This document shows, piece by piece, positions 1 through 64,000 of a DNA stretch of 64,000 nucleotides. A model generated the notes under the pieces. The model ran no database searches, was not told the origin of the DNA, and worked only from the letters and a program-made list of their open reading frames with translations. The stretch is from Sediminibacterium sp. (lineage in GTDB: Bacteria > Bacteroidota > Bacteroidia > Chitinophagales > Chitinophagaceae): the NCBI GenBank assembly GCA_044337245.1, contig JBIINW010000001.1, forward strand, positions 9,528 to 73,527, in the 5' to 3' direction. Numbering within the stretch: position 1 is the stretch's first letter; each line of letters begins with the position of its first letter. Both the position numbers and the translations under genes were made by a program.

Positions 1-111
1 AGTAACCTTAATACCCTCCTCTTTTCCAATGACGCCGTTTTTCTTCAGCATCACCAACAAAATTACAGCGGCAACAAGGGCAACAACTATCCAGATTAAT
101 TTCTTTTTCAT
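1..111 (-). CDS. Efflux RND transporter periplasmic adaptor subunit, 5' part (runs off the window)
   Basis: Not in the ORF track. ATG at 111 gives MKKKLIWIVVALVAAVILLVMLKKNGVIGKEEGIKVT, a basic N-terminus plus membrane anchor, directly downstream of a TolC-family gene. The product call rests on context. Confidence 0.7.
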   Translation of the reverse strand, partial: MKKKLIWIVVALVAAVILLVMLKKNGVIGKEEGIKVT

Positions 112-142
112 ACAAATTTATTTTGCGAACGTGCAGGGGTTA

Positions 143-1603
143 CTATAATTTGATTCCTTTTCCTTTATAAAATTCTAATAATTTCATCTTAAACACGTAA
201 TCGAACTGATTCGTGAGCAATTGTATTTTGGCTCGTAATAAGCTGTTCTGATTGGTTATCAGATCTAAAGAGCCCAACAATCCAATTTCATATCTTTTCA
301 CAGAGAAATCGTAGGCTTTCTGAGCCGTTTCTACGCTTTTTTTACTTGCATTATACCGCTGCAATGAGGTTACAGCATTTGTATAGGCGAGGTAGATATC
401 CTGTTTTAACTTGATGTCGGCGGATTCTTTTTGCAATTCTGCCGATTTTACGTTTAACTGCGACTGTTTTACAGATGTGCGGGCCTGGTGATTGGCAAAA
501 ATGGGTATGCTTAAATTGAAGCCGATGTTTTGACCCAAGTTATTATCTATCTGAGACCCCCACCCATTCCAAAGTTGGCCAAATGAGCGGCTCGACTGGA
601 CTGGTTTATAAATGGGATTTTGAACAAAATAATTATTCGGGCCAATAGCCACAATTGGTTCGAATCCTGATATGGGATTATATCCGCTAAAGTTGGCGCC
701 GCTGATATACTTTACGGAATTAGAAAAGTTTGTGCTCAAGTTTCCTCCTACGGTTAGTGTAGGATAGGCTTGGGCTTTGGCTACCAGCACATTTTTTTCT
801 GCCGCTTTAATCCGCAGGGCATTTACTTTTTGCAAGGGCTGAGCTTCGAGTCCCTGCTGATATACCAGTTCGGGTTGCAATTCGGCAAATGATTCGAGGG
901 GGATTTTATCTACAGAAGGCGTAACAACATTGAAGGGGGTTCCGGGATCGAGGTTGAGTACTCCCATCATGTTGAGCAAATTTTGTTGCTCTGTAGCCAC
1001 CGCCGAAAAGTAGTTACTGCTGTCGGAAGCCAGTTGCGCTTCTACTTCTGCCAGGCTTAGTTCGGGTAATACACCGGCTTCTACCCGCTTACGGGTAATG
1101 TCTTGCTGCGATAAACTTTGACTAATCTGTACTTTGCTGATATTTAGTTGCTCACGGGAAGCCAAAATTTGCAGGTAGAAGGTTGCAACAGTAAATGAAA
1201 TATCGTAGGCGGTTCTTTCCACATCTTGTAATGCAGCTTTGGCACTAAAAATGGCAGCTTGTTCGGTATTTTTCAGTCGGCCGAAATTATAAACCTGCAT
1301 GCCTACATTCAAACCAAAATTTTGGTATAAGAACTGGGTAGTGGCAAATGAGTTGGTAGTAGGATCGATAGAACGACCAAAACGCATACCTGTTCCGGAA
1401 TTGGCCGAAACATTCGGCAAAATGTTATACTTCGCCTGATCGGCTTGTAACTGGGCTATGCGGGCGTTAATATCGGCTTGTTTTACCGAGATATTGTGTG
1501 CCACGGCATAATCAATACATTGTTTCAAATCCCATACTTGAGGGGTTTGGGCCTTTCCTAAAAAAGGGGCGAAGATGCAGCCAAGAATGAATAAATGCTT
1601 CAT
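143..1603 (-). CDS. TolC family outer-membrane efflux protein
   Basis: Signal peptide MKHLFILGC (start moved to ATG 1603). WDLKQCIDYAVAHN start, two OEP-type repeats, LSIPIF motif and C-terminal FKMKLLEFY. Confidence 0.9.
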   Translation of the reverse strand: MKHLFILGCIFAPFLGKAQTPQVWDLKQCIDYAVAHNISVKQADINARIAQLQADQAKYNILPNVSANSGTGMRFGRSIDPTTNSFATTQFLYQNFGLNVGMQVYNFGRLKNTEQAAIFSAKAALQDVERTAYDISFTVATFYLQILASREQLNISKVQISQSLSQQDITRKRVEAGVLPELSLAEVEAQLASDSSNYFSAVATEQQNLLNMMGVLNLDPGTPFNVVTPSVDKIPLESFAELQPELVYQQGLEAQPLQKVNALRIKAAEKNVLVAKAQAYPTLTVGGNLSTNFSNSVKYISGANFSGYNPISGFEPIVAIGPNNYFVQNPIYKPVQSSRSFGQLWNGWGSQIDNNLGQNIGFNLSIPIFANHQARTSVKQSQLNVKSAELQKESADIKLKQDIYLAYTNAVTSLQRYNASKKSVETAQKAYDFSVKRYEIGLLGSLDLITNQNSLLRAKIQLLTNQFDYVFKMKLLEFYKGKGIKL

Positions 1604-1732
1604 GACTGCAAATTTAGCCGAATGGATGCCTATGGAAGTAAAAACTTCTATCAACGGAAACAATAGCCATACAATGGTATCATTTCTGTTATGAAAGGTT
1701 TTTGGGGTGGGATAACCGGTAAGTTGGGGAAA

Positions 1733-3079
1733 TTAGGCTTCGGGAGCTTTGCGTAATGACCGGGTAATAAAAAATAGGCCAATAAAAGCAGCCAGCACGC
1801 CCAAACCTATCAGGGCTGTTACGGGAGTTTGCATAAAAATACTTACCCCCACAAAGCAATAAGCCGCCATAAATAACAGGGGAATGAAGGGAAATAATTT
1901 CATCTTAAAAATGCCGGTGCCATCCAGATGGGCGGTTCGCTTTCGCAAGATAAATATGGTTGCACTGGAAGCTACCATCCCAAAACAATCGAGAAATATG
2001 GTAAAGTTGAGTATCTTCTCAAAGGTTTGGGCAAAAAACAAAATTACGATGCAAATTCCGGCAAATACGGTTAACGAAGCTACCAATACATCATTTTTAT
2101 CCGATTTTTTGGCAAATAGGGCTGGTAAAACACCTTCTTCGCTCATGGCAAACATTACTCTAGGATTGCTCATCAATAAAGCATTTACATAGGCCAAAAC
2201 CCCAAAGAATAAGAAAAAGGAGAAAATATCTGCTCCAGACTTGCCAAAGGTTTTCATCATCAGCACATAGGCTATTTCTTTTTCTCCCTTCATCTGTTCA
2301 AAGCCTACAATTTGGTAATAACTAAAATTGGCTAACAGGTATAAGGCAATTATTATGGCAATGCCGATAAATATCCCCTTAGGAATATTCTGTGCAGGTT
2401 TTTTTACTTCACTGCCAAAATTTATGGTTTGCTGATATCCTCCGTAGGTAAAACAAACCGCAATCATACTGGCCCCTAAACTTTTTATCCAAGGCATCCA
2501 TCCCACTTCAACTTCATTGGAAGCTGATACGGTTGCAGTTGGTATCGCCGCTCCCTGGTGAGGGAATAGAAGCGCCAGTATCAATACCCCAATCATACCA
2601 ATCTTAATAATCATGAGGATATTTTGTGCCCGCGAACTCAAAGACAATCCCCGCAAATTGATAAAATAAAACAGGATGATGGCTGCGCAACTGATTAAAG
2701 CTTTATCAATATCCGTCCAGGCAATTCCAGGAAATAATTTTGTAATATATCCACTCCCAATTAAAGCTACCCCGCTCAGGCTGGCCGCATTGCTGATTAA
2801 AATAATGCAGTTGATACCAAATGCAATACTGGGATGATAGGCATACGAAAATATTTTATAATATCCGCCAGTAACCGGATACCTACTGCCAATTTCTGCA
2901 TACGTGAGTGCGCCGCATAAAGCAATGATTCCACCCAAAATCCAGGCAGCAAAATATACCGAGGGAGTAATGGCAAAACTGGCGCTGGTAGCTGCTGATC
3001 GGAATATACCCATGCCAATCACCAATCCCACCACAATCATGGTGAAACTAAATAAATTCAATTGTTGTTTTGCTGCCAT
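1733..3079 (-). CDS. APC family amino-acid permease
   Basis: About 12 hydrophobic segments, G-x-V-I-G-M-G-I-F in TM1, GALTYAEIGSRYPVTGGYY and YGGYQ motifs. Likely start MAAKQQ at 3079. Confidence 0.9.
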   Translation of the reverse strand: MAAKQQLNLFSFTMIVVGLVIGMGIFRSAATSASFAITPSVYFAAWILGGIIALCGALTYAEIGSRYPVTGGYYKIFSYAYHPSIAFGINCIILISNAASLSGVALIGSGYITKLFPGIAWTDIDKALISCAAIILFYFINLRGLSLSSRAQNILMIIKIGMIGVLILALLFPHQGAAIPTATVSASNEVEVGWMPWIKSLGASMIAVCFTYGGYQQTINFGSEVKKPAQNIPKGIFIGIAIIIALYLLANFSYYQIVGFEQMKGEKEIAYVLMMKTFGKSGADIFSFFLFFGVLAYVNALLMSNPRVMFAMSEEGVLPALFAKKSDKNDVLVASLTVFAGICIVILFFAQTFEKILNFTIFLDCFGMVASSATIFILRKRTAHLDGTGIFKMKLFPFIPLLFMAAYCFVGVSIFMQTPVTALIGLGVLAAFIGLFFITRSLRKAPEA

Positions 3080-3219
3080 TATAAAAAAGTGTGCGTTAAA
3101 TATAAGACACTTATCTGAAACCCTTCCTTTCCCCTGAAAGTATCGTATAAATCGAGGTGAATTGGGAAGCCATTGAAATATTGCTACCTTCATATTCCCA
3201 ATAAATCCCCCAACTGTTT

Positions 3220-3798
3220 ATGAATATATCTATCAATGAATTGATAACGGTTAGTTTTACCTTATTTGCAGTAATAGATATTGTAGGATCGGTTCCCTTA
3301 TTGATTTCGCTGAAAGAAAAAATGGGAGGAATTCGTTCTATTCAGGCGACCTTAATTTCCGGGGCCCTGATGATTTTATTTTTATATGCAGGCGAACCAT
3401 TTTTGCGCATTTTGGGTTTAGATATCTATTCATTTGCGGTAGGTGGATCGGTGGTAATTTTTTTACTGGGATTAGAAATGGTATTGGGCCACGAAATATT
3501 TAAGGGAAATCAGGATATCAAATCCGGCACCCTTGTACCTATTGCATTTCCCATTATTGCCGGAAGCGGAACCCTTACCACCATTATGTCGCTGAAAGCA
3601 AATTTTAACGAAGCCTATATATTAAGTGGTATTTTAATAAACCTCGTAGTGGTTTATATCGTTCTTACTTCGCTAAAATTTATCGAACGAGTTCTGGGAC
3701 CCGCCGGGTTGATGGCAGTTCGTAAATTTTTTGGCGTAATTTTATTGGCAATAGCTGTTAAACTATTCAGCAGTAATATTGCCAAATTCGGAAAATAA
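3220..3798 (+). CDS. MarC family integral membrane protein
   Basis: LFAVIDIVG and VPIAFPIIAGSGTLTT motifs, six hydrophobic segments. Confidence 0.9.
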   Translation: MNISINELITVSFTLFAVIDIVGSVPLLISLKEKMGGIRSIQATLISGALMILFLYAGEPFLRILGLDIYSFAVGGSVVIFLLGLEMVLGHEIFKGNQDIKSGTLVPIAFPIIAGSGTLTTIMSLKANFNEAYILSGILINLVVVYIVLTSLKFIERVLGPAGLMAVRKFFGVILLAIAVKLFSSNIAKFGK

Positions 3799-3802
3799 AA
3801 AT

Positions 3803-5755
3803 TTAGGGTTTCTTTACCCAATCGTCTGTTCTAAACGGGGAAGCCGGTATTCCTTCCTTGTTATAAAGATTACATCCTTTGGGATTATTGGCCCAAGCAT
3901 AGCGAACTGCTATGGGTTCTGATATTGCATCGCTTTCTACCCTTACTTTATTTTTACCGATTATCGTAGCGGTAGCCCAAACAAATTTTTTATCGGCCCC
4001 TGCAATCGCAAATTGCTGAAGCGGTTGATCTCCGGTGGCTATCAATCCCGATCCGGCATGGCGGAAGGTTAACTCTATTGCTTTTCCTTTTTTAGTAAAA
4101 GAGGCTAATTCGGGACCAGAGTAAACCAAATTATTTTCTTGATAGGCAATTTTTCTGGCTGCCAGTGCAAGGCGGTCGCCTACTTCTTTTTTATTCAGTG
4201 GATGCACATCGTAGGTTTCACCTATATCGATGGTTACTGCTAAGCCTACATTGGGTAAGTCCATTGCTGCCTGTTGCTGTGCTTCGCGCAAATTTGCCCA
4301 ACCACTTTCGCCGGGTTCCTTTACTATTTCCATGTAATTAGCTAGCTGTACAATCAAAAACGGAAAATCGCCCTGCTGCCATCGGCTGCGCCAATCTTTT
4401 ATAAGTGCAGTTAACAGTTGCCGGTAATCACCCGCCCTTCCCCCATTGGATTCTCCCTGATACCAGGCCGCGCCTTTGATGGTGTAAGAAATTAAGGGAT
4501 GTATCATGCCATTATACAAGGTAATGGGCTGGGTAAACATTTTAACAAAACTAGCAACGGGTAGGGGTGCTACCAGGTTACCCGCAGCATACTCCCAATT
4601 TCCGGCTAAGCTTACCTCACTATCTTTAAATAGTAATCGATATTTTTTTTCTGCTATAAATCCTCCATTCCCATCGGTATCTACAATACGAACAGTAATC
4701 GTGTTGTTACCTTCCTTTAAAAAACCAGCGGGTACTTTATATTTTCGGGCTACATAGCGGTTGGTGCTATACCCTACCAGCACCCCATTAACATAAGTAG
4801 AGTCCGCATCATCAATCATCCCCAATTCTAACCAGGCTTCCGTACTTGCCTGTTGCGCAGTAAGTGCAAATTTCTTTTTACACCATACTACGCCATCCGC
4901 ATCTTTTAATCCATATTTTTCCCAAAAACCCGGCACCTGCATGCTACCTATATTATTTGCAGGAAAGTCGTTCTGTTTCCAATTATTTTCCGGTAGCCTT
5001 CCCTTATCGCCTTCCTTTGCATCTTTTTGCCATTGATTGGTAACCGTTCGTTCCCGAGTAATGGCTGCTTTCATATTTATTGAATCCTGATAAAAATGAT
5101 AACGCTCGAGATAACCAGAAAAATCACGTAACCCCTCTTCACTAATCCAAGATTCGGCAGGGGTTCCGCCCCAGGTACTCTTGATTACCGCCATGGGTAC
5201 TTTATATTTTTCGTACAAAGCCTTTACCATAAAATAAGCAACCGCCGAAAAACTGCCGATATTGGCAGGATTAGCCACCCGCCATTTTCCATTTAGCACT
5301 TGGTTGGGATGTAAAGCATATTGCTGGTTTACCTGAAATTCGCGAATCATTGGATTATTTGAAGCAGCAATTTCGTCCGGATATTTTTCGGTTAGTTTGC
5401 CCATTATAAAATCCATGTTCGACTGGCCAGAGCATAGCCACACATCTCCCATTAAAATTTCACGAATGGTTTTGGTTTCCTTACCTGCCTGAATGGTTAG
5501 CGTATACGGGCCTCCTGAAGGGGTTGCGGGTAATTGCAATTGCCAACGTTGTTGTGAATCTGCCAAGGCTTTGAATTCCTTCCCATTAAAACTTACGGTT
5601 ACCGGACCCTCTCCATTCCACCAGCCCCAAATATTCACGGGCTTGTCTCTTTGTAAAATCATACTGTCACTCACCATTGCCGGCAAACGAAGCTGTGTCT
5701 TTCCGGCAAAAGAGATCAACAAAGTGAAAAACAATAAACAACGATATTTAGTCAT
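3803..5755 (-). CDS. Sialate O-acetylesterase-like (SASA/SGNH) secreted esterase
   Basis: Signal peptide, GDVWLCSGQSNM, WGGTPAESW, WYQGESN and DVHP motifs, with an inserted sugar-binding jelly-roll segment (LELGMIDDADSTYVNG). Confidence 0.88.
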   Translation of the reverse strand: MTKYRCLLFFTLLISFAGKTQLRLPAMVSDSMILQRDKPVNIWGWWNGEGPVTVSFNGKEFKALADSQQRWQLQLPATPSGGPYTLTIQAGKETKTIREILMGDVWLCSGQSNMDFIMGKLTEKYPDEIAASNNPMIREFQVNQQYALHPNQVLNGKWRVANPANIGSFSAVAYFMVKALYEKYKVPMAVIKSTWGGTPAESWISEEGLRDFSGYLERYHFYQDSINMKAAITRERTVTNQWQKDAKEGDKGRLPENNWKQNDFPANNIGSMQVPGFWEKYGLKDADGVVWCKKKFALTAQQASTEAWLELGMIDDADSTYVNGVLVGYSTNRYVARKYKVPAGFLKEGNNTITVRIVDTDGNGGFIAEKKYRLLFKDSEVSLAGNWEYAAGNLVAPLPVASFVKMFTQPITLYNGMIHPLISYTIKGAAWYQGESNGGRAGDYRQLLTALIKDWRSRWQQGDFPFLIVQLANYMEIVKEPGESGWANLREAQQQAAMDLPNVGLAVTIDIGETYDVHPLNKKEVGDRLALAARKIAYQENNLVYSGPELASFTKKGKAIELTFRHAGSGLIATGDQPLQQFAIAGADKKFVWATATIIGKNKVRVESDAISEPIAVRYAWANNPKGCNLYNKEGIPASPFRTDDWVKKP

Positions 5756-5813
5756 GTCGGTATTTTAAAGTGTTCGGTTTTCAAGATACGTTTTTAGCAT
5801 AAAACAGTCACCC

Positions 5814-7634
5814 TTATGAAAAATAATATAAAATCCAAATAGTAACCCCTGCCAGCAAGGCGGAATAAAAATCAGTTGAATGCAAAAAGGGTTGCCTTTT
5901 TATTTCGGTTTTAGCACGAGGAGAAAAATAGCGGAGTCCGGCAAATAACGCCGCAGTAAACAGTGCTGCCGGCCAGGATAAGGAAGCAGCCGTAAATCCA
6001 GCATATATCAAACAGCCGAAGAAAAGATGTCCGCCAACAAAAAATGAAATTGGCAGCACCATTTTTTTGGCTGAACCCATCACATCCATATCATTTACCG
6101 GAATGTTTGAAGGCTGTTTTTTATTTAGCCAATAAGAAAGAATAGATTGAATCATTATACATCCAATGAACACAATCATTACCCGGTGTAAGAAATTAAT
6201 ATGCTCACCCAAATAACTATGCAGGAGGGGGATGGATGAAAAATAGTGGTCGTAACTATATTCAACTGCCCAGCTTAATAAAGGAGAGATGATTAATACA
6301 GCCACTGCCGAGGAAGGATGTATTTTTTTAAAACATACGCCCATAAAAAATACCGTAACAATACCCGGCTTTAGGTAGGAACTATTTTTAGAAAGCACCA
6401 GAAAAAAATTGCCGCCCGATGTGGGGGTGAATGTAACGAATGCAAGTACTGCAGCCAAAGCAGTTAATATTACCACAAACCATCTTCCTGCTAAAACCAA
6501 TTGTTGGTCGGTAGCATTTCGATGAAAGTATTGCTGATAAATATCTACCGTTAATAAAGTAGAAGCTGCATTGAGCATAGAATAAATACTCGAAAAAATA
6601 GCCGCTGTTAATCCGGCCAATATCCAACCAAATAAACCATATCCTGCAGGAACCACTTTACTCATTAATACCAGAAATGCATCATCGGGCTGAACGCCCT
6701 CTAAGTGCCAAGTATATTTAAAAAGATAAGCAGCTGCCACTCCTGCAGCAATGGAGAAAAAGGGAATGGTAAGTTTTAAAAATCCCGCAACAATCGCTCC
6801 CAGTTGTGCATCGCGATTGGTTTTGGCAGAAAGTACCCGCTGCACTTCAAACTGATTGGTGGTCCAGAAAAATCCCTGTAATACCAAGAGTCCACTAAAT
6901 ACCCCAGTCCAGGGAAGGTCGGGATGATTAGTTGGCAGATACAATTTCATCTTGTGTTGCCCCACTGCACTAGTATCAAGATGCAGTAAGCCCGACAAGC
7001 CCCCAATTTCTGCTCTACTCAGCGTTAGCCAACCTACTATTACCAAAGAAGATACCATCAAAACAGTAATCATATTTTCCGAAACAACCAGCGATTGCAT
7101 TCCGCCCCAGCAAATCAGGCAACAGGATATCACAGCGATACAGAGAATCCCCTGCAGGTAGGAGAAAGTGAAGTTGCCCACTGTAAATAACAATCCCAGT
7201 TGGCGACTGCCAATATATAAACCACCCACCAATAAAATAAGAATGATACCAATGATGCAGATACTGTAGATCAATCTAGCCCCGGAATTATACCTGTGTT
7301 CCAGATAAGCGGAAAGGGTAAATACGCCTCGCTGTCGATAAACCGGAATAAACACATAGCAGAGAAATATGATAGCGGGGATGGCCAGTATTTCGTAATG
7401 ACTTTGCGCGAATCCGATGGAATAGCCAATACCGAGCATGCCGATAATTTGAGATAGGCTCACATTGGCTCCATAAATGGACCCGGCTACCGACCACCAG
7501 CGTAGGGTTCTACCGGCCATAAAATAATCTTCCGCATTTTTCTTTTTCCTACCTGCCCAGATACCGCATCCCACTAAATAAAGCGTTAGTGCTGCAAAAA
7601 CCAACCAATCTGTAAACCCCAGCAATTGTAGCAT
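5814..7634 (-). CDS. Sodium:solute symporter (SSS/SLC5, sugar-transporter-like)
   Basis: EDYFMAGR, WGGMQS and NQFEVQRVLSAK motifs, more than 13 hydrophobic segments. Confidence 0.9.
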   Translation of the reverse strand: MLQLLGFTDWLVFAALTLYLVGCGIWAGRKKKNAEDYFMAGRTLRWWSVAGSIYGANVSLSQIIGMLGIGYSIGFAQSHYEILAIPAIIFLCYVFIPVYRQRGVFTLSAYLEHRYNSGARLIYSICIIGIILILLVGGLYIGSRQLGLLFTVGNFTFSYLQGILCIAVISCCLICWGGMQSLVVSENMITVLMVSSLVIVGWLTLSRAEIGGLSGLLHLDTSAVGQHKMKLYLPTNHPDLPWTGVFSGLLVLQGFFWTTNQFEVQRVLSAKTNRDAQLGAIVAGFLKLTIPFFSIAAGVAAAYLFKYTWHLEGVQPDDAFLVLMSKVVPAGYGLFGWILAGLTAAIFSSIYSMLNAASTLLTVDIYQQYFHRNATDQQLVLAGRWFVVILTALAAVLAFVTFTPTSGGNFFLVLSKNSSYLKPGIVTVFFMGVCFKKIHPSSAVAVLIISPLLSWAVEYSYDHYFSSIPLLHSYLGEHINFLHRVMIVFIGCIMIQSILSYWLNKKQPSNIPVNDMDVMGSAKKMVLPISFFVGGHLFFGCLIYAGFTAASLSWPAALFTAALFAGLRYFSPRAKTEIKRQPFLHSTDFYSALLAGVTIWILYYFS

Positions 7635-7644
7635 GTAGTTAATA

Positions 7645-8808
7645 TTAGCGAAGGGAAGCGGTGGTGAGTGGAGTTATGGGGGTGGAGGAAGGTTTTCTTC
7701 CCTGCAGCACATTCAGCTGTGCCAGAGAAAGTTGAGGCAAAATATGTTCGGCAACCAAACGAGCTTCTTCCAACAGCGGATAACCCGACAAAATAAAGGA
7801 ACGAATACCCATATCCATGTATCGATTAAGTTTGGCCACAATTTGAGCAGGGGTTCCAACCAATGCGCCACCACACCCGCTGCGGGCACGACCAATGCCC
7901 ATCCAGAGATTGGGTTCTACAAAATCATCCGCATCGGCTTGTTGGTTTCGGAGCGCATCTTGTCGCTTTACTCCCTCCGATTGGGCATCCTGGGCTCTGT
8001 TTTTCAAATTGAGGGTATGCTCATCAAAGCGGCTCATGATATGCCGGGCATAGTCTCGGGCTTCCTGTTCAGTTTCTCTTACGATAATATGTATGCGCAA
8101 TCCAAAATCGATTGTTCGGTTTTCCGCAGCTGCCCGCATGCTCATATCCTGCATGGTTGCATAGATACTTTCTTCTGTTTCGGGCCACATCAAAAATACA
8201 TCACAATAGCGGGCACATAAATCACGCGAACCGGGAGAAGTTCCGCCAAAATACAGCAGCGGTCCGCCATTTTGCTGATAGGGCTTTACGGGATCAGTTG
8301 AAAGCTGTAAATCAGTATATACTTTACCCTGATGATGGATGGTATCTTTCGTCCAGGCCTGTTGCAGAATTTCAATCACTTCCGCACAGCGTTGGTATCT
8401 GAATGCTGGATCTTCGCGCAACCCGGGTAAATCAGAATTGATGATATTAATCGTGAGTCGCCCCTCCAACAAATGGTCGAGCGTGGCAATATGCCTTGCC
8501 AGCATGGGGGGATGAATTTCTCCGGTTCTGATGGCAAGCAGCAAATTCATTTGATGGGTACTTCCGGCCAAGGCAGCCGCAAAGGGAATTCCCTCTTGCC
8601 CAACCATATAGGAGGTTGGCAACAACAAATTCTTAAACCCCTGTTGATCAGCCAGTTGGGCAATTGAACTGCAATGGGCAGCATTACTTCGCCGACTTTC
8701 ATCCAATACGCCCAAGAATTCAGTATCACCCCCGCATAAATCATCGAACCAAGCAACTTCACAGCTGCGGGCGGCAGTTCGGATGGGTACACAAGTATAT
8801 GTTGCCAT
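7645..8808 (-). CDS. LLM-class flavin-dependent monooxygenase, SsuD-related and resembling sulfoquinovose monooxygenase SmoC
   Basis: ATLDHLLEGRLTINII, KPYQQNGGPLLYFGG, CDVFLMWPE and LWMGIGRARSGCGGALVG motifs. Likely start MATY at 8808. The SmoC resemblance is from recollection of that family, not a search. Confidence 0.85.
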   Translation of the reverse strand: MATYTCVPIRTAARSCEVAWFDDLCGGDTEFLGVLDESRRSNAAHCSSIAQLADQQGFKNLLLPTSYMVGQEGIPFAAALAGSTHQMNLLLAIRTGEIHPPMLARHIATLDHLLEGRLTINIINSDLPGLREDPAFRYQRCAEVIEILQQAWTKDTIHHQGKVYTDLQLSTDPVKPYQQNGGPLLYFGGTSPGSRDLCARYCDVFLMWPETEESIYATMQDMSMRAAAENRTIDFGLRIHIIVRETEQEARDYARHIMSRFDEHTLNLKNRAQDAQSEGVKRQDALRNQQADADDFVEPNLWMGIGRARSGCGGALVGTPAQIVAKLNRYMDMGIRSFILSGYPLLEEARLVAEHILPQLSLAQLNVLQGRKPSSTPITPLTTASLR

Positions 8809-8916
8809 AGAGTAAGATGGAGACAAACAAATTAGCAAAATTCTTTCAAATTAAAGATATTTGATAGGAAACTACTGGGTGTATCCCGGAAAAAATCTTA
8901 AACATAAACAAAGTAT

Positions 8917-9678
8917 ATGCGAAACTCAATTTCTATCAAACTATTCGGTTTTATTTTTTTAGCTGTATTTATATTTCTTGAGGGTTGTATCAATATGTCT
9001 AAACAAGAGGCTGCCGACAAACCAGTTGGTAAGCAGGTAGTAGATTCAACTGCTAATTATCTAATTAAAGTAAATTATCCTGCAGAGCCTCAAGACAAAG
9101 AAGAGGTGATGAAAAAATGGGTTGACCTGAAGCTGAGTGATAAAAAATTTGAATGGAAAAATCTTACCACGCCTCGAAATGAGTATCAAATCAATTATTC
9201 AGTTGTACAATCTGATTCTTCCCAAACAGTGAGTTATCTAATGAATGAATATGAAAACACGGGCGGGGCGAGTGGTAATCAAAAAGTAACCAGCTTTTCT
9301 TTCAGAAACAACCAATTAATGGATATCCAGGGCATTCTGAATTTTTCGAATGGCAATGACTTACAGTTAACCAAATTGCTGGCTACCAAAGCTGCTACCG
9401 ACACGAATACATTCAGTGCTGCCATGTTGAATGAAAGTTTTGGTTTGAACTTTCTAAAAAAAGATGGCGTATCACTAGACACGGCCAAATGTAAGTGCAA
9501 TGCATTTTTCTTTGGCTCGAATTTACAGTGCTATGTAATTCGCAATGAAGGGATTGGTTTTGTGTTTGGAAAGTATGTGGTTGGACCGGGTTCATCACAA
9601 ACGCCTGAGATTTTACTCGACTGGAAAACACTGGCCCCATTTATACAAACCGGCTTTGAAAGAACACCCAAGAAATAG
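8917..9678 (+). CDS. Putative lipoprotein, RsiV/DUF3298-like fold
   Basis: Lipobox-like LEGC after a hydrophobic stretch. YENTGGASG and GIGFVFGKYVVGPGS resemble DUF3298/RsiV proteins. Confidence 0.55.
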   Translation: MRNSISIKLFGFIFLAVFIFLEGCINMSKQEAADKPVGKQVVDSTANYLIKVNYPAEPQDKEEVMKKWVDLKLSDKKFEWKNLTTPRNEYQINYSVVQSDSSQTVSYLMNEYENTGGASGNQKVTSFSFRNNQLMDIQGILNFSNGNDLQLTKLLATKAATDTNTFSAAMLNESFGLNFLKKDGVSLDTAKCKCNAFFFGSNLQCYVIRNEGIGFVFGKYVVGPGSSQTPEILLDWKTLAPFIQTGFERTPKK

Positions 9679-9717
9679 CGAAGGCAAACACATTCACATT
9701 TTAACCTTGTGACTCCT

Positions 9718-10743
9718 ATGAAACGGAAAGCATTTATCCAACAAAGTGTACTGACTACTGGTGGCTTGATATTATTGAAAGACACCCTTGCTCGGGATAA
9801 GGGAAAAGTTTTTGGTCATAATAATATTACGTATCGGCTGGATGAAAAATGGGGACAATTAGATACGAATGTACATCCGGTAAATGATTGTCACGAAATG
9901 GTGCAGGATAGCCGGGGCAGAATCATATTACTCACGAATGAAACGAAGAACAATGTGCTAATTTATAGTAAATCGGGCAGGTTACTTAGTTACTGGGGTA
10001 CAGAATATCCGGGGGCACATGGGTTAACAATTCAAAGGAATGGACGAGAAGATTTTTTATTTATCACCGATACGCAGTTGCACCAAGTATATAAAACGAC
10101 TAATAAAGGCAAGAAGCTATTAACTATTGATGTGCCCCTTGATGCGGGTATTTATAAAAATAAAGAGGAATTTGTACCTACCGAAACTACTGTATTAGAA
10201 AATGGAGAGTTTTACGTGGCAGATGGATATGGGGCGCAGTATATTTTACATTACGATGCGAATGGTAAACTGAAAAACTATTTCGGAGGGCGTGGAAAGG
10301 AAGATTATCATCTGGACAATGCCCATGGCATCACCCTAGATACTCGTTCTGGTTCCCCTACCCTGCTGATAACAGATAGAACACGTGCCTGCTTTAAACG
10401 ATTTTCGTTAGAAGGAAAATTGCTCGAGATTATACATATCCCCGGGGCAGCGGTTTGTCGTCCGGTTATTAAGGGCAAATATTTGTATGCAGCGGTTTTA
10501 CGATCTCCCAATCTGGATAAATCGAATTCCGGTTTTGTAACCATCCTGAATGAAAACAACCAGGTAGTATCCAATATAGGTGGCACAGAACCCATCTATG
10601 AAAATGGAAAATTACAACCGCTTGCACAGGCAGATCCGATTTTTAAACACCCGCATGATGTTTGTGTAGATGAAGACGATAATATTTATGTGGCTCAGTG
10701 GGCTTCGGGAAAAGTGTATCCGTATAAGTTGAAGCGGGTGTAA
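9718..10743 (+). CDS. NHL-repeat six-bladed beta-propeller (peptidylglycine amidating lyase-like)
   Basis: Tat-like leader MKRKAFIQQS. AHGL, YVADGYG, AHGI and HPHDVCVD blade motifs. Confidence 0.8.
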   Translation: MKRKAFIQQSVLTTGGLILLKDTLARDKGKVFGHNNITYRLDEKWGQLDTNVHPVNDCHEMVQDSRGRIILLTNETKNNVLIYSKSGRLLSYWGTEYPGAHGLTIQRNGREDFLFITDTQLHQVYKTTNKGKKLLTIDVPLDAGIYKNKEEFVPTETTVLENGEFYVADGYGAQYILHYDANGKLKNYFGGRGKEDYHLDNAHGITLDTRSGSPTLLITDRTRACFKRFSLEGKLLEIIHIPGAAVCRPVIKGKYLYAAVLRSPNLDKSNSGFVTILNENNQVVSNIGGTEPIYENGKLQPLAQADPIFKHPHDVCVDEDDNIYVAQWASGKVYPYKLKRV

Positions 10744-10864
10744 ACAAAAAATTATCCATAGACAATTTCAAGTTCCTATTTTTTTAAATTATGATAGATA
10801 AACGCTATAGTAAATCCCACTATAATATAAATTAAAAATTTAATAAATTTTTTCATCGCATTTT

Positions 10865-11608
10865 CTAATTTAAACGATACTGTTTTTTTAGTGTTTTACT
10901 TAATAGTAAGCATTGATTCTGTAATCTTTTAGCCATATTGACTTTTCTCAATGCCCCTCCCTTTACATATTGAAGTCGAATAATCACCGTATTAATAGCT
11001 CCCTCATCTTCAGAAATCAACTGTGGATTATTGATTGGCTTTATTATTTCATTATTGTCGTTGAGCATAGCATAGAAAACTCTTCCATCAAACAATTTTT
11101 CTAACACATAAGATGCTTCCTCAATTCGAACAGTACTCCGCTCTAGGAAATATTCGAATTCTCTACCGTTCTTATCGTACTCCATAATTTTTTTTGCAAT
11201 ATCATCTTTGTCAATTAATCGAAGATTTCCTGCAAATTTTAATTGGTTCAAAGTGCCCTCACTTAAAACTATATTACTTGCTCTTATTATTTGGCGAGCA
11301 AAATAGTAAGCCTGATTTCCATCTTTTTTGTAGGTTTTATGAACAAATATTTGTAGTAATGAATCCAAACTTTTGATCTCCCTTTCCCCAGTTGTTATAA
11401 AAGCAGATAAAGAAATAGAGTCTGCTAATAAATCTTGTTGCATTTGTACAACATACTTTTTTTCACGTTGATTTTCAATATAATGCTCAAGTTGTAATTC
11501 CGCCAGTGAGCCACAAAAAACGGCCAAAAAGAGCATGAAAAATTCCCAGAAATACTCTTTCCACACTTTTTTATGAGCATTCCCATGAGAATGGTGATGA
11601 ACTTCCAT
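10865..11608 (-). CDS. Uncharacterised membrane-anchored protein, MEVHH family (copy A)
   Basis: His-rich N-terminus, WKEYFWEFFMLFLAVFCG transmembrane segment, TLNQLKFAGNLRLI. Confidence 0.8.
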   Translation of the reverse strand: MEVHHHSHGNAHKKVWKEYFWEFFMLFLAVFCGSLAELQLEHYIENQREKKYVVQMQQDLLADSISLSAFITTGEREIKSLDSLLQIFVHKTYKKDGNQAYYFARQIIRASNIVLSEGTLNQLKFAGNLRLIDKDDIAKKIMEYDKNGREFEYFLERSTVRIEEASYVLEKLFDGRVFYAMLNDNNEIIKPINNPQLISEDEGAINTVIIRLQYVKGGALRKVNMAKRLQNQCLLLSKTLKKQYRLN

Positions 11609-11623
11609 TGGTTCGGTTTTATA

Positions 11624-12367
11624 TTATAAATTATACTTCTTTTCTAAAAAAATAATCAACCCTGTCGCTTTTTCCTTTTGCTGGATTAAATACTCTCTGT
11701 TAACCTTCAAAATCAGCAAAGAACGTGCTAAATGTCCAAAAAATAATTGAAGTTGCGCCGGTTGAATTGAAAGGGGCGGCAAATCTTTTCTCAATAATTT
11801 TCTTTTAGAAAGGTCTAAATAAGTTGAATCAGCAAATACCCAAGCCTGAAATATCGAATACCCTATCTTCCATATTTCATCAGTGCTATTTTGTATAAAT
11901 TCGTTATGATAAACAATTAGTTCGGACCTTTTATCATAACTTAAGAGGCTGTCGCTTACCTCTTTTTTATTGACCAACCTAAGATTACCTGAACTTTTCA
12001 ATTGTACAAGGGTAGCATCATTGGGACGAAAAATTGGATTAGAAGCACCCTCAATAAATCTCTCGTAAAACTCGATGTCATAAGCATGTGTAGACAAATC
12101 CTGTTTGCCTAGTTGCAAAAGCGAGTACCAGGCATCTGACTTTACCAGATTACGCTCAATTACTTTACGAATATCCGCTGTATCAGATCGAAGATTTTGA
12201 ATGAAACTGGCAATGTATTCTTTTTCCCTATGTCGTTCAATATAAGTCTCGCGAATATTTTCGGCAACAAATCCTAAAAATACCGCCAAAAACAACATCA
12301 GAAATTCCAAAAAATATTCTTTCCATTTTTTTTTATGACTTAGATGATGAGGATGATGTACTTCCAT
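11624..12367 (-). CDS. Uncharacterised membrane-anchored protein, MEVHH family (copy B)
   Basis: Same 247-aa length and motifs as copy A: MEVHH, WKEYFLEFLMLFLAVFLG, TLVQLKSSGNLRLV. Confidence 0.8.
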   Translation of the reverse strand: MEVHHPHHLSHKKKWKEYFLEFLMLFLAVFLGFVAENIRETYIERHREKEYIASFIQNLRSDTADIRKVIERNLVKSDAWYSLLQLGKQDLSTHAYDIEFYERFIEGASNPIFRPNDATLVQLKSSGNLRLVNKKEVSDSLLSYDKRSELIVYHNEFIQNSTDEIWKIGYSIFQAWVFADSTYLDLSKRKLLRKDLPPLSIQPAQLQLFFGHLARSLLILKVNREYLIQQKEKATGLIIFLEKKYNL

Positions 12368-12745
12368 ATAAATACAATTGATTAAATAGTTAATAGGCTG
12401 GTATTAAAACATACAACGAGTGGAGGGCATCGCTTCTTTTTTAAAAACAATTACCATTGAATGACTAAAATACAATAAATCCCCAAAAATATGTCAGTTA
12501 GTAAGAGCCAACCAGATTAATTTTGTATAACTTTCTATAGAACAAACATAACTATAGACTTAAAAATATGCCTAAAGCAATTATAGGAGTTGATTATCAT
12601 AGACTTAAAAATGAATCAGGGGTAATTCGATTCTATGATACGATAGATATTGCGGATTGGAAATAGTAAAATGTACCTTTACTTTTAAAATCAACTGAGG
12701 TAAAAAATTAAAAGGTATTCTTCAGTTAATCAACCGATAATTATT

Positions 12746-14089
12746 ATGGGAAAAATTATCCTCTTACAAAATTGTACCCTTGTAAATGAAGGAAAGATAC
12801 AGCAAGCAGATTTGCTGGTGCAAGATGGGGTTATCCAACAAATTGGTATCCTTACCAACCATGCGGCAGACAGGGTAATCGATGGTACCGGTCAATTTCT
12901 GCTACCAGGAATCATAGACGGGCAAGTACATTTTCGTGATCCCGGACTTACCCACAAGGGCGATATCCATTCGGAGAGTAGGGCTGCGGTTGCGGGCGGG
13001 GTAACCTCGTATATTGATATGCCCAACACTAAGCCCAACGTACTTTCTCTGGAAATTCTTCAGGAGAAGTATCGCATTGCCGCCGAAAAATCATTGGCGA
13101 ATTTTGGATTTTTTCTAGGTGTGAACGACGATAATATTGATGAAGTGATTCAGCTGGATACCTCCGGATTGCTGGCAGTTTCTGATGATGGACTTTACTT
13201 TACCAAAAAGGGAAATTTATTGGCAGACAATCCAGCCACACTGGAAAAACTTTTCGCCCATTGCCATTCAATTATTGCCATCCATTCGGAGAAAGAACAG
13301 TTGATTGAAGCCAATGAAGCATTGTATCGGGAGAAATGGGGAGAAAATATTCCTGCCTCCTGTCACCCACTTATCAGAAGCGAACAGGCCTGTTATGAGG
13401 CAACGGAAAGGGCCATTCGACTTGCGAATGAATATGGAGCCCGACTACATATCCTGCACCTAACTACCGAAGCAGAAACCCATCTGTTTCGAAATGATAT
13501 CCCACTCCAGCAGAAAAAAATTACTACAGAAGTTTCCGTGCACCATCTCTGGTTTTCGGATAAGGACTATGAGCGCCTGGGTATGTTAATCAAGTGGAAT
13601 CCGGCTATCAAAACGCAGAAAGACAAAGAAGGATTGCTGCGGGCGTTGATAGACGACCGCATTGATCTGGTAACCACCGACCATGCCCCGCATACCCTGG
13701 AGGAAAAACAACAACCCTATTTCCAGTCTATGTCGGGGGCACCCATGGTGCAACATTCCCTAAATGTGATGCTGGAATTTTATAAACAGGGAAAAATTTC
13801 TTTAGAGAAGATTGTAGAAAAAATGTGTCACAACCCTGCAATACTCTATCACATAGAAAAGAGAGGTTTTATTCGCGAAGGGTATTATGCCGATTTGGTA
13901 TTGGTAAATATGGATGCCCCGTGGACGGTAAGTAAAGAAAATATTTTATACAAATGTGGTTGGTCGCCGCTGGAGGGAACGGCTTTCAATACCCAAGTAA
14001 CCCACACTTTAGTAAATGGACATTTGGTATATGAGCTGGGGGTATTTGATGAGGGGCAAAAGGGAATGGCGTTGGTTGTGAGCCGGTAA
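12746..14089 (+). CDS. pyrC: Dihydroorotase (amidohydrolase family, Bacteroidota type)
   Basis: PGIIDGQVHFRDPG, AAVAGGVTSYIDMPNT, KWNPAIK and TTDHAPH motifs. Confidence 0.85.
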   Translation: MGKIILLQNCTLVNEGKIQQADLLVQDGVIQQIGILTNHAADRVIDGTGQFLLPGIIDGQVHFRDPGLTHKGDIHSESRAAVAGGVTSYIDMPNTKPNVLSLEILQEKYRIAAEKSLANFGFFLGVNDDNIDEVIQLDTSGLLAVSDDGLYFTKKGNLLADNPATLEKLFAHCHSIIAIHSEKEQLIEANEALYREKWGENIPASCHPLIRSEQACYEATERAIRLANEYGARLHILHLTTEAETHLFRNDIPLQQKKITTEVSVHHLWFSDKDYERLGMLIKWNPAIKTQKDKEGLLRALIDDRIDLVTTDHAPHTLEEKQQPYFQSMSGAPMVQHSLNVMLEFYKQGKISLEKIVEKMCHNPAILYHIEKRGFIREGYYADLVLVNMDAPWTVSKENILYKCGWSPLEGTAFNTQVTHTLVNGHLVYELGVFDEGQKGMALVVSR

Positions 14090-14228
14090 AAAAATCAGGT
14101 GGTGGCCACGAATGGAATTCTTGCTGGCATGCAGGGAATCAATAATCTACCACCTCAAAAATGGGAGATAACAAAATAGTAAGTCCTCAAATAGAGCACA
14201 CTCATCATCACTCTCACGCTGTAATTTG

Positions 14229-14300
14229 TGGCCTCGCCAAGAATCGAACTTGGATCTGGAGCTTCGGAAACTCTTATACTATCCATTGTACTACGAGGCC
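14229..14300 (-). tRNA. tRNA-Arg(CCG), intact copy
   Basis: Minus strand folds as GGCCTCG TA GTAC AATGGATA GTAT A AGAGT TTCCGAA GCTCC AGAT CCAAG TTCGATT CTTGG CGAGGCC A. Anticodon CCG; CCA is not encoded. Confidence 0.93.
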
Positions 14301-14306
14301 GGGGTG

Positions 14307-14314
14307 CAAAAGTA
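14307..14314 (-). promoter_or_regulatory. Bacteroidota sigma-A -7 box upstream of the intact tRNA
   Basis: TACTTTTG on the minus strand matches TAnnTTTG, 6 bp before the tRNA 5' end. Confidence 0.7.
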
Positions 14315-14509
14315 ATATTTCGGCGCTAATTCCTTGCTTATTTCGGTATGATAAGCGGTTTTCTACTTAAATTAAGTAATAGTCGTGGAAATGGAACCCA
14401 ACACACCCCCTTAACTGAGATATTAATACAATTTCCCGGAGGGGGCGGGAACCAAAAAATTCACTCTCCCAATATTTCACACTCACCCCCACTCTCAAAC
14501 TGTATTGTG

Positions 14510-14601
14510 TGGCCTCGCTAAGAATCCCTGCCTGCCGGCAGGCAGGGAACTTGGATCTGGAGCTTCGGAAACTCTTATACTATCCACTGTACTACGAGGC
14601 C
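14510..14601 (-). pseudogene. tRNA-Arg(CCG) second copy, disrupted by a 20-bp palindrome in the T-loop
   Basis: Identical to 14229-14300 except for the insertion at 14527-14546, a T-stem substitution (CTTGG to CTTAG) and one D-loop substitution. Confidence 0.88.
14527..14546. mobile_element. Ultra-short perfect palindromic insertion CCTGCCTGCCGGCAGGCAGG
   Basis: Absent from the paralogous tRNA copy. Inserted at the centre of TC^GA with no target-site duplication. Mobility is inferred. Confidence 0.75.
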
Positions 14602-14608
14602 GGGAGTG

Positions 14609-14616
14609 CAAAAGTA
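14609..14616 (-). promoter_or_regulatory. Bacteroidota -7 box upstream of the disrupted tRNA copy
   Basis: TACTTTTG on the minus strand, duplicated together with the tRNA. Confidence 0.65.
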
Positions 14617-14724
14617 ATATTTCGGCGCTAATTCCTTGCTTTTTTCGGTGCGACAGGTGGTTTTCTACTTAAATCAGGTACTATCAGAGGGAAGAAAACC
14701 AGCTCCCGCCTTAATTGATATCAT

Positions 14725-15879
14725 TTATAGCATTTCCTGGAGGGCAGCGGGTAAAAAAACGCGGGTGGGCACACTGGTCATGATGGAGAAATCATCCCCT
14801 AGAGATGACTGATTATCTAAAAACCGGAAAATACGTTGTACCGGATTCTTCCGGAAAATGGCAGCGAAAATCTGATCACCTGCCATCCGTTCATTGCTGA
14901 GTACATTCAATAAAACACTATCATATAAACGGTTTTTTTGCGTTGAAAAACTTATAGGGGATGAGTTTACATTGCCCGCCTTCATGAATCGAACCATTTC
15001 ATCGGCCTTTTTTTGTATAAACTGAAATGCATACCCACTGCTGGCTTTTACCTGTCCGCCCGCAGTTCCGATATACCTAACCGGCCCCTCTTGTTGCGTA
15101 AAGCGATGATTCGTCATGGGAATAACACCCCCTTCGATATGTTCAATAGTATAGGAATCTTGGGTGATGTATTGCTCTATATAACTTCGCAAGGCTTCAT
15201 CATAGGCTTCTACAGAAAGCAGGTCACCCGAAAACAACGTATATTCTACCAAAGCTTTTCGCTTAGTTACGGGTAAAACATATACAAAAGTGGTACCTGC
15301 TTGCTGACTCACCCGAAAGTCCATAAAAGTAGCCATATCAGGTTGAAAACAATCCTGGGAGGTTTCTATGAGCCAGCCCTTAAAGTGCTGCAATAAATGA
15401 TAGGCACCTGATTGGTTGGCCGAAAGGCTGGTTTCTGTAAACAGGATACTATTTACCACAAAAGGGGCAGTAACATTTCCGGAAGCAAGCTGAACAGTAG
15501 CGATGCCATTGAAATGGGTGATACCAAGCACCTGTTCGGTTTTCCAGGTGATCAGGGGGCGGGTAGCGGCCAATTCCTGCACTCGAGTGTAAAGGTCTAT
15601 TCCACGTATCATCTTATACTGATAAGGAGCCAGTGGGGCTGCAACAGAAAATCCGTTCGAATGAAATTCCAACTGATTCCAACGATGAAAAACAATCGAC
15701 TCAAAAATACCCGGCTGCTGCTCCCAGAAACACCAGGTTCGGTCGTTGGTATTTTTTGCAGCAGCATCTATCACCAATATTTTTTTATCGGCAAAAAAAT
15801 CATCCAGCATCATGCGCATCAGCACACTCATACCTGCACAACCGGCACCAGTAATAATATAGTCGTAGTTTGTATTCAA
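14725..15879 (-). CDS. crtY: Lycopene beta-cyclase
   Basis: YDYIITGAGCAGMS dinucleotide-binding motif, NDRTWCFWE, IGTAGGQVKASSGY; lies in the carotenoid cluster. Confidence 0.88.
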   Translation of the reverse strand: MNTNYDYIITGAGCAGMSVLMRMMLDDFFADKKILVIDAAAKNTNDRTWCFWEQQPGIFESIVFHRWNQLEFHSNGFSVAAPLAPYQYKMIRGIDLYTRVQELAATRPLITWKTEQVLGITHFNGIATVQLASGNVTAPFVVNSILFTETSLSANQSGAYHLLQHFKGWLIETSQDCFQPDMATFMDFRVSQQAGTTFVYVLPVTKRKALVEYTLFSGDLLSVEAYDEALRSYIEQYITQDSYTIEHIEGGVIPMTNHRFTQQEGPVRYIGTAGGQVKASSGYAFQFIQKKADEMVRFMKAGNVNSSPISFSTQKNRLYDSVLLNVLSNERMAGDQIFAAIFRKNPVQRIFRFLDNQSSLGDDFSIMTSVPTRVFLPAALQEML

Positions 15880-15909
15880 TGAAAGAAAATTTGTTAGCTG
15901 GTAGGAAAA

Positions 15910-16377
15910 TCAGTGTTGTTGCAGTTGCTCATCCCTTTTTACTTTTTCCCAGTACTCGCGGGCAACCCATAACATACCAAAGCTTTCGCCTTCTTCCTTT
16001 CCCAAATGCTTGTGGTGCATTTTATGGGCCCAGCGGATCACTTTAATATATCGATTGTTGCTGCGTGAAAATAATTTGAACCGCTGGTGTATGATGATCT
16101 CATGTACCAAAAAATAAGCAAACCCATACATGGCTATACCAAAACCTATACCAACCGCCCAGTAATTGCCCTTCATGCTGCCGAGCATAATGCAAAGCCA
16201 GCTGGGTATGGCAAAAATCAAAAAGAAAGCATCATTTTTTTCGAAAAATCCTTCTTCTTTTTGGTGATGGTCTTTATGCAAATACCACAGAAACCCATGC
16301 ATCACATACCGATGGGTAAGCCATGTAACTGGCTCCATTACTAAAAATGTTAACAGGGCAACCAAAACGTAGATCAT
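15910..16377 (-). CDS. crtZ: Beta-carotene hydroxylase
   Basis: His boxes HRYVMHG, HKDHH, HEIIIHQR and HKMHH, plus FEKNDAF. Confidence 0.92.
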   Translation of the reverse strand: MIYVLVALLTFLVMEPVTWLTHRYVMHGFLWYLHKDHHQKEEGFFEKNDAFFLIFAIPSWLCIMLGSMKGNYWAVGIGFGIAMYGFAYFLVHEIIIHQRFKLFSRSNNRYIKVIRWAHKMHHKHLGKEEGESFGMLWVAREYWEKVKRDEQLQQH

Positions 16378-17066
16378 AGCGTATAAAAAGTTCGGATGGC
16401 GAAAAAGAACAAAATCTGTATAAACAACAAATTTACAGCGAATTGGTTTACTTTTTTAAAGCCACTCTGCTGGAAAACCAGCATCAACAGGGCACTGATG
16501 ATAAACCAGCACACATAATTGAAAATGGGAATGCTCCCCTGCAGCCAGGTCCAATACCCCAATTTTACCGCTGCAGGCTCTAGAAACCAGTCAAATAAGG
16601 TAGCCAGCAAAGCCGAATCTACAATCAATGAAAATTGCAACCAGCGCTCGGGAATCTGTTCCGAACTTGGGCCTATCCATTGCAATAATTTTTCATGCAC
16701 CAACATCATACATTGACCACTACACCAAACTACCAAAAACCAGTTTACCCCTATCAAAAAGGGCACCCCCTTTACTCCGGTACCCAACAAGGTACCATAT
16801 CGATACTCCCCAAATAGTAGACCAGTATTCACCCCAATCATTTCAGTAATCATACCCACTCCAAATGCCAGCAGAGCAAACCAATAAAATTTGGCAGTTC
16901 TTTCATTATTGGTCCACAATAATAAACCCAACATTACACAAAGGTTTACTGGCGTCATTTGTATAAACCAATCGCTGTAAGTGCCGGTAATCATACCCAG
17001 CACCCCGCTCACATGAAAGAGCAGGGCAACAGACGTAGCGATGATAAATTTAGACTGACCCTCCAT
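16374..17066 (-). CDS. cruF: Carotenoid 1,2-hydratase (CruF/DUF422 family)
   Basis: EMIGVNTGLLFGEYRYG, GVPFLIGVNW, DWFLEPAAVKLGYWTW and PIFNYVCW motifs. ATGA overlap with crtZ. Confidence 0.8.
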   Translation of the reverse strand: MEGQSKFIIATSVALLFHVSGVLGMITGTYSDWFIQMTPVNLCVMLGLLLWTNNERTAKFYWFALLAFGVGMITEMIGVNTGLLFGEYRYGTLLGTGVKGVPFLIGVNWFLVVWCSGQCMMLVHEKLLQWIGPSSEQIPERWLQFSLIVDSALLATLFDWFLEPAAVKLGYWTWLQGSIPIFNYVCWFIISALLMLVFQQSGFKKVNQFAVNLLFIQILFFFAIRTFYTL

Positions 17067-17075
17067 ACTATAAAA

Positions 17076-18614
17076 TTAATGCAGGGAATCAACAATATTG
17101 AGTATCTCCAATTGTTTTTGCCAGATGATTTTTTCTGTGATGGCTGCGCTGCTTAAACAAAGCGGTATACCACCTCCGGGGTGCACACTTCCGCCTACGA
17201 AATACAATCCGGGAATCTGATTACTGAAATTCGGGTGCCGCAAAAAAGCCGCCAGCTTCGAGTTAGAGCTGGTGCCATATAAAGAACCACTATACGAATC
17301 GGTGAGAGATTCTATACTTACCGGATCGGCAACGGTTTCGGAAACAATCAAATCTTCTACCGAAATACCCAATATCCTACTCAGTTTTGCAATAATTCGT
17401 TCCCGCGATTGCTGGCGAAATAGTTCCCAATCCTGACCTACATTGGCAGGAACATTAATCATCACAAACCAGTTTTCCATTCCTTCGGGAGCCTGCACAC
17501 CCGGTTCGCACTTAGAAGTGATATTAATATACACGGTAGGATCTTCGTACAAGGTTTTGTGTTTGAACAAATGGGTAAACTCTGATTGATAGTTGCCGGA
17601 GAAAAAGATATTGTGCAGCGATAGTTGCGGAAAACTTTTCCGTATACCCCAGTAAAAAATCATAGCACTGCTACTGCGTTCTTGTTGCAGAATTTTTTTA
17701 GCTGCTACTGGTTGTTGCAATAAACGCAGGTAAGTAAAATAAACATCCACATTGCTAATTACCCAATTGGCGGGAACTACTTCACCTCCTACTTCTACGC
17801 CGGCTGCTTTCCCTTCGGATAAGATGATTCGGGTAACGGGACGATCGAAATAAAACTCCACACCCAGTTTTACGGCTAACCGATGTAATGCTCGGGTAAT
17901 AGTAATCATTCCACCCTTCGGATAAAAACTCCCCTCATTATGTTCTAGGTGCGAAATCATAGTAAGCATGCCGGGGGCACTGTAGGGATTACTGCCGTTG
18001 TAAGTGGCATATCTGTCGAACAACTGCACCGTTTTCGGATTTCGAAAAGATGATTGGTTGAGGGAATGCATGGAACGAAACAAATGCTTCCAGCTGGTGG
18101 CAGCAATGGCTGGGCCTATAGCAGCATCCTGCAAGGTAGATGACTTGTGCAGCGAATGCGTTAAAAATATATTACCAACCTGTTTGAATAAGCGATTGGC
18201 TTTTTGCAGGTAGCTCATGATATCCGACTCTTTTTCTCCATGCTTTAACGCCAGTTCCAATGCCAATAATTCTTTATCTGCATAGGCTTTCACCATTGGG
18301 CCATCTTCATAAAAATAATGGCAGGATACCGGTAATTTTTCATAACTGAAATAAGCCTCTATAGGTTCTCCGGCCAAAGCAAACAATTCTTCTATTAGGT
18401 GAGGGCGGGTAAATAAACTGGGGCCTGCATCAAACTGAAAGCCATCTTTTTCAAAATGATGCAGTTTGCCTCCGGGGAAGGAATTTTTTTCAAATACTTT
18501 TACCTGAAATCCTCGGCAAGCCATTCGGATAGCGGTTGCCAAACCGGCCACACCGGCACCGATAACAATTACTTGTTGCTCTTTAGGTAAGAGAGGAGTA
18601 GATTTTTTTTTCAT
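17076..18614 (-). CDS. crtD: 1-hydroxycarotenoid 3,4-desaturase
   Basis: GAGVAGL FAD motif, FDAGPSLFT, FDRYATYNGS and GGSVHPGGGIPLCLSSA. Second desaturase in the cluster, beside cruF. Start moved to ATG 18614, overlapping the idi stop. Confidence 0.82.
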   Translation of the reverse strand: MKKKSTPLLPKEQQVIVIGAGVAGLATAIRMACRGFQVKVFEKNSFPGGKLHHFEKDGFQFDAGPSLFTRPHLIEELFALAGEPIEAYFSYEKLPVSCHYFYEDGPMVKAYADKELLALELALKHGEKESDIMSYLQKANRLFKQVGNIFLTHSLHKSSTLQDAAIGPAIAATSWKHLFRSMHSLNQSSFRNPKTVQLFDRYATYNGSNPYSAPGMLTMISHLEHNEGSFYPKGGMITITRALHRLAVKLGVEFYFDRPVTRIILSEGKAAGVEVGGEVVPANWVISNVDVYFTYLRLLQQPVAAKKILQQERSSSAMIFYWGIRKSFPQLSLHNIFFSGNYQSEFTHLFKHKTLYEDPTVYINITSKCEPGVQAPEGMENWFVMINVPANVGQDWELFRQQSRERIIAKLSRILGISVEDLIVSETVADPVSIESLTDSYSGSLYGTSSNSKLAAFLRHPNFSNQIPGLYFVGGSVHPGGGIPLCLSSAAITEKIIWQKQLEILNIVDSLH

Positions 18615-19135
18615 GCCACTTGCTGCCAACTTAACCAATCCGCTAATTTTGGAAATGCGATATGAAACCAGGGGGTAAATTCTTGAGGTTGCTGAGTAAT
18701 CAATTCGTGAATTTCATCTACGTATAGATACTTATAGTCTGCTACTTCAGCAGAGTTCGGTTGAACAGGCCCATCGTAGTATCCTACAAATACATGATCA
18801 AATTCGTACTCAGTTAATCCGTTGGAAAAAGTTGCTTTATAAACAAAGTCAAACACTTTTTTCAAAGGGGTAGTAAAGCCCATTTCCTCCTGTAAGCGGC
18901 GAGTGGCAGCAGCAATGGTTTCCTCTTCGGGGCGGGGATGACTACAACAGGTGTTAGTCCACATACCGCCACAGTGATATTTTTCAGCAGCCCTTTGTTG
19001 CAAGAGTAGTTGACCCCGATTATTAAATACAAAAACGCTGAATGCCCGGTGTAACGAAGCGCTGCGATGGGCCTCCATTTTTTCCATGGTGCCGATGGCT
19101 TCATCCCGCTCATTTACCAGTATCAGTTGTTCCAT
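18611..19135 (-). CDS. idi: Isopentenyl-diphosphate delta-isomerase (type 1)
   Basis: HRAFSVF, WTNTCCSHP, RRLQEEMG and EYEFDHVF motifs. Confidence 0.95.
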   Translation of the reverse strand: MEQLILVNERDEAIGTMEKMEAHRSASLHRAFSVFVFNNRGQLLLQQRAAEKYHCGGMWTNTCCSHPRPEEETIAAATRRLQEEMGFTTPLKKVFDFVYKATFSNGLTEYEFDHVFVGYYDGPVQPNSAEVADYKYLYVDEIHELITQQPQEFTPWFHIAFPKLADWLSWQQVA

Positions 19136-19149
19136 CAGTAGTTGCAGGT

Positions 19150-19986
19150 TTAGAGTAAATTCAATTGACTCCGGATGCCGGCCTTGGCCAATATCAGCAT
19201 TTTTCCATGATCGGGAATGCGTATGCGATACTGGAGGATATTTTGTGGGGGAACTTTTTTAATCTTTTTAAATAACGACAAATAGTATTTATACGCTACA
19301 TATACCCCAAAGCGGGCTTTTTCGGGCAATGCGCGTATTCCCAGATAGGCATGATAAAAATCGTTTTGAATATCGCTTTCAATTGCCTCTTTATCCCGCT
19401 GTGAAAAATTATTGAAATCACAGCCTGGAAAATATACCCTTTCTAAACCCTCATAATCTGCTTTTAAATCGCGCAAGAAATTCACTTTCTGAAAAGCAGC
19501 CCCCAAACTGCGGGCAGGTGCTTTGAGAGATTCGTACTGCTCCCGGTTTCCATCACAAAAAACAAACAGGCACATTAAGCCCACCACTTCCGCACTACCG
19601 TATATATATTCTTCGTATCCATTTTGATCGTAAGCCACCCTGTTTAAGTCCATTTCCATGCTATGAAAAAAAGCCTCAATCAGGGCGTGGTCTATTTGAT
19701 ATTGGTTAACCGTTAACTGGAAACTGTGTAAAATTGGGTTTAGACTGATACCCCGACTAATGGCATCATAGGTTTGCTTTTTAAAATCGGCCAGCAAATA
19801 GGCTTTATCCTGGTCGTGAAAAGTGTCTACAATTTCATCTGCCAGGCGAACAAATCCGTAAATATTGAAAATGGGGGTACGCAAATCTTTGTGCAAAATT
19901 TTGATGGCAGACGAAAAACTGGTGCTATACAACTCCGTAGTCAGTTTACTGCACGACTGGCTGAGTTGATGAAATAAGCGTACCAT
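19150..19986 (-). CDS. crtB: Phytoene synthase
   Basis: YGFVRLADEIVD, YIYGSAEVVGLMC and AFQKVNFLRD motifs. Confidence 0.95.
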   Translation of the reverse strand: MVRLFHQLSQSCSKLTTELYSTSFSSAIKILHKDLRTPIFNIYGFVRLADEIVDTFHDQDKAYLLADFKKQTYDAISRGISLNPILHSFQLTVNQYQIDHALIEAFFHSMEMDLNRVAYDQNGYEEYIYGSAEVVGLMCLFVFCDGNREQYESLKAPARSLGAAFQKVNFLRDLKADYEGLERVYFPGCDFNNFSQRDKEAIESDIQNDFYHAYLGIRALPEKARFGVYVAYKYYLSLFKKIKKVPPQNILQYRIRIPDHGKMLILAKAGIRSQLNLL

Positions 19987-20082
19987 ACGAAGGAATTAAG
20001 ATAGAAATTTAATAATTTTTTTTGGAATTGAACAAACCTTTCGAATGATTATCCAAAATCTGGGTGACTATTAGCTATTTAT

Positions 20083-21579
20083 TTATACAAATTGTTTGGT
20101 TATTTCCTTGGCCACAACTTCCCCACTGATTAGGCTGGGAGGCACTCCGGGACCTGGTACGGTAAGTTGACCGGTATAAAAAAGGTTGCTTACTTTTTTA
20201 CTTCGGAGGGATGGTTTTAAAACAGCAGTTTGCAGTAAAGTATTTGCTAACCCATAGGCATTCCCCCTAAAAGCATGGTATTCGCTGATAAAATCACTGG
20301 TGGAGAAGGATTTCTTATAAATGATTGCGTCACGAATAGTTTGTCCCCACCGATTTTCTAATCGGGTTACTACTTCCTGAAAATATCGGTCGCGCAGTTC
20401 TTCGGAGTCGTCGGTTAGGCCTGCTGCCACTGGGATAAGAATGAACAAATTTTCACAACCTTCGGGAGCCGTAGAGGGGTCGGTGGTGGAAGTTACATTC
20501 ACGTAAAAAAGCGGATCAGTTGGCCACTGAAAGCTGGTATATATTTCTTCGCCATGTTTAGCAAAGGAGGTATCGAAGAAAAGTGAGTGATGCTGAACGC
20601 CGGATAATTTTTTATTAAGGCCCACATAATACAATAAACAACCGGGTGCCATTACCCTCGAATTCCAGTAAGCATCGGAATACGATCTGCTGGCAGCGGG
20701 TAGCAAGGCGGTTTCTATATGATGATAATCTGCTCCGCCTATAATTACATCGGCTGTGTGCAAGCCATTGTTAGTTTCTGATGACTGGCTTATTTTGGTG
20801 TGCAGTGCGGTTGCCAATCCGTTGCTCACTTCAATAGAAGTAACTTCTTCATTAAAATGGAAGGTAACGCCTAACTCTACGGCCAGGTTGTACATTCCTT
20901 TTACAATTTGGTACATACCCTTCTCCGGAAACCAAGTGCCGCCCTCTATATCGGCATAGTTCATTAAACTATATAGTGCCGGGGTTTTAGAAGGAAGGGC
21001 ACCCAAAAACAAAACGGGAAATTCCATCAACTCGCGTAAACGGGAATCATTAAAGTACTTGGCTACATGCGACTTCATCGATTTGAATACATCTAAGCGA
21101 AATAAGCCCTTCATTAAATCAACATCCAGAAACTCAGTAAGGGATTGGCCCGGTTTCATTACCAGTTTTTTAATTCCTACCTCGTATTTATAGGCAGCTT
21201 CGGTAAGAAAGGCAGCAAGTTTTTTGCCGGCACCGGGTTCAACGGATTCGAAGAAATCTTGCAAAGCCTCGGTACCTGCGGGAATATCCCATTGACTATC
21301 GGGCCAGAACACCGAATAGGAAGGGTCTAATCTTTTGAGCTGATAATAGTCACTTACTTTTTTGCCGAATAAACGGAAATATCTTTCAAAAACATCCGGC
21401 ATCCAATACCAACTGGGGCCCATGTCGAAAGTAAAGCCGGCAGCTTCCATTTTACGAGCTCTTCCGCCGGGTATCGGATGTTTTTCTAACACAACCACCT
21501 TCCATCCCGCTTTTGCCATAAAACTGGCAGCAGACAAACCAGCGAAGCCGCTACCGATGATAATTACTTTTTTTTGCAA
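20083..21579 (-). CDS. crtI: Phytoene desaturase
   Basis: GSGFAGL, FDMGPSWYWMPDVF and TGQLTVPGPGVPPSLISG motifs; TTG start. Confidence 0.93.
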   Translation of the reverse strand: MQKKVIIIGSGFAGLSAASFMAKAGWKVVVLEKHPIPGGRARKMEAAGFTFDMGPSWYWMPDVFERYFRLFGKKVSDYYQLKRLDPSYSVFWPDSQWDIPAGTEALQDFFESVEPGAGKKLAAFLTEAAYKYEVGIKKLVMKPGQSLTEFLDVDLMKGLFRLDVFKSMKSHVAKYFNDSRLRELMEFPVLFLGALPSKTPALYSLMNYADIEGGTWFPEKGMYQIVKGMYNLAVELGVTFHFNEEVTSIEVSNGLATALHTKISQSSETNNGLHTADVIIGGADYHHIETALLPAASRSYSDAYWNSRVMAPGCLLYYVGLNKKLSGVQHHSLFFDTSFAKHGEEIYTSFQWPTDPLFYVNVTSTTDPSTAPEGCENLFILIPVAAGLTDDSEELRDRYFQEVVTRLENRWGQTIRDAIIYKKSFSTSDFISEYHAFRGNAYGLANTLLQTAVLKPSLRSKKVSNLFYTGQLTVPGPGVPPSLISGEVVAKEITKQFV

Positions 21580-21600
21580 AAGCGATAGTTGAAAAGTTTT

Positions 21601-22101
21601 TTAATGACGGTTGATTTGAGTTTTCAGCAATTTACGGGCAAAATGTATCCTGCTTTTGATAGTTCCCAGCGGCTCTTGTAACATATCTGCAATTTCGTGG
21701 TATTTATAGCCATCGAAATATAATAAGAAAGGATTACGAAAAATTTCCGGCAAATCTTGAATGGCCTGCTGAACCTCTTTCAGATTGATGGTAGCAATTG
21801 CTTCATTGCTAACGGTACCCTGTTGGGTGTTGATTAGAAAATCATTGGGCGTATAATCGAAAATCGTTTGCTGCTTTGCTTTTCTGCGGTAGTTGTTGAT
21901 GAATATATTCCGCATGATGGTATACAACCAGGCTTTGATGTTGGTTCCAACGTTGTACTTGTCTTTATTCGCCAAAGCACGAAACAAAGTTTCTTGATAC
22001 AAATCTTTAGCTGCTTCGTGATCGTGTGTTAACGTGTGCGCGAATGGCTTTAAAAATTCTGCATTGTTTAACAAGAGTCTGTTGAATTCAACTGTTGACA
22101 T
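21601..22101 (-). CDS. ECF RNA polymerase sigma factor
   Basis: Region 2 (DLYQETLFRAL, KAWLYTIMRNIFIN) and region 4 (YHEIADMLQEPLGTIKSRIHFARK); 166 aa. Confidence 0.93.
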   Translation of the reverse strand: MSTVEFNRLLLNNAEFLKPFAHTLTHDHEAAKDLYQETLFRALANKDKYNVGTNIKAWLYTIMRNIFINNYRRKAKQQTIFDYTPNDFLINTQQGTVSNEAIATINLKEVQQAIQDLPEIFRNPFLLYFDGYKYHEIADMLQEPLGTIKSRIHFARKLLKTQINRH

Positions 22102-22127
22102 AGCCCGTTTGTTTAAGTTTTACAAAA

Positions 22128-22135
22128 CAAAGTTA
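22128..22135 (-). promoter_or_regulatory. Bacteroidota -7 box for the ECF sigma/crt operon
   Basis: TAACTTTG on the minus strand, 26 bp upstream of the ATG. A second box, TAAGTTTG, is at 22246-22253. Confidence 0.6.
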
Positions 22136-22350
22136 AACAAAAAACAAATACCAATCATAGTAAAATAAAATATATGTGTTATTTATATATTGATTTACAA
22201 TATTTTAAACATAATAAAATAATTTTTGTTTAAACTGCTGCATATCAAACTTAAACAAATAAATAAAAACATTCGTTCCTTCACATAGGCATATAGCTAA
22301 ATTTCCCTGAATTGGGGAGAAACTACATAATTAAACAAAACAGGGTGCAA

Positions 22351-23241
22351 TTAATCGATTGTACGAGAGATTTGGAAAAAATCCATTACTTCTAGCAGAG
22401 ATTTCTTGATATGGATGCTGGAGGGTACTTTTTTGGCATATTGCTGTGCCAGTAATCCGGAAATCATAATATTCCGATCGGGCATACGGTTATGCGCATT
22501 CAGCAGAAATTTATCGAAATTAAAATTATGGGCTACCGAAGTGAGATGGGTATAGATTACCGGAATATTTTTGGCATTCACGATAAATTCTACATCTTTT
22601 AAGGGAACATTTACTCCTAAATAGTAAACTCTAAATCCACGCGACTTTAATAAGTAGTAAACGAAAAGCAACCCAAGTTCGTGGTATTCGCCTTCCGGAA
22701 GGAATAGTAAAACCGGATTCTTGTTTTCGGGTATGCGCTTAACTCCCTCAATACCTATTATCAGTTTCTGGCGAATGATATTGGTGGCCAGGTGCTCTTG
22801 GGCAGGGTTAACATGATTCGTTATCCATAGCATGCCCACTTTTTCTAAAAAAGGGAAGATAGTTTTTACGATAGCTTTTTCAACACCCTTCGATCTAATA
22901 TGATCGTCGAGCAAAAGTTCAAACTGATCGGGATTCATGTCGCTCATAGCAACAACCAGGTCGTTGATTAATTTTTCCTGTATTGCTTCTGCTTGAGAAA
23001 GCAGGGCAATTTTTTGGTTCATCTCATCGGTAGACATCTTATCGATCCGGGAGATTTTGTAGCCATATTTATTCAGGAGCGCAATATTCAGAATAGCCTT
23101 CAACTCCACATTTGAGTAATGGCGAATATTTGTTTTGGTACGCTGGGGGGTTAACAAACTGTACCGCTGTTCCCAGATACGGATGGTGTGGGCTTTTATA
23201 CCGGATAGATTTTCTAAATCCTTAATGGTAAAGGTATTCAT
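22351..23241 (-). CDS. MerR-family, cobalamin-binding transcriptional regulator (CarH/LitR-like)
   Basis: MerR HTH (FTIKDLENLSGIKAHTIRIWEQRY), W-x9-EH motif (WITNHVNPAQEH) and E-x-H-x-x-G B12 motif (EYHELG). Confidence 0.9.
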   Translation of the reverse strand: MNTFTIKDLENLSGIKAHTIRIWEQRYSLLTPQRTKTNIRHYSNVELKAILNIALLNKYGYKISRIDKMSTDEMNQKIALLSQAEAIQEKLINDLVVAMSDMNPDQFELLLDDHIRSKGVEKAIVKTIFPFLEKVGMLWITNHVNPAQEHLATNIIRQKLIIGIEGVKRIPENKNPVLLFLPEGEYHELGLLFVYYLLKSRGFRVYYLGVNVPLKDVEFIVNAKNIPVIYTHLTSVAHNFNFDKFLLNAHNRMPDRNIMISGLLAQQYAKKVPSSIHIKKSLLEVMDFFQISRTID

Positions 23242-23329
23242 GGCAACTATAACACGCCTTAGGTGAAATTGTTTAGCGATGGGATGAAAAATCTGTCCAC
23301 CCCTATATAACAGCCTGCCTATGAATCAG

Positions 23330-24187
23330 TTACTTTATTTTCTGCAGATACGCCCCATATCCACTCTTGGCATATATGCTCGCAAGTTTCATTAATTGAT
23401 CCCGCTGGATATAGCCCATCCGAAAGGCTACCTCTTCTATACAGCCGATTTTCTGACTTTGCCGCTTTTCAATTACCCGAACAAATTCACTGGCATCGCT
23501 GAGCGAGTCAAAGGTGCCCGTATCCAGCCAGGCTGTTCCCCGGTTCATAATACCCACCTGCAACTTCCCTTGTTCAAGATATACACGGTTTACATCCGTG
23601 ATTTCGTATTCCCCCCTTGGGGAAGGTTGTATGTTTTTAGCAATCTCTACCACCGAATTATCGTAAAAATACAAGCCGGGAACGGCGAAATTAGATTTGG
23701 GTAGTAGTGGTTTTTCTTCAATAGAAATAGCCCGTTGCTCATTATCAAATTCCACCACGCCATATCTTTCGGGATCATTTACTTCATAAGCAAACACAGC
23801 AGCACCTGCTAAATTATTGAACGATTGAACCAACTTACTAAATCCGGCCCCATAAAAAATATTATCCCCTAAAATCAACGCCACCTTATCATTCCCAATA
23901 AAAGATGCTCCAATTACAAATGCTTGGGCCAATCCATTTGGCACTGCCTGCACTGCATAAGAAAAGGAACAACCCAACTCATTACCATCGCCCAATAAAC
24001 GCTGAAACTGGCTACTATCTTCGGGTGTGGTGATGATGAGTATTTCCCGAATACCCGCCAACATCAGCACAGACAAGGGATAATAAATCATCGGCTTATC
24101 GTAAATGGGCATCAACTGTTTACTGATACCCTTAGTGATAGGGTACAATCTTGTACCGGAACCTCCTGCCAGAATAATACCTTTCAT
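23330..24187 (-). CDS. rfbA: Glucose-1-phosphate thymidylyltransferase
   Basis: [31 protein letters not shown] and [10 protein letters not shown] motifs. Confidence 0.96.
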
Positions 24188-24216
24188 GCTGTTTATTTTG
24201 GGGTTACTGTAAATAC

Positions 24217-24792
24217 TTATTGGTGAGGAGTATAAATAAAATCTAAATCGCCGGCAATATCACGTAACAATGGTTGCGCAATATCCTTGGGTGAAAGAAT
24301 TCTATCTGAATCGGGTGTTTGCCAGGGGATGTTAAGGGCTGGGTCTGAATAAAGAATACCAGCATCTGCCGCCTTGTTGTAAAAATTATCGCACTTGTAA
24401 AAAAATACGGCTTGCTCAGATAACACTTCAAATCCATGTGCAAATCCCCGGGGAATAAATAATTGGGTCTGATTGTTTTCTGATAATTCGATGCTAAATG
24501 ATTTTCCATATGTGGGGGAACCCTTACGAATATCTACCGCTACATCCAACACGCTACCCTGCAGCACCCTTACCAATTTGGCTTGTGCATATTCGCCCTG
24601 CTGAAAATGTAAACCCCGAATAACGCCTTTTTGTGAGCTAGACTGATTGTCTTGCACAAAATCAACATCCAATCCGGTTTGTTCCCGAAAAGTATGCCGG
24701 TTAAAGCTTTCAAAAAAATAGCCCCGGTCATCCCCAATCAGGTTATCGTGAATTACATAACAATCTACTAAAGGAGATAATTCTGCCCGCAT
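24217..24792 (-). CDS. rfbC: dTDP-4-dehydrorhamnose 3,5-epimerase
   Basis: [21 protein letters not shown] and PRGFAHGF motifs. Confidence 0.96.
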
Positions 24793-24795
24793 ATA

Positions 24796-25851
24796 CTAAG
24801 CTGGATTATACATTTTTTGATAATAATTTTGATAATCGCCCGAAGTTACCTGCTGAAGCCATTCCGAATTACTCAGGTACCAATCAATGGTTTCACTTAA
24901 GCCCTCTTCAAATGTTACGGAAGGATACCAGCCCAGTTCTCGATTAATTTTATTAGCATCTATTGCATACCGCAAATCATGACCGGGCCGATCTTTTACA
25001 TAGGTAATTAATTGGGCCGACTCGCCAGCGGGTCTTTTCAGCTTCTCATCCATTAACGAGCACAACAACTTAACCAGATCAATATTTTTCCATTCATTAA
25101 AGCCACCAACATTATAAGTTTCGCCAATTTTTCCTTGATGAAAAACCAAATCAATTGCCCGGGCATGGTCTTTCACAAACAACCAATCCCGCGTATATAA
25201 TCCATCCCCATAAACCGGTAATGGTTTTTTGTGGATGATGTTATTAATGAAAAGGGGAATCAATTTCTCCGGAAAATGATAGGGCCCATAATTATTTGAG
25301 CAATTAGAAACTACCGTAGGCAAATGATAGGTTTCGTGATAAGCCCGCACAAAATGATCGGAAGAAGCCTTGCTGGCAGAATAAGGTGAATTGGGAGAAT
25401 AGGGAGTGGTTTCCGTAAATAGTCCTTCTGCACCCAGCGTTCCATACACTTCATCAGTAGAAATATGATAAAACCGATGGGCATCTAGATTGCTTTTCCA
25501 ATTTTCTTTAGCAACGTTCAATAAGTTAACCGTTCCTATCACATTGGTATATACAAAGTCCAGCGGAGAAACGATTGATCGGTCTACATGCGACTCCGCT
25601 GCTAAATGTAATACATCCGTTATACCATGACGCAAAAACACCTCATTCAGGGCTGCCGCATCTAAAATATTCACTTTCTCAAAAAAGTAATTCGTGGCAC
25701 CTGCCACATCTTGCAAATTCGCCAGATTACCGGCATAGGTTAAACAGTCTAGATTAACGATTTTATACCCGGGATATTTGTTTACAAATAGCCTTACCAC
25801 GTGGGACCCGATAAACCCTGCTCCACCGGTAATCAATACATGCTTACTCAT
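24796..25851 (-). CDS. rfbB: dTDP-glucose 4,6-dehydratase
   Basis: [33 protein letters not shown] and [12 protein letters not shown] motifs. Confidence 0.96.
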
Positions 25852-25954
25852 ACGTTGATTTTACTGCGCAAAGAAACAATAAAAATAGGAGTTTCCCACT
25901 CCTTACCCCCCAACAGGATGTATTTTAGCAAATAGCTGTAACTTCCTTTTTGAA

Positions 25955-27115
25955 TTGACTCTTATGAATCAACGTTTTTATTCCCTGGATGTTTTCAGGG
26001 GGGCAACCGTTGCCCTGATGATTTTAGTGAATAACCCCGGAACCTGGTCGCATATCTTCGGGCCCTTAACACATGCAGATTGGCATGGCTGTACGCCCAC
26101 CGACCTGGTATTTCCCTTTTTCTTGTTTGCCGTAGGCAATGCCCTAGCTTTTGTAATGCCCGGGATGGAATCTAAAACTACTGGGTTCTTTCTTTCTAAA
26201 GTTGGTAAAAGAGCCTTACTGATTTTTGGAATTGGTATTTTTTTAAACTGGAGTCCTTTTGTAAAATGGGATCACGATAATCTGGTAACCAAATTATGGC
26301 AGAATGTAAGAATCATGGGGGTTTTACAAAGAATTGCCGTGGCCTACCTGTTTGCTGCCCTGTTTGTGTATTTTGCCAAACCCCGCGGATCCTTTGTAGT
26401 AGCCGGCACGCTGCTACTGGTGTATTGGGGATTGTGTTTATCATTAGGCAATCCGGCCGATCCTTTTAGCATCACTGGCTGGTTTGGCACAGAATGGGAC
26501 CTTCGAATATTAGGTTCATCTCACATGTATAAATCGAATGGGATGATTTTTGATCCCGAGGGTTTGGCCAGCACGATACCTGCCATTGCGCAGGTTATTT
26601 TCGGATACCTTACCGGCAACTATATCCGTGAAAAGGGTACTACCTATGAAATGCTGGCGCATATACTGGTAATTGGATTTGTTATGATGGGAACCGGCTA
26701 CGGATGGGATATGGTTTTTCCGGTGAACAAAAAAATATGGACCAGCAGTTATGTGTTATATACCAGCGGGTTAGCGATGATTATCCTAGGTATTTTTATG
26801 TATCTCTTAGACTGGAAAAACTACCAACCTGCGTGGAGTAAATTTTTTACAGTATTCGGCAAGAACCCGCTTTTTATTTTTGTGTTGAGTGGATTTTTAC
26901 CCCGGGTGATGGCATTATTCCGTTGGACAGACCATCTACAACCCGATGGCAAACCCGTATATACTTCATTTTTTCCCTGGCTGTATGAACATATTTTTAA
27001 ACCCATTTCTGCAGATTTACGCACGGGCTCTTTATTATATGCACTTTGTATGATTGCCTTTTATTGGCTGATTGTGTATGTGCTGGATAAAAAGAAAATA
27101 TACATCCGCGTATAA
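25955..27115 (+). CDS. HGSNAT/NagX-like (DUF5009) membrane acyltransferase
   Basis: SLDVFRGATVALMILVN, HADWHGCTPTDLVFPFFLF, GVLQRIA, DPEG and NKKIWTSSY motifs. Start is TTG 25955 or ATG 25964. Confidence 0.85.
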   Translation: MTLMNQRFYSLDVFRGATVALMILVNNPGTWSHIFGPLTHADWHGCTPTDLVFPFFLFAVGNALAFVMPGMESKTTGFFLSKVGKRALLIFGIGIFLNWSPFVKWDHDNLVTKLWQNVRIMGVLQRIAVAYLFAALFVYFAKPRGSFVVAGTLLLVYWGLCLSLGNPADPFSITGWFGTEWDLRILGSSHMYKSNGMIFDPEGLASTIPAIAQVIFGYLTGNYIREKGTTYEMLAHILVIGFVMMGTGYGWDMVFPVNKKIWTSSYVLYTSGLAMIILGIFMYLLDWKNYQPAWSKFFTVFGKNPLFIFVLSGFLPRVMALFRWTDHLQPDGKPVYTSFFPWLYEHIFKPISADLRTGSLLYALCMIAFYWLIVYVLDKKKIYIRV

Positions 27116-27135
27116 GTATAGCACATAAAAGATAA

Positions 27136-27597
27136 TTAAGGTAGCGTACGAATTTTTCGGGCAGGATTACCAGCATATATGCCTGGTTCTGTGATATCCC
27201 TCGTAACAACTGAACCTGCTCCAATAACTACTCGGTCTGTTATAGATACCGGTAAAATGGTTGCGTTGCTTCCAATATTTACGTTATTGCCTATATGGGT
27301 CGGTTTCCAATCTTCCGCTTTACCGGAGGGGCCTCCCCTTTTAAATAAATCGTTTACAAACATTACACCATGGCCAATAAAACAATCATCGCCGATGGTT
27401 ACTTTTTCACAAATAAAACTATGAGATTGCACGCGGCATCTTTTACCAATGATAGCACCCTGCTGAATTTCTACGAACGGCCCTACAAAACTTTTATCGC
27501 CGATACTGCACCCATAGAGATTGCAGGGTTCTACACAGATAACCTCGCTACCAAATTGCACATCTCGTATGCTGGCCTGCCAAAGGGTTGGGTTCAT
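27136..27597 (-). CDS. Hexapeptide-repeat (left-handed beta-helix) acyltransferase
   Basis: Hexapeptide repeats, FIGHGVMFVND, IGSNATIL and GAGSVVTRD...YAGNPAR motifs. Confidence 0.88.
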   Translation of the reverse strand: MNPTLWQASIRDVQFGSEVICVEPCNLYGCSIGDKSFVGPFVEIQQGAIIGKRCRVQSHSFICEKVTIGDDCFIGHGVMFVNDLFKRGGPSGKAEDWKPTHIGNNVNIGSNATILPVSITDRVVIGAGSVVTRDITEPGIYAGNPARKIRTLP

Positions 27598-27634
27598 AAA
27601 CTGTGATTACAGGCCGCATGGATGCGCCAATTAC

Positions 27635-28351
27635 TTAATGGAAGAAATCATTGGCCATTTGTAAGCTTCCGGGCTTGCCTACATCTAAAAACCGGGTACC
27701 CGTATGATCGAACCCGACAATATAATTCAGATTAGCGAGTGACAAATACACATCTACCATAGAAAACTTACCCTTTTGCGGAATCTTTACCAATAGGCTC
27801 GAGTTGATAACATGTATCCCACTAAATGCTTTAGGAATTTGAAATTGCGAGCTTTTTACAATCTTTTCACTAAAGGGTTCTAATTGGCGCCAACCTACCA
27901 GCGACTGCTCCTCATCAAAAAGAAAATGTCGGTTACTCATCCGGTCGGTAACAGCGAGGGTAGCCAGGGCATTCATATCCAGGTGGTGCTGAATCATTTT
28001 CGACAGTTTCAGGTCGGTTAGGATATCAACATTTAAGGCTACAAAATACTCTTCGCCTTCAAAAAAAGGTGCGGCTTTTAACAAGCCCCCGCCGGTATCG
28101 AGCAGTTCATCCGTTTCATCAGAAATGTGAACGGTAGAACCCCAACCCTGATTTTCGGATATTGCCTGAATAATTTGATCGGCAAAATGGTGCACATTCA
28201 CTACCACTTCCCGAATTCCGGCAGCCTGCAAATACTCAATATTGCGTTGCAGCAAAGATTTGCCATTAACTATGGCCAATGCTTTAGGGTGCTCATTGGT
28301 CCAAGGCTTTAACCTGGTACCCAATCCTGCAGCAAATAACATGGCTTTCAT
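27635..28351 (-). CDS. Nucleotidyltransferase, MurU-like (MurNAc-1-P uridylyltransferase family)
   Basis: MKAMLFAAGLGTRLKP, NVHHFADQI, LLDTGGGL and NVDILTD motifs; adjacent to an AmgK-like kinase. Start moved to 28351. Confidence 0.82.
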   Translation of the reverse strand: MKAMLFAAGLGTRLKPWTNEHPKALAIVNGKSLLQRNIEYLQAAGIREVVVNVHHFADQIIQAISENQGWGSTVHISDETDELLDTGGGLLKAAPFFEGEEYFVALNVDILTDLKLSKMIQHHLDMNALATLAVTDRMSNRHFLFDEEQSLVGWRQLEPFSEKIVKSSQFQIPKAFSGIHVINSSLLVKIPQKGKFSMVDVYLSLANLNYIVGFDHTGTRFLDVGKPGSLQMANDFFH

Positions 28352-28398
28352 ACTTGACGAATTAATTGTATACAAACAACACCCAATATACGATTTTT

Positions 28399-29847
28399 TT
28401 ACAAATCGCCTTTTTGCCAGTTCTTTTCGTTGAGGTGATTTACTTGAACCCTTAGATTGTACTTATTTCTCAAGTGCCGGGCCGTTTGTTCGGCGGCATA
28501 TACACTTCTATGCTGGCCACCGGTACATCCAAAGTTGATTTGCAGGTGATCGAAGTCTCTTTTCAGGTACGTTTCAACATTTATATCAATAATATCCCAA
28601 ACACTATTCAACATCTCATTCATCCGGGTACCCTGTTCTAGAAAGTCCATTACGGGCTTATCCTTACCAGTTAAGTATTTATAGGCTTCTAGGCGTCCGG
28701 GATTTAGTATTCCGCGCATATCAAAAACAAATCCACCCCCATTATCCGAGGCATCCTCGGGAATTCCGCGTTTGTAACTGAAGCTATTGATTTCTACCTG
28801 CAAGGGTGTTTTTTCGTGGGCTTTCGTTGGCTCGAACCGGGCAATTGCTTCCGCGCTGGTGATAATTTGAAGCAACCGATCAAACTCGGGGGTAATAATA
28901 CCCACTCGCTTATGCAGTATAAAAAACTGCAGGTTACGCATTGCCAGGGGAATGCTTGATAAAAAATGGGCCTTTCTTTCAAATAGTCCTCGGAACCCAT
29001 ATGCCCCCAATACCTGCAATAACCGGATGAGCACATACCCATTGTATTGACTAACGAAAGTATTTCTTTCAACTGGCTGATCGAGCAGGGGATCGAGACA
29101 ATCCTGATAATATTCTAGCAGACTATCCTTCCATTGTTCACTCAATTCGGCTTTTGCCTGCCAAAGCAATGAAGCCACATCATATTGAGGTGCCCCTTTC
29201 ATTCCACCCTGGTAATCAATAAAAAAAACCTCGTCGTTTTTCACCTGTATATTCCGGCTCTGAAAATCACGGAACATGAAAAACTTATACTGGGTATGGG
29301 TTAAATAATTACTCAGCGCATCAAAATCATCCAACAGGGCCTGCTTATCATAGGGTATTTGTAGGGTATCTAAAAAGTAATACTTAAAATACAACAGGTC
29401 GCTCAAGATGGCCTGCTTGCCAAAGATTTTGGCAGTGATACACTGATTGTAATCTAATCCCTGATCTCCCAAAACCTGCAGGCGGGCCAACTGCTGCAAA
29501 CTTTTCTGAAAAAGCAAGTAAATATAGTCGGTATGCCCCTCCTTTTCCAAACAACTAAGCAGCGAATCGGGGCCAAAATCTTCTTGAAAATATAGGGTGT
29601 TGGCACTGTTTTGCCAGTATATTTCTGGAACAGACAACCCGGCCTGTTTAAAATGTTTACTAAAATAAATAAAGGTTTGGGTTTCTTTCTGATGTTGATT
29701 ATAGGTGGCAATGGTAGTGCCCCCCTTATGGTAAATACGAAAATATATCCGGTCACTGCCGCTTTGCTGAATTTTTTCAATTCGTTCTGCCGGCTCACCT
29801 TTCAGGGCCTCAAATTGCGTGCGTATTTCGAGCATAACTGCTTCCAT
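28399..29847 (-). CDS. AmgK-like phosphotransferase fused to a RapZ C-terminal domain
   Basis: APH fold (SGSDRIYFRI, FRDFQSRNI, IDYQG, YDVASLL), then SFSYKRG, GGGFVFD and FGCTGGQHRSVY typical of the RapZ C-terminal domain. Likely start at 29847. Confidence 0.82.
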   Translation of the reverse strand: MEAVMLEIRTQFEALKGEPAERIEKIQQSGSDRIYFRIYHKGGTTIATYNQHQKETQTFIYFSKHFKQAGLSVPEIYWQNSANTLYFQEDFGPDSLLSCLEKEGHTDYIYLLFQKSLQQLARLQVLGDQGLDYNQCITAKIFGKQAILSDLLYFKYYFLDTLQIPYDKQALLDDFDALSNYLTHTQYKFFMFRDFQSRNIQVKNDEVFFIDYQGGMKGAPQYDVASLLWQAKAELSEQWKDSLLEYYQDCLDPLLDQPVERNTFVSQYNGYVLIRLLQVLGAYGFRGLFERKAHFLSSIPLAMRNLQFFILHKRVGIITPEFDRLLQIITSAEAIARFEPTKAHEKTPLQVEINSFSYKRGIPEDASDNGGGFVFDMRGILNPGRLEAYKYLTGKDKPVMDFLEQGTRMNEMLNSVWDIIDINVETYLKRDFDHLQINFGCTGGQHRSVYAAEQTARHLRNKYNLRVQVNHLNEKNWQKGDL

Positions 29848-29895
29848 TCCTCTATCCGTTTGCACGAAAATAAAGCTTAGCAACGAATCGAAGCA

Positions 29896-31308
29896 TCAAT
29901 TTCTTGATTTTGACCAATAATAAAGCGGCAGTCCAAGCAGGGTGATAGCCACTCCCAGCAAAGAATTAACCAGATGGGTTTTTCCTGATAGATATTGCTG
30001 TATATCGGTAACCAGGGTGGTCAGTAAAAAACATACCGTAAACAAAATAAATATCAGCGGAATATAGGGGTAACCGGGCACTTTATAAGGTCGGGGAGCA
30101 TCGGGCATTCGGATGCGTAAAAGGATTACGCCCAGGGCACTCATCCCATAGAAAAACCAGCTTACAAAAACCAGCATATCGGTAAGCATGTCGAATGACC
30201 CGCTAATGATCAGGATTATCGTCCAAATTGCATTTAACCAAAGTGCATTTCCCGGTGTATTAAAACGGGGATGAATTTCACCGGCCCAAGAAAACAAACG
30301 ATTGGAGGCACCTAATGCATAGGTTACCCGAGCAGTGGATAGAATATTTCCATTCGTTGCCCCTAATGTGGAAACTACCACCATTCCTGTAATGATGGCG
30401 GCACCCATCACCCCTCCCATCAATCGAGCCGCATCAGACGCTACCCAGGAAGAGCCGGCCATGGCAGAGGGAGATAAAATATATACAAAAGCAGCACTAA
30501 GTGATACATATACCAACGTACAAATCAATAATCCAAAAAACAAACTCAAGGGAATATTGCGCTGCGGCTCTTTGATTTCTCCGGAAACAAAAGTGATATT
30601 ATTCCAACCTTCATACCCCCAAAATGCCCCCGACAATGCAGCCATCCAGGCCGCAACCATGGCCCAACCTGCCGGCTTGAAAGGAAGGGCTTGAGAAAAA
30701 TGCGAAAGATTACCAACCGATGATTTCATTACTCCCAGCAGTAAAATAGCAATGGCTACTAGTTTTATCCAGGTAAGCCATCTTTGCAAAGAAGCGCCCC
30801 ATTGTAAACTATAATAATTGATCCAGGTGAAAAGAATGATAATCACAATAGTTAAACTTTTTACCCCAAAATTTTCCAGCGGATAGATATCTCCTATCAT
30901 GGGAATATGGATACGGGCTGCCTGCTCAGTGGCTGCAGCAAAATTCGGTAGCTGTATAAAATACCCGGCATAATTAGAACATACATAGGCAACCGATGCA
31001 TTCCCACCCGTATTAAAAACTGCCAGCGCTGCCCATCCATATAAAAAAGCAAATCGCTTGCCGAAAATTTTATCAAAAAAAACATACTGTCCCCCGGTTT
31101 CAGGATATAAGGTAGCTAGTTCTGCATTCGACAAAGCGCCACAAAGCGTAATAAGGCCCGCCAAAACCCATACCAATAATAACCATACCGGCGAGCCCAG
31201 TTGCGACATCATGCTGGCAGGCTTCATAAATATGCCCGACCCTATAATGCCCCCTACTACCAATGCAATGGTGGAAGGCAGCTGCAGGGTTCGGCGAAAA
31301 CTGGCCAT
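29896..31308 (-). CDS. APC family amino-acid permease (second in the window)
   Basis: GGIIGSGIF, GALSNAELATLYPETGGQYVF and WGYEGWN motifs. Confidence 0.9.
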   Translation of the reverse strand: MASFRRTLQLPSTIALVVGGIIGSGIFMKPASMMSQLGSPVWLLLVWVLAGLITLCGALSNAELATLYPETGGQYVFFDKIFGKRFAFLYGWAALAVFNTGGNASVAYVCSNYAGYFIQLPNFAAATEQAARIHIPMIGDIYPLENFGVKSLTIVIIILFTWINYYSLQWGASLQRWLTWIKLVAIAILLLGVMKSSVGNLSHFSQALPFKPAGWAMVAAWMAALSGAFWGYEGWNNITFVSGEIKEPQRNIPLSLFFGLLICTLVYVSLSAAFVYILSPSAMAGSSWVASDAARLMGGVMGAAIITGMVVVSTLGATNGNILSTARVTYALGASNRLFSWAGEIHPRFNTPGNALWLNAIWTIILIISGSFDMLTDMLVFVSWFFYGMSALGVILLRIRMPDAPRPYKVPGYPYIPLIFILFTVCFLLTTLVTDIQQYLSGKTHLVNSLLGVAITLLGLPLYYWSKSRN

Positions 31309-31442
31309 GGAAGTAATTTTTTTAAATATAGATATTACGGCTGAGGATATACAATTTTTTTAGCCATACATTAACAGTATATTTATATCAGAAAGCAGCC
31401 AAATTAAGTGCAAAATTGTCCAATGCAATAAATCGTGGTATC

Positions 31443-31889
31443 ATGAATTTAATTTGCCTTTTAATTCCCCTTTTCAGCATGCTCACCCCTGTGCAATGGG
31501 AAACCGATATGGCCCGGGCTCAAAAAAATGCCCGGGAACAACATAAAGCGATTTTACTAAACTTCTCTGGGTCGGACTGGTGTGCTCCCTGTATCAAAAT
31601 GCATCGAGAAATATTCGATAATGACGTTTTTTCTCAGTGGGCCAATCAAAACCTGATTCTTGTAAATGCCGACTTCCCCCGTGGAAAAAAGCATCAGCTG
31701 CCCAAAAATATTCAGGAGCAAAATAACAGACTGGCAGACACATTCAATCAAAAAGGCGCTTTTCCCCTTACGCTGCTGATAAATGAAAATGGTACAGTAC
31801 TAAAAAGTTGGGAAGGATATCCCAAGGTATCGCCTTCCGAATTTGTAAAAGAATTATCCAACATACTATCACAAACTGAAAAAAAATAA
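31443..31889 (+). CDS. Secreted thioredoxin-fold protein
   Basis: Signal peptide and FSGSDWCAPC (CxxC) motif. Start moved to ATG 31443. Confidence 0.88.
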   Translation: MNLICLLIPLFSMLTPVQWETDMARAQKNAREQHKAILLNFSGSDWCAPCIKMHREIFDNDVFSQWANQNLILVNADFPRGKKHQLPKNIQEQNNRLADTFNQKGAFPLTLLINENGTVLKSWEGYPKVSPSEFVKELSNILSQTEKK

Positions 31890-31894
31890 AGTTT

Positions 31895-32155
31895 ATGCAA
31901 AATCAATTTCTGCCTTTTCAACTACCGAAAAAAATCGCCACATCTATGGCCTCCCTGCTGGTAGCAAGCCTTGGTTGCTTATCTATTATCAGTTGTTCAA
32001 CAGTAAAAGAATATCAAAAGAATAAGCTGAACGATAGTGAAATGGTACTCAGCAACCGAAAAATAGAAAAAACCGAACTGAGTTTCATGTCATACCGCGA
32101 AGGAGCTTCCGGAGCCAACGCCGGAAAAAGCGGTGGAGGTTGCGGATGTAATTAA
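31895..32155 (+). CDS. DUF4266 family small lipoprotein
   Basis: Lipobox IISC and C-terminal REGASGANAGKSGGGCGCN. Confidence 0.85.
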   Translation: MQNQFLPFQLPKKIATSMASLLVASLGCLSIISCSTVKEYQKNKLNDSEMVLSNRKIEKTELSFMSYREGASGANAGKSGGGCGCN

Positions 32156-32188
32156 TGTAATCTTCTACCGTAAAAAGAATAGGTAACG

Positions 32189-33388
32189 ATGAAAAAAATA
32201 ACCTTAAGCATACTGGCACTATATATCGGCGTTTTGGCAGTTTTTTCGCAAACAAAACCAAATTCCGACTCCGCTTACCGCCAACGGAAATTGACTTTCG
32301 CTGAAGCAAATATTGTATCTAGTTATTATAGTCAGGATGGAAATAATTCTGCCATTACCGGCGGAATCGGTACGGAGAAACTAACCGATTTTTCAAACAG
32401 TTTTTCCATCAAACTCACCCGCGTTGATAAAAAGTGGCGTAAACACAGTTTTGATGCTGAAATAGGAATTGATAATTATACATCTGCCTCTTCCGATAGA
32501 ATTGACATGAAAGCCAATTCCTCTGCTTCTTATAACGATACTCGGGTATATCCCTCCCTCAACTGGAGCATGGAAAATGAAAAAAAGGGGCTTACCTGGG
32601 GTGCGGGTGTTTCAACTTCTCGCGAATTCGACTATTATTCTTTTGGTAGTCAGGTAAATGTGGCTAAAAAAACCAAGAACCGGATGGGCGAGTTTGGTAT
32701 AAAACTATTTACCTATCTCGACAACCTGAAACTAATTTATCCGGTAGAATTAAGAACTGGAGCATTTATTCCCAGAGGAGAAGAGTATCCGATGGCTTCC
32801 AGAAATACATTTGGGAGTTCATTCAGTTATAACCAAATTATCAATGCACAACTTCAGCTATCCATACTCGCGGATGTGATTCTTCAACAGGGATATCTGA
32901 GTTTACCCTTCCACCGGGTTTACTTTTCAGACAATAGTGTTCACCTGGAGCAACTACCCGATAGCCGTTTAAAATTACCTATTTCTATCCGAGCCAGCTA
33001 TTTTGCAGGCGATCATCTGATTCTTCGGGGTTACTATCGTTACTATCAGGATGACTGGGGGATGACTGCACATACCATCAGCCTAGAACCGGTTATTAAA
33101 CCCACTGCCTTCTTTTCGGTAAGTCCTTTTTATCGATTTTATTCGCAACAGGCAACCCGTTATTTTGCTCCCTACCAGCAGCATACCGCTGCCAACACGT
33201 ATTATACCAGCAACTACGACTTGTCTACTTTTACCACTCATTTCTATGGTGCCGGACTGCGAATCGCGCCCCCCAATGGAATACTGGGATGGCAGCATTT
33301 GGGAGCTTTGGAATTAAGATATGGGCATTATTCGCGGAGTAATAATATGCAATCTGATATCGTTACATTGAACCTGACCATTAAATAA
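32189..33388 (+). CDS. DUF3570 family outer-membrane beta-barrel protein
   Basis: SYYSQDGNNSAITGGIGTE, YTSASSD, LSLPFHRVY and YRYYQDDWG motifs; follows the DUF4266 gene. Confidence 0.82.
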   Translation: MKKITLSILALYIGVLAVFSQTKPNSDSAYRQRKLTFAEANIVSSYYSQDGNNSAITGGIGTEKLTDFSNSFSIKLTRVDKKWRKHSFDAEIGIDNYTSASSDRIDMKANSSASYNDTRVYPSLNWSMENEKKGLTWGAGVSTSREFDYYSFGSQVNVAKKTKNRMGEFGIKLFTYLDNLKLIYPVELRTGAFIPRGEEYPMASRNTFGSSFSYNQIINAQLQLSILADVILQQGYLSLPFHRVYFSDNSVHLEQLPDSRLKLPISIRASYFAGDHLILRGYYRYYQDDWGMTAHTISLEPVIKPTAFFSVSPFYRFYSQQATRYFAPYQQHTAANTYYTSNYDLSTFTTHFYGAGLRIAPPNGILGWQHLGALELRYGHYSRSNNMQSDIVTLNLTIK

Positions 33389-33411
33389 GTGCTACTAATT
33401 TATTTACTGAC

Positions 33412-33936
33412 TTAGGGCTTTAATCCAAATACCTGCACTTCTTTCCCTTCTCCGGTATGATAGGGCTTACGAAATAGGGTTATTCCTTCTAAAGAAAATT
33501 GAACGGGGATTGTTTCTGTGGCTTGCTGTTGATGGTACCATTCGTCCGGAACTTTCCATTGGATAAAGGTGCCGAACTGCATGGCCGGACAATCACTACC
33601 CTGTAAATAAGGATTCAGTGCATGCAATTGCTGCCGAAGTGCCTGAAAATGATTTTGCTCCCTTATCTGCCAGCGGGCAGGCTCATTAGGCTGCGGTTTT
33701 ACCATATCTAAGGTTAGGGTAAACTGCTGTTGGTGACTGAATATTCGCTGCATCCATCGGATTAGAGTATTTTCCATGCCCTCTCTGGCCAAAAAAGCTG
33801 CCATACAACCTGCCTGGCGGGGTAATAAGAGTTTATGCCGTATGCCAGCGGGTAGATTAACCACCAGCCAATAATGCCACCAGCCGTGTATCGGCTGAAT
33901 CGTTGCTGCCCCGCCCACTTCTTTCGCTGCCACCAT
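33412..33936 (-). CDS. Hypothetical protein, possibly a degenerate 2H phosphoesterase (2'-5' RNA ligase-like)
   Basis: Open 174-aa frame divergent from umuD. YWLVVN, QFTLTLD and FSLEGITLFRK fit the 2H fold pattern, but no HxT motifs are visible. Confidence 0.45.
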   Translation of the reverse strand: MVAAKEVGGAATIQPIHGWWHYWLVVNLPAGIRHKLLLPRQAGCMAAFLAREGMENTLIRWMQRIFSHQQQFTLTLDMVKPQPNEPARWQIREQNHFQALRQQLHALNPYLQGSDCPAMQFGTFIQWKVPDEWYHQQQATETIPVQFSLEGITLFRKPYHTGEGKEVQVFGLKP

Positions 33937-33947
33937 AAAAAATGAAT

Positions 33948-33988
33948 TAATAATTATTTTAGCATAAAAATACTAATTAATTTAGCAT
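33948..33988. promoter_or_regulatory. Tandem candidate SOS boxes (CTAA-N5-TTAG type)
   Basis: TAATAATTATTTTAGCAT (33948-33965) and TACTAATTAATTTAGCAT (33971-33988) match at 16 of 18 positions. The second contains an exact CTAA-N5-TTAG. Confidence 0.65.
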
Positions 33989-34003
33989 TTCAAAAATAAA
34001 ATT

Positions 34004-34435
34004 ATGGATACGGAACAATGGTATGGAGCCGCCTACAAAGGCTCGAAAGATTTTGATCAGTTAGCCGTACCTACCGCCAATGCTACCGGGTTTGGTGCCG
34101 CGGCCGACGACTATATGGAACGGGGCATCGATTTAAATGAACAACTCATTCATAACAAGCCCGCCACCTTTTTCTTCCGGATGAACAGCGAAGCTTTGCG
34201 AGACAGTGGCATTTATCCGGGGGATGTGTTGATTGTAGACAGAAGTTTGCCGGCCGTTCACGGAAAAGTAATAGTAGCTGTAGTAAATGGAGAAATGCTG
34301 GTGAGAAGATTACTCGTGCACCGGCAAGGCCGTACGCTGGCTGCCGATAACAAAAACATTCCGGCTATATCCATCGCTCCGGGAACCGACTATATGGCCT
34401 GGGGCGTGGTAGTGTACACAATTCATACCGTATAA
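34004..34435 (+). CDS. umuD: UmuD-like S24 protein lacking the catalytic Ser/Lys
   Basis: GFGAAADDYMERGIDLNEQLI and GDVLIVDRS align with UmuD; immediately upstream of umuC. Confidence 0.85.
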   Translation: MDTEQWYGAAYKGSKDFDQLAVPTANATGFGAAADDYMERGIDLNEQLIHNKPATFFFRMNSEALRDSGIYPGDVLIVDRSLPAVHGKVIVAVVNGEMLVRRLLVHRQGRTLAADNKNIPAISIAPGTDYMAWGVVVYTIHTV

Positions 34436-34436
34436 T

Positions 34437-35714
34437 ATGCGTGCCATTGTAGATTGTAACAGCTTTTACTGCTCGTGCGAACGATTGTTTCGGCCGGGGC
34501 TAGACAAGCGGCCCGTAGTGGTGTTGAGTAATAACGATGGATGCATTATCTCTCGCACTGATGAAGCCAAGCAACTGGGGATTGTGATGGGGGATCCGTA
34601 TTTTAAAGCAAAAGAACTGATTGAACGGCATCAGGTAGCCACCTTCTCGTCTAACTACAATCTGTATGGCGACCTCAGCTGGCGGGTGATGGAATGCATG
34701 CGATCGATGCTGCCGCCGGAATGTGTGGAAGTGTATTCGGTAGATGAAGCATTTCTCGATCTGAATCACCTGCCGGCGGATAAGGTGTACGATTTTTGCG
34801 TAGCCATAAAAAACAGAATTGAGCAGTGGACGGGCATACGGGTATCTATTGGGGCGGCACCTACTAAAGTGCTGAGCAAAGTAGCCAACCGACTAAGCAA
34901 AAAAAACAAAGTGGCTACCGGAGGTATTTTGTTACTGGATACCGATGAAAAGATAAATGCAGCGCTGCAACAAACACCCGTAGGGGATATCTGGGGCATC
35001 GGACGGCGCTATGCAGAAAAACTGATATCCCTTCAAATTCATACTGCCTTCGACCTTCGTAAGCAAACTACCGAATGGGCCCGCCAGTTGCTGGGTGGCG
35101 TAACCGGAGTTCGGCTGCTGCACGAATTGCAGGGGATGCCCTGTATCGGAATGATGGAAGAACTGGTTACTAAAAAAATGATTGCCACTACCCGCATGTT
35201 TGGCAGCGATGTAACCGACATTACTGCCATCCGCGAAGCTGTTGCCACCTATACCTCTAGGGCAGCCGAAAAACTCCGCCGCCAAAAGGGTGCGGCCAAC
35301 TGCATCAGCGTTTTTCTGGTGCCCAAATCGCCCCCGGCTACCGGCCGTTTCCGACACGGACCTGCTATCGGAAGCTACATCCAACTATCCATGGCCACCG
35401 ATGCCACAAATGAACTGATTAAACCCGCTATACAACTCGTAAACCAATTGTTTGAAGAAGGACTCATCTATAAAAAAGCCGGCGTATTATTATCCGGCAT
35501 CGTGCCCCGTGATAGTGTGCAGGGGTCTTTATTCGATACACCCCATCCCAAAACAACCCAGCTGATGAAAATGATAGACAACGTAAACTTCGCAATGCGC
35601 GATGATCTGCTGAAGTTCGCAACCTCTGGCACCAACCGCAATTGGAAAATGCGGCAGGAATTGCGAAGTCCCCGCTATACCACCAGATGGGAAGAATTAT
35701 TCCTGATTCGGTAA
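34437..35714 (+). CDS. umuC: Y-family DNA polymerase V catalytic subunit
   Basis: IVDCNSFYCSCER, VVVLSNNDGC, YSVDEAFL and C-terminal WKMRQELRSPRYTTRW motifs. Confidence 0.93.
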   Translation: MRAIVDCNSFYCSCERLFRPGLDKRPVVVLSNNDGCIISRTDEAKQLGIVMGDPYFKAKELIERHQVATFSSNYNLYGDLSWRVMECMRSMLPPECVEVYSVDEAFLDLNHLPADKVYDFCVAIKNRIEQWTGIRVSIGAAPTKVLSKVANRLSKKNKVATGGILLLDTDEKINAALQQTPVGDIWGIGRRYAEKLISLQIHTAFDLRKQTTEWARQLLGGVTGVRLLHELQGMPCIGMMEELVTKKMIATTRMFGSDVTDITAIREAVATYTSRAAEKLRRQKGAANCISVFLVPKSPPATGRFRHGPAIGSYIQLSMATDATNELIKPAIQLVNQLFEEGLIYKKAGVLLSGIVPRDSVQGSLFDTPHPKTTQLMKMIDNVNFAMRDDLLKFATSGTNRNWKMRQELRSPRYTTRWEELFLIR

Positions 35715-36263
35715 TTATAAAACCTTACCCGGATACTTGCTAAATAATTCCTTCATGGCTTCCGCAGCTATAGTAGGTAATTGCTTTTGCTTATCCGGAA
35801 TAACTCCCTTTGCCCCTCCCTTCCACAGCATCTGTTTACGCGCAGCATCAACCACGTGCACCGTTACCGTTCCTTCCCGATAACGACCTACCTCAATCTC
35901 TTCACTTTTCCAGGTATAGTTGCGTTGACCCATATAACGGGGAGCCCCATCAGTACGCCAGTCGGTTTCACGAGTCTGTACCTGCTCTTTTACTACCAAG
36001 CCAATGTTAATCAGTAAATCGGGCTGGGCAGCTTGTTGCACATAACCCCGCTGCTTCATTTCCTGAGCAATGGCCTGCTTTAACACATCAATTCCGGAAG
36101 CAAACTGAGCACTTACCGTGTCTCCGGAAGCATCTACCTGATAAAAGTCAAAGGTTTTATACTTCGCCCAATCCACATTATCCGCCGATTCCGTAGGTAA
36201 AACCTTTACACCTGAACAGGCAGTTAAAAAAGCACACATCGTAATAAAAAATAATATTCGCAT
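35715..36263 (-). CDS. DUF4136 family lipoprotein
   Basis: Lipobox LTAC; YKTFDF, QPDLLINI, YREGTVTVHVVD and LWKG motifs. Confidence 0.85.
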   Translation of the reverse strand: MRILFFITMCAFLTACSGVKVLPTESADNVDWAKYKTFDFYQVDASGDTVSAQFASGIDVLKQAIAQEMKQRGYVQQAAQPDLLINIGLVVKEQVQTRETDWRTDGAPRYMGQRNYTWKSEEIEVGRYREGTVTVHVVDAARKQMLWKGGAKGVIPDKQKQLPTIAAEAMKELFSKYPGKVL

Positions 36264-36367
36264 ACAAGAGATTTTAATTTCAACTGCAAATTATTAAATT
36301 GTAGTAAATAGTTAGCCAACAGATTGTAATAACTTGCTAAATTGAAACGGCATAGCCCTTATAATTT

Positions 36368-37936
36368 ATGCGCATGAAAAAAATGTTGGTCATTTTCTCG
36401 GGTTTACTCTGGTGGGTAACGGCCACGATGGCTCAGCAAACTACACCCAACATTATTGTAATCATGAGCGACGACCATGATGCGAATGCCATTAGTGCCT
36501 ATAACCGTTCTCTTATACAAACGCCCCAGATTGACAGAATTGCCAGGGAAGGAGTTCGATTTACTCGGGCGATGGTGGGCAATTCTTTATGTGGCCCTTC
36601 CAGAGCCACTTTTTTAACAGGGTTACATTCAAACAAAAATGGATTCGTCGATAACAATTCGGTGTTCAATGGTGGGCAACGAACCTTACCGAAGCTATTA
36701 CAAGAAATAGGATACCAAACCGCTTTGGTGGGAAAGTGGCATCTGGTAAGTAAACCCACCGGATTCGATTACTGGCAGGTGTTGCCGGGGCAAGGCATCT
36801 ATTACGAGCCTAAAATGATTACCCAAAACGGAGATACGGTTACCCAACATGGCTATGCAACCAACCTGATTTCGGAGGACGCCATTCGATGGATGCGGGA
36901 AGACAGAAAATCCAACAAACCCTTCTTTCTGATGTTGAATCATAAAGCGCCACATCGTTACTTTTTACCTACGCTCGCCAATATTCAACGGTTCCATACC
37001 CAGCAATTTCCAGAACCCCCCACCTTATATGCCGATACCAGCAATCGGGGATCTGCCTGGCGCCTACAAACGATGCGGATTCTAGAACACCTTGAACTGG
37101 CGAGTGATTTAAAAGTTGACCCTGCTTATTTGCAAGATATCCCCGAACTAAAACCCTCGGCAGCTGAAGAAAAATATTACTACAATATCATGAAAACCAT
37201 TCCCGCCAATGAACGGGAGCTGATTAAAAAAATCTATGCCGAAAGAGGAGAAATTATCCGCAAAGAAAGACCTACCGGAAATGCGCTACTCAAATTAAAA
37301 TACCAATGGTACATGCAGGACTATCTGGCTTGTGTTGCTTCCATAGACGAAAATGTAGGGAAAGTATTGAATTACCTCGACTCAACCGGGCTTGCTGCCA
37401 ATACGCTGGTTATGTACACTTCCGATCAGGGTTTTTATTTAGGCCAAAATGGTTGGTTCGATAAAAGATGGATGTATGATGTATCCATGAAAACGCCCCT
37501 GCTGATTCGTTGGCCCGGAAAAATTGCCCCCGGAACCATCTGCGATCAACTTACACAAAATATAGACCATGCTCCCACCCTGCTAGAAGTAGCCGGAATA
37601 CCGGCGCCGAAAGATATGCATGGCATCAGCCTGCTACCCCTGCTCACCAACCCCCAATATCAACTACCCCGAAAAAGTGTATACTACCATTTTTATGAGT
37701 TCAAGGGGGCGCACACCGTTTTGCAACATATTGGTGTAAGAACAGCGCGGTATAAACTGATTCATTTTTACACAGTGAACGAATGGCAGCTATACGATGT
37801 ATTAAACGACCCCGAAGAACAAAAGAATCTTTATACTGTTCCAGCATTCGAATCGATACAAAAAAGTTTAGAAAAGGAACTAATTGCGCTGCAAAAGCAA
37901 TATGATGACACAAATCCGGCAGCGCCAGTAAAATAA
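36368..37936 (+). CDS. Sulfatase (family S1, Cys-type), secreted
   Basis: Signal peptide, PNIIVIMSDDH, CGPSRA formylglycine motif, GKWHL and YTSDQG motifs. Confidence 0.93.
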   Translation: MRMKKMLVIFSGLLWWVTATMAQQTTPNIIVIMSDDHDANAISAYNRSLIQTPQIDRIAREGVRFTRAMVGNSLCGPSRATFLTGLHSNKNGFVDNNSVFNGGQRTLPKLLQEIGYQTALVGKWHLVSKPTGFDYWQVLPGQGIYYEPKMITQNGDTVTQHGYATNLISEDAIRWMREDRKSNKPFFLMLNHKAPHRYFLPTLANIQRFHTQQFPEPPTLYADTSNRGSAWRLQTMRILEHLELASDLKVDPAYLQDIPELKPSAAEEKYYYNIMKTIPANERELIKKIYAERGEIIRKERPTGNALLKLKYQWYMQDYLACVASIDENVGKVLNYLDSTGLAANTLVMYTSDQGFYLGQNGWFDKRWMYDVSMKTPLLIRWPGKIAPGTICDQLTQNIDHAPTLLEVAGIPAPKDMHGISLLPLLTNPQYQLPRKSVYYHFYEFKGAHTVLQHIGVRTARYKLIHFYTVNEWQLYDVLNDPEEQKNLYTVPAFESIQKSLEKELIALQKQYDDTNPAAPVK

Positions 37937-37938
37937 GC

Positions 37939-40176
37939 TTATTCCCCTGCCGATAAATTAATAATGTACTTAGGAGGTGCACTCCGCTGCAGTTGCATAT
38001 CAGGTTTTGCATTATTAATCACATAGCGAGTATCAGGCAACTGCTTTTCGGTTCGTAAATAATTAGCTAACGCCTGGTTTCTTCTTTCCATCACTTCCGC
38101 CACCCACTTACTCAGGCTTTCCTTACCCATTATACGCACACATTTTTCTTCTGTAGAATGTAAGTCGGTTTGTCCGGTTACCCGCTGATTAACAAACTTA
38201 ACAAACAAAGAATCGGTTTCAGGTAAACTGTCTAAACGAGCTTTTATTTCAGCGGTCATCACACCCCCTGCAGGCAGTTGAAGATATTTTTTCTTGGTTT
38301 CATTTACAGCAATAATAGATGCTTCATCCTCAAGGTTGGTTTCCTGAATCAATTCCATCTTCATTTCGGGCTTTTGCTGTAACACCTTACAAAGATTATC
38401 AAGCACTTTCCGCTGTTTAGGTTCAATACCTAGTTGAACATATTCGAAATACACTTCTTTAAAATCTTCCTCCTTACCGCCAAATAAATTGGCAATTAAG
38501 CGAAAAGGAGCAGTGGCTACTTTTACAATTAAATTTTTTACTACCTGCCAAACCACTTTTCCCACGCGAAATTTGGGATCGTCTAGGCTACCCTTCACGG
38601 GAATATCCAGGTGAATATTTCCTTTCACGTCTTTCAGCAACGAAACAGCCAGCGGAACCGGCAAATTCATTGCAGTTGCATTTTTCACCTTTTTACCTGT
38701 TTTCACCCGCTCAATATCTAAGGTGTTTTTACTATCTAACTGATTATTGATTACCGAAGTAACATTTACATATTTAATCTTTCCATTCTGGAAAGGAGTA
38801 GCCACATAATATTTGAAGTAAGGATTGAAATCAGTAATCAGCAGATCACTGATGGCGGCATCAATTATAATGTCTCTGTAATCTTTTGGGTTTACTTTAA
38901 GGGTTCCCTTCATCCTTCCTGATGTATTCAACCTAGAACTTACCGCAAAGTTTAAAAAATCACTCTGACTATTAATACGCTCACTAGTTAACAAAACAGA
39001 ATCCAGCACATACCGAAAACGGTCGCCGCGGGTATAATCGGTAAACACACACTGTCCGCCCGATATACTCAACCGGTTTACCTTATACTCATTCATATCA
39101 TACTGCTGCACCAAATCTTGAATATATCCTGCCATCAATAAAAAAATGTTGGAATAAACCTGAGAAGAAGTGTCTCCACTAACAGCGGAAGGCGTTGTAA
39201 AAATACGCTCATAATTAAACCCTTTGTCGTACATGGAAAGCCGAATAAAGGGGCGACTTATATTGATATAAGCAAACTCATAGCGGTTGCGTGCCGTATT
39301 AATAGTATCAATTTTTACTGCCATTTGCTCTGCTGCCGTTAGCAATTCTCCGGATTCATCTACGATGGCAAATTTTTCTGCTACCAATGTGCCAGATAAA
39401 GCAATATCCAGTGGCCGATCTCCATTACCCGACAATGTAAATTTTCCGCCAACAATACCTCTTAATTCATTCACCTTCATATAATCTTTCAGGTAGGGAT
39501 ACATCCAGTTGATATTGAACTTTTGCACATCGCCTTCAAGTAAATAATTCATGGATGTACTATTAAAATCGAGGGTGACCTTAGCATCACCGCCCGTTTG
39601 TAGTCGAGAAGAAAGTTTAACATGATAAGCAGGATCATCCCAGGCAATATCTTTTATTTGTGCAAAAGTGTTAATTAATTTTACTGATACTGCAGGCTTA
39701 TTATTGGTATATACAAGGGTTGCATCATTTACAGAAAGCTGACGAACCCAATAGGCAGCAGGTTTATCGCCCGGCTTTGGGGGAGTGTTATCTTGTAAAA
39801 AACGCTCTAATAAATCATCATAATTAAATTGATCTCCCTTTTGCGCAATTCGGATAACTGGTCGGTCGATAGTTAATTTTTTTATCAGGTAGTTGCTATA
39901 GAACAAACGTAAAAGAGAAACCCGGGAATTGATTTCGCCCACACTTATAAAAACTCCCTTCCTACCCTTTTCATATATGCGGAGTCCTTTTACATTAATA
40001 TCCCCATTGAATAAATTAATTCGTAAATAATTCATATTTATTAATCGGCCGGTGTACTGCTCGCTGTACTTTTCAATCACATATTTGGCTATTGGAGATA
40101 TAAAAATAGCCGTCAATATAATCAACCCAACCAGGGCAGAAATAAAGTATAGAATTATTCTATTCCAATTCAGCAT
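37939..40176 (-). CDS. DUF748/AsmA-like envelope protein
   Basis: N-terminal membrane anchor, repeated beta-taco-like segments, LAVSLLKD...DIPVKGSLDDPKF. Start moved to ATG 40176. Confidence 0.75.
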   Translation of the reverse strand: MLNWNRIILYFISALVGLIILTAIFISPIAKYVIEKYSEQYTGRLINMNYLRINLFNGDINVKGLRIYEKGRKGVFISVGEINSRVSLLRLFYSNYLIKKLTIDRPVIRIAQKGDQFNYDDLLERFLQDNTPPKPGDKPAAYWVRQLSVNDATLVYTNNKPAVSVKLINTFAQIKDIAWDDPAYHVKLSSRLQTGGDAKVTLDFNSTSMNYLLEGDVQKFNINWMYPYLKDYMKVNELRGIVGGKFTLSGNGDRPLDIALSGTLVAEKFAIVDESGELLTAAEQMAVKIDTINTARNRYEFAYINISRPFIRLSMYDKGFNYERIFTTPSAVSGDTSSQVYSNIFLLMAGYIQDLVQQYDMNEYKVNRLSISGGQCVFTDYTRGDRFRYVLDSVLLTSERINSQSDFLNFAVSSRLNTSGRMKGTLKVNPKDYRDIIIDAAISDLLITDFNPYFKYYVATPFQNGKIKYVNVTSVINNQLDSKNTLDIERVKTGKKVKNATAMNLPVPLAVSLLKDVKGNIHLDIPVKGSLDDPKFRVGKVVWQVVKNLIVKVATAPFRLIANLFGGKEEDFKEVYFEYVQLGIEPKQRKVLDNLCKVLQQKPEMKMELIQETNLEDEASIIAVNETKKKYLQLPAGGVMTAEIKARLDSLPETDSLFVKFVNQRVTGQTDLHSTEEKCVRIMGKESLSKWVAEVMERRNQALANYLRTEKQLPDTRYVINNAKPDMQLQRSAPPKYIINLSAGE

Positions 40177-40622
40177 ATCGGCATCTATATTGGGAGAATG
40201 AAGTTTTTTACCCCCCTTACTTTGCAAAGTAAAAAAAATCATGCAATTTAACTACCAAAAAGGCAGGGTAGATAACTAATTCAAGAGATACATTATGGCT
40301 GGAATTTCCCTTTACGCCCCTAATTATATACAAAAACTTTACAGTACAGCTTTGCAAAAGGAAGTTTGAATTTACCTAAAATCGGTAGTCTATCATTAGA
40401 AAGTTATGGCAAATGCGGATTTTCAGAAAAAATAGCAATCATGCCATTTTTAGACGCAGGTAAAAAATGAATCCCCCTTTCTGTCATTGTGCCAGATGGC
40501 GTATTACTTACCTTAAGAAATATAGATATGCCAAAGGAACCTGGAACAGGTGGAAAACCGGGGGAAATAAAAAATGATGTATTTAATTACATACCCCTAA
40601 TTTTGTTCAATTTCACTACCGC

Positions 40623-41816
40623 ATGAACCCTACCCTTTCTTCCAACGAATCCATCCGCTCCGGCAAAAAAAAGATAATTGTATTAGGCAGTGGCCCTAAC
40701 CGAATTGGTCAAGGAATTGAATTTGACTATTGCTGTGTGCATGGTTTACTGGCCATTAAAGAATGTGGGTATGAGGCAATCATGATCAATTGTAACCCCG
40801 AAACCGTTTCCACTGATTTCGATATGGCGGATAAACTATATTTCGAGCCAGTATTTTGGGAACATTTGTGGGATATCATAGAATTGGAAAAGCCCGATGG
40901 AATCATCGTTCAGCTGGGCGGACAAACGGCCTTGAAAATGGCAAAAAGGCTGCACGAAAAAGGAATTCCCATTGTGGGCACTTCCTTCGATAGTATGGAT
41001 ATTGCAGAAGACCGCGGCCGGTTTAGCGACCTGCTGAAAGAACTGGATATTCCCTATCCTGATTATGGAACGGCCCATACAGCCGATGAAGCGATTGAAG
41101 TAGCCAATAAAGTAGGCTATCCGGTGCTCGTTCGTCCCAGCTATGTTTTAGGGGGGCAGCGAATGCGTATCGTGATTAATGATGAAGATGTAGAAAAAGC
41201 CGTAATCAGCCTACTGAAACACTTACCCGGCAATAAAATTCTTGTAGACCATTTTCTCGATCGTTGTCAGGAAGCCGAAGTAGACGCCATATTCGACGGC
41301 GAAAATTTTCACATCATGGGCGTAATGGAACATATCGAACCCGCCGGAATTCATAGCGGTGATAGCAATGCGGTATTACCTGCATTCAACCTCACTCCCC
41401 TTATTGTTGAAACCATGGAACGCTATTCCGAAACCATAGCAAGATCGCTGAATATTAAGGGATTAATTAATATTCAGTTTGCCATAAAAAATGGTAAAGT
41501 GTTCGTGATTGAAGCCAATCCGCGGGCAAGCCGAACTACTCCTTTTATTGCCAAAGCCTATCAGATTCCTTACCTCAATATTGCCACCAAAGTAATGTTA
41601 GGCGCTGCCAAACTCACCGATTTTACTATGGTAAAAAAGCTGGAAGGCTATGCCATTAAAGAACCCGTATTCAGTTTCAATAAGTTTCCGGGGGTTAATA
41701 AAGAATTAGGACCAGAAATGAAAAGCACCGGAGAATCTATTCGGTTTATTAAAGATTTACATGATCCCTACTTCCGTACTTTGTACAAAGAAAGAAGCAT
41801 GAACCTCAGTAAGTAG
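40623..41816 (+). CDS. carB: Carbamoyl-phosphate synthase large subunit, C-terminal half only
   Basis: Begins at the inter-domain linker (NESIRSGKKKIIVLGSGPNRIGQGIEFDYC) and has a complete second ATP-grasp (VRPSYVLGG, EHIEPAGIHSGD, EANPRASRT). No N-terminal half upstream. Confidence 0.88.
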   Translation: MNPTLSSNESIRSGKKKIIVLGSGPNRIGQGIEFDYCCVHGLLAIKECGYEAIMINCNPETVSTDFDMADKLYFEPVFWEHLWDIIELEKPDGIIVQLGGQTALKMAKRLHEKGIPIVGTSFDSMDIAEDRGRFSDLLKELDIPYPDYGTAHTADEAIEVANKVGYPVLVRPSYVLGGQRMRIVINDEDVEKAVISLLKHLPGNKILVDHFLDRCQEAEVDAIFDGENFHIMGVMEHIEPAGIHSGDSNAVLPAFNLTPLIVETMERYSETIARSLNIKGLINIQFAIKNGKVFVIEANPRASRTTPFIAKAYQIPYLNIATKVMLGAAKLTDFTMVKKLEGYAIKEPVFSFNKFPGVNKELGPEMKSTGESIRFIKDLHDPYFRTLYKERSMNLSK

Positions 41817-41898
41817 TTGCCGAAATTACAGCTAGCTTTTTTCACCCTTTTTTTATAAGCCGATCCGGCTGAGCGGAACATGGAGTAGGTTTATCCTC

Positions 41899-43974
41899 AT
41901 GAATTCGCCTCCCCGCAATTTTTGGAAGCCACTTCCCTTTGTTAGAATGATGTTGCCAATGCTGTTGGGTATTTGCCTAGCAATGCTTCAGATTCGCATT
42001 CCGCTGGCTTATCCCCTGATTGCAATTATTATTGGACTGCTAATTTTCACAACTTGGGGTCCGCTTGTTTGGAAATGGCGGATAAGGAAAATACGGGGAT
42101 GGGGTTTTGTATTATTATGTTTACTGGCAGGCTATGCAAGAACTACCTATTTTTTAGATATACCTAAGCAAACTGCTATCCCCGCTAACAAAAGTATTGA
42201 ACTGGCAATTCGCTTGCAAAGTATACCTGAACCCACTAAGTCGGGATTTCAATCTATCGGCATACTTGAACATTATCATCACCAGGGGCAAGTATATACC
42301 AGTTCTCAAAAAGTACTGTTGTGGTTCAACAAAGAAACCTTTCCCCTACCTGCTCGAGGAGATGTTCTGATAGGGAGGGCTCAACTTATCCCAATAGCCC
42401 CTGCTATAAATCCGGGAGGTTTTGATGCAGCTGCGTATTATAGCAGGCAGCAAATTTATTTTCGCTGCCGATTTTATTCCGGGCAGTACCAGCGGGTTAC
42501 CCAAAAAAATCCTTCTGCTGTTTTCGCTTGGATGTATTCACTTAAGCAATCAAGCTTGCGCATACTGCGGAAATATATAATTGGAAAAAACGAACAAGCC
42601 ATTGCAGAAGCCCTGTTAATCGGATATAAGCAGCAGTTAGATCCTGAGTTGGTAAATGCCTATAGCGAAATAGGCATTGTGCATATTATCGCAATCAGTG
42701 GAATGCATATGGCATTGTTATTTGCATTATTAAATGTATGTGTGGGAAGATTATCGAGCCTGCCCATGGGTAAATGGATAAAGCTTTGTATTCAATTAAT
42801 CGCCATTTGGGTGTTTACGTGGATTACCGGCGGATCAGCTTCCGTGTTAAGAGCAGCGGGTATTTTTTCAGCACTGAGTTTAGGAGAAACGCTGGGAAGA
42901 AAAAACCAACCCTTCAATTCGCTGGCAGGATCGGCAGTATGTTTACTGCTGATAAATCCTTTCTTTTTACAGGATGCAGGATTTTTACTTTCCTATGCGG
43001 CAGTAATGGGTATTTTGTTGCTGGCGAAACCGCTCTACCGATGCGTTTATACAAGCAACCCATTACTAAGCGCCATCTGGCAACTGAATGCCGTTACCAT
43101 TGCTGCCCAATTGTTTACTTTGCCCCTGATACTTTATTTCTTCCATCGTTTCCCTTTATTTTTTTTATGTACCAATATGATTGCCATACCGCTATCAGGA
43201 CTGATTTTATATGGTGAAATACTTATCCTGTTACTTTCAGCATTTCCCGGTATTGCCGGGATTATTGGCAGTTGTACCGAATGGGGCATACTACTCATGA
43301 ATCAGTGGACTATCGCCACCCACCGACTGCCCGGCGCTTCATTGGGCGGAATATACCTGAGTGGCATCCAATCCATATTGCTATGTGCAGCTATACTATT
43401 ATTATATGCAGGATGGTATTTTCGAAAAAAGATATACTGGTATGGTGCTGCAATAGCATTGGTATATATTACCGCCTTATATAGCTTTCGCTCAATACAA
43501 CAAAGTAAACAACAGTATTGGGTAATCTATCAATTAAAGGGTAAAACAGCTATTCACCTGATTGGTGGGAAACAACAATTCCTGCTTTCAGATACTGCCC
43601 AAACGATTGAACCTATTTTACGTAGTTTCGAATCAACTGCTGAATGGTACTGGGGAGCCCAACAATATGGCATGCCCCACTCTATGAGCTATCAATATCC
43701 GATAATCAGCGGTAAGCAGGGAATATTAGCCATTTTGCGGGGGAAAGATACGGCTGTCCTAAGCCGTTTACCCAAGCAGGCCGATTTTATACTTATAACA
43801 GATAATTGTCCCTTGAAATTAGCAGCCATCCTTGCCAAAACTCGTTGTTCACATTTTATATTCGATGGAAGCAATGCTATGTGGAAAATCAGGGAATGGA
43901 AAAAAGAAGCCGAGCGCCTACATTTGCGTCATTATTCTACCCCGGAACAGGGTGCCCTTATAATCCGTTTTTAA
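41899..43974 (+). CDS. comEC: ComEC/Rec2 family competence membrane protein
   Basis: HIIAISGMH, SASVLRA, DAGFLLSYAAV and TIAAQLFTLP motifs. Confidence 0.88.
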   Translation: MNSPPRNFWKPLPFVRMMLPMLLGICLAMLQIRIPLAYPLIAIIIGLLIFTTWGPLVWKWRIRKIRGWGFVLLCLLAGYARTTYFLDIPKQTAIPANKSIELAIRLQSIPEPTKSGFQSIGILEHYHHQGQVYTSSQKVLLWFNKETFPLPARGDVLIGRAQLIPIAPAINPGGFDAAAYYSRQQIYFRCRFYSGQYQRVTQKNPSAVFAWMYSLKQSSLRILRKYIIGKNEQAIAEALLIGYKQQLDPELVNAYSEIGIVHIIAISGMHMALLFALLNVCVGRLSSLPMGKWIKLCIQLIAIWVFTWITGGSASVLRAAGIFSALSLGETLGRKNQPFNSLAGSAVCLLLINPFFLQDAGFLLSYAAVMGILLLAKPLYRCVYTSNPLLSAIWQLNAVTIAAQLFTLPLILYFFHRFPLFFLCTNMIAIPLSGLILYGEILILLLSAFPGIAGIIGSCTEWGILLMNQWTIATHRLPGASLGGIYLSGIQSILLCAAILLLYAGWYFRKKIYWYGAAIALVYITALYSFRSIQQSKQQYWVIYQLKGKTAIHLIGGKQQFLLSDTAQTIEPILRSFESTAEWYWGAQQYGMPHSMSYQYPIISGKQGILAILRGKDTAVLSRLPKQADFILITDNCPLKLAAILAKTRCSHFIFDGSNAMWKIREWKKEAERLHLRHYSTPEQGALIIRF

Positions 43975-44007
43975 CCCAGTTTCAAAAACACCTTTATACC
44001 CATTTTC

Positions 44008-45516
44008 ATGGAAAAGAAAATTCAATCCGCCCTGATTTCTGTTTTTTACAAAGATGGACTCGAACCATTAGCAGAAAAATTGCATCAACAAGGTGTAACC
44101 ATTTATTCAACCGGCGGCACACAACAATTTTTAGAAAAACTGGGCATACCCTGTGTAGCCGTTGAAACCGTTACCGGATACCCTTCCATTTTAGGTGGCC
44201 GGGTTAAAACGCTGCATCCTTCTGTTTTTGGAGGTATTTTGGGCAGAAGATATGAAGCATCAGATATAGAAGAAATGAAAACTTACCAGATACCTGAATT
44301 AGACCTGGTAATTGTAGATTTATATCCCTTTGAAGAAACGGTGAAAAATACAACAGAAGAAAAAGCCATCATTGAAAAAATTGATATTGGCGGCCCCTCC
44401 ATGATTCGTGCTGCAGCGAAAAATTTTCGGGATGTAACTGTACTGGCTTCCAAAGATGATTATGCAGTATTGCTGAACCTCTTAGTAAAACAAAATGGCT
44501 GTACAACCATTGAACAAAGAAAATCATTCGCTGCCAAGGCATTTGCCGTTGTAAAGCAATACGACATTGCCATTAGCGACTATTTTAATCCACCCCTACA
44601 ACAAATCCTCCGCTATGGAGAAAACCCTCACCAGCAGGCGTTTTTCGAAGGAAACCTTGCGGAAGTATTTACCCAATTAAACGGAAAAGAACTTTCTTAC
44701 AATAATCTGGTAGATGTGGATGCAGCCATTCAATTGATTAGTGAATTTGATGCCGGCAAAACTGCTTTCTCTTCCCACTCGATTTTTGCTATTATCAAAC
44801 ATAACAATGTTTGTGGGGTAGCTGCCGCAAACACAGTGCATACTGCCTGGGAGAAAGCGCTGGCCGGCGACCCCGAAAGTGCGTTTGGCGGTGTGCTGGT
44901 AACCAACAGCTCGGTAGACCTAGCTACTGCAGAAGCCATACAGGAAATATTTTTTGAAGTGCTGATTGCCCCGGCATTTGACGAAGCAGCATTGCCGGTT
45001 TTAACAGCCAAAAAAAATCGGATCCTTTTGCAACTGCAGCCAAATCAGGCTTCTAATCCACTTCAATATCGATCTTTACTAAATGGCAAACTATCACAAA
45101 CCTCCGATCAAGTATTGATTACCCATTGGAATGAAGTGGGTGGCAGAGATACAACCCCGGAAGAAAAATCAGACCTGGAATTTGCAAATATTATTTGTAA
45201 GCATTTGAAAAGCAACGCCATTGCTTTGGTGAAACATTTACAATTGGTTGGCAAAGGATGCGGACAAACCAGCCGGATTGATGCACTACGCCATGCGATT
45301 GAAAAAGCAAACCAGTTTCAATTTTCACTGGAGGGAGCAGTATTGGCTTCTGATGCATTTTTCCCTTTCAATGACTGTGTACAAATAGCACACCAGGCCG
45401 GCATGGTAGCGTTTATACAACCCGGAGGGTCGGTGCGCGATGGAGACAGCATTGAATATTGCAAAAGCAATCAGCTAGCTATGGTACTCACCGGCATGCG
45501 ACATTTCAGACATTAA
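44008..45516 (+). CDS. purH: Bifunctional AICAR transformylase/IMP cyclohydrolase
   Basis: ALISVFYKDG, GGRVKTLHP, IDIGGPS, RYGENPHQ, ASDAFFPF and GMRHFRH motifs. Confidence 0.97.
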   Translation: MEKKIQSALISVFYKDGLEPLAEKLHQQGVTIYSTGGTQQFLEKLGIPCVAVETVTGYPSILGGRVKTLHPSVFGGILGRRYEASDIEEMKTYQIPELDLVIVDLYPFEETVKNTTEEKAIIEKIDIGGPSMIRAAAKNFRDVTVLASKDDYAVLLNLLVKQNGCTTIEQRKSFAAKAFAVVKQYDIAISDYFNPPLQQILRYGENPHQQAFFEGNLAEVFTQLNGKELSYNNLVDVDAAIQLISEFDAGKTAFSSHSIFAIIKHNNVCGVAAANTVHTAWEKALAGDPESAFGGVLVTNSSVDLATAEAIQEIFFEVLIAPAFDEAALPVLTAKKNRILLQLQPNQASNPLQYRSLLNGKLSQTSDQVLITHWNEVGGRDTTPEEKSDLEFANIICKHLKSNAIALVKHLQLVGKGCGQTSRIDALRHAIEKANQFQFSLEGAVLASDAFFPFNDCVQIAHQAGMVAFIQPGGSVRDGDSIEYCKSNQLAMVLTGMRHFRH

Positions 45517-45548
45517 TCTTACAGAAGAAAGTACGTTAACTGAACGAA

Positions 45549-46472
45549 TTGACTCAACAGCAAAAAGCATATTTCGCACTTACCCTAACCAGTGTATTAT
45601 GGGGCAGTACCTGGGTTGCCAGTAAAGTTGCCGTGCAGCATGCACCAGGATTGCAAGTAGCCGGTATTCGACAACTTACGGCCGGCTGTATTTTAGTAGG
45701 CTGGTTTTTTTTGAAGGGGGAAAAAATTCCCCGGGCATCACAATTCAAATGGCTGCTGTTAATGGGCCTATTAATGTTTGTTTGCTCGAATGGACTGGCC
45801 ACCATAAGTTTAAAATATATTTCGAGCGGACTCAGCTCATTAATTGCTGCCATGTACCCCTTATGTGTGGTGATTATGGAAATGATTTTTTTCAAGAACC
45901 AGAAAATTAATGCCTATACTTTTGCCGGGTTATTATTAGGAATTGGAGGTATTGCGCTGGTATTATACAGTCATGCATTTAATGTGCAGCCACCCGGCTA
46001 TGGAATAGGTATAGCTACTTCAGTTATCTCGATGCTGGGATGGAGTGTAGCCACTTTACTTATTGCACGTAATAAAATGGATATGAACCCATATAATGCC
46101 ACGGGATGGCAAATGCTGATAGGATCCATCATCTTGTTAACCTTATCGGTAAGTACCCATAATTATATTCCTTTGCAGCAAATTCCGGCTAATACCTGGC
46201 TAGCCATTGCCTATCTGGTATCCGCCGGCTCTGTAATTGCTTTTGCCGCATTTATTTATTCGATGAAAAATCTTGAACCGGCTATTGCTTCTTTATATGC
46301 TTATATGAATCCCATAGTTGCCATATTAATTGGCGCCTGGGTTGTTGGGGAACATCTCACATTACCCATTATCATGGGATCGCTCATCACACTCGCAGGG
46401 GTATATATTGTAAACCGAAGCCTACATAGGGAAAAGGAACAAGCCCTTACTACTGATGCAGAAGCCATGTAA
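45549..46472 (+). CDS. EamA/DMT family transporter
   Basis: LWGSTW, two EamA repeats and YAYMNPIVA; TTG start. Confidence 0.88.
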   Translation: MTQQQKAYFALTLTSVLWGSTWVASKVAVQHAPGLQVAGIRQLTAGCILVGWFFLKGEKIPRASQFKWLLLMGLLMFVCSNGLATISLKYISSGLSSLIAAMYPLCVVIMEMIFFKNQKINAYTFAGLLLGIGGIALVLYSHAFNVQPPGYGIGIATSVISMLGWSVATLLIARNKMDMNPYNATGWQMLIGSIILLTLSVSTHNYIPLQQIPANTWLAIAYLVSAGSVIAFAAFIYSMKNLEPAIASLYAYMNPIVAILIGAWVVGEHLTLPIIMGSLITLAGVYIVNRSLHREKEQALTTDAEAM

Positions 46473-46473
46473 G

Positions 46474-47766
46474 TTATCCCATACCGGAAACCACTTCATC
46501 ATGTAATTTTTTCCAGGAAGGTGTTGCTAAACAATGTGGATGAAATACCAGAGATAGCTGAACCACAACTCCCCGAGTATTTTTTTGCAGATGCTTCAAA
46601 TAAGCCATCGCTTCATCGGGCGCACAATGCTGGTGATAGATTGCCGCCGTATCCATATAACAAAAGGGGTGTATCAGTAGCGAAGTAACTACATTTTTTT
46701 GCAGATCGAACCAGGGAAATGGATCGGCATATGATGCCCGAAAGCCATTCACCGCTCCATATCCCATACTATGCTCACGATCGATACCCAAATTGATTAG
46801 CCACTGGTATGATTCGGGCAGTCGAAAACGGAGATAGTGAAACCGAACATCAGTAATACTTTGCAACAAAACCTGCTGGAGTAAGACCAGTTCTTTTTGC
46901 ATTTCAGAAAAGTTAACGGAACTCTGTAAAGATGGATGCCAACCAACTTTTCCCTGCCGGCTGCATTCCTGAATAATACTTTGCACGGCAGCTAGATGAA
47001 TAGATTGTTGCCGGTCGTTCCCTTGTTGTTTTTCGTTGGCTGAAAAAAAATAAGTCCCTTGTTTGCCAACTTCTTTCAAAAGTTTCCATATAGATGGCCA
47101 TTGGTAATAAGGATCGGGCATGCTTCCGCCGATTACCTGTATTTGATGAGACAGAGCAGAAAATCGCCCGTGAAGCAGATGACCAAACAATGAACGCAGG
47201 TTATGGAAAATGGATTGATGATTGTATTGAAACAAAATGTCTGCATCATATGTGGTTAAGAATATAGGCTCATCAGTAATAGAAGGTGAGAACGATACAC
47301 CCAATATCTGCTTCAGCTGCTGAACCCAATGCTGAACCAGGGGAATGGATAAAAATCCCTCCCGATAAGCCAAGCTGGCCGTATGGGGAAAGCGACCATA
47401 TTTATCTGGAGTAAAAGGCAGATATTCTTCATAGCGAGAAACTAAATAAAAAGCTGCGGAGAATAAATCAAATGGAATATCACCAGTACCCGAAAAAAAT
47501 ATGGGATACCCTTCCCATTGAGTACATACAATAGAAATAGGGTGAATATCCGACTCGAAAACCAAACCCTGTGGCTGCATATGCAACACCGAATCGAATT
47601 TCTTTTCAGTTACATATTGAATCCGGGCTCCACCAAATTGAATAAACAGTTGCTCACTTTCAGTAATAGCCGCTTTTTTACCAAATAGCACCGAAATAAT
47701 ATAATCGAGTCGAGGCCCTCCCTGTTGTGTAAAAATCAACAAGCTGGTTTCTGGGGTGGGCAACAT
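46474..47766 (-). CDS. Polysaccharide deacetylase-like (DUF7033-type) protein
   Basis: DLFSAAFYLVSRYEEY, TYDAD, WHPS, RFHYLRF and GFRAS...PF.WFDL motifs. Start moved to 47766. Confidence 0.7.
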   Translation of the reverse strand: MLPTPETSLLIFTQQGGPRLDYIISVLFGKKAAITESEQLFIQFGGARIQYVTEKKFDSVLHMQPQGLVFESDIHPISIVCTQWEGYPIFFSGTGDIPFDLFSAAFYLVSRYEEYLPFTPDKYGRFPHTASLAYREGFLSIPLVQHWVQQLKQILGVSFSPSITDEPIFLTTYDADILFQYNHQSIFHNLRSLFGHLLHGRFSALSHQIQVIGGSMPDPYYQWPSIWKLLKEVGKQGTYFFSANEKQQGNDRQQSIHLAAVQSIIQECSRQGKVGWHPSLQSSVNFSEMQKELVLLQQVLLQSITDVRFHYLRFRLPESYQWLINLGIDREHSMGYGAVNGFRASYADPFPWFDLQKNVVTSLLIHPFCYMDTAAIYHQHCAPDEAMAYLKHLQKNTRGVVVQLSLVFHPHCLATPSWKKLHDEVVSGMG

Positions 47767-47782
47767 ACAAGTAGAATAAGGT

Positions 47783-49168
47783 TTAGGCAGATTGATTGCG
47801 CTCCTTCCACCACTCATTAAAAGTTTTGGGGGCAAAATCAAGTTCACTTCGGTGGGTAGTCCATCCTTTGAAAACACTATTCACCACCCAGTTCTTCATT
47901 CGGGCGTTTCCCATATTCATCATAGACCGATTTAAACTGGCCATCTTCCACATTTTCCAAGCAATCCGCTCAGTTAAACTGCTCATTCCTTGGGTAACCG
48001 CTTCGTGTCGGTTATCGAGAAGTAATTCGTGAAGATTGATTTTAACCGGACAAACCTCCGTGCAATTACCGCATAAGGAAGAGGCATAACTCAGGTGTTT
48101 GTATTCTTCCATTCCCTGCAAATGCGGTGTAATCACTTTTCCTATCGGTCCGCTATAGGTGGTTTCATAGGAATGACCGCCAATATTTTTATAAACCGGA
48201 CAAGCATTTAAGCAGGCACCGCAACGAATACAATACAAAGCCTCGCGAAAATCGGGGTTTTGTAATAGGTTGGTGCGACCATTATCTAACAAGATAACAT
48301 ACATTTCTTCCGGACCATCTGTTTCGGTAGCTTGGCGTGGACCGGTTACAATGGTATTATAAACAGTAACCTGCTGACCCGTTCCGAATGTAGCAAGCAG
48401 CGGCCAGAAGAGCGACAAATCATTTACGGAGGGGATTACTTTTTCTATGCCCACCACAACAATATGGGTAGCAGGCCATGCGCAGCTAAGTCGGGCATTC
48501 CCTTCATTTTCGGTAATGGCAATACCACCCACATCGGCTACTATAAAATTACCGCCGGTAACCCCAACCTGTGCTTCTGTATATTTTTCACGTAAAATTT
48601 TGCGGGCAACGCTTGTTAATTCTTCTGGTGTAAGATGAGCGGGAGTTCCTAATTTTTCGGCAAATAATTTAGCTACATCCTCCTTGCTCTTATGCATGGC
48701 AGGAGTAACAATGTGATAGGGAGCTTCCCCGTCTAACTGCTGAATATATTCCCCTAAATCTGTTTCAACACTTTCGATACCGCGGGCAGATAAAAAATCA
48801 TTTAGATGAATTTCTTCAGTAACCATACTTTTACTCTTCACCAGGGTAGTACAATTTTTTTGGGTGCAAATTTCTCCAATTGCCTCCAAGGCTTCGTTTG
48901 CATCATTTGCCCAAATTACTTTCGCACCACGAGCAGTAATTTTCTGTTCAAACTCTATCAGGTACTGATCTAAGTGCTCAACGGCTTCCCATTTTCTGTT
49001 TTTTGCTAACTGGCGACTTTCTTCTAAATGCGCGAATTGTTTTTTCCCCTGAGGAACAACTGCATTGTATTTGCCAATATTAAAATTGATTTTTCGGCGG
49101 TGCTCCAAATCAGCCGCCTTAATGGTACTTTTAGCAAGAAAGGAAGAAGCTGTGTTGTTCATTTTCAA
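47783..49168 (-). CDS. lutB: LutB/LldF family lactate-utilisation iron-sulfur protein
   Basis: KSKSMVTEE, ETDLGEYI, NEGNAR and 4Fe-4S motifs CIRCGACLNACP and SSLCGNCTEVCP. Confidence 0.9.
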   Translation of the reverse strand: MKMNNTASSFLAKSTIKAADLEHRRKINFNIGKYNAVVPQGKKQFAHLEESRQLAKNRKWEAVEHLDQYLIEFEQKITARGAKVIWANDANEALEAIGEICTQKNCTTLVKSKSMVTEEIHLNDFLSARGIESVETDLGEYIQQLDGEAPYHIVTPAMHKSKEDVAKLFAEKLGTPAHLTPEELTSVARKILREKYTEAQVGVTGGNFIVADVGGIAITENEGNARLSCAWPATHIVVVGIEKVIPSVNDLSLFWPLLATFGTGQQVTVYNTIVTGPRQATETDGPEEMYVILLDNGRTNLLQNPDFREALYCIRCGACLNACPVYKNIGGHSYETTYSGPIGKVITPHLQGMEEYKHLSYASSLCGNCTEVCPVKINLHELLLDNRHEAVTQGMSSLTERIAWKMWKMASLNRSMMNMGNARMKNWVVNSVFKGWTTHRSELDFAPKTFNEWWKERNQSA

Positions 49169-49753
49169 TTATGATTTAGCGAGCCGTTCTGCAGACTGCT
49201 CCAGTGCAAGATAAAATTCTGCTCCATATTTTCTAATCAGGGCATCCTTTAAAAAGATATATACGGGCATCGAAAGTTTAGTTCCCAGTGCACAGGCAGC
49301 CTGGCACAAGTCTTCTCTGGGTTCGTAGTTTACATATTCCATATCCGGATCCCGCCTATTCTTTTTGATTCGAATAGGGAAAAGGTGGCAAGAAATGGGC
49401 TTCTTCCAGCTGATCTTGCCGGCCAGATAAGCCTGTTCAATAGCACATAATATAACCCCATTTTTATCTTTTTTTCCATACGCACACAAGGCACCCTGTA
49501 TGGTGGGTGTTACCCAACCAAATTCTCGATCATACATGTATTTGCCTCTCTTTTCAACCTCCGCAATGCCGGCTTCCGTCATATAAGGTTTTACCAACTC
49601 ATAATAGGCGTTCAGCTCATCCAGCTCTGCTTTTTCAAGTGGGGCACCTGCATCGCCATCTTCACAACAGCCGCCTTTGCAACTGGTGAGGTCACAAACA
49701 AAGGCTTCCTGAACAACTTCATCGCTAATTAAAACGTGGTCAATGGCTATCAT
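49169..49753 (-). CDS. DUF3109 family cysteine-rich protein
   Basis: FVCDLTSCKGGCCEDGDAGAPL, CAIEQAY and KPISCHLFPIR motifs. Confidence 0.88.
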   Translation of the reverse strand: MIAIDHVLISDEVVQEAFVCDLTSCKGGCCEDGDAGAPLEKAELDELNAYYELVKPYMTEAGIAEVEKRGKYMYDREFGWVTPTIQGALCAYGKKDKNGVILCAIEQAYLAGKISWKKPISCHLFPIRIKKNRRDPDMEYVNYEPREDLCQAACALGTKLSMPVYIFLKDALIRKYGAEFYLALEQSAERLAKS

Positions 49754-49769
49754 ACGGCTAGGTTCTATT

Positions 49770-49777
49770 CAAAGGTA
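49770..49777 (-). promoter_or_regulatory. Bacteroidota -7 box for DUF3109-lutB
   Basis: TACCTTTG on the minus strand, 16 bp upstream of the ATG at 49753. Confidence 0.55.
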
Positions 49778-49795
49778 GTATATATATGAACGCTT

Positions 49796-50401
49796 TCAAC
49801 GATTACGCCATTGCAGGGTATTTACCATATGTTTCAGGTCGGTTAATAAAAAATCATTTACAATACCCAGTGAATCGGCATTGGGGGTGGCATCAAAATA
49901 CAGGGCTCCGCGCAAAAAATGCCGAACCGAATCGGTAACAAAAAACTGATGGGCAGTAGCCACATTTCCACCTACAGTAAAATATACGCCGGATACTTTT
50001 TGAGGGGTAACAAAAGCAGTGTCTTCTATGGAATATGCCATGGTATTGTGCTTACCGGTTATGCGATAAGCATCTTTAATCAGGGTGTCTAATGTATTGG
50101 GACCGATAGGTTTATAGCTGATGTATATTTTTCCGTTGAAACCTGGGAAATCGATATTGATCCACCAGGGATTTTCGGTGGGTTCCCCAAAAAAGGTAGA
50201 GTCTCTTACTACCCTTGCATATACAGGATATTCGAAGGTATATGGATAACCGGGTTGCTGAAAAGTTTGATAGGCACGCTGGGGGAAGGGGATGCTAAAA
50301 TATCCCTTGGGCTTAGCAGTATAGGTACTATTACAGGCCCATCCGCATATCATTAAAAAAAAAGCAAAACCATATACCGGATAGGATTTGAATGAACGCA
50401 T
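49796..50401 (-). CDS. gldD: Gliding motility lipoprotein GldD
   Basis: Lipobox WAC, KPKGYFSIPFP, GNVATAHQFFVTDSVRHFLRGALYF; adjacent to gldE. Confidence 0.9.
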   Translation of the reverse strand: MRSFKSYPVYGFAFFLMICGWACNSTYTAKPKGYFSIPFPQRAYQTFQQPGYPYTFEYPVYARVVRDSTFFGEPTENPWWINIDFPGFNGKIYISYKPIGPNTLDTLIKDAYRITGKHNTMAYSIEDTAFVTPQKVSGVYFTVGGNVATAHQFFVTDSVRHFLRGALYFDATPNADSLGIVNDFLLTDLKHMVNTLQWRNR

Positions 50402-50404
50402 AAC

Positions 50405-51751
50405 TTAGTCGGAATTGGTTTGTCGCCTGATAGTAACTTTTACCCGGTGAATGCGGTTTTTAATTACTTCCAGCACGGTAAATTCAAAATCCCCTGATTG
50501 CAGTACTTGCCCGGGCTTAGGAATTTCACCGGCAATTTCCAGCACTAAGCCTGCCAGCGAATCACTCTCACCCCGAACCGATTCAAAAGTGTCTTTTTTT
50601 AGTTCCATGATTTTACAAACATCATTAATCATGGTTTTTCCTTCGAACAGATAATTATTTTCATCAATTTTTTTATGACTGGCTTCCTCATCGTCAAATT
50701 CATCCTTGATATCGCCAATAATTTCCTCCAGAATATCTTCTAGAGTAACAATCCCGCTGGTTCCTCCGAATTCATCTACTACAACCGCAAAGTGTATATG
50801 TTTTTGTTGGAACTCTTTTAACAGATCTTCAATAAATTTTTGTTCATGCACAAAAAAGGGAGGTCGCATGAGTGAATGCCATTCAAAATTCTCCGGTTCA
50901 TTTAAGTGGGCCAATAAATCTTTAGTGTGGATCATTCCGGTTACATTATCCAAATCTTCTTTAAACACTGGTAACCGACTGTAGCGCCATTCTTTCACCT
51001 GCGCGATTAGTTCGGGAAATGAGGTATCATCGCTAATACCGTTCACATCAACCCGTGTTTTCATAATTTGTTTAACAGTAATATTGCCAAATTTTACAAT
51101 TCCCTTGAGTATATTCTTCTCGTTTTCGGTGGCAGTATGCTGGGTGGTTAAATCAATGGCATGGTCTAGTTCTTCTAAACTAAAAGCGCCGCTAGATCGA
51201 TGGGTGAGCTTAGTTTCTACCAAATCTGAATATTTTACCAAAAAGCGGCTTAACCGGCTACAGGTGTAATATACGATTTGAACTACTCCCCCAAAATCGT
51301 GGGCAAAGCGAATATTATTCTGGGTAGCCAGCACTTTAGGCATTACCTCTCCAAATAGCACCAGCATAAATGAAACAACCAGCACCTTAATTAAAAATTC
51401 TAACCAAACCCCATTAAAACTTTCGAAATTAAACAGGTTATCAATCAGTAAATTGGAGATGATGATGATGGATATATTTATAAAGCTATTGGCAATTAAA
51501 AGTGCGCCCAGTAATATTTTGGGCTCTTCCAACAATTTCACGATGCGTAAATAGGCAGGTTGCTGCTTCGATTTTAGCGTGTTCACATCCTTGTAGGAAA
51601 GTGAAAAGAAAGCAACTTCGGAACCTGACAATACAAAGGATAAAAAAAGCGACACAATCAGTACCACTACAAGAATGGTAGTACCCTGTGCCTGAATGCC
51701 CGAAAGTAGCACTGCATTTTGAAAAAACTGGTTAACCGGGTGGTGATCCAA
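50405..51751 (-). CDS. gldE: Gliding motility-associated CBS-domain membrane protein GldE
   Basis: SGSEVAFFSL, LFGEVMPK, YSRLPV and VVDEFGGTSGIVTLEDILEEIIGDI motifs. Probable TTG start at 51751; the track start is 51790. Confidence 0.88.
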   Translation of the reverse strand: MDHHPVNQFFQNAVLLSGIQAQGTTILVVVLIVSLFLSFVLSGSEVAFFSLSYKDVNTLKSKQQPAYLRIVKLLEEPKILLGALLIANSFINISIIIISNLLIDNLFNFESFNGVWLEFLIKVLVVSFMLVLFGEVMPKVLATQNNIRFAHDFGGVVQIVYYTCSRLSRFLVKYSDLVETKLTHRSSGAFSLEELDHAIDLTTQHTATENEKNILKGIVKFGNITVKQIMKTRVDVNGISDDTSFPELIAQVKEWRYSRLPVFKEDLDNVTGMIHTKDLLAHLNEPENFEWHSLMRPPFFVHEQKFIEDLLKEFQQKHIHFAVVVDEFGGTSGIVTLEDILEEIIGDIKDEFDDEEASHKKIDENNYLFEGKTMINDVCKIMELKKDTFESVRGESDSLAGLVLEIAGEIPKPGQVLQSGDFEFTVLEVIKNRIHRVKVTIRRQTNSD

Positions 51752-51891
51752 AGTAGTTTTTTTAGTTATCAATCGCCGGCTGGCCGGCATTATCCCTTAC
51801 AAATGTATTATTTCTATAGCAATCACCGAAAGAAGAACCCAAGGGTGTGGATATATAGTAGAATGAACCCGTTTTTATCGTAGGAGGGTAA

Positions 51892-52971
51892 TTAAGGCAT
51901 TTCAGTCGTTTCCATCCACTGATTAATAAATCGGGGAAAAGCCCGGTTTTTCAGCCGGTTAAGCGAAATCCACTGATAGTGCTGCAAAAAAGTAGGAATG
52001 GTTGTTAACTGGATGGTAATAAAATTACCCTTTATTTGCTGATGGGTAAGGCTTTGCTTGTATAAAGGGGAAATGGCCTCCAGTTGAAAAGTTCGTATAC
52101 CCTGCCCAACAAGCCACTCGGATACCAATTGCTTATCCCATTCTACAGGCTTGTCTGTTTCCATTAAGTAATACTCAGATAAGTGTTGCCAGATATCTCC
52201 CGAGGTTCTTTCACGCACCGCCCGCTTTCCCTGATAGTCAAAAACCCAATAAGTAAAATGCCGCACAGAACGCTGAATACTTTTTTCCTTAACCGGCAAT
52301 TGATGAACCCAGCCGTTTAGGCGGGCTGCACATTTCGTTTTCAGAAAACACTGGGCACAAAGAGGTTGCTGAGGTTTGCAGATTGTAGCCCCAAAATCCA
52401 TAATTGCCTGATTATAATTGCCCGGTGCTGATTGATACAGCAATTGATTGGCCAAATCGGAAAAATATTTTTTTCCTGCCGTTGAATCGGTGGGCGTATG
52501 ATTGCCAAAATAACGGGCCAATACCCTAAAAACGTTTCCATCTACTACCGCATAGGGCAGTTGAAAGGCAAAAGAAGCAATGGCAGCAGCTGTGTAAGGA
52601 CCAATTCCCGGCAAATCGAGTAGCTGTTGATAAGTGGGGGGAAATTTTCCCTGGTAGGTTTTGCAAACTATTCGGGCGGTTGCCAGCAGATTTCTACATC
52701 GGCTATAATACCCCAATCCTTCCCAAAGTTTAAAAACGTCGGCATCCTTAGCAGCAGCCAGTCGATCAACGGTGGGATAGGCTTTTACTATTCGGAGATA
52801 ATATTCCATACCCTGAACAACCCTTGTTTGCTGAAGGATAATCTCACTCAACCAAATTTTATAGGGATCTTTCTCCCCTTTCCAAGGCATTTGCCGGTTA
52901 TTGCCGGAATGATGCCATTTTATGAGTCTACCCGTAAAAAAACGTACCCCAGGCAGCTCATTGGGGGCCAT
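51892..52971 (-). CDS. mutY: A/G-specific adenine glycosylase
   Basis: IWLSEIILQQT, WEGLGYYSR, HhH LPGIGPYTA, VVDGNV and Fe-S motif CKPQQPLCAQCFLKTKC. Likely start at 52971. Confidence 0.95.
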   Translation of the reverse strand: MAPNELPGVRFFTGRLIKWHHSGNNRQMPWKGEKDPYKIWLSEIILQQTRVVQGMEYYLRIVKAYPTVDRLAAAKDADVFKLWEGLGYYSRCRNLLATARIVCKTYQGKFPPTYQQLLDLPGIGPYTAAAIASFAFQLPYAVVDGNVFRVLARYFGNHTPTDSTAGKKYFSDLANQLLYQSAPGNYNQAIMDFGATICKPQQPLCAQCFLKTKCAARLNGWVHQLPVKEKSIQRSVRHFTYWVFDYQGKRAVRERTSGDIWQHLSEYYLMETDKPVEWDKQLVSEWLVGQGIRTFQLEAISPLYKQSLTHQQIKGNFITIQLTTIPTFLQHYQWISLNRLKNRAFPRFINQWMETTEMP

Positions 52972-53160
52972 TTTCACGCTTGTTTTTGCAGACTTTATGC
53001 TAATCATATTATTTTATTATAGAATATTAAAAACAAAAATCAAGGATGAACGGATGAAGGGTATTTTTTTCTCTGTTAAAAGAATCTTTTAGGTTTACTT
53101 GTATATATCAAATAATTTGCTTTAATTTATATCAAATTGCATACTCATAAAAGATAATAT

Positions 53161-53451
53161 ATGAGAAAATCAGATTTAATAAATCAAATTTCAGATAAAA
53201 CCGGCATACCTAAGGTAGATGTTTTGGTTACATTAGAAACTATGTTTAAAGAAGTGAAAGACAGTCTTGCACGTGGTCAAAATATCTACATACGTGGCTT
53301 TGGCAGTTTCATTACTAAAAAAAGAGCTGCTAAAATAGGCAGGAATATTAAGAAGAATGTAGCGGTAGAAATTCCCGAACATTTTATTCCTGCATTTAAA
53401 CCAGCGAAAGAATTTGTTAGCGAAGTGAAATCTAAGCATAAGCAGGGTTAA
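53161..53451 (+). CDS. HU/IHF family DNA-binding protein
   Basis: IYIRGFGSF, GRNI and IPAFKPAKEF motifs; 96 aa. Confidence 0.95.
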   Translation: MRKSDLINQISDKTGIPKVDVLVTLETMFKEVKDSLARGQNIYIRGFGSFITKKRAAKIGRNIKKNVAVEIPEHFIPAFKPAKEFVSEVKSKHKQG

Positions 53452-53456
53452 CTTTG
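53449..53456 (+). promoter_or_regulatory. Bacteroidota -7 box overlapping the HU stop codon
   Basis: TAACTTTG, 11 bp upstream of the GTG start of the TPR gene. Confidence 0.5.
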
Positions 53457-53467
53457 CAAAAAAAACA

Positions 53468-54319
53468 GTGAACAAATCTCAGATTTTACTCCTGACAGGG
53501 GCAGGTATTTTACTCCTAGTGCTCTTCCTGTTTGGAAAAACCCATCTTCCCGAAAAAAATTTACCTGCTGTCGGCAATGCCTCAGAGGCACATAACCATC
53601 AGGATGAGTCGAATAACCTGATTGCTTCGGCCCGTAAAATATTGAAGCCTGGCCAACTAAATAGCCTACAATTAATTGAAAATCAATTAAATAAGGATAG
53701 CTCCTCGGAGAACAGGCTACATGTTTTTCATCAACTTTCGCGATTCTGGGCCGATTCGGCCGGTATTTTCGAAATGCAGGCCTATTATGCTGGAGAAGCA
53801 TCTAAATTGGAAAATTCTGAAAAAAGCCTCACCTTTGCCGCCCGGCTGTATTTAGATAACCTACTAAGTTCCTCTAATCAACCGGAGTTACAGCATTGGT
53901 TAGCAGAAAATGCAAAAGCTCTTTTTCAGCGGACATTGAAAATCAATCCGGCAAACGATTCGGCACGGATAGGTTTGGGAGCCTGCTACATATTTGGAAA
54001 CCTTTCCGACAATCCGATGGAAGGCATTTTGCCCATCCGTGAGATTGTTACCAAGAATCCGGATAATCTGTATGGCCAGCTGATATTGGGTTTGGGTGGA
54101 AAGCGGAGTGGCCAATACGATAAAGCGATTGAAAGATTTCAGCTGATTTTGAAAAAAGATCCGGCTAATCTGGAAGCCGCATTCAACCTGGCAGAATGTT
54201 ATGAGTTGAAAGGGAACAAAACAGAAGCCATCAGGGCTTATGAGAACCTGAAGAAACTGGTAAAACGCCCTGATATTATAAAAGAATTTGATAACAGAAT
54301 TAACGAGTTAAAAAAATAA
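53468..54319 (+). CDS. Tetratricopeptide-repeat protein
   Basis: N-terminal anchor and TPR helices (ALFQRTLKINP, AIERFQLILKKDP, NLAECYELKG). Confidence 0.85.
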   Translation: MNKSQILLLTGAGILLLVLFLFGKTHLPEKNLPAVGNASEAHNHQDESNNLIASARKILKPGQLNSLQLIENQLNKDSSSENRLHVFHQLSRFWADSAGIFEMQAYYAGEASKLENSEKSLTFAARLYLDNLLSSSNQPELQHWLAENAKALFQRTLKINPANDSARIGLGACYIFGNLSDNPMEGILPIREIVTKNPDNLYGQLILGLGGKRSGQYDKAIERFQLILKKDPANLEAAFNLAECYELKGNKTEAIRAYENLKKLVKRPDIIKEFDNRINELKK

Positions 54320-54350
54320 TCACCAATTTATTCATTAAAATACTCACTCT

Positions 54351-54446
54351 ATGCCCTGTGGTAAGAAAAGAAAGCGTCATAAAATTGCTACGCATAAACG
54401 TAAAAAACGCTTGAGGAAGAATCGCCATAAGAAAAAAAATAAATAA
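54351..54446 (+). CDS. 31-aa basic small protein, ribosomal bS22/mS38 (AURKAIP1/COX24)-like
   Basis: Not in the ORF track. MPCGKKRKRHKIATHKRKKRLRKNRHKKKNK* matches the family pattern MPxGKKRKRHK.ATHKRKKR. Confidence 0.88.
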   Translation: MPCGKKRKRHKIATHKRKKRLRKNRHKKKNK

Positions 54447-54471
54447 TTTTTTCTGATTCCTGCTTTTCCCC

Positions 54472-54500
54472 GCAGCTGCCAACCATAGCAGCTGCATTTT
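54472..54500 (+). terminator. Possible intrinsic terminator after the small ORF
   Basis: GCAGCTGC-caaccata-GCAGCTGC followed by ATTTT; the U-tract is short. Confidence 0.45.
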
Positions 54501-54627
54501 CGCACTATATAGTTTCCCTAATGTATATGCTTACCCTTGTTAGAGGGGTATATCGGTAATTATAATTAGTGTATTGCTTTAATAAAAGGCTATCGGGCTG
54601 GTGAGTTGCTTATAAATGCAGCCACAC

Positions 54628-56178
54628 GTGAACAAAGAATTAATAATCAATGCAGTGCCTACGGGCGTTGAAATTGCATTCCTGGAAGATAAAAAGCTGG
54701 TTGAACTACACAGCGAAAAAACGGATGCCAATTTTGCCGTGGGTGACTTATATCTGGGTAAGGTAAAGAAGCTTACCCCTGGCCTAAACGCGGCATTTGT
54801 AGACGTTGGATTTGAAAAAGACGCCTTTTTACATTACACCGATTTAAGTCCTTACATCCGTTCCCTACTCAAATTTACCCAACTGGCTACCCAACTTAAA
54901 GAGGGACAAACTTTTGATTTCAGCAAGTTCACCATTGAGCCTGAAATTTTAAAAAGTGGTAAGATAAATGAAGTACTGAATGGCAAGCCGCCTGTTTTGG
55001 TTCAGATTCTAAAAGAGCCAATTGCTGCCAAAGGCCCCCGTTTAAGCTGCGAAATTTCCCTTCCCGGCCGCTTTGTGGTGATGACGCCTTTCAACGAGAT
55101 TGTGGCGGTCTCTAAAAAAATTCATTCCGCAGATGAGCGGAAACGTTTGCATAAAATTGTAGAATCCATTCGCCCTAAAAACTTTGGGGTAATTGTACGT
55201 ACAGCAGCAGAGGGTAAATCTACGGCGGAATTACACCAAGATTTACTTAGCCTTTCCGAAACCTGGAAAAACATTCAGGAAAAGCTGCGCAAAGCCACTC
55301 CTCCCGTTCGAATATTGAGTGAAGAAAATAAAACCACCAGCATATTAAGAGACCTGCTGAATGCCGATTTTAATAAAGTGGTGGTAAATGATAAAACCCT
55401 GTTTACCGAAACCCAGCAATATATTCAGCGCATCGCGCCGGATAAATTGGATATTGTAAGTTATTATCAGAATGGTTTACCCATTTTCGATCAGTTTGGG
55501 GTTACCAAGCAGGTAAAATCATCTTTTGGCAAAACAGTGAACCTACCCAGCGGAGCTTATTTAATTATTGAGCATACCGAGGCCCTGCATGTGATAGACG
55601 TAAACAGTGGATATAAAAGCGTAAGTAACAATCAGGAAGAAAATGCCCTGCAAACCAATCTGGAAGCGGCAGAAGAAATTGCCCGTCAGCTTCGTTTACG
55701 GGATATCGGGGGAATTATTGTGGTAGACTTTATAGATATGAAGCTGCCCGACAATAAGCGGAAGGTTCAGGAGGCGATGGAAAATTATATGAAAACCGAC
55801 CGGGCAAAGCACTCGGTATTACCCATCTCTAAATTCGGTCTCTGCCAGATTACCCGCCAACGGATGCGCCCAGAAGTGAATATCAACACATCTGAAAATT
55901 GCCCCGTTTGCAGCGGAACTGGTAAAATCATGTCGACCCTTTTACTGGAAGACGAAATTGAAAAGAAAATAGCGTATTTGTCTACCCACAGCCATAAGAA
56001 GCTTATTTTATCGGTGAACCCAATTGTTCACTCCTACCTCACCAAAGGTTTCTTTACCTCCATTATTAAGCGCTGGAAGCGTAAATATGGCATATCACTC
56101 AAAGCCAAGGCGAATACCAACAATCATTTGGTAGAATATCGCTTTTTTAATGAGCAGGATGAGGAAGTAAAGCTATAA
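54628..56178 (+). CDS. Rne/Rng family ribonuclease
   Basis: S1 domain (GDLYLGKVKKLTPGLNAAFVDVG), VIDVNSG and GGIIVVDFIDM motifs. Probable GTG start at 54628. Confidence 0.95.
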   Translation: MNKELIINAVPTGVEIAFLEDKKLVELHSEKTDANFAVGDLYLGKVKKLTPGLNAAFVDVGFEKDAFLHYTDLSPYIRSLLKFTQLATQLKEGQTFDFSKFTIEPEILKSGKINEVLNGKPPVLVQILKEPIAAKGPRLSCEISLPGRFVVMTPFNEIVAVSKKIHSADERKRLHKIVESIRPKNFGVIVRTAAEGKSTAELHQDLLSLSETWKNIQEKLRKATPPVRILSEENKTTSILRDLLNADFNKVVVNDKTLFTETQQYIQRIAPDKLDIVSYYQNGLPIFDQFGVTKQVKSSFGKTVNLPSGAYLIIEHTEALHVIDVNSGYKSVSNNQEENALQTNLEAAEEIARQLRLRDIGGIIVVDFIDMKLPDNKRKVQEAMENYMKTDRAKHSVLPISKFGLCQITRQRMRPEVNINTSENCPVCSGTGKIMSTLLLEDEIEKKIAYLSTHSHKKLILSVNPIVHSYLTKGFFTSIIKRWKRKYGISLKAKANTNNHLVEYRFFNEQDEEVKL

Positions 56179-56293
56179 TATCCCCTTTAGACATATTACA
56201 TTCGTATTTTTTATCCTATTTTACTTAGGGAGCGCTATGCTCTCGGCAGTAATCTAGATAAAGCAGCATTTTTGAGAAATAAGATAGCCGCAC

Positions 56294-56324
56294 AAAAAAG
56301 GGCCGTTTCTTGCGAAACGACCCT
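56294..56324 (-). terminator. Intrinsic terminator of the susC-susD operon
   Basis: Minus strand AGGGTCGTTTC-GCAA-GAAACGGCCCT followed by a T-run: GNRA-loop hairpin plus U-tract, 25 bp after the susD stop. Confidence 0.85.
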
Positions 56325-56349
56325 GTAAGGTATAAATCAGTTACTACAA

Positions 56350-57792
56350 TTAATATCCTTCGTTCTGAACGAGATTCTTGTTTACATCCATCTCACGCTG
56401 TGGGATAGGCAATACAAGACGAGGACTGTTCCAGGCCGGTCCATTGGTAAAGTTAGATCCTGGCATAGATTCACGAAGCCGCTTACGATCGTGAAGATAG
56501 TGACCTTCGAAGGCCAGCTCCAGATCGCGCTCCAAAAGAATATTTGCCAAAGTGAGAGAAGCAGCAGGGATTTCAGGCAATGCTACCCGATCCCGAATGC
56601 GCTTAATATCGGCGGCAGGTGTAGCACCAACCGTAGTTCCCAATCTGAAATTGGCTTCAGCCCGCGTTATATATAATTCTGCTAAACGAATCACGGGTAC
56701 GTGACCAAAGCGGTCGAGGTGCTTCTGTGTTAAACGACGATTCGTTACCACAAAGAAGGAACGACGAACATCCGTTGCTCCATGGCGATTAACCCAGGCG
56801 GTTTGAACATCCAAATCGCCACGACCAGCAGTACCTGGAATGCCTCCCACGGTTTGTCCGTAGTAAGTATTCAAACCATTGGTACCATCCTGTGTAGTAA
56901 CACGCATATGGAATACATATTCACGGGGAGCTACACCACCAAAATTAATGTAGGTATAGTATAAATCGCGGAAATTGGGTGTAAGGCTGATACCTCTTCC
57001 TTCAAAATCCGTAATGGCATTGCTGGCCATATCACGGGCAGTTGCATAATCTCCCTGCATGAGGGCAATTCTAGACAGCTGAGTCCAAGCAGCCGACCTA
57101 GTTGCATAGTGCAGGTTGGTGGTAGGTAAAAGAGTAGCTGCTCTCTGCAGATCGGTAATAGCTCTACCATATACAGCAGCAACAGATGCACGAGCTGGAT
57201 AGTTATCATCTTTTAACCCACTCACCTGAAAAGGCGTTGGCGTTAAAATAAGGGGAACCGCCAAGTTTGTTGAATTATCACCATCGCCCCAGGTTTTACC
57301 AAATAAACGAGCGAGCTCAAAATACAATGAACCTCGGATGAATAGGGCTTCTGCTTCTATCCTGTCCTTCTTTGAAGTTGACGAAGTAACCAAGTTCAGG
57401 TTGGCCAAAACCAAGTTACAAGAATTGATGGTACGATAGGCATTAGACCATAATGAGGCTGCCCATGCATTATCTTTTAAGATAAGGTTGCTGGTGGTAG
57501 TTACACTGGCGATTTCTAGCAAACCGGCAAATGATCCGCGGAAACGGAGATAGGCACGATTGGCATAGAGGTCAGCCATCAATTGGATGTCTCCACCATA
57601 AGAGGATGTGCTTTGCAAAGCATCGTAGGCACCAATTAACATACCATTTAGGTCGCTTTCTGTTTTCAATGCCTGCTCAGGGGGCAGACTTTGAAAAGGA
57701 ACAATATCCAGGCGCTTTTCGCAGGCTGTTATCGAAAGCATCAGCATAGCTACCAGTGAAATTGTAAATAATTTATTTCTCATAAAATTCAT
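56350..57792 (-). CDS. RagB/SusD family outer-membrane lipoprotein
   Basis: Lipobox ITAC, EAEALFIRGSLYFEL, RLAELYITRAEA and ERDLELAFEGH motifs. Confidence 0.93.
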   Translation of the reverse strand: MNFMRNKLFTISLVAMLMLSITACEKRLDIVPFQSLPPEQALKTESDLNGMLIGAYDALQSTSSYGGDIQLMADLYANRAYLRFRGSFAGLLEIASVTTTSNLILKDNAWAASLWSNAYRTINSCNLVLANLNLVTSSTSKKDRIEAEALFIRGSLYFELARLFGKTWGDGDNSTNLAVPLILTPTPFQVSGLKDDNYPARASVAAVYGRAITDLQRAATLLPTTNLHYATRSAAWTQLSRIALMQGDYATARDMASNAITDFEGRGISLTPNFRDLYYTYINFGGVAPREYVFHMRVTTQDGTNGLNTYYGQTVGGIPGTAGRGDLDVQTAWVNRHGATDVRRSFFVVTNRRLTQKHLDRFGHVPVIRLAELYITRAEANFRLGTTVGATPAADIKRIRDRVALPEIPAASLTLANILLERDLELAFEGHYLHDRKRLRESMPGSNFTNGPAWNSPRLVLPIPQREMDVNKNLVQNEGY

Positions 57793-57813
57793 ATTAAGGT
57801 GTTCGTGATTTGA

Positions 57814-60800
57814 TTAGAAACCAACATTGATACCAAACAAAATAGTTTTAGGTTGTGGAGGAGTATAGAAATCATTACCCTTCGCGATGTTGGAGTCGAA
57901 AGAATCTGCATTTACTTCAGGATCCCACAACGGATACTTGTTGGTGAAAGTAAGCAGGTTTAATGCCGAAACGTACAATCTTACGCGATCCAATTTTGCT
58001 TTCTTAACAATTTTAGAAGGCAGGTTGTAACCGAAGTTGATGGTACGGAGACGAACAAAAGAACCATCTACTATAAAACGGCTGCTGGGCTGGTTACCAT
58101 TACCAAAATAATAACGGGCCTGAGGCACATTGGTGATATCACCGGGCTTTCTCCAGCGGTTCATCTGATCAGCGGTCTGGTTGTCTTCATAAATCATGTT
58201 AGCCATGGAATATTGTCCCATACCATAAACGTTCACGTCATTTCCAAAAATACCATTGAACTGAAAGGAGAAATCAAAACCTTTATAACTGAAGGTGTTG
58301 GTAACACCTGCAATCACATCTGGGTTGGGATCACCAATTATTTGCCTTTGTGCTTGGTTAAACTGAGAGTTGCTCAGTATAGTTCTGTCTAAAGAACCAT
58401 CCGCATTTGTTGTGTTTTTGTAGAATTGAGCATCCCCATTAGCAGGGTTCACACCAGCATATTCTACACCAAAGAACACACCCAGTGCCTGGCCTTCCAT
58501 TGCACGATTGGGTAGCCTACCAATACCACCTTCAATGATTTGACCATTGATGTTTAATACTCTATTTCTGTTGAAGGCAACGTTCAATGAAGTAGACCAT
58601 TTGAATTCCCCTACCAAGTTCTGTGTATTCAATACAAACTCCACACCCTTGTTTTCAAGTGAACCAAGGTTACGCACCACTGAACCAAAACCAGTAGAAG
58701 TAGGAATATTCACACGCAACAACAAGTCGTCTGAACGACGGTTGTAATAATCGATCTCACCAGTAAGACGATTGTTAAAGAAGCCGAAGTCAAAACCAAT
58801 GTCAAACTGAGTATTGGTTTCCCAGCGTAGATCGGGGTTACCAATCTGAGAAGGTGCCTGTCCTCCGACACCGGCATATCCTCTATCACCGGCAAAGAGC
58901 GCCAGTTGAGGGAAGTTACCGATTTCGGCATTACCCACGATACCATAACTGGCACGCAGTTTCAAGAAACTGAGCGGCTGGAAGCCTCTAAGAAATTTTT
59001 CATTAGAAAGTACCCAACCAGCTGAAACGGCTGGAAAGAAGCCCGAACGGTTGTTGGCACCAAAACGGGAAGATGCATCTACACGTCCGCTGAGTGACAA
59101 CAAGTATTTATCGTTATACTTATAGTTGGCACGCAAAAAGTACGATAAGAATGAGAAGGCCGATTGCGTGGAACTACCGCCAGAGATAGTGGCAGCACTG
59201 GCAATTTGCTGATAAGAATCAGAGGGGAAATCCAAACCTTCTACGAAGTTAGTTTTGGTAGTAGATTGCTGGTATTGCATACCAACTGTTGCATTGATAT
59301 CACTTTTACCGATGGCTTTGGTAAAATTGAAATAATTGTTGGTATTGTAATTGGTAATAAAAGTACCTCTATTAGAACCAATACCTCGAGCTGCACGGGT
59401 TTGGTTTCTTACAGTTTGAGTCTGGAAGTACCCTTCTTCCTGCTGACTCATGATATCAACACCCAATTCAGATTGAAAAGTTAGTCCGGGCATCAATTTG
59501 ATAGTAGCATACCCTGAGCTGAAATTTCGGAATGACTCAGCAGTGAACTTGCCATAGTCAATAGAAAGTTGCGGGTTATAATACATTGGTATGTTCGGGT
59601 CGCCAGGAGGTGTACCTGCTGGTAAACCAGCACCAGGTTGTCCTTCCGGAATAATATTAGGAGTCATGGGCATCAGAGCCACGCTCTGAAGTGGATTAGA
59701 AAAGGCATTGTCATCTGGCAAACGTCTATTGTAAGTACGGGCGAAATTGGTAGTTAACCCGATAGTGAGCCAATCATTGGCCTTATGATCAACGTTCATT
59801 CTGGCAGTCATTCTCTCAAGTCGGTTACCAATTATGATACCAGACTGATCAAGGTATTGCCCAGAAATAAAGAATTTAGTTTTTTCATTTCCACCGCTCA
59901 TTTGCAGGTCGGCCTGACGATATTGTCCTTTCTGGAACACTACATCCTGCCACTCATAAGTTTTCTTTGGATCTTTCGTCCAGTTACCATAACTGAAATA
60001 ATCCATCCAGTCTTTCACATATTGTGTTTCACTGAATGGGTCTGTTATAGGAGTGCCGTAAAAATCATCGATGTATTTAGCGCCTTCCTCAAGCAGTTCA
60101 GCATATTGCTCTGAATTAAGAAAAGGTACACGACGGCTAGACTGTGAGTTACCAGTTTGAACGTTCACCGTTACATTGGTTTTTCCATTTTTTCCTTTTT
60201 TGGTAGTGATCAGCACTACGCCATTGGCAGCACGAGATCCAAAAATGGCTCCAGCAGAAGCATCTTTCAATACTTCAATAGACTCAATATCATTGGAGTT
60301 CAAGTCTACCAGGGGGTTGGTAGCACCGCCATAGCTGCTCTGGCTAGAAACAGTTACGGGCACACCATCCACTACATAGAGAGGTTCGTTTCCGGCAGAA
60401 ATTGAAGAGCTACCGCGCACGCGAACGCTGATTGCCTGACCGAGTTTACCACTCTGGCTGTTCACATAAACACCCGCAGCCTTACCTTGTAAAGCTGCAT
60501 CTACTGAAGGCGTAGGCATAAATTCTATGTCCTTACCTTTTACACGGGCGATGTTTCCGGTTAAGTCTTTCTTAATTTGAGAACCAAATCCGGTTACAAC
60601 CACTTCATTCAGTGATTTCACTTCAGAAGTAAGTTGAATCATCAGATTTCCGGAGGAAGCCGTTAATTGCTTGGCTTCAAAACCTAATCCAGTCACTACC
60701 AGTGTAGCGCCCGATTTTACATTTAAGGAAAAAGTACCATCATTAGCGGTATTCGTACCGTTTTTGGTTCCCCTTTCCAAAACAGAAGCCCCCGAAACCG

Positions 60801-60906
60801 GAACTCCCTTTTCATCCAAAACCTTACCGGTTATGGGCGTAGTTTGTGCAAATCCGCCAATAGCGAATATCATTGCACAAACGATCATAAGCATACTTTT
60901 TCTCAT
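57814..60906 (-). CDS. SusC/RagA family TonB-dependent transporter
   Basis: CarboxypepD-like N-domain, EPLYVVDGVP, IESIEVLKDASAGAIFGSRAANGVVLITTKKG, NPDLRWE and terminal GINVGF. Confidence 0.95.
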   Translation of the reverse strand: MRKSMLMIVCAMIFAIGGFAQTTPITGKVLDEKGVPVSGASVLERGTKNGTNTANDGTFSLNVKSGATLVVTGLGFEAKQLTASSGNLMIQLTSEVKSLNEVVVTGFGSQIKKDLTGNIARVKGKDIEFMPTPSVDAALQGKAAGVYVNSQSGKLGQAISVRVRGSSSISAGNEPLYVVDGVPVTVSSQSSYGGATNPLVDLNSNDIESIEVLKDASAGAIFGSRAANGVVLITTKKGKNGKTNVTVNVQTGNSQSSRRVPFLNSEQYAELLEEGAKYIDDFYGTPITDPFSETQYVKDWMDYFSYGNWTKDPKKTYEWQDVVFQKGQYRQADLQMSGGNEKTKFFISGQYLDQSGIIIGNRLERMTARMNVDHKANDWLTIGLTTNFARTYNRRLPDDNAFSNPLQSVALMPMTPNIIPEGQPGAGLPAGTPPGDPNIPMYYNPQLSIDYGKFTAESFRNFSSGYATIKLMPGLTFQSELGVDIMSQQEEGYFQTQTVRNQTRAARGIGSNRGTFITNYNTNNYFNFTKAIGKSDINATVGMQYQQSTTKTNFVEGLDFPSDSYQQIASAATISGGSSTQSAFSFLSYFLRANYKYNDKYLLSLSGRVDASSRFGANNRSGFFPAVSAGWVLSNEKFLRGFQPLSFLKLRASYGIVGNAEIGNFPQLALFAGDRGYAGVGGQAPSQIGNPDLRWETNTQFDIGFDFGFFNNRLTGEIDYYNRRSDDLLLRVNIPTSTGFGSVVRNLGSLENKGVEFVLNTQNLVGEFKWSTSLNVAFNRNRVLNINGQIIEGGIGRLPNRAMEGQALGVFFGVEYAGVNPANGDAQFYKNTTNADGSLDRTILSNSQFNQAQRQIIGDPNPDVIAGVTNTFSYKGFDFSFQFNGIFGNDVNVYGMGQYSMANMIYEDNQTADQMNRWRKPGDITNVPQARYYFGNGNQPSSRFIVDGSFVRLRTINFGYNLPSKIVKKAKLDRVRLYVSALNLLTFTNKYPLWDPEVNADSFDSNIAKGNDFYTPPQPKTILFGINVGF

Positions 60907-61522
60907 GTAGTTGGTTTTTAGTTAAAACATCAAGACTTATGTTTGACAATTAATATTTAAATAACGTTGCTTTAAATAATAAATCGTCGATAAACTTTAA
61001 TGCGAATATAGGATATTTATTAAATTTCCGTTAACAAGCCTTTCACAAATAAAAAAATAATCCGGAAAAAGGCTAAACCAAACACATTAATTAATTTTAA
61101 ATATATAGATCGCTTTAATTTTATCTCCCTTTCTCATATAATTTTTAGATCTTGACGAACATATTTATCGATAATATCCATATTTTGAGATTGCATACCC
61201 GAAGCTAATAACATTACTTTTTAAAAAGTATATGCACTCCGATATGCATATATTTTTACTTATACATAAAAAATAATTATTATTAAAATAAACTAATTTT
61301 ATCAACAAACATATTCTTTAAGATAATCAATTTTTTATACATATAATAATTTTACGAAAGAGCTAATCTCTCATTGTACCCTCCTTCTTTTTCTATATCA
61401 ACCCTATTCTACCGATTACTTGACCGCCCCAGATCTGATTTAGTCAGTTACATATTAATATAAAATATATTTGTTGTGCTATACAGATTAAACAGTACGT
61501 CTCGTAAAATTAATTTTGGAAT

Positions 61523-61565
61523 CTAACCCATTATTGTAACTTAGTGGTAGAATTTAATGGGTTAG
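61523..61565. repeat. Perfect 11-bp inverted repeat with a 21-bp spacer
   Basis: CTAACCCATTA (61523-61533) and TAATGGGTTAG (61555-61565). Confidence 0.7.
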
Positions 61566-61693
61566 TAAGTGATTGGGTCAACAGCAATGTTGGCCCTTTT
61601 GCTTTGTATACATCGCCCGCATCTAAGCCAAATACAGCCTGCATTTACAAGCATCCTGCTGGCAAATTCAATTTCGAAATCGTACCCAAACAC

Positions 61694-61701
61694 TACCTTT
61701 G
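61694..61701 (+). promoter_or_regulatory. Bacteroidota -7 box immediately before radA
   Basis: TACCTTTG followed by only AAAG before the ATG. Confidence 0.6.
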
Positions 61702-61705
61702 AAAG

Positions 61706-63076
61706 ATGAGTAAAATTAAAACCGCCTTCTTTTGTAATAACTGCGGATACGAAAGTGCAAAATGGATTGGAAAATGTACGGCATGTAACGAATGGAACAC
61801 ATTTACCGAAGAAATATTGGATAAAGGAAATAAAAATGCGGAGAACTGGAAAGACAATAGCGGAGAAAAAAGAATACACAAATCCATTGCGCTGCAAGAA
61901 GTGATTACCTCGCAAGATGAGCGTATCCTTACATCAGATTCTGAATTGAATCGAGTGTTGGGAGGAGGCATTGTTCCGGGAAGTATTGTGCTGGTTGCCG
62001 GCGAACCCGGTATTGGCAAAAGTACCTTGTTTCTCCAAAACGGCCTACAGCTAAAGGATTTGCGCGTTTTATATATCAGCGGAGAAGAAAGCGAACAGCA
62101 AATTAAAATGCGGGCCGACAGATTAGAAATTGCTCATGAACAATTTTTTTTATTAACCGAAACCGACACCGCCGTTATTTTCCGTGAAATAAAAAAATTG
62201 CAACCGCAGGTGGTAATTGTTGATTCCATCCAAACCCTGCAATCACCTTTAATTGATTCTTCCGCTGGCAGTGTTAGTCAAATTAGAGAATGTGCCGGTG
62301 AATTTCAACGCTACGCAAAAGAAACGCAAACCCCCGTTTTTTTAATTGGCCATATTACCAAAGACGGCGGCATTGCCGGACCCAAAATTCTCGAACACAT
62401 GGTTGATACCGTGTTACAGTTTGAAGGAGACCGACATTATGCCTACCGCATTTTACGTACCCTGAAAAACCGCTTTGGAAGCACTTCAGAATTGGGTATT
62501 TATGAGATGACAGGAACCGGCATGCGGATAGTTGCTAACCCCTCCGAAATTCTGATTGCCCAGCGAGACCATGCCCTTAGTGGCAGTGCCATTGCAGCTA
62601 CCCTAGAAGGTATGCGCCCCTTACTTATAGAAGTGCAGGCCCTGGTTACCCCCAGCGTATACGGAACCCCCCAACGTACGGTTACCGGCTTCGATTTGCG
62701 CCGGCTACAATTGCTGCTGGCAGTACTGGAAAAAAGAGGAGGATTTCAATTTGGTATGAAGGATGTGTTTGTAAACATTGCCGGAGGCATTCGGGTAGAA
62801 GATCCCTCAATCGATCTGGCCGTTATTTGTGCCTTGCTATCATCTTATGAAGATTTACCCATTCCCGACCTTACCTGCTTTGCCGGCGAAGTAGGATTAA
62901 ACGGTGAAATCAGAGCCGTTAACCGCATTGAACAACGCATAGCCGAAGCAGAGAAACTGGGATTTCAAAAAATCATCATCTCTCCCTTTAATAAAAAGGG
63001 CATCGAAAAAATTGCCGGCAAAATGCAGGTGATAGCCCTGAGTAGTGTTGAAGATGTTTACCGACACCTCTTTTAG
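61706..63076 (+). CDS. radA: DNA repair protein RadA/Sms
   Basis: Zinc finger CNNCG...CTAC, Walker A GEPGIGKST, KNRFG motif and Lon-like C-terminal domain. Confidence 0.97.
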   Translation: MSKIKTAFFCNNCGYESAKWIGKCTACNEWNTFTEEILDKGNKNAENWKDNSGEKRIHKSIALQEVITSQDERILTSDSELNRVLGGGIVPGSIVLVAGEPGIGKSTLFLQNGLQLKDLRVLYISGEESEQQIKMRADRLEIAHEQFFLLTETDTAVIFREIKKLQPQVVIVDSIQTLQSPLIDSSAGSVSQIRECAGEFQRYAKETQTPVFLIGHITKDGGIAGPKILEHMVDTVLQFEGDRHYAYRILRTLKNRFGSTSELGIYEMTGTGMRIVANPSEILIAQRDHALSGSAIAATLEGMRPLLIEVQALVTPSVYGTPQRTVTGFDLRRLQLLLAVLEKRGGFQFGMKDVFVNIAGGIRVEDPSIDLAVICALLSSYEDLPIPDLTCFAGEVGLNGEIRAVNRIEQRIAEAEKLGFQKIIISPFNKKGIEKIAGKMQVIALSSVEDVYRHLF

Positions 63077-63141
63077 CTTTTCGTAGTAATACGGGTGTTT
63101 ATTACTCAATTTTTTGCAAGGAGGATATTCGATTTTCGGGG

Positions 63142-63852
63142 ATGAAAAAATTTGTACCTCAGTTCCTCCAACCTTTACTGCATTTATTGTATCCCCACTA
63201 TTGCGAAGGCTGCCATACCGATTTACTAATTCGGGAATCGCTGTTATGTTCACGTTGCGAATTCAGTTTACCGACAACCGGATACTGGGATATTTCCGGA
63301 AATCCGGTTGAAAAAATATTCAGGGGACGCCTACCAGTTCAGGCAGCAGCAGCTGATTATTTCTTTACGCAAGATTCCTTACTGCAACACCTGATGCAAT
63401 CGCTCAAATACAAAAACCTTCCCGAAGCAGGCAGATGGTTGGGTAAAAAAATGGGATACGCCCTGCAGAAAACAGATCGATTTACTTCAATAGATTGTAT
63501 CATTCCATTACCACTACATCCAAAAAAGGAATTTATCAGAGGCTACAATCAGGCACAGCTGATTGCAGAGGGAATCAGCGAAGTTTGGCAAAAACCAATC
63601 ATTCAAAACGCTGTAATCAGAAACCAATTTACCCGAACCCAAACCCATGAAAACAGAAACAGTCGCTGGAATAATATGCAGGGAGTTTTTTCAGTGGCAC
63701 AGCCAGAAAAATTAGAACATAGGCATTGTTTACTGGTAGATGATGTGATTACTACCGGAGCTACCCTGGAAGCCTGCGGAAACGAAATACTATTGGTAAA
63801 AGGCTGCAGTTTGAGTTTGGCAGCGGCCGCCTATACAGCTATACAACCCTAA
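63142..63852 (+). CDS. comF: ComF family phosphoribosyltransferase-like competence protein
   Basis: Zinc ribbon CEGC...CSRC, RGYNQA and LLVDDVITTGAT motifs. Confidence 0.88.
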   Translation: MKKFVPQFLQPLLHLLYPHYCEGCHTDLLIRESLLCSRCEFSLPTTGYWDISGNPVEKIFRGRLPVQAAAADYFFTQDSLLQHLMQSLKYKNLPEAGRWLGKKMGYALQKTDRFTSIDCIIPLPLHPKKEFIRGYNQAQLIAEGISEVWQKPIIQNAVIRNQFTRTQTHENRNSRWNNMQGVFSVAQPEKLEHRHCLLVDDVITTGATLEACGNEILLVKGCSLSLAAAAYTAIQP

Positions 63853-64000
63853 TGATTTCATTTTTTAAAAACCTTTTGGGCAATTGATCGTTAATATAGT
63901 TGCACATAAGCTTACCTTTATTGAACAATTGCTCGGAATTTACCCCAGCTAATCAAAAATTTCAATCACACACATTTTACTTAATCAACCCACTAAAATA

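Follow-up and report, generated by a model that had tools for sequence, protein, structure and literature searches.

Two genes of Sediminibacterium sp., encoding a SmoC-type LLM monooxygenase and a sodium:solute symporter (SSS), appear from their sequences to make up a two-gene cassette, rather than an operon of three genes, for the import and desulfonation of a sulfoquinovose (SQ)-type sulfosugar, a reading to which we assign a probability of about 0.7. The cassette probably lets its host, a freshwater member of the Bacteroidota, strip sulfite from the abundant sulfosugar of plants and algae. As judged from homology and gene order, it is a new architectural variant of the sulfo-SMO route that is not described in the literature searched, and the partner genes differ from those of the Agrobacterium cluster, as the earlier note on this DNA had proposed.

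Layout and borders of the locus

The window, that is, the whole 64-kb stretch of DNA analysed, carries three co-oriented minus-strand genes at this locus (Table 1). The open reading frame list and the gap measurement agreed with the earlier note, giving exact spacings of 10 bp between the LLM and SSS genes and 58 bp between the SSS and esterase genes. The SSS and esterase frames were listed as they stand in Table 1, and the LLM frame was listed as 7645-8838 (397 aa), opening with TTG; the in-frame ATG at 8808 gives a protein of 387 aa, the length of nearly all close LLM homologs, and is likely the start codon. Pfam assigned the LLM to Bac_luciferase (1.2e-49), the symporter to SSF (1e-41), and the esterase to SASA with a GH2-N-like insert.

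Table 1. Positions and assignments of the features of the locus in the window
Feature	Position	Strand	Size and basis
SmoC-type FMNH2-dependent LLM monooxygenase (predicted)	7645..8808	-	387 aa; PF00296, SmoC homology
SGLT-type sodium:solute symporter (SSS), putative sulfosugar importer	5814..7634	-	606 aa; PF00474, TIGR00813
CE20 cluster II carbohydrate O-acetylesterase, secreted	3803..5755	-	650 aa; SGNH/SASA + GH2-N-like ancillary domain
Divergent intergenic region 5' of LLM, likely cassette promoter region	8809..8916	.	Homology to L188
SSS/esterase spacer, downstream junction of the LLM-SSS cassette	5756..5813	.	58 bp; boundary from blastn vs L188

The borders of the cassette were indicated by a close relative, L188, which retains the esterase gene and lacks exactly the LLM-SSS pair (approximately 5696-8816 of the window, blastn). 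The region 5' of the LLM gene was homologous, right up to the LLM start, to the stretch directly preceding the esterase gene of L188. Two imperfect direct copies of a 15-nt sequence (5767-5781 and 8938-8952; 13/15 matches) were considered as flanks of the cassette and dismissed as chance, one copy being located inside a neighbouring coding sequence. The single sigma-70-like match for the region 8809..8916 was TTGATA-16-TATACT at 8939-8912, shuffles contained more promoter-like sites than the actual sequence, the exact Bacteroidota TAnnTTTG (-7) motif did not occur in the intergenic regions, and a terminator scan gave none in the 10-bp or 58-bp gap. These promoter, motif, and terminator scans being uninformative, the spacing is therefore the sole argument for co-transcription. 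An Rfam scan of 3000-10000 returned no riboswitch, its sole match being a sub-threshold chance match to U6atac.

The monooxygenase belongs to a sister clade of SmoC

In PDB searches, the LLM matched the SmoC structures over the full length (7OLF, 438.8 bits; 7OH2, 431.2 bits), and scored 207 bits against MsuD and 197 bits against SsuD. It shared 53.2% identity with AtSmoC and 36.4% with MsuD. In the NJ tree, its clade, consisting of Bacteroidota with cyanobacteria nested inside, was the sister of 80 alphaproteobacterial SmoCs, and the outgroup MsuD stood far from both. The suggestion that the LLM is nearer to SmoC than to SsuD or MsuD was thus upheld by approximately twice the bits, 53% versus 36% identity, and the sister-clade position, and neither the scores nor the tree grouped it with SsuD or another LLM clade.

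All the motifs listed in the earlier note (WF..LC..D, RY.R..EV.EIL.QAWT, KPYQ..GGPLLYFGG, CDV.LMWPE, LW.GIGRARSGCG.ALVG, and the C-terminal TP.TPL) were found in the LLM, shared with AtSmoC and RoSmoC, and different in MsuD. The sulfonate-binding loop has been defined by experiment (PMC8234197). Its SmoC-specific form, GIGRARSGCG, was invariant among 82 alphaproteobacterial, 73 Bacteroidota, and seven cyanobacterial sequences, and the loop reads GVGLVRGGSG in MsuD. Considering these results, it is highly improbable that the LLM is a generic SsuD-like alkanesulfonate monooxygenase scavenging sulfur from assorted sulfonates. Though the SsuD equivalog model TIGR03565 was its best NCBIfam match and its homologs are annotated in their sources as alkanesulfonate monooxygenase, the score of 255.8 bits reached half of the cutoff of 518.2 bits, the SmoC structures scored twice as high as SsuD or MsuD, the sulfonate loop and N-terminal motifs were of the SmoC type, and the partner is a sugar-type SSS rather than SsuABC, with ssuE absent.

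Sharma et al. (2022) proposed five residues for SQ recognition, Trp206-Arg236-His238-Tyr341-His343. W206, R236, H238, and Y341 (SmoC numbering) were invariant in the LLM comparison, so that the window LLM keeps four of the five. Position 343 was Leu in the window LLM, in 71 of 72 Bacteroidota homologs, and in 7/7 cyanobacterial homologs, and was His in 80/80 alphaproteobacterial SmoCs and also in MsuD. His343 lies outside the experimentally verified sulfonate motif (PMC8234197). In total, 26 fixed differences, His343-to-Leu among them, separate the LLM clade from characterised SmoC. The distinct sister clade with its fixed change at position 343 had been overlooked in the earlier note.

The symporter is of the sugar type and is linked to SmoC homologs

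The symporter exceeded the TIGR00813 cutoff (207.5 bits; cutoff 184) and matched vSGLT (PDB 2XQ2, 186.9 bits). By sequence it is a member of the SSS/SGLT-type sugar symporters, with putative substrate and Na+ coupling. The positions N64, Q69, Y87, E88, W264, and K294 in vSGLT numbering, which we take to be the sugar-binding (hexose-coordinating) residues of vSGLT, were conserved in the symporter family. The position of vSGLT Q428, presumably the contact to the C6-OH, was Ala or Ser in 44 of 47 symporters, and a conserved Lys stood at the position of vSGLT S435.

An SSS gene lay within three genes of the SmoC homolog, co-oriented, at 39 of 56 informative Bacteroidota loci, and approximately 30% of these loci had none within that distance. 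In the reciprocal test, SSS relatives with at least 49% identity had a SmoC homolog directly upstream at 20/20 informative loci, and beyond this group the next relatives dropped to 25-27% identity. The neighbourhood survey, in both directions, thus confirmed the linkage of symporter and LLM as conserved.

Bacteroidota produce sulfonolipids. A sulfonolipid (capnine) substrate was nevertheless dropped, because the SSS is of the hexose type and retains the sugar-binding residues, GH13 is among the neighbours, and the clade also occurs in cyanobacteria.

The esterase is a CE20 homolog with sporadic linkage

The closest PDB matches of the esterase were 9H4U (Fl8CE20_II, 619 bits), 9EGA (566 bits), and 7KMM (433 bits). 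The protein has a signal-like N-terminus and the motifs GQSNM (residue 110) and DVH (residue 516), and thus displays the features of CE20, namely an SGNH/SASA domain interrupted by an ancillary domain resembling GH2-N, the Ser of GQSNM, and the His of DxH. The CE20 enzymes that have been characterised act as de-O-acetylases, with cluster II tied to xylan (PMC12313940).

The earlier note had read the locus as an operon whose secreted esterase may act on an acylated sulfosugar or sulfolipid; in such a three-gene model, deacylation would come before import and desulfonation. All three genes point the same way, no terminator occurs in the 58-bp gap, and the esterase gene follows the same upstream region, and three-gene co-transcription is therefore plausible; furthermore, the esterase linkage is retained in L001-L004. 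However, the esterase gene was beside the SmoC homolog at just 5 of 81 loci, all among the nearest relatives, and both opposite configurations occurred, as L005, L006, and L008 have LLM and SSS genes without the esterase gene and L188 has the reverse. Among the 80 closest CE20 loci, SmoC and SSS genes were found only at L187 and L189, which share contigs with L002 and L001, and were missing from all the others. Moreover, CE20 cluster II is known only for xylan-type glycan de-O-acetylases. We thus consider the model with the esterase in the pathway very unlikely. The esterase may be co-transcribed with the LLM-SSS pair and is probably outside the sulfosugar function; it would be a polysaccharide O-acetylesterase that lies downstream of the cassette by happenstance.

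Gene neighbourhoods in relatives

Across the 64-kb window, none of the larger ORFs had a Pfam match to GH31, to a flavin reductase, or to an aldo-keto reductase (AKR), in line with the earlier note. Within 10 kb of the SmoC homolog at 80 Bacteroidota and cyanobacterial loci, neither GH31 nor a SmoA-like (SmoA/SsuE) flavin reductase was matched, and a SmoB-like AKR occurred at only two of the 80 loci (L050 and L057), an SDR taking its place at many others. The same pipeline applied to alphaproteobacterial SmoC as a positive control recovered AKR-, flavin reductase-, GH31-, GntR-, ABC-, and TRAP-like families, named by how their sequences looked, with a PDB match to SmoB as the basis in the case of the AKR family. 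A linked flavin reductase is also missing in the characterised case of N. aromaticivorans (PMC9594981), and is therefore not strictly defining for a sulfo-SMO cluster.

The loci of relatives add a classical SDR, a SorA/SorT-family sulfite dehydrogenase, a CxxCH protein, and a YeiH putative sulfate exporter, and further neighbours include SoxA-like and SoxB-like proteins, a TreC-like GH13, and a TonB receptor. The YeiH, SDR, and AKR families were common to these loci and genuine alphaproteobacterial smo loci. The linked SDR was rejected as a GH188 NAD+-dependent sulfoquinovosidase: its PDB matches were classical SDRs of a generic kind, clavaldehyde dehydrogenase being one of the top matches, and it does not resemble the GH188 protein SqgA. 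A GH13 gene lay within three genes of the SmoC homolog at 6 of 37 loci well flanked on both sides and was not present in the window. In a Roseobacter smo cluster, MsGH13 is an alpha-glucosidase without SQase activity (inactive on PNP-SQ). With this inactive enzyme as the sole tested precedent, a sulfoquinovosidase role of the GH13 neighbour is hypothetical.

These neighbourhoods bear on the alternative that the LLM clade directly desulfonates an SQ glycoside, for example sulfoquinovosyl glycerol, or another 6-sulfo sugar derivative, after which the SDR would reduce the 6-oxo-glucoside and the GH13 alpha-glucosidase would cleave the alpha-glucoside; deglycosylation following desulfonation and reduction, a sulfoquinovosidase would not be needed. 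GH31 was found at 0/80 loci, the linked SDR is not GH188-like, a TreC-like GH13 recurs close to the SmoC homolog, the GH13 of a Roseobacter smo cluster acts as an alpha-glucosidase, and His343-to-Leu together with the 25 other fixed differences could change the pocket. However, AtSmoC is strictly specific to SQ in its free form and shows no binding of SQGro, the GH13 gene is nearby in a minority of well-flanked loci, these genomes may carry SQase genes at other sites, and the sulfonate loop does not differ from that of SmoC. We therefore regard this alternative as unlikely. Similarly doubtful is its extension, in which the Leu343 clade would represent an unrecognised sulfosugar route found widely among Bacteroidota of fresh water and soil and transferred to heterocystous cyanobacteria, with import of a glycoside such as SQ-glycerol by the SSS, desulfonation, SDR reduction, and GH13 deglycosylation as the last step, and with the cyanobacteria recycling the sulfur of their own sulfolipid.

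Proposed pathway and significance

We propose the following scenario for the two-gene cassette. The SSS may bring in a 6-sulfonated hexose, most likely SQ, on the Na+ gradient. The LLM, as a SmoC-type two-component enzyme, would use FMNH2, supplied by an unlinked flavin reductase, and O2 to cut the C6-S bond, giving sulfite and 6-oxo-glucose (6-dehydroglucose). In the source genome an unlinked reductase would turn the aldehyde into glucose; in many other Bacteroidota, the aldehyde would be reduced probably by the classical SDR encoded between the LLM and SSS genes and rarely by a SmoB-like AKR. In relatives, sulfite may be handled by the adjacent SorA-type sulfite dehydrogenase with the small cytochrome c and the YeiH-type exporter. 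Counted against this model are the 52-53% identity to characterised SmoC and the fixed differences including that at position 343, the sulfoquinovosidase, flavin reductase, and 6-oxo-glucose reductase all missing from the window, the absence of GH31 and SmoA-like genes within 10 kb at the 80 Bacteroidota and cyanobacterial loci, and the approximately 30% of informative Bacteroidota loci with no SSS gene within three genes.

Complete mineralisation of SQ by one organism proceeds mainly via the oxygenolytic sulfo-SMO route. Published surveys find it via the co-occurrence of SmoC with SmoB/SquF or GH31 sulfoquinovosidase and report it in Alpha- and Betaproteobacteria, the Roseobacter clade, Actinomycetota, Spirochaetota, and one Vibrio; surveys based on these markers would miss the present clade. 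A 2026 review describes freshwater SQ degraders as largely uncharacterised and raises Bacteroidota as candidates. Members of the LLM clade are frequent among Chitinophagaceae, Saprospiraceae, and Spirosomataceae of fresh water, and also occur in Nostocales and Stigonema. If the cassette is active on SQ, a major phylum joins SQ and sulfite cycling, the symporter would be, as far as the literature searched shows, the first SSS-type sulfosugar importer, and the clade offers a natural His343Leu variant to probe SmoC specificity. As cultured isolates, for example Chitinophaga sp. YR573, Spirosoma fluviale DSM 29961, Niabella ginsenosidivorans, Fibrivirga algicola, and Lacihabitans soyangensis, carry the cluster, SQ activity, the importer role, and the effect of His343Leu are directly testable.

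Comparison with known systems

The LLM shares with SmoC/SquD of the sulfo-SMO (sulfo-ASMO) pathway (Agrobacterium tumefaciens Atu3279, PDB 7OLF; Rhizobium oryzae, 7OH2; Novosphingobium aromaticivorans SquD) full-length homology at 52-53% identity, the LLM TIM-barrel family, W206, R236, H238, Y341, the loop GIGRARSGCG, the N-terminal WF..LC..D, and the C-terminal TP.TPL, and its clade is their sister in the tree. It differs in the clade-wide His343-to-Leu change, one among the 26 fixed differences. Compared with SmoC/SquD clusters, the present loci have an SSS instead of ABC or TRAP transporters, in most cases an SDR instead of the AKR SmoB/SquF, and often a SorA-type sulfite dehydrogenase, with GH31 and SmoA absent, and the hosts are Bacteroidota and Cyanobacteria rather than Proteobacteria. 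Published sulfo-SMO clusters are recognised by a SmoB/SquF AKR within approximately 10 ORFs of SmoC, which the window lacks, by a GH31 or GH188 sulfoquinovosidase, which both the window and the 80 loci lack, and by a linked SmoA/SsuE flavin reductase, likewise not found here.

With SsuD and MsuD (E. coli, 1M41; P. fluorescens, 7JV3), the LLM has in common the group C two-component flavin monooxygenase fold and the W/R/R sulfonate-binding core, but identity is just approximately 36%, and those enzymes partner SsuE/MsuE and ABC transporters, whereas the window LLM partners an SSS. The esterase matches Fl8CE20_II (9H4U) and PpCE20_II (9EGA) over the full length, including the SGNH and ancillary beta-sandwich domains and GQSNM/DxH, but lies outside any xylan PUL and adjoins the sulfosugar cassette. 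The symporter has the SSS fold and the hexose-coordinating residues in common with vSGLT/SGLT (PDB 3DH4, 2XQ2). It differs from vSGLT in the replacement of Gln428 by Ala or Ser, in the Lys at the S435 position, in a C-terminal extension reaching 606 aa, and in that its subfamily occurs only beside SmoC homologs (20/20 informative loci).

Gene arrangement and other features of the window

ORF calls and Pfam assignments agree with the earlier note's reading of three co-oriented minus-strand genes, encoding a SmoC-type monooxygenase (LLM), a sodium:solute symporter (SSS) and an esterase, with gaps of 10 bp (LLM/SSS) and 58 bp (SSS/esterase). Read from the in-frame ATG, the LLM product matches nearly all close homologs in length. 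Among the other large ORFs of the 64-kb window, none matched GH31, a flavin reductase or an aldo-keto reductase (AKR) in Pfam, as the note had stated; these ORFs include genes for carotenoid synthesis, dTDP-rhamnose synthesis, a sulfatase, SusD and GldD, a content that fits a Bacteroidota genome.

Features of the window discussed in this study
Feature	Coordinates	Strand	Product or detail	Basis
Esterase	3803-5755	-	650 aa; SASA with GH2-N-like insert	Pfam
SSS	5814-7634	-	606 aa; SSF	Pfam
LLM	7645-8838	-	Bac_luciferase; from TTG start, in-frame ATG at 8808 giving 387 aa	Pfam
Imperfect direct repeat	5767-5781, 8938-8952		15 nt, 13/15 identical	
Tandem paralogs	10865-11608, 11624-12367	-	247 aa each	
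Carotenoid cluster	14725-23241	-	lycopene cyclase, probable hydroxylase, phytoene synthase, two desaturases, NUDIX/IDI-like gene	
Sulfatase	36368-37936	+	SGSH C-terminal domain	
SusD region	56350-60906	-	SusD beside 1030-aa ORF, presumed SusC	

After the carotenoid genes come an ECF sigma factor and a MerR-B12-binding (CarH-like) regulator, suggesting light- and B12-controlled pigmentation. The sulfatase and SusD regions are unrelated to the LLM-SSS cassette and show the organism to handle sulfated glycans as well.

Affiliation of the monooxygenase

The best full-length PDB matches of the LLM were 7OLF (438.8 bits) and 7OH2 (431.2 bits), the sulfoquinovose (SQ) monooxygenases of A. tumefaciens and R. 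oryzae (Sharma et al., 2022), ahead of MsuD (207 bits) and SsuD (197 bits), and the NCBIfam SsuD equivalog model, whose cutoff is 518.2 bits, gave only 255.8. An alignment of 163 sequences showed the LLM to be 53.2%, 51.9% and 36.4% identical to AtSmoC, RoSmoC and MsuD, respectively. A neighbour-joining tree rooted on MsuD, which is distance-based and carries no support values, placed the Bacteroidota sequences as the sister clade to alphaproteobacterial SmoC, with seven cyanobacterial sequences among them. The Trp and Arg of the sulfonate-binding motif defined by the MsuD ternary complex (W195, R225, R296, S/A299) are retained, and the loop is present in its SmoC-specific form GIGRARSGCG, which does not vary among alphaproteobacterial SmoC, Bacteroidota and cyanobacteria, whereas MsuD has GVGLVRGGSG. 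The motifs listed in the earlier note all proved SmoC-specific, and the monooxygenase is SmoC-like, as the note had proposed, rather than SsuD-like.

Five residues have been proposed for SQ recognition (Sharma et al.), of which Trp206, Arg236, His238 and Tyr341 were invariant throughout the alignment. The fifth, His343, is kept by all 80 alphaproteobacterial SmoCs and by MsuD, and its position is taken by Leu in the window LLM, in 71 of 72 Bacteroidota (Met in one) and in 7/7 cyanobacterial homologs. With 26 fixed differences separating the two clades, the LLM is part of a subfamily distinct from alphaproteobacterial SmoC. In an exhaustive representative search the SmoC-like family was tight (one full-length representative, 62% identity), with intermediates at 42-47% and SsuD-like proteins near 35%. 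One intermediate lineage, P0124 (351 aa, 47% identity), has Leu at the same position (SGYPLDDEAE) independently of the window's clade, indicating that the change at His343 has recurred across the broader family; the other intermediates keep His.

Gene neighbourhoods and symporter

ORFs were called in all fetched loci and clustered by BLASTP, and cluster representatives were annotated. As a positive control, 67 alphaproteobacterial SmoC genes yielded AKR-, flavin reductase-, GntR-, GH31-, ABC- and TRAP-like families, the known architecture; these were named by sequence appearance, the AKR family by its PDB match to SmoB. The linkage of the symporter was upheld: SSS lies within three genes of the SmoC homolog in 39 of the 56 Bacteroidota loci with at least 3 kb downstream, immediately downstream in 20 and with only an SDR between in 10. 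Reciprocally, loci fetched by the SSS protein gave 23 relatives sharing 49% identity or more; in each of the 20 that have sequence upstream, a SmoC homolog comes immediately before the SSS, and the remaining three start at the edge of a contig. Beyond these, identity drops to only 25-27%, in loci without a SmoC homolog. No alphaproteobacterial smo locus contains this SSS.

In 47 SSS family members, the hexose-coordinating residues N64, Q69, Y87, E88, W264 and K294 (vSGLT numbering) are essentially invariant. The position of Q428, the C6-OH/O5 contact, is Ala/Ser in 44/47, and that of S435 is Lys in 42/47. This pattern fits, but does not prove, a hexose substrate whose C6 group is bulky and anionic.

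A classical 238-aa SDR recurs near Bacteroidota SmoC homologs, and directly upstream of them a molybdenum sulfite dehydrogenase of the SorA/SorT family recurs, paired with a small CxxCH protein. Further neighbours are a TreC-like GH13, a TonB-dependent receptor, LysR and a YeiH-family putative sulfate exporter, with SoxA- and SoxB-like proteins occasional. The sulfite-handling neighbours are strong circumstantial evidence that the LLM releases sulfite in quantity. Neither a SmoA-like flavin reductase nor GH31 occurred within 10 kb in any of the 80 Bacteroidota and cyanobacterial loci, and a SmoB-like AKR occurred in two (L050, L057), both missing the SDR, which fits non-orthologous replacement.

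The GH13, which scores 558 bits with the phosphotrehalase subfamily model (cutoff 535), recurs upstream of the SmoC homolog in Cytophagales (loci L010, L013, L029, L034, L042, L046, L065 and others). TreC acts on a 6-phospho-glucoside, so activity of this GH13 on a 6-sulfo-glucoside or desulfonated glucoside is worth considering. In the main, less probable alternative to free SQ, the clade would act on SQ glycosides, and cleavage of the desulfonated glucoside by the GH13 would follow. Such an order of steps would account for both the absence of any sulfoquinovosidase (SQase) from the loci and the fixed pocket change, though GH13 linkage is patchy and AtSmoC rejects sulfoquinovosyl glycerol (Sharma et al., 2022).

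Esterase and cassette boundaries

The earlier note had suggested that the esterase may act on an acylated sulfosugar or sulfolipid, which the comparisons do not support. Its full-length PDB matches were Fl8CE20_II (9H4U, 619 bits) and PpCE20_II (9EGA, 566 bits); it retains GQSNM and DxH and starts with a signal-like sequence. Cluster II of CE20 has been linked to xylan, and those CE20 enzymes that have been characterised are de-O-acetylases only. The esterase is found with the SmoC homolog in only 5/81 loci (the window and L001-L004); L005, L006 and L008 have otherwise the same synteny, with MarC directly after SSS and no esterase. Among the 80 closest CE20 loci, SmoC/SSS occurred only in L187 and L189, which share their contigs with L002 and L001. 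The decisive case is the near relative L188 (MarC 97%, esterase 84% identical), which aligns to window 10743-8817 and 5695-2345 and lacks the intervening 3.1 kb, exactly the LLM and SSS genes, with 185 bp in their place; its region 5' of the esterase is homologous to the window's region 5' of the LLM, as far as the start of that gene. LLM-SSS thus behaves as a discrete cassette, with the common upstream region on one side and the esterase gene on the other. Transcription may plausibly read through into the esterase; a functional link with LLM-SSS is not supported.

The direct repeat bracketing the cassette is probably due to chance, as one copy lies inside a PdaC-like CDS. The products of the tandem paralogs start with MEVHH(H/P)H, are predicted to carry a membrane segment at the N-terminus and match no Pfam family. 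The pair also occurs in L006 and L008; it looks absent from L188, which has ~250 bp at this position vs ~2.1 kb in the window.

Distribution

Homologs with 63-96% identity come from Chitinophagaceae including Sediminibacterium, from Saprospiraceae, from Cytophagales including Spirosomataceae, and from Sphingobacteriales, many carriers being freshwater MAGs; the closest loci (L001-L003, 95-96%) are from lake MAGs. The species label of L001 (CAMBUH010000006.1, 96%), deposited as a 'Chitinophaga pinensis' MAG, looks unreliable, near-identical loci being labelled Sediminibacterium or Bacteroidetes. Seven Nostocales and Stigonema loci (L055, L063, L068, L069, L071, L072, L077) carry a SmoC-like gene with Leu343, 64-66% identical to the window (at ~10001-11137 in full-length loci), followed directly by an SDR in Nostocales HT-58-2 (L071). 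Their position among Bacteroidota sequences suggests horizontal transfer, and SQDG-making cyanobacteria may recycle sulfolipid sulfur with a SmoC-like enzyme.

Proposed pathway and comparison with known systems

With SQ itself as the probable substrate, we propose the following scheme. SSS would import SQ, presumably Na+-coupled, and the LLM would cleave the C-S bond with FMNH2 and O2 to sulfite and 6-oxo-glucose, which an SDR or AKR, unlinked in this genome, may reduce to glucose. FMNH2 would come from an unlinked reductase, as is likewise presumed for N. aromaticivorans. In relatives, SorA may oxidise and YeiH may export the sulfite.

Published surveys recognise the oxygenolytic SQ pathway (sulfo-SMO) where SmoC is joined by SmoB/SquF or a GH31 SQase, and place the pathway in Proteobacteria, Actinomycetota, Spirochaetota and one Vibrio. 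According to one review, homologs of sulfoglycolytic genes exist in Bacteroidota, and which organisms degrade SQ in freshwater is unclear; a search combining sulfoquinovose, Bacteroidota and monooxygenase yielded nothing beyond it, nor was an SSS-type SQ importer described in the literature searched, in which this architecture and clade are undescribed. The Cytophagales GH13 parallels that of a Roseobacter smo cluster, an enzyme without SQase activity, and the YeiH, SDR and AKR families are common to the Bacteroidota loci and true smo loci.

Follow-up and report, generated by a model that had tools for sequence, protein, structure and literature searches.

A perfect palindrome of 20 bp, CCTGCCTGCCGGCAGGCAGG (here PAL), interrupts the upstream member of a tandem pair of tRNA-Arg(CCG) genes in the window, by which we mean the whole stretch of 64,000 nucleotides (64 kb) of Sediminibacterium sp. 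DNA that was analysed. PAL is a mobile, precisely inserting palindrome that prefers loops and stem junctions, with hot spots in tRNA sequences, and in related loci it is a near-constant component of a GIY-YIG nuclease cassette embedded in tRNA genes. On balance, though with real reserve, we regard it as probably representing a family of ultra-short, non-autonomous mobile palindromes, in which the exact 20-mer would be the active form and the GIY-YIG nuclease its partner, with the window holding a solo copy.

A palindrome in the T-loop of a duplicated tRNA gene

PAL occupies positions 14527..14546, with no strand assigned (window sequence, alignment and palindrome search). The TC and GA of its target extend it to a palindrome of 24 bp (14525-14548), the 12-nt arms of which are 100% complementary with 0 nt between them. 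The intact tRNA-Arg(CCG) gene lies at 14228..14300 on the minus strand and is the only tRNA called here by ARAGORN and by Rfam (RF00005, 59.7 bits); the second copy, at 14509..14601 on the same strand, has 73 nt of its own, interrupted between C56 and G57 by the 20-nt insert, and goes uncalled. In the orientation of the tRNAs the disrupted copy is upstream of the intact one, and both belong to tandem units of ~280 bp, in which promoter region, tRNA and trailer are all repeated according to the alignment of the two units. The core of unit A (minus strand, approximate limits 14202..14376) contains the intact tRNA, ~75 nt of upstream region and the 3' trailer, and that of unit B (minus strand, approximate limits 14483..14677) is the repeat that carries PAL. 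The same alignment shows that the two tRNA copies differ only by the PAL block and by changes at 14519 and 14587, both given for the minus strand. The first, 8 nt 3' of PAL, turns CTTGG of the T-stem into CTTAG (tRNA sense) and creates a C-A mismatch; it is also found in the relative L246. The second is an A-to-G change in the D-loop, polymorphic among strains.

The PAL block sits exactly at TTC^GATT, which is C56^G57 of the T-loop; its junctions cannot be shifted and no target sequence is duplicated. The intact gene at 14228-14300 is both the paralogous empty site and a functional spare copy. A sequence-only reading of this DNA had described a precise insertion of 20 bp in a tRNA T-loop, with unambiguous boundaries, no duplication, and extension of the palindrome to 24 bp by the target, and the alignment with the intact copy and the palindrome search agree with it throughout. 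It had also anticipated that the insert would form a hairpin: the predicted fold with PAL present has a hairpin of 10 bp and has lost the cloverleaf. When PAL is deleted in silico, ARAGORN calls a 73-nt tRNA-Arg(CCG).

No second copy of PAL occurs in the 64-kb window, even with 3 mismatches allowed, and PAL was matched in 0/100 shuffled sequences. No intrinsic terminator is called at the PAL site, PAL is without a U-tract, and Rfam gives no match at the insertion site at gathering thresholds. The 64-kb window contains no GIY-YIG ORF, and the 208-nt spacer at the locus contains no remnant of a nuclease ORF in any frame. Most likely, the window PAL is a solo copy in a T-loop hot spot, located in the upstream member of the tandem tRNA-Arg(CCG) pair, and the tRNA-Arg copy that bears it is most likely inactivated, with a decaying 3' part. 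The insertion would be tolerated because the downstream copy is intact.

The locus in strains and relatives

The dihydroorotase encoded next to the tRNA pair shows 86-87% identity to proteins of Sediminibacterium MAGs, which places the bacterium in the Chitinophagaceae. Metagenome assemblies from JGI and ENA that encode an identical dihydroorotase carry the same PAL-filled copy, and since these assemblies are independent, PAL is a genuine genomic feature and no assembly artefact. The majority of such contigs have one intact tRNA copy and one copy with PAL. Strain L236 has one intact copy and two PAL copies, strain L239 has a single tRNA-Arg without PAL, and strain L244 has a SNP immediately adjoining PAL. 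The extra PAL copy of L236 stems from a further duplication of unit B, which is also seen in the relative L296. At this locus PAL is found only beside an intact copy, and the strain with a single tRNA is free of it, in keeping with the initial proposal of a selfish insert that is tolerated by virtue of a backup gene.

The order of PAL copy followed by intact copy is retained in the distant relatives L246, L255 and L296. In all three the tRNA sequence 5' of PAL matches the live gene exactly, whereas mismatches, a deletion or an extra insertion of 64 nt are found on its 3' side. PAL itself is identical at 20/20 positions in four diverged relatives at this locus, with the spacer visibly diverged between two pairs of relatives. 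Such constancy despite the divergence of the spacer agrees better with selection, or with re-insertion time after time, than with a scar under passive decay.

Distribution of the palindrome

In a collection of species-representative genomes, the exact 20-mer is present at no fewer than 120 loci in about ten bacterial phyla. Carriers include Patescibacteria/CPR lineages, Omnitrophota, Bacteroidota and Planctomycetota, as well as Gamma- and Deltaproteobacteria, Bdellovibrionales, Thermodesulfovibrio, Chloroflexi and others, and among the isolates that carry it are Winogradskyella, Flagellimonas, Longitalea and Flavivirga. Viral contigs contain PAL in 35 stretches, with up to six copies on one contig of 29.5 kb. 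Two control palindromes of the same composition (arms swapped; arms reversed) gave 0 matches each in the viral contigs. No exact PAL was found among cultured phages, in plasmids or in 5,426 E. coli genomes. These copies across phyla and on viral contigs bear out the view of a repeated and evidently mobile element; it is not confined to the Bacteroidetes, and the name SPIDR suggested for it is used in the literature as an old name for CRISPR.

Among the matches listed, there are usually 1-2 exact copies of PAL per 8-kb locus, and nearly all matches are on separate contigs. Diverged, nested and tandem copies adjoin exact ones. The nested copies are self-insertions at CCG^G. PAL also enters other hairpins, its own apical loop included. 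A second palindrome, TCCGCCAGCTGGCGGA, occurs in 55 viral-contig stretches, mostly in GC-rich DNA that looks coding and with no GIY-YIG domain nearby; it was dropped as a parallel element, the 16-mer being insufficiently specific. A literature search for the 20-mer sequence itself gave no match, and the searchable literature, which leaves out many subscription papers, yielded analogues but no description of PAL or of the cassette described below.

Insertion sites

In a sample not biased by flank (~165 exact PAL sites), position -1 is A at 43% and T at 11% of sites, and position +1 mirrors this. The dinucleotide ^GA, counted on either strand, follows at 19% of sites versus 12% of controls (p = 0.005), and TC^GA is found at 1/166. 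The flanks are diverse, and a fixed TC^GA target as a general rule is rejected. Long ORFs are avoided, in that an ORF of 150 codons or more spans 42% of the PAL sites versus 85% of the controls. A flanking stem of at least 7 bp is present at 6.7% of PAL sites versus 1.4% of controls, an enrichment in the loops of other hairpins, and the insert mostly abuts the stem; heptamer tandem repeats accompany 5% of PAL sites versus 0.13% of controls. About 10% of the flank-unbiased sites are in or next to tRNA sequence by hand count, mostly in a fragment or spare beside an intact gene. A tRNA profile run with nhmmer on the surroundings of solo PAL copies hit 6/160, versus 1% of controls, the profile being too insensitive for decayed fragments.

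A metagenome scan for PAL preceded by TTC and followed by GA retrieved at least 120 loci. Among the matches listed, 46% of these TTC^GA sites have a T-arm-like structure (stem of at least 4 bp, 7-nt loop), and 12 of them yield complete tRNAs once PAL is removed; ten of the 12 are tRNA-Arg, and in all 12 the insert is 16-18 nt from the 3' end. The search pattern itself favours T-loops, but by our estimate these make up just a small minority of genomic TTCGA sites. The T-loop TTC^GA is a hot spot for PAL.

Comparison with adjacent intact tRNAs gave ~30 pairs of filled and empty sites, with zero duplications and four or five recurrent positions. PAL is inserted after nt 13/14 (GTTC^AATGG; in tRNA-Leu GCGAA^ATTGG), after nt 20-22 (GGATA^GAAT, GGTA^GAGC), after nt 26 (GAATA^GAAG) and after nt 55 (GGTTC^GATTC), the last of these, in the ARAGORN count, being the C56^G57 T-loop site of the window. 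All recurrent positions are in loops or at stem junctions of the cloverleaf, and the 3' flank within tRNA sequences is almost always GA or AA. Among the tRNAs hit are Arg (CCT, ACG, TCT, CCG), Asn, Leu (three anticodons), Met and Thr. The earlier prediction of a C^GA or TC^GA target without duplication is therefore correct in part: absence of duplication holds for the filled and empty tRNA pairs, and the target sequence holds for tRNA contexts, where the T-arm is a hot spot, but neither TC^GA nor ^GA emerges as a general flank in the unbiased sample.

A GIY-YIG nuclease cassette in tRNA genes

A first clustering of ORFs of at least 90 aa around PAL returned phage structural genes only, and a smaller ORF, of 79 residues and below this cut-off, was recognised by reading loci L037 and L106. 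It is part of a recurrent layout, in which the 5' part of a tRNA gene interrupted by PAL is followed by the small ORF and then by the same tRNA in intact form. The layout is exemplified by tRNA-Lys in L037, tRNA-Gly in L106 and tRNA-Arg(CCT) in L304, L344 and L327, and at some loci the cassettes form arrays of two or three units. The 79-residue product matches the GIY-YIG catalytic domain PF01541 (E = 5e-13 and 8e-14) and retains its conserved Tyr, Tyr, Gly, Arg, His and Glu columns. The downstream tRNA supplies the stop codon of the ORF, in the form of the TAG at its nt 8-10. There is no specific NCBIfam model for this ORF, a match to an intron endonuclease family being far below cut-off, and a search by sequence found no solved structure of a relative of the nuclease. 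A GIY-YIG domain lies within 300 nt of 28/132 TTC^GA sites, versus 7/167 of the flank-unbiased exact PAL sites.

The association was also examined in reverse, with 80 loci picked by GIY-YIG similarity only, regardless of PAL. Most are from Bacteroidota, as a result of the narrow GIY-YIG alignment used as the query, and the others are from Levybacteria, Woykebacteria, Paceibacterota, Chlorobiota and Gammaproteobacteria. Cultured carriers of the 79-residue protein include Terrimonas pollutisoli H1YJ31 (L421), Hanamia caeni BO-59 (L445) and Pedobacter psychrophilus CCM 8644 (L457). Of these loci, 32/80 contain exact PAL, in almost every case at a distance of 30-110 nt on the upstream side of the ORF, and an intact tRNA follows immediately after the ORF in 49/80. 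Where a tRNA directly follows the ORF and enough upstream sequence is available, an upstream dead copy of the tRNA is found in 47/48 loci. An insert is present in 45 of the 47 dead copies. With few exceptions it is either PAL, which is exact in 24 of them, or a form of PAL that differs by 1-3 changes; the other palindrome types seen in cassettes are TCCGCC...GGCGGA and TCCCGATAGCTATCGGGA. The cassettes span Bacteroidota, three CPR lineages, Chlorobiota and Gammaproteobacteria, with proteins just 50-60% identical. The sequence-only reading had taken the element to be too small to obviously recruit a transposase, a view overtaken by this very tight association, and no gene for the HUH/RAYT partner it had put forward was seen adjoining PAL.

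In the cassettes, mismatches with the live tRNA amount to 1.1% on the 5' side of PAL versus 5.1% on the 3' side (p = 3e-5), and the window locus shows the same asymmetry around PAL. The PAL variants of the cassettes have ~4% change per position (hand tally). Given this level of decay, together with that of the 3' remnant, PAL copies seem to be born exact and to decay thereafter. To judge by these sequences, PAL and the remnant on its 3' side have an old, neutral appearance, whereas the 5' part seems fresh or constrained. The asymmetry fits a cassette with the order PAL, old 3' remnant, ORF and tRNA 5' part, which would enter tRNA genes at the PAL site.

Possible routes of movement and alternatives

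From this association, which is correlative, we infer that the GIY-YIG nuclease mobilises PAL, and two routes may be envisaged. By the first, the nuclease would cut tRNA-like DNA at loop sites, and PAL would be copied in from another PAL-bearing tRNA-like sequence, with the conserved flanks from the D-arm or T-arm serving as short homology. This would be a gene conversion of the homing type, and a short repair tract might copy PAL alone, which would give exactly the arrangement in the window. By the second, the nuclease would cut and rejoin the extruded PAL hairpin itself, and such an action would also account for PAL outside tRNAs. Among GIY-YIG enzymes, those of the SLX1 type are structure-specific and those of the I-TevI type home.

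More tentatively, and short of calling it probable, we suggest that cassette and palindrome are the two parts of an undescribed system, made up of a tRNA-homing cassette and a 20-bp palindrome that the nuclease would recognise with an almost absolute specificity for its sequence and would spread, acting in trans, to tRNA loops and to other hairpins. The autonomous cassette would home into tRNA genes of very diverse bacteria and, by bringing along a 5' part of its own, would make the tRNA whole again. Such a system would be the GIY-YIG counterpart of REP/RAYT, and might cross phyla since its targets, the D- and T-loops, are universal.

Some observations sit less easily with a link to the nuclease. 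In the flank-unbiased sample, only the 7/167 exact PAL copies noted above are within 300 nt of a GIY-YIG domain and ~10% are near a tRNA. GIY-YIG cassettes create dead tRNA copies, and PAL may be present in these as the sole tRNA targets that are tolerated. PAL in heptamer repeats and in unrelated intergenic DNA is unexplained by copying of the homing type, and the live tRNA of each cassette retains the presumed target site. The presence of PAL in a window with no nuclease gene in 64 kb is compatible both with mobilisation by the nuclease and with an association by mere opportunity.

The latter is the main rival explanation, which we consider unlikely, although it deserves to be taken seriously. 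PAL would then be moved by another agent, such as an unlinked HUH/RAYT-like enzyme, a structure-specific nuclease, or host replication or repair acting on hairpins, and GIY-YIG cassettes would merely supply dispensable tRNA copies. Consistent with this, PAL fills dead tRNA copies that have no nuclease in cis (in the window and its relatives, and in 3' fragments in L327 and L290), the majority of exact PAL copies are far from a GIY-YIG ORF, and the same sites are also taken by other palindromes. An opportunistic association is harder to reconcile with the PAL-type insert in 45/47 dead cassette copies from several phyla, and with the position of PAL at the exact boundary between conserved and decaying sequence, which resembles the cassette's own biology; nor was an HUH or other recurrent protein family found near PAL.

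It is less probable still that PAL is mainly a functional module under selection rather than a selfish element, whether as an operator or binding site of the nuclease or as an RNA hairpin, which might block folding of the truncated or spare tRNA, stabilise or process the downstream message, or yield an RNA made from the 5' tRNA fragment. The identity of PAL in four relatives with diverged spacers would follow from such a role, as would the intact state of the promoter and of the tRNA 5' of PAL beside the decay of the 3' part, and the nearly invariable placement of PAL 30-110 nt upstream of the nuclease ORF. The PAL variants in the cassettes are, against this, about as diverged as the adjacent neutral tRNA remnant, and the hundreds of solo copies in unrelated contexts, together with the nested copies, imply mobility. 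A hand tally shows that changes in PAL variants on the sense strand are mostly C-to-T, which keeps G-U pairs, but a mutation bias linked to transcription would equally give this excess, and the variants share ancestry. As for a role in termination, PAL lacks the U-tract and is not an intrinsic terminator.

That PAL resembles a hairpin intron, being transcribed as part of the tRNA and afterwards excised or tolerated, with the gene still functional, appears very improbable. Two arrays do have PAL in the T-loop of an otherwise intact or nearly intact tRNA with no adjacent spare: a tRNA-Asn(GTT) on the 975-kb contig L299 and a tRNA-Ile(GAT) in L280. Nearly always, though, an intact copy lies alongside and the PAL copy is decaying in its 3' part; the cloverleaf is lost in the predicted fold, and a bulge-helix-bulge is impossible, with both junctions at the base of one helix. 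We know of no bacterial enzyme that removes such a hairpin insert from a tRNA.

An artefact (adapter, linker or assembly error) might be suspected from a constant perfect palindrome in many unrelated assemblies, some of low coverage, and chance convergence of GC-rich terminator hairpins might be invoked in its place, but both are ruled out and their combined probability is negligible: isolate genomes carry PAL, as do assemblies from different groups, assemblers and technologies; strains vary in the sequence around it, the filled unit has been duplicated in tandem, diverged and nested copies exist, and PAL is inserted precisely inside tRNA sequences, occurs in 35 viral stretches versus 0 matches for the matched controls, and has neither a U-tract nor a called terminator. 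We return, then, to PAL as a mobile palindrome with a GIY-YIG partner as the preferred reading, and compare it with known systems on that basis.

Comparison with known systems

PAL shares with the REP/REPIN-RAYT systems a short, GC-rich, non-autonomous palindrome, mostly intergenic and beside a dedicated small nuclease gene, for which a hairpin or single-stranded DNA is the probable substrate. REPs, however, are imperfect, have a GTAG or CGTC tag, are specific to lineages, number tens to hundreds of copies and have an HUH partner, whereas PAL is a perfect, tagless 20-mer that is identical across phyla, is seen in one or two copies at a locus, targets tRNA loops and is associated with a gene for a GIY-YIG nuclease. 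GTAG precedes few PAL sites, and the flanks there are variable. All-against-all clustering of the ORFs at 155 PAL loci gave no recurrent HUH family; the recurrent neighbour of PAL is the GIY-YIG ORF.

I-TevI and the Seg proteins of T4 are free-standing GIY-YIG homing endonucleases, and SegB acts on a tRNA gene region. The cassette resembles such systems in having a small nuclease gene in or beside a conserved gene, a target that stays functional, and distant hosts, and its fresh 5' arm and old 3' remnant fit repeated homing. In the related loci a GIY-YIG catalytic domain is indeed found and the host tRNA gene stays intact. The location of PAL where conserved tRNA sequence gives way to decaying sequence is an indirect hint that the nuclease may cleave the insert-free allele close to the insertion site. 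Known examples have an added DNA-binding domain, whereas the cassette ORF consists of nothing but the 79-residue catalytic domain. To our knowledge, no GIY-YIG homing endonuclease has a constant 20-bp palindrome at its break site, and none restores its target by bringing a copy of the tRNA 5' part.

MITEs and derivatives of IS200/IS605 are likewise non-autonomous, form hairpins and are mobilised in trans, and the IS200/IS605 group also produces no target duplication. MITEs are 50-500 bp long, with terminal inverted repeats and target duplications, whereas PAL totals 20 bp and comes without duplication in every filled and empty tRNA pair. In IS200/IS605 derivatives the left hairpin differs from the right one, and insertion takes place on the 3' side of a fixed tetranucleotide; PAL, by contrast, consists of one 20-bp palindrome, and outside tRNAs its preference for particular flanks is only weak. 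Like a tRNA intron, PAL is an intervening sequence inside a tRNA gene, and archaeal introns can occupy T- and D-loops. The archaeal type has a bulge-helix-bulge, in contrast to the predicted fold of PAL, the junctions of which are at the foot of one continuous 10-bp helix, and the bacterial group I type is a ribozyme at least 200 nt long that occupies the anticodon loop, as opposed to 20 nt in the T-loop. Further differences from tRNA introns are the decay of PAL copies 3' of the insert and the intact paralogues alongside. With CRISPR, formerly SPIDR, which consists of direct repeats and unique spacers, PAL (a single copy in the window) has only the word 'palindromic' in common.

Mobile GC clusters of yeast mitochondria and repetitive mitochondrial hairpins of sponges, placozoans and fungi are described as spreading singly within genomes and as enzyme-less (PMC4478555, PMC2800124, PMC7813641). 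As described, these elements resemble PAL in being very short, GC-rich palindromic hairpins with no enzyme of their own, but they are organellar and specific to families, whereas PAL is bacterial and viral, the same across phyla, aimed at tRNA loops, and has a candidate nuclease.

Implications

It is unusual for a sequence of 20 bp to be identical to the letter over roughly ten phyla and phage contigs when its companion protein is 50-60% identical. If the link to the GIY-YIG nuclease is true, it would provide an enzyme partner for ultra-short palindromic elements, a question that is open for the mitochondrial GC clusters and hairpins. The cassette would then be a very compact homing element with tRNA genes as universal landing sites, and nuclease and palindrome a minimal and highly specific pair of enzyme and site. 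PAL could act as a simple marker of the element in metagenomes. Inserts of the PAL type also explain tRNA genes that are missed by tRNA finders, and the arrays of tRNA pseudogenes in genomes of Bacteroidota and CPR bacteria.

PAL in tRNA gene arrays

PAL, the 20-bp perfect palindrome of the window (14527-14546), also occupies tRNA genes that lie within tRNA gene arrays. On a 975-kb contig (L299, 8150-8180), a tRNA-Asn(GTT) has PAL in its T-loop and is otherwise perfectly paired. The T-loop of a tRNA-Ile(GAT) at L280 (1005-1035) contains PAL too, and this tRNA has one apparent mismatch in the T-stem. Neither filled gene has a spare copy close by. In the L280 array, the tRNA-Asn at the corresponding place is without an insert.

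Structural variants and base changes of PAL

PAL departs from its simple form in several ways: as ten tandem 21-bp units, CCATGCCTACCGGCAGGCAGG, at the end of a locus; with a 21-nt insert between the arms; and as PAL nested within PAL, at CCG^G, one base off centre. Taken together, these forms were found at L154 (3915-4124), L485 (upstream of the ORF), L018 (1059-1098), L042 and L021. Among the 80 loci sampled by GIY-YIG protein similarity alone (L421-L500), a hand tally of sense-strand changes in PAL variants gave about 17 C-to-T versus about 5 G-to-A, figures inflated by the shared ancestry of several variants. C-to-T changes would preserve G-U pairs in the RNA; transcription-linked deamination would be an alternative source of the same bias.

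Stop codon of the GIY-YIG gene

The stop codon of the GIY-YIG ORF, a 79-residue nuclease gene between the dead, PAL-bearing tRNA copy and the intact tRNA, is a TAG made by nucleotides 8-10 of the downstream tRNA, as seen at L304 (4830-5060), L344, L037 (2160-2410) and most of L421-L500. Because of this position, the RNase P cut at the tRNA 5' end would sever the message ahead of its stop, and one may speculate that such cleavage is a built-in brake limiting expression of the nuclease.

Surroundings of the tRNA-Arg pair

A carotenoid gene cluster (14725-18638, minus strand; lycopene cyclase PF05834, PF04240 carotenoid synthase and an FAD-dependent oxidoreductase) adjoins the tRNA-Arg pair in the window. 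In one strain with an identical dihydroorotase (L239), an additional 449-residue thioredoxin-like gene (4475-5824) lies between the dihydroorotase gene and tRNA-Arg, which is single and without PAL. In L255, a relative of the window, a 64-nt hairpin-rich insertion (~460-530) is also present in the PAL-bearing tRNA-Arg copy, at the junction of T-stem and 3' acceptor strand; its CTGACGAT...ATCGTCAG motif is seen again in tRNA fragments of L168.

Immediately 3' of each tRNA-Arg copy in the window are G/T-rich, heptamer-like runs (14196-14222 and 14466-14500), reading GTGAGAG TGATGAT GAGTGTG and GAGAGTG GGGGTGA GTGTGAA on the minus strand. In unrelated contigs of phage and bacterial origin (L121, 10590-10660 and 11210-11330; L144, L150, L050, L082, L101 and L129), PAL has comparable heptamer tandem repeats at its flanks (GTGAGAG, TTAGAGG, TGAAAGG, AATTACG, TCTAAAA). 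Strongly periodic repeats, mostly of period 7, host 5% of PAL sites versus 0.13% of control positions.

Other palindromes at tRNA sites

GC-rich palindromes other than PAL were found at identical tRNA sites or adjoining PAL, at L168 (1410-1470), L246 (10370-10433), L255 (~880-960), L280 (~1290-1310), L299 (~8480-8500), L424, L016 and L062. One, TCCGCCAGAGGCGGA, which is akin to TCCGCCAGCTGGCGGA, occurs at the T-loop TTC^ of tRNA-Arg fragments in the window's relatives, and TCCCGATAGCTATCGGGA is present in the T-loops of tRNAs from two arrays, as well as in a single dead tRNA copy. Hence PAL may represent just one of several families of GC-rich palindromes.

Follow-up and report, generated by a model that had tools for sequence, protein, structure and literature searches.

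A dyad-less UmuD homologue conserved in Chitinophagaceae and predicted to lack S24 self-cleavage

In the textbook account, the RecA*-stimulated cleavage of Escherichia coli UmuD, in which the first 24 residues of the protein are discarded, serves as a late checkpoint, holding back mutagenic synthesis once DNA has been damaged. Uncleaved E. coli UmuD has checkpoint and anti-mutagenic roles together with UmuC, and variants of the protein that cannot be cleaved (S60A, K97A) are not known to support SOS mutagenesis. A natural, pre-truncated UmuD′-like form also exists in HumD of bacteriophage P1. The cleavage reaction has been considered as a drug target by which resistance might be made to evolve more slowly (PMC9926225), and in a model of E. 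coli Pol V the UmuD′ arm inserts between the palm and the little finger of UmuC, with the new UmuD′ N-terminus near the UmuC active site (PMC11791011).

Beyond E. coli and phage P1, the YolD/YqjX proteins of the Bacillus YqjW/UvrX polymerases have an SH3-like β-barrel core and an unprocessed N-terminal arm, for which insertion into the Y-family polymerase has been proposed (PMC6511836; PMC12926913). The LexA protein of Synechocystis PCC 6803 is reported, as cited in PMC2921402, to be naturally without the nucleophile serine and the cleavage bond, and Acinetobacter UmuDAb, from a lineage that has no canonical LexA, is a UmuD that has diverged and changed its role (PMC8565304). No description of UmuDs that have lost the catalytic Ser-Lys dyad was found in the literature searched, which included comparative papers on Y-family polymerases and the SOS response. 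The 64-kb stretch of DNA analysed here (the window) encodes a protein of this kind, and the features of its locus are as follows.

Positions 33973 to 33985, strand not assigned: putative SOS operator CTAATTAATTTAG, an exact CTAA-N5-TTAG by motif match, with its start 31 bp upstream of the start codon of umuD.
Positions 34004 to 34435, forward strand: umuD-like gene of 143 amino acids, an intact open reading frame with a predicted S24 fold, Ala64 and Arg101 in place of the Ser-Lys dyad, and a conserved N-terminal arm.
Positions 34004 to 34087, forward strand: residues 1-28, the equivalent of the E. coli UmuD pro-arm, conserved here.
Positions 34085 to 34090, forward strand: Thr28-Gly29, aligned to the E. 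coli scissile bond Cys24-Gly25.
Positions 34088 to 34159, forward strand: residues 29-52, the equivalent of the UmuD′ arm and the most constrained segment of the protein (pN 0.053, identity 0.92).
Positions 34193 to 34195, forward strand: codon 64, GCT (Ala), aligned to the nucleophile Ser60.
Positions 34304 to 34306, forward strand: codon 101, AGA (Arg), aligned to the general base Lys97.
Positions 34433 to 34435, forward strand: TAA stop codon of the umuD-like open reading frame.
Positions 34437 to 35714, forward strand: umuC, an intact Y-family polymerase gene of 425 amino acids (Pfam IMS at 2e-36, IMS_C, IMS_HHH and DUF4113; NCBIfam UmuC over residues 1-424).

The umuD-like open reading frame shares an operon with an intact umuC, and its product is homologous to UmuD and has the UmuD′ fold. 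This product matches Pfam Peptidase_S24 (PF00717; 4e-16) over residues 27-137, the sole Pfam domain detected, and scores 119.5 bits against the NCBIfam UmuD model NF007621, for which the cut-off is 110. Alignment by BLASTP with E. coli UmuD, whose reference sequence was verified against NC_000913, gives 36% identity over residues 28-140 with an ungapped catalytic core, and a phmmer comparison with PDB sequences (6.5e-18 for PDB UmuD′) yields the identical register with both UmuD′ (1umu) and UmuD (8gmt). An AlphaFold2 monomer model has pLDDT values of 84-91 in the core from residue 61 onward, and a Foldseek search with this core ranked UmuD′ first, with 1umu, 1ay9 and 8gmt at target-normalised TM scores of 0.83-0.89. 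Residues 1-52 have pLDDT values below 50; the arm is predicted to be disordered, and the model is uninformative there.

A preliminary description of this locus, made by eye, had aligned ASGDSMID of E. coli UmuD with MNSEALRD (Ser60 to Ala), GEFTVKKL with GEMLVRRL (Lys97 to Arg) and the cleavage region CGFPSPA with TGFGAAA. All three alignments proved exact, with BLASTP and phmmer in agreement. It had also held that an intact gene with a retained N-terminal arm lies 1 bp from an intact umuC, and this is what the sequence contains: a single base, T (34436), separates the umuD-like stop codon from the umuC ATG at 34437, and 28 conserved residues precede Gly29. Every sampled 31-letter word from positions 33900-35800 was present in 16 lake-water metagenome runs, and 98-99% of the words were present in four more, which indicates that the umuDC stretch is not the product of an assembly or sequencing error.

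E. coli UmuD and the window protein have the same fold and the same operon arrangement with umuC, and the promoter of each carries an SOS operator, which here is a predicted one. The GF...DY.E..IDLN..LI pattern of the UmuD′ arm is retained in the window protein. The two proteins differ in that Ala replaces Ser60, Arg replaces Lys97, Thr replaces Cys24 and the prolines of GFPSPA are lost (GFGAAA), and also in that the pro-arm is conserved here but evolves rapidly in Ser/Lys UmuDs such as that of E. coli. HumD resembles the window protein in being a UmuD-family subunit that would need no RecA*-stimulated self-cleavage. However, whereas HumD is without a pro-arm, the window protein keeps a conserved arm of 28 residues and has lost the catalytic residues instead; it does not carry the HumD-type truncation, and it scores 66.7 bits against the NCBIfam HumD family model, below the cut-off of 120. 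In function, the role that we propose is most nearly matched by YolD/YqjX. YolD (PF08863) has no detectable sequence kinship to S24 and has been modelled as a monomer, whereas the window protein is a true S24/UmuD homologue in which Pfam finds no PF08863 match at E <= 0.01. Synechocystis LexA and the window protein both belong to the S24 SOS family, but the former is a DNA-binding repressor and the latter a polymerase subunit; the UmuD encoded by Synechocystis plasmid pSYSM is canonical, with an AG site, Ser and Lys. The window protein also differs from UmuDAb, in which a domain at the N-terminus that binds DNA is fused to S24, since its 143 residues comprise S24 only and contain no dyad.

For an S24 member to be counted as an active peptidase in MEROPS, both the Ser and the Lys must be present, and the window protein does not have this pair. 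In the category naming of that database it would presumably be a "non-peptidase homologue". The replacement of both residues predicts a protein without S24 self-cleavage chemistry.

The distribution of the two substitutions was determined with a species-level set comprising the best 80 of at least 374 relatives (one genome per species) and the window sequence, which comes from a freshwater Sediminibacterium and is 99% identical to a Sediminibacterium MAG. The majority of these 80 loci bear the labels Chitinophagaceae, Sediminibacterium or Chitinophagia; the others come under MAG labels that are broader or doubtful. The column of Ser60 is occupied by Ala in 79 of the 81 sequences and that of Lys97 by Arg in all 81, and at the former cleavage site the Thr28 column is Thr in 80/81 and the Gly29 column Gly in 81/81. 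Similar results were obtained with the window protein and its closest 120 representatives of 90%-identity clusters (66-96% identical to the window protein), among which 116/121 have Ala and 5/121 have Ser at the Ser60 column, and 121/121 have Arg at the Lys97 column. Hydrobacter penzbergensis and Asinibacterium sp. OR53, both cultivable relatives, possess this variant too. The codons at the Ser60 column of the relatives are GCC (45), GCG (14), GCT (13), GCA (7) and TCG (2), all six Arg codons and no Lys codon are seen at the Lys97 column of the 81 sequences, and all four Thr codons are in use at the Thr28 column. The use of every Ala and Arg codon at the dyad columns indicates that these amino acids have been maintained through many synonymous changes. 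By the Nei-Gojobori method, omega is 0.03-0.09 in close pairs, and for the whole set pN/pS is 0.27, where pS has reached saturation at 0.77. The retention of Ala and Arg at these frequencies across saturated synonymous divergence is a pattern far beyond chance. Strain-specific decay of umuD is excluded by the family-wide occurrence of Ala and Arg combined with purifying selection. As judged from these alignments, the positions of the nucleophile Ser and the general-base Lys are shown to be replaced throughout Chitinophagaceae, under purifying selection. The possibility, raised in the preliminary description, that the double substitution is clade-wide and selected is thus borne out for the family, over 80 loci, but does not extend to Bacteroidota as a whole, since the UmuD encoded on a plasmid of Fulvitalea axinellae (Cytophagales) is canonical (AG, Ser, Lys). 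This was the sole canonical example obtained from Bacteroidota.

A HMMER search of 1.84 billion cluster representatives returned 5886 matches at E <= 0.001, and the S24 domains were aligned for the best 150 of these, a set of 50%-identity cluster representatives that is biased to the neighbours of the query. Among these best 150 of 5886, the Ser60/Lys97 columns read Ser/Lys in 91 domains, Ala/Arg in 33 (in addition to 14 Ala fragments that end short of the second column) and Ser/Arg in 10, and nine domains have another residue at Ser60 with Arg at Lys97. In a neighbour-joining tree built without both dyad columns, and having no support values, most Arg-bearing proteins fall in one clade with the window protein, and at least six others fall singly among Ser/Lys proteins. 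Examples of dyad-less UmuDs outside Bacteroidota come from a cyanobacterium of the Oculatellaceae and from a Planctomycetaceae MAG; cyanobacterial plasmid UmuDs, like that of Fulvitalea, have AG, Ser and Lys. A profile search for the nearest Ser/Lys relatives recovered proteins from many non-Bacteroidota phyla. On this sampling, loss of the dyad appears to be common to all 80 related loci, to be less than Bacteroidota-wide and to occur sporadically in other phyla.

Some of the proteins recovered are tandem forms, in which a degenerate first S24 domain is fused to an active second one. Descent of the single-domain dyad-less UmuDs from the first domain of such proteins was considered and rejected, as the two domains of each tandem protein mostly pair together and the main single-domain dyad-less clade is separate, a placement that is only suggestive given that the neighbour-joining tree has no support values.

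Loss of the canonical dyad could be compensated by another active site, and the preliminary description had named an alternative Ser/Lys dyad as one of the observations that would speak against its reading. We therefore sought Ser/Thr/Cys or Lys/His residues conserved in at least 90% of 39 dyad-less sequences from different 50%-identity clusters. Thr55 alone qualifies; no Lys is conserved in these 39 sequences, and no Ser beyond the old positions, so that an alternative conserved dyad is absent from them. Thr55 is equally conserved in Ser/Lys UmuDs, His141 is found in 34/39 dyad-less sequences and 57/63 Ser/Lys UmuDs, and Arg80 and Trp133 are conserved in both groups alike. These four residues were rejected as components of a new active site because all are common to Ser/Lys UmuDs. 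Ser62, located two residues N-terminal to Ala64, was likewise rejected as a shifted nucleophile, being Gly in 30/81 relatives.

The putative operator upstream of umuD corresponds to CTAA-N5-TTAG, the motif ascribed to the non-canonical LexA of Bacteroidota and described in Chitinophagaceae as well (PMC8565304). In 80/80 related loci a box of this type is found no more than 200 bp upstream of umuD, for the most part at -31 to -36. Elsewhere in the 64-kb window the motif matches just once, at 27822, inside coding sequence, and this match is probably due to chance. These motif matches show a predicted operator of the Bacteroidota LexA type in the umuD promoter, and transcriptional SOS control of the umuDC operon, one of the modes of regulation offered in the preliminary description, is supported by the presence of the box at every locus.

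End-to-end alignment of the umuC product with E. coli UmuC reveals that Asp6 and S(I/V)DEAF, which we take to hold the catalytic carboxylates, are conserved. The QLNLF sequence of E. coli UmuC, presumably the clamp-binding motif, reads QGSLF here, the QLM..D..N stretch (presumably the RecA-binding region) is kept, and the C-terminal SPRYTTR tail, which we assume to bind UmuD′, is identical. The retention of active-site and partner-contact motifs implies that both the polymerase and its contacts with partners are apparently under selection.

We consider it probable, with a fair margin for doubt, that the window protein is an SOS-induced, Pol V-like accessory subunit that has lost S24 self-cleavage and works in its full-length form. 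DNA damage would lead to cleavage of the non-canonical LexA, which would remove the repressor from the CTAA-N5-TTAG box, and the umuDC operon would then be transcribed. A dimer of full-length UmuD would bind UmuC without being processed, with the invariant stretch GFGAAADDYMERGIDLNEQLI (residues 29-52) docking on UmuC in the manner of the UmuD′ arm of the E. coli model. Residues 1-28 would be a permanent functional part of the protein that gives an extra contact, by analogy with the unprocessed arm of Bacillus YolD/YqjX. Dependence on RecA would probably be left only via the contact between UmuC and RecA, and we infer that RecA*-stimulated cleavage of UmuD, one of three layers of control in E. 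coli, is absent here. Several considerations count against a full-length subunit. If the complex resembles the E. coli model, the 28-residue extension must be accommodated or would block the UmuC active site; the near-invariant sequence ANATGF would also fit a site for another protease; and the non-cleavable E. coli variants described above are not known to support SOS mutagenesis.

The rate at which the arm evolves bears on this question. The pN value is 0.19 for residues 1-28 and 0.053 for residues 29-52, compared with 0.25 for the core. In a comparison matched at a core identity of 0.55-0.65, the residues that precede the Gly have a pairwise identity of 0.68 in the dyad-less clade, versus 0.25 in 117 Ser/Lys UmuDs. 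The would-be pro-arm thus evolves no faster than the core, in contrast to its counterpart in cleaving UmuDs, and this favours activity of the uncleaved protein. A peptide that is discarded would usually not be expected to be so conserved as residues 1-28 appear to be.

The cleavage site itself shows a corresponding pattern. An AG or CG site is kept in 70/71 single-domain Ser/Lys UmuDs and in 13/15 tandem proteins. Single-domain dyad-less UmuDs keep the AG site in 4/31 cases, and P1 is otherwise mostly Thr, Ser, Asn, Pro, Val, Ile or His. The window protein, with Thr28-Gly29, does not have the Ala/Cys-Gly scissile bond of the UmuD family. As the site persists in proteins that have an S24 active site at their disposal and has gone from those that have none, this distribution argues against S24-type cleavage of the single-domain forms, whether in cis or in trans.

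These data also bear on the strongest alternative, in which the protein is a pro-protein cut in trans at or near Thr28-Gly29 by a protease encoded elsewhere (for instance the non-canonical LexA, a further S24 protein with Ser/Lys or an enzyme of some other family), such that activation by removal of the arm has been outsourced. Within the UmuD dimer, cleavage naturally takes place between the two molecules (PMC9926225), and the tandem UmuD-like proteins pair a site-bearing, inactive S24 domain with an active one; one tandem gene lies directly upstream of a umuC homologue, behind a CTAA-N5-TTAG box of its own. Within Chitinophagaceae, Thr28-Gly29-Phe30 and the flanking residues (ANATGF) are nearly invariant, and the positions of the RecA L2 pocket stay hydrophobic (Phe56, Phe58, Met98), with Glu97 kept. 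Nevertheless, P1 is Thr here rather than the Ala or Cys of nearly all cleaving single-domain UmuDs, and other dyad-less lineages have Asn, Pro, Val, Ile or His there, which speaks for a site that has ceased to serve as an S24 substrate. Removal of the arm would discard a segment that, unlike real pro-arms, is conserved as the core is. Moreover, a candidate S24 partner is absent both from the window, where the six-frame open reading frames contain no second S24 gene, and from the vicinity of the operon in the 80 loci, where the umuD-umuC spacers of related loci contain no S24-like open reading frame. We regard cleavage in trans as unlikely, although it is the best placed of the alternatives. 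Of the two further modes of activation contemplated in the preliminary description, an uncleaved active form is therefore favoured, on the basis of the conserved pro-arm and the lost Ala/Cys at P1, and trans cleavage is possible but less likely.

A second alternative is that full-length UmuD holds UmuC permanently in a state like UmuD2C, in which it would act mainly as a damage checkpoint or polymerase manager, slowing replication and restraining DinB, and not as a mutagenic polymerase. Uncleaved E. coli UmuD has checkpoint and anti-mutagenic roles with UmuC, and a dyad-less protein would be unable to convert itself to the UmuD′ form. The conservation in UmuC of Asp6, SIDEAF, the QLNLF-like stretch and the C-terminal tail suggests, on the other hand, that polymerase activity is selected, and the most constrained part of UmuD is residues 29-52, which in the E. 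coli model lie near the polymerase active site. This reading seems to us improbable, more so than cleavage in trans. Finally, self-processing by chemistry of a non-S24 type, namely an N-to-O acyl shift at Thr28, backbone cleavage mediated by Asn26 or activity left over from a Ser/Arg pair in the few members that still have the Ser, would be in keeping with an invariant or nearly invariant Asn26-Ala27-Thr28-Gly29 in Chitinophagaceae and with the ten Ser/Arg domains among the best 150 of 5886 matches (50%-identity representatives), but it is very hard to credit, given that positions 26-28 in the wider dyad-less clade are Asn in only 12/39, Ala in 16/39 and Thr in 13/39 and that the fold suggests no such site.

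A broader proposal can be made, to which we assign somewhat less than an even chance: that Chitinophagaceae, an abundant family, as a whole possess a mutasome of the Pol V type that dispenses with the checkpoint based on the RecA* coprotease, and in which the former pro-peptide has become a permanent, selected arm (binding UmuC, RecA or DNA, for example). Replacement of Lys by Arg, usually together with that of Ser by Ala, would have arisen repeatedly in other phyla and in independent tandem pseudo-S24 plus S24 UmuDs, and cleavage would be an optional layer of control, acquired in some lineages and given up in others, and not the step by which Pol V activation is defined. A natural, family-wide, strongly selected UmuD that is unable to cleave itself would demonstrate that a polymerase of Pol V architecture is able to function, or to be regulated, with no cleavage step, and dyad-less UmuD would offer a ready comparison for the job of the N-terminal arm in the assembled mutasome. 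The tandem proteins, if truly what they appear to be, would hard-wire the asymmetry of one arm and one active site that characterises trans cleavage in the dimer. Chitinophagaceae are common in freshwater and soil, and the kinetics of their damage-induced mutagenesis may therefore differ from those of the E. coli model. A systematic annotation error is exposed as well: both the source annotations and the NCBIfam model, against which dyad-less proteins score above the cut-off, name these proteins "autoproteolytic subunit".

In four freshwater metatranscriptome runs there are contigs that extend over umuD and part of umuC, and one spans the umuD/umuC junction. Codon 64 is unchanged in 3/3 contigs that reach it, and so is codon 101 in 3/3; the contigs are short and of low depth, with DNA carry-over possible, and constitute weak evidence. 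Among the related loci, umuC lies downstream of umuD in 78/80, and the remaining two loci end soon after umuD. In about 20 of the related loci the spacer between umuD and umuC is enlarged, and the open reading frames within it resemble, as judged by motifs rather than by a database match, tyrosine transposases of the IS200/REP-associated (RAYT) type and DUF559-like endonucleases.

The gene that diverges from umuD is a conserved neighbour, separated from it by a 67-bp intergenic region that carries the SOS box.

33412-33936, minus strand: divergent neighbour of umuD
35715-36263, minus strand: gene for a DUF4136 protein (Pfam, 1.6e-31), convergent with the end of umuC

Of the 80 related loci examined, 46 have a gene in this divergent arrangement (for example, at 2339-2926 in L010 and 2340-2927 in L006). 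In Pfam, relatives of this gene match the 2'-5' RNA ligase superfamily (PF13563, 6e-20); they carry both HxT motifs (PHITVA and HPHLTIA). Both motifs have been lost from the copy in the window and from those of its closest relatives (L001-L003, L008, L009, L011, L012 and L015), and none of these copies yields a Pfam match. Beside a UmuD that lacks its Ser-Lys dyad, the product of the divergent gene is apparently a second dead enzyme, and the SOS operator between the two genes may be common to both. The sequence CTAA-N5-TTAG occurs elsewhere in the window only at 27822-27834, inside an ORF that codes for 246 aa (27635-28375, minus strand), where the match is probably due to chance.

About 23 related loci also have the DUF4136 gene at this place downstream of umuC, indicating that synteny is conserved, and no link between this gene and the umuD-umuC operon is evident. 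The spacer between umuD and umuC, otherwise very short, contains an inserted ORF in 17 of the 80 related loci (L006, L019, L024, L025, L038, L044, L046-L048, L051, L055, L057, L065, L067, L069, L071 and L080) and appears to be an insertion hotspot. Judged by sequence motifs rather than by database matches, the inserted ORFs would encode IS200/REP-associated (RAYT)-type tyrosine transposases (MxxTKIWIHLVWATK...), members of a related 199-aa family, or DUF559-like endonucleases.

There are also UmuD-like proteins of 250-300 aa in which two S24 domains are arranged in tandem (P0130, P0132, P0135, P0138, P0145, P0166, P0204, P0227, P0263 and P0300).

Locus L086, 2753-3535: tandem two-S24-domain UmuD-like protein

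The first domain retains the arm and an AG/CG site, and its dyad is degenerate, the Lys being replaced by Arg in nearly every case; the second possesses Ser and Lys and is devoid of the arm. Such proteins resemble covalent UmuD "heterodimers", each having a single arm and a single active site. A umuC homologue lies directly downstream of P0300, which is preceded by a CTAAGTATTTTAG box. Both domains of the same tandem protein often pair together in a neighbour-joining tree without support values, a pattern which suggests that such proteins arose by repeated independent duplications.

Within the window umuD itself, WYGAAYKG in the pro-arm (34004-34087), the equivalent of the segment removed from E. 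coli UmuD, faintly resembles GFGAAADDY in the segment downstream (34088-34130), with aromatic-Gly-Ala-Ala as the common pattern. This likeness, over a very short stretch, might stem from the duplication of part of the arm.
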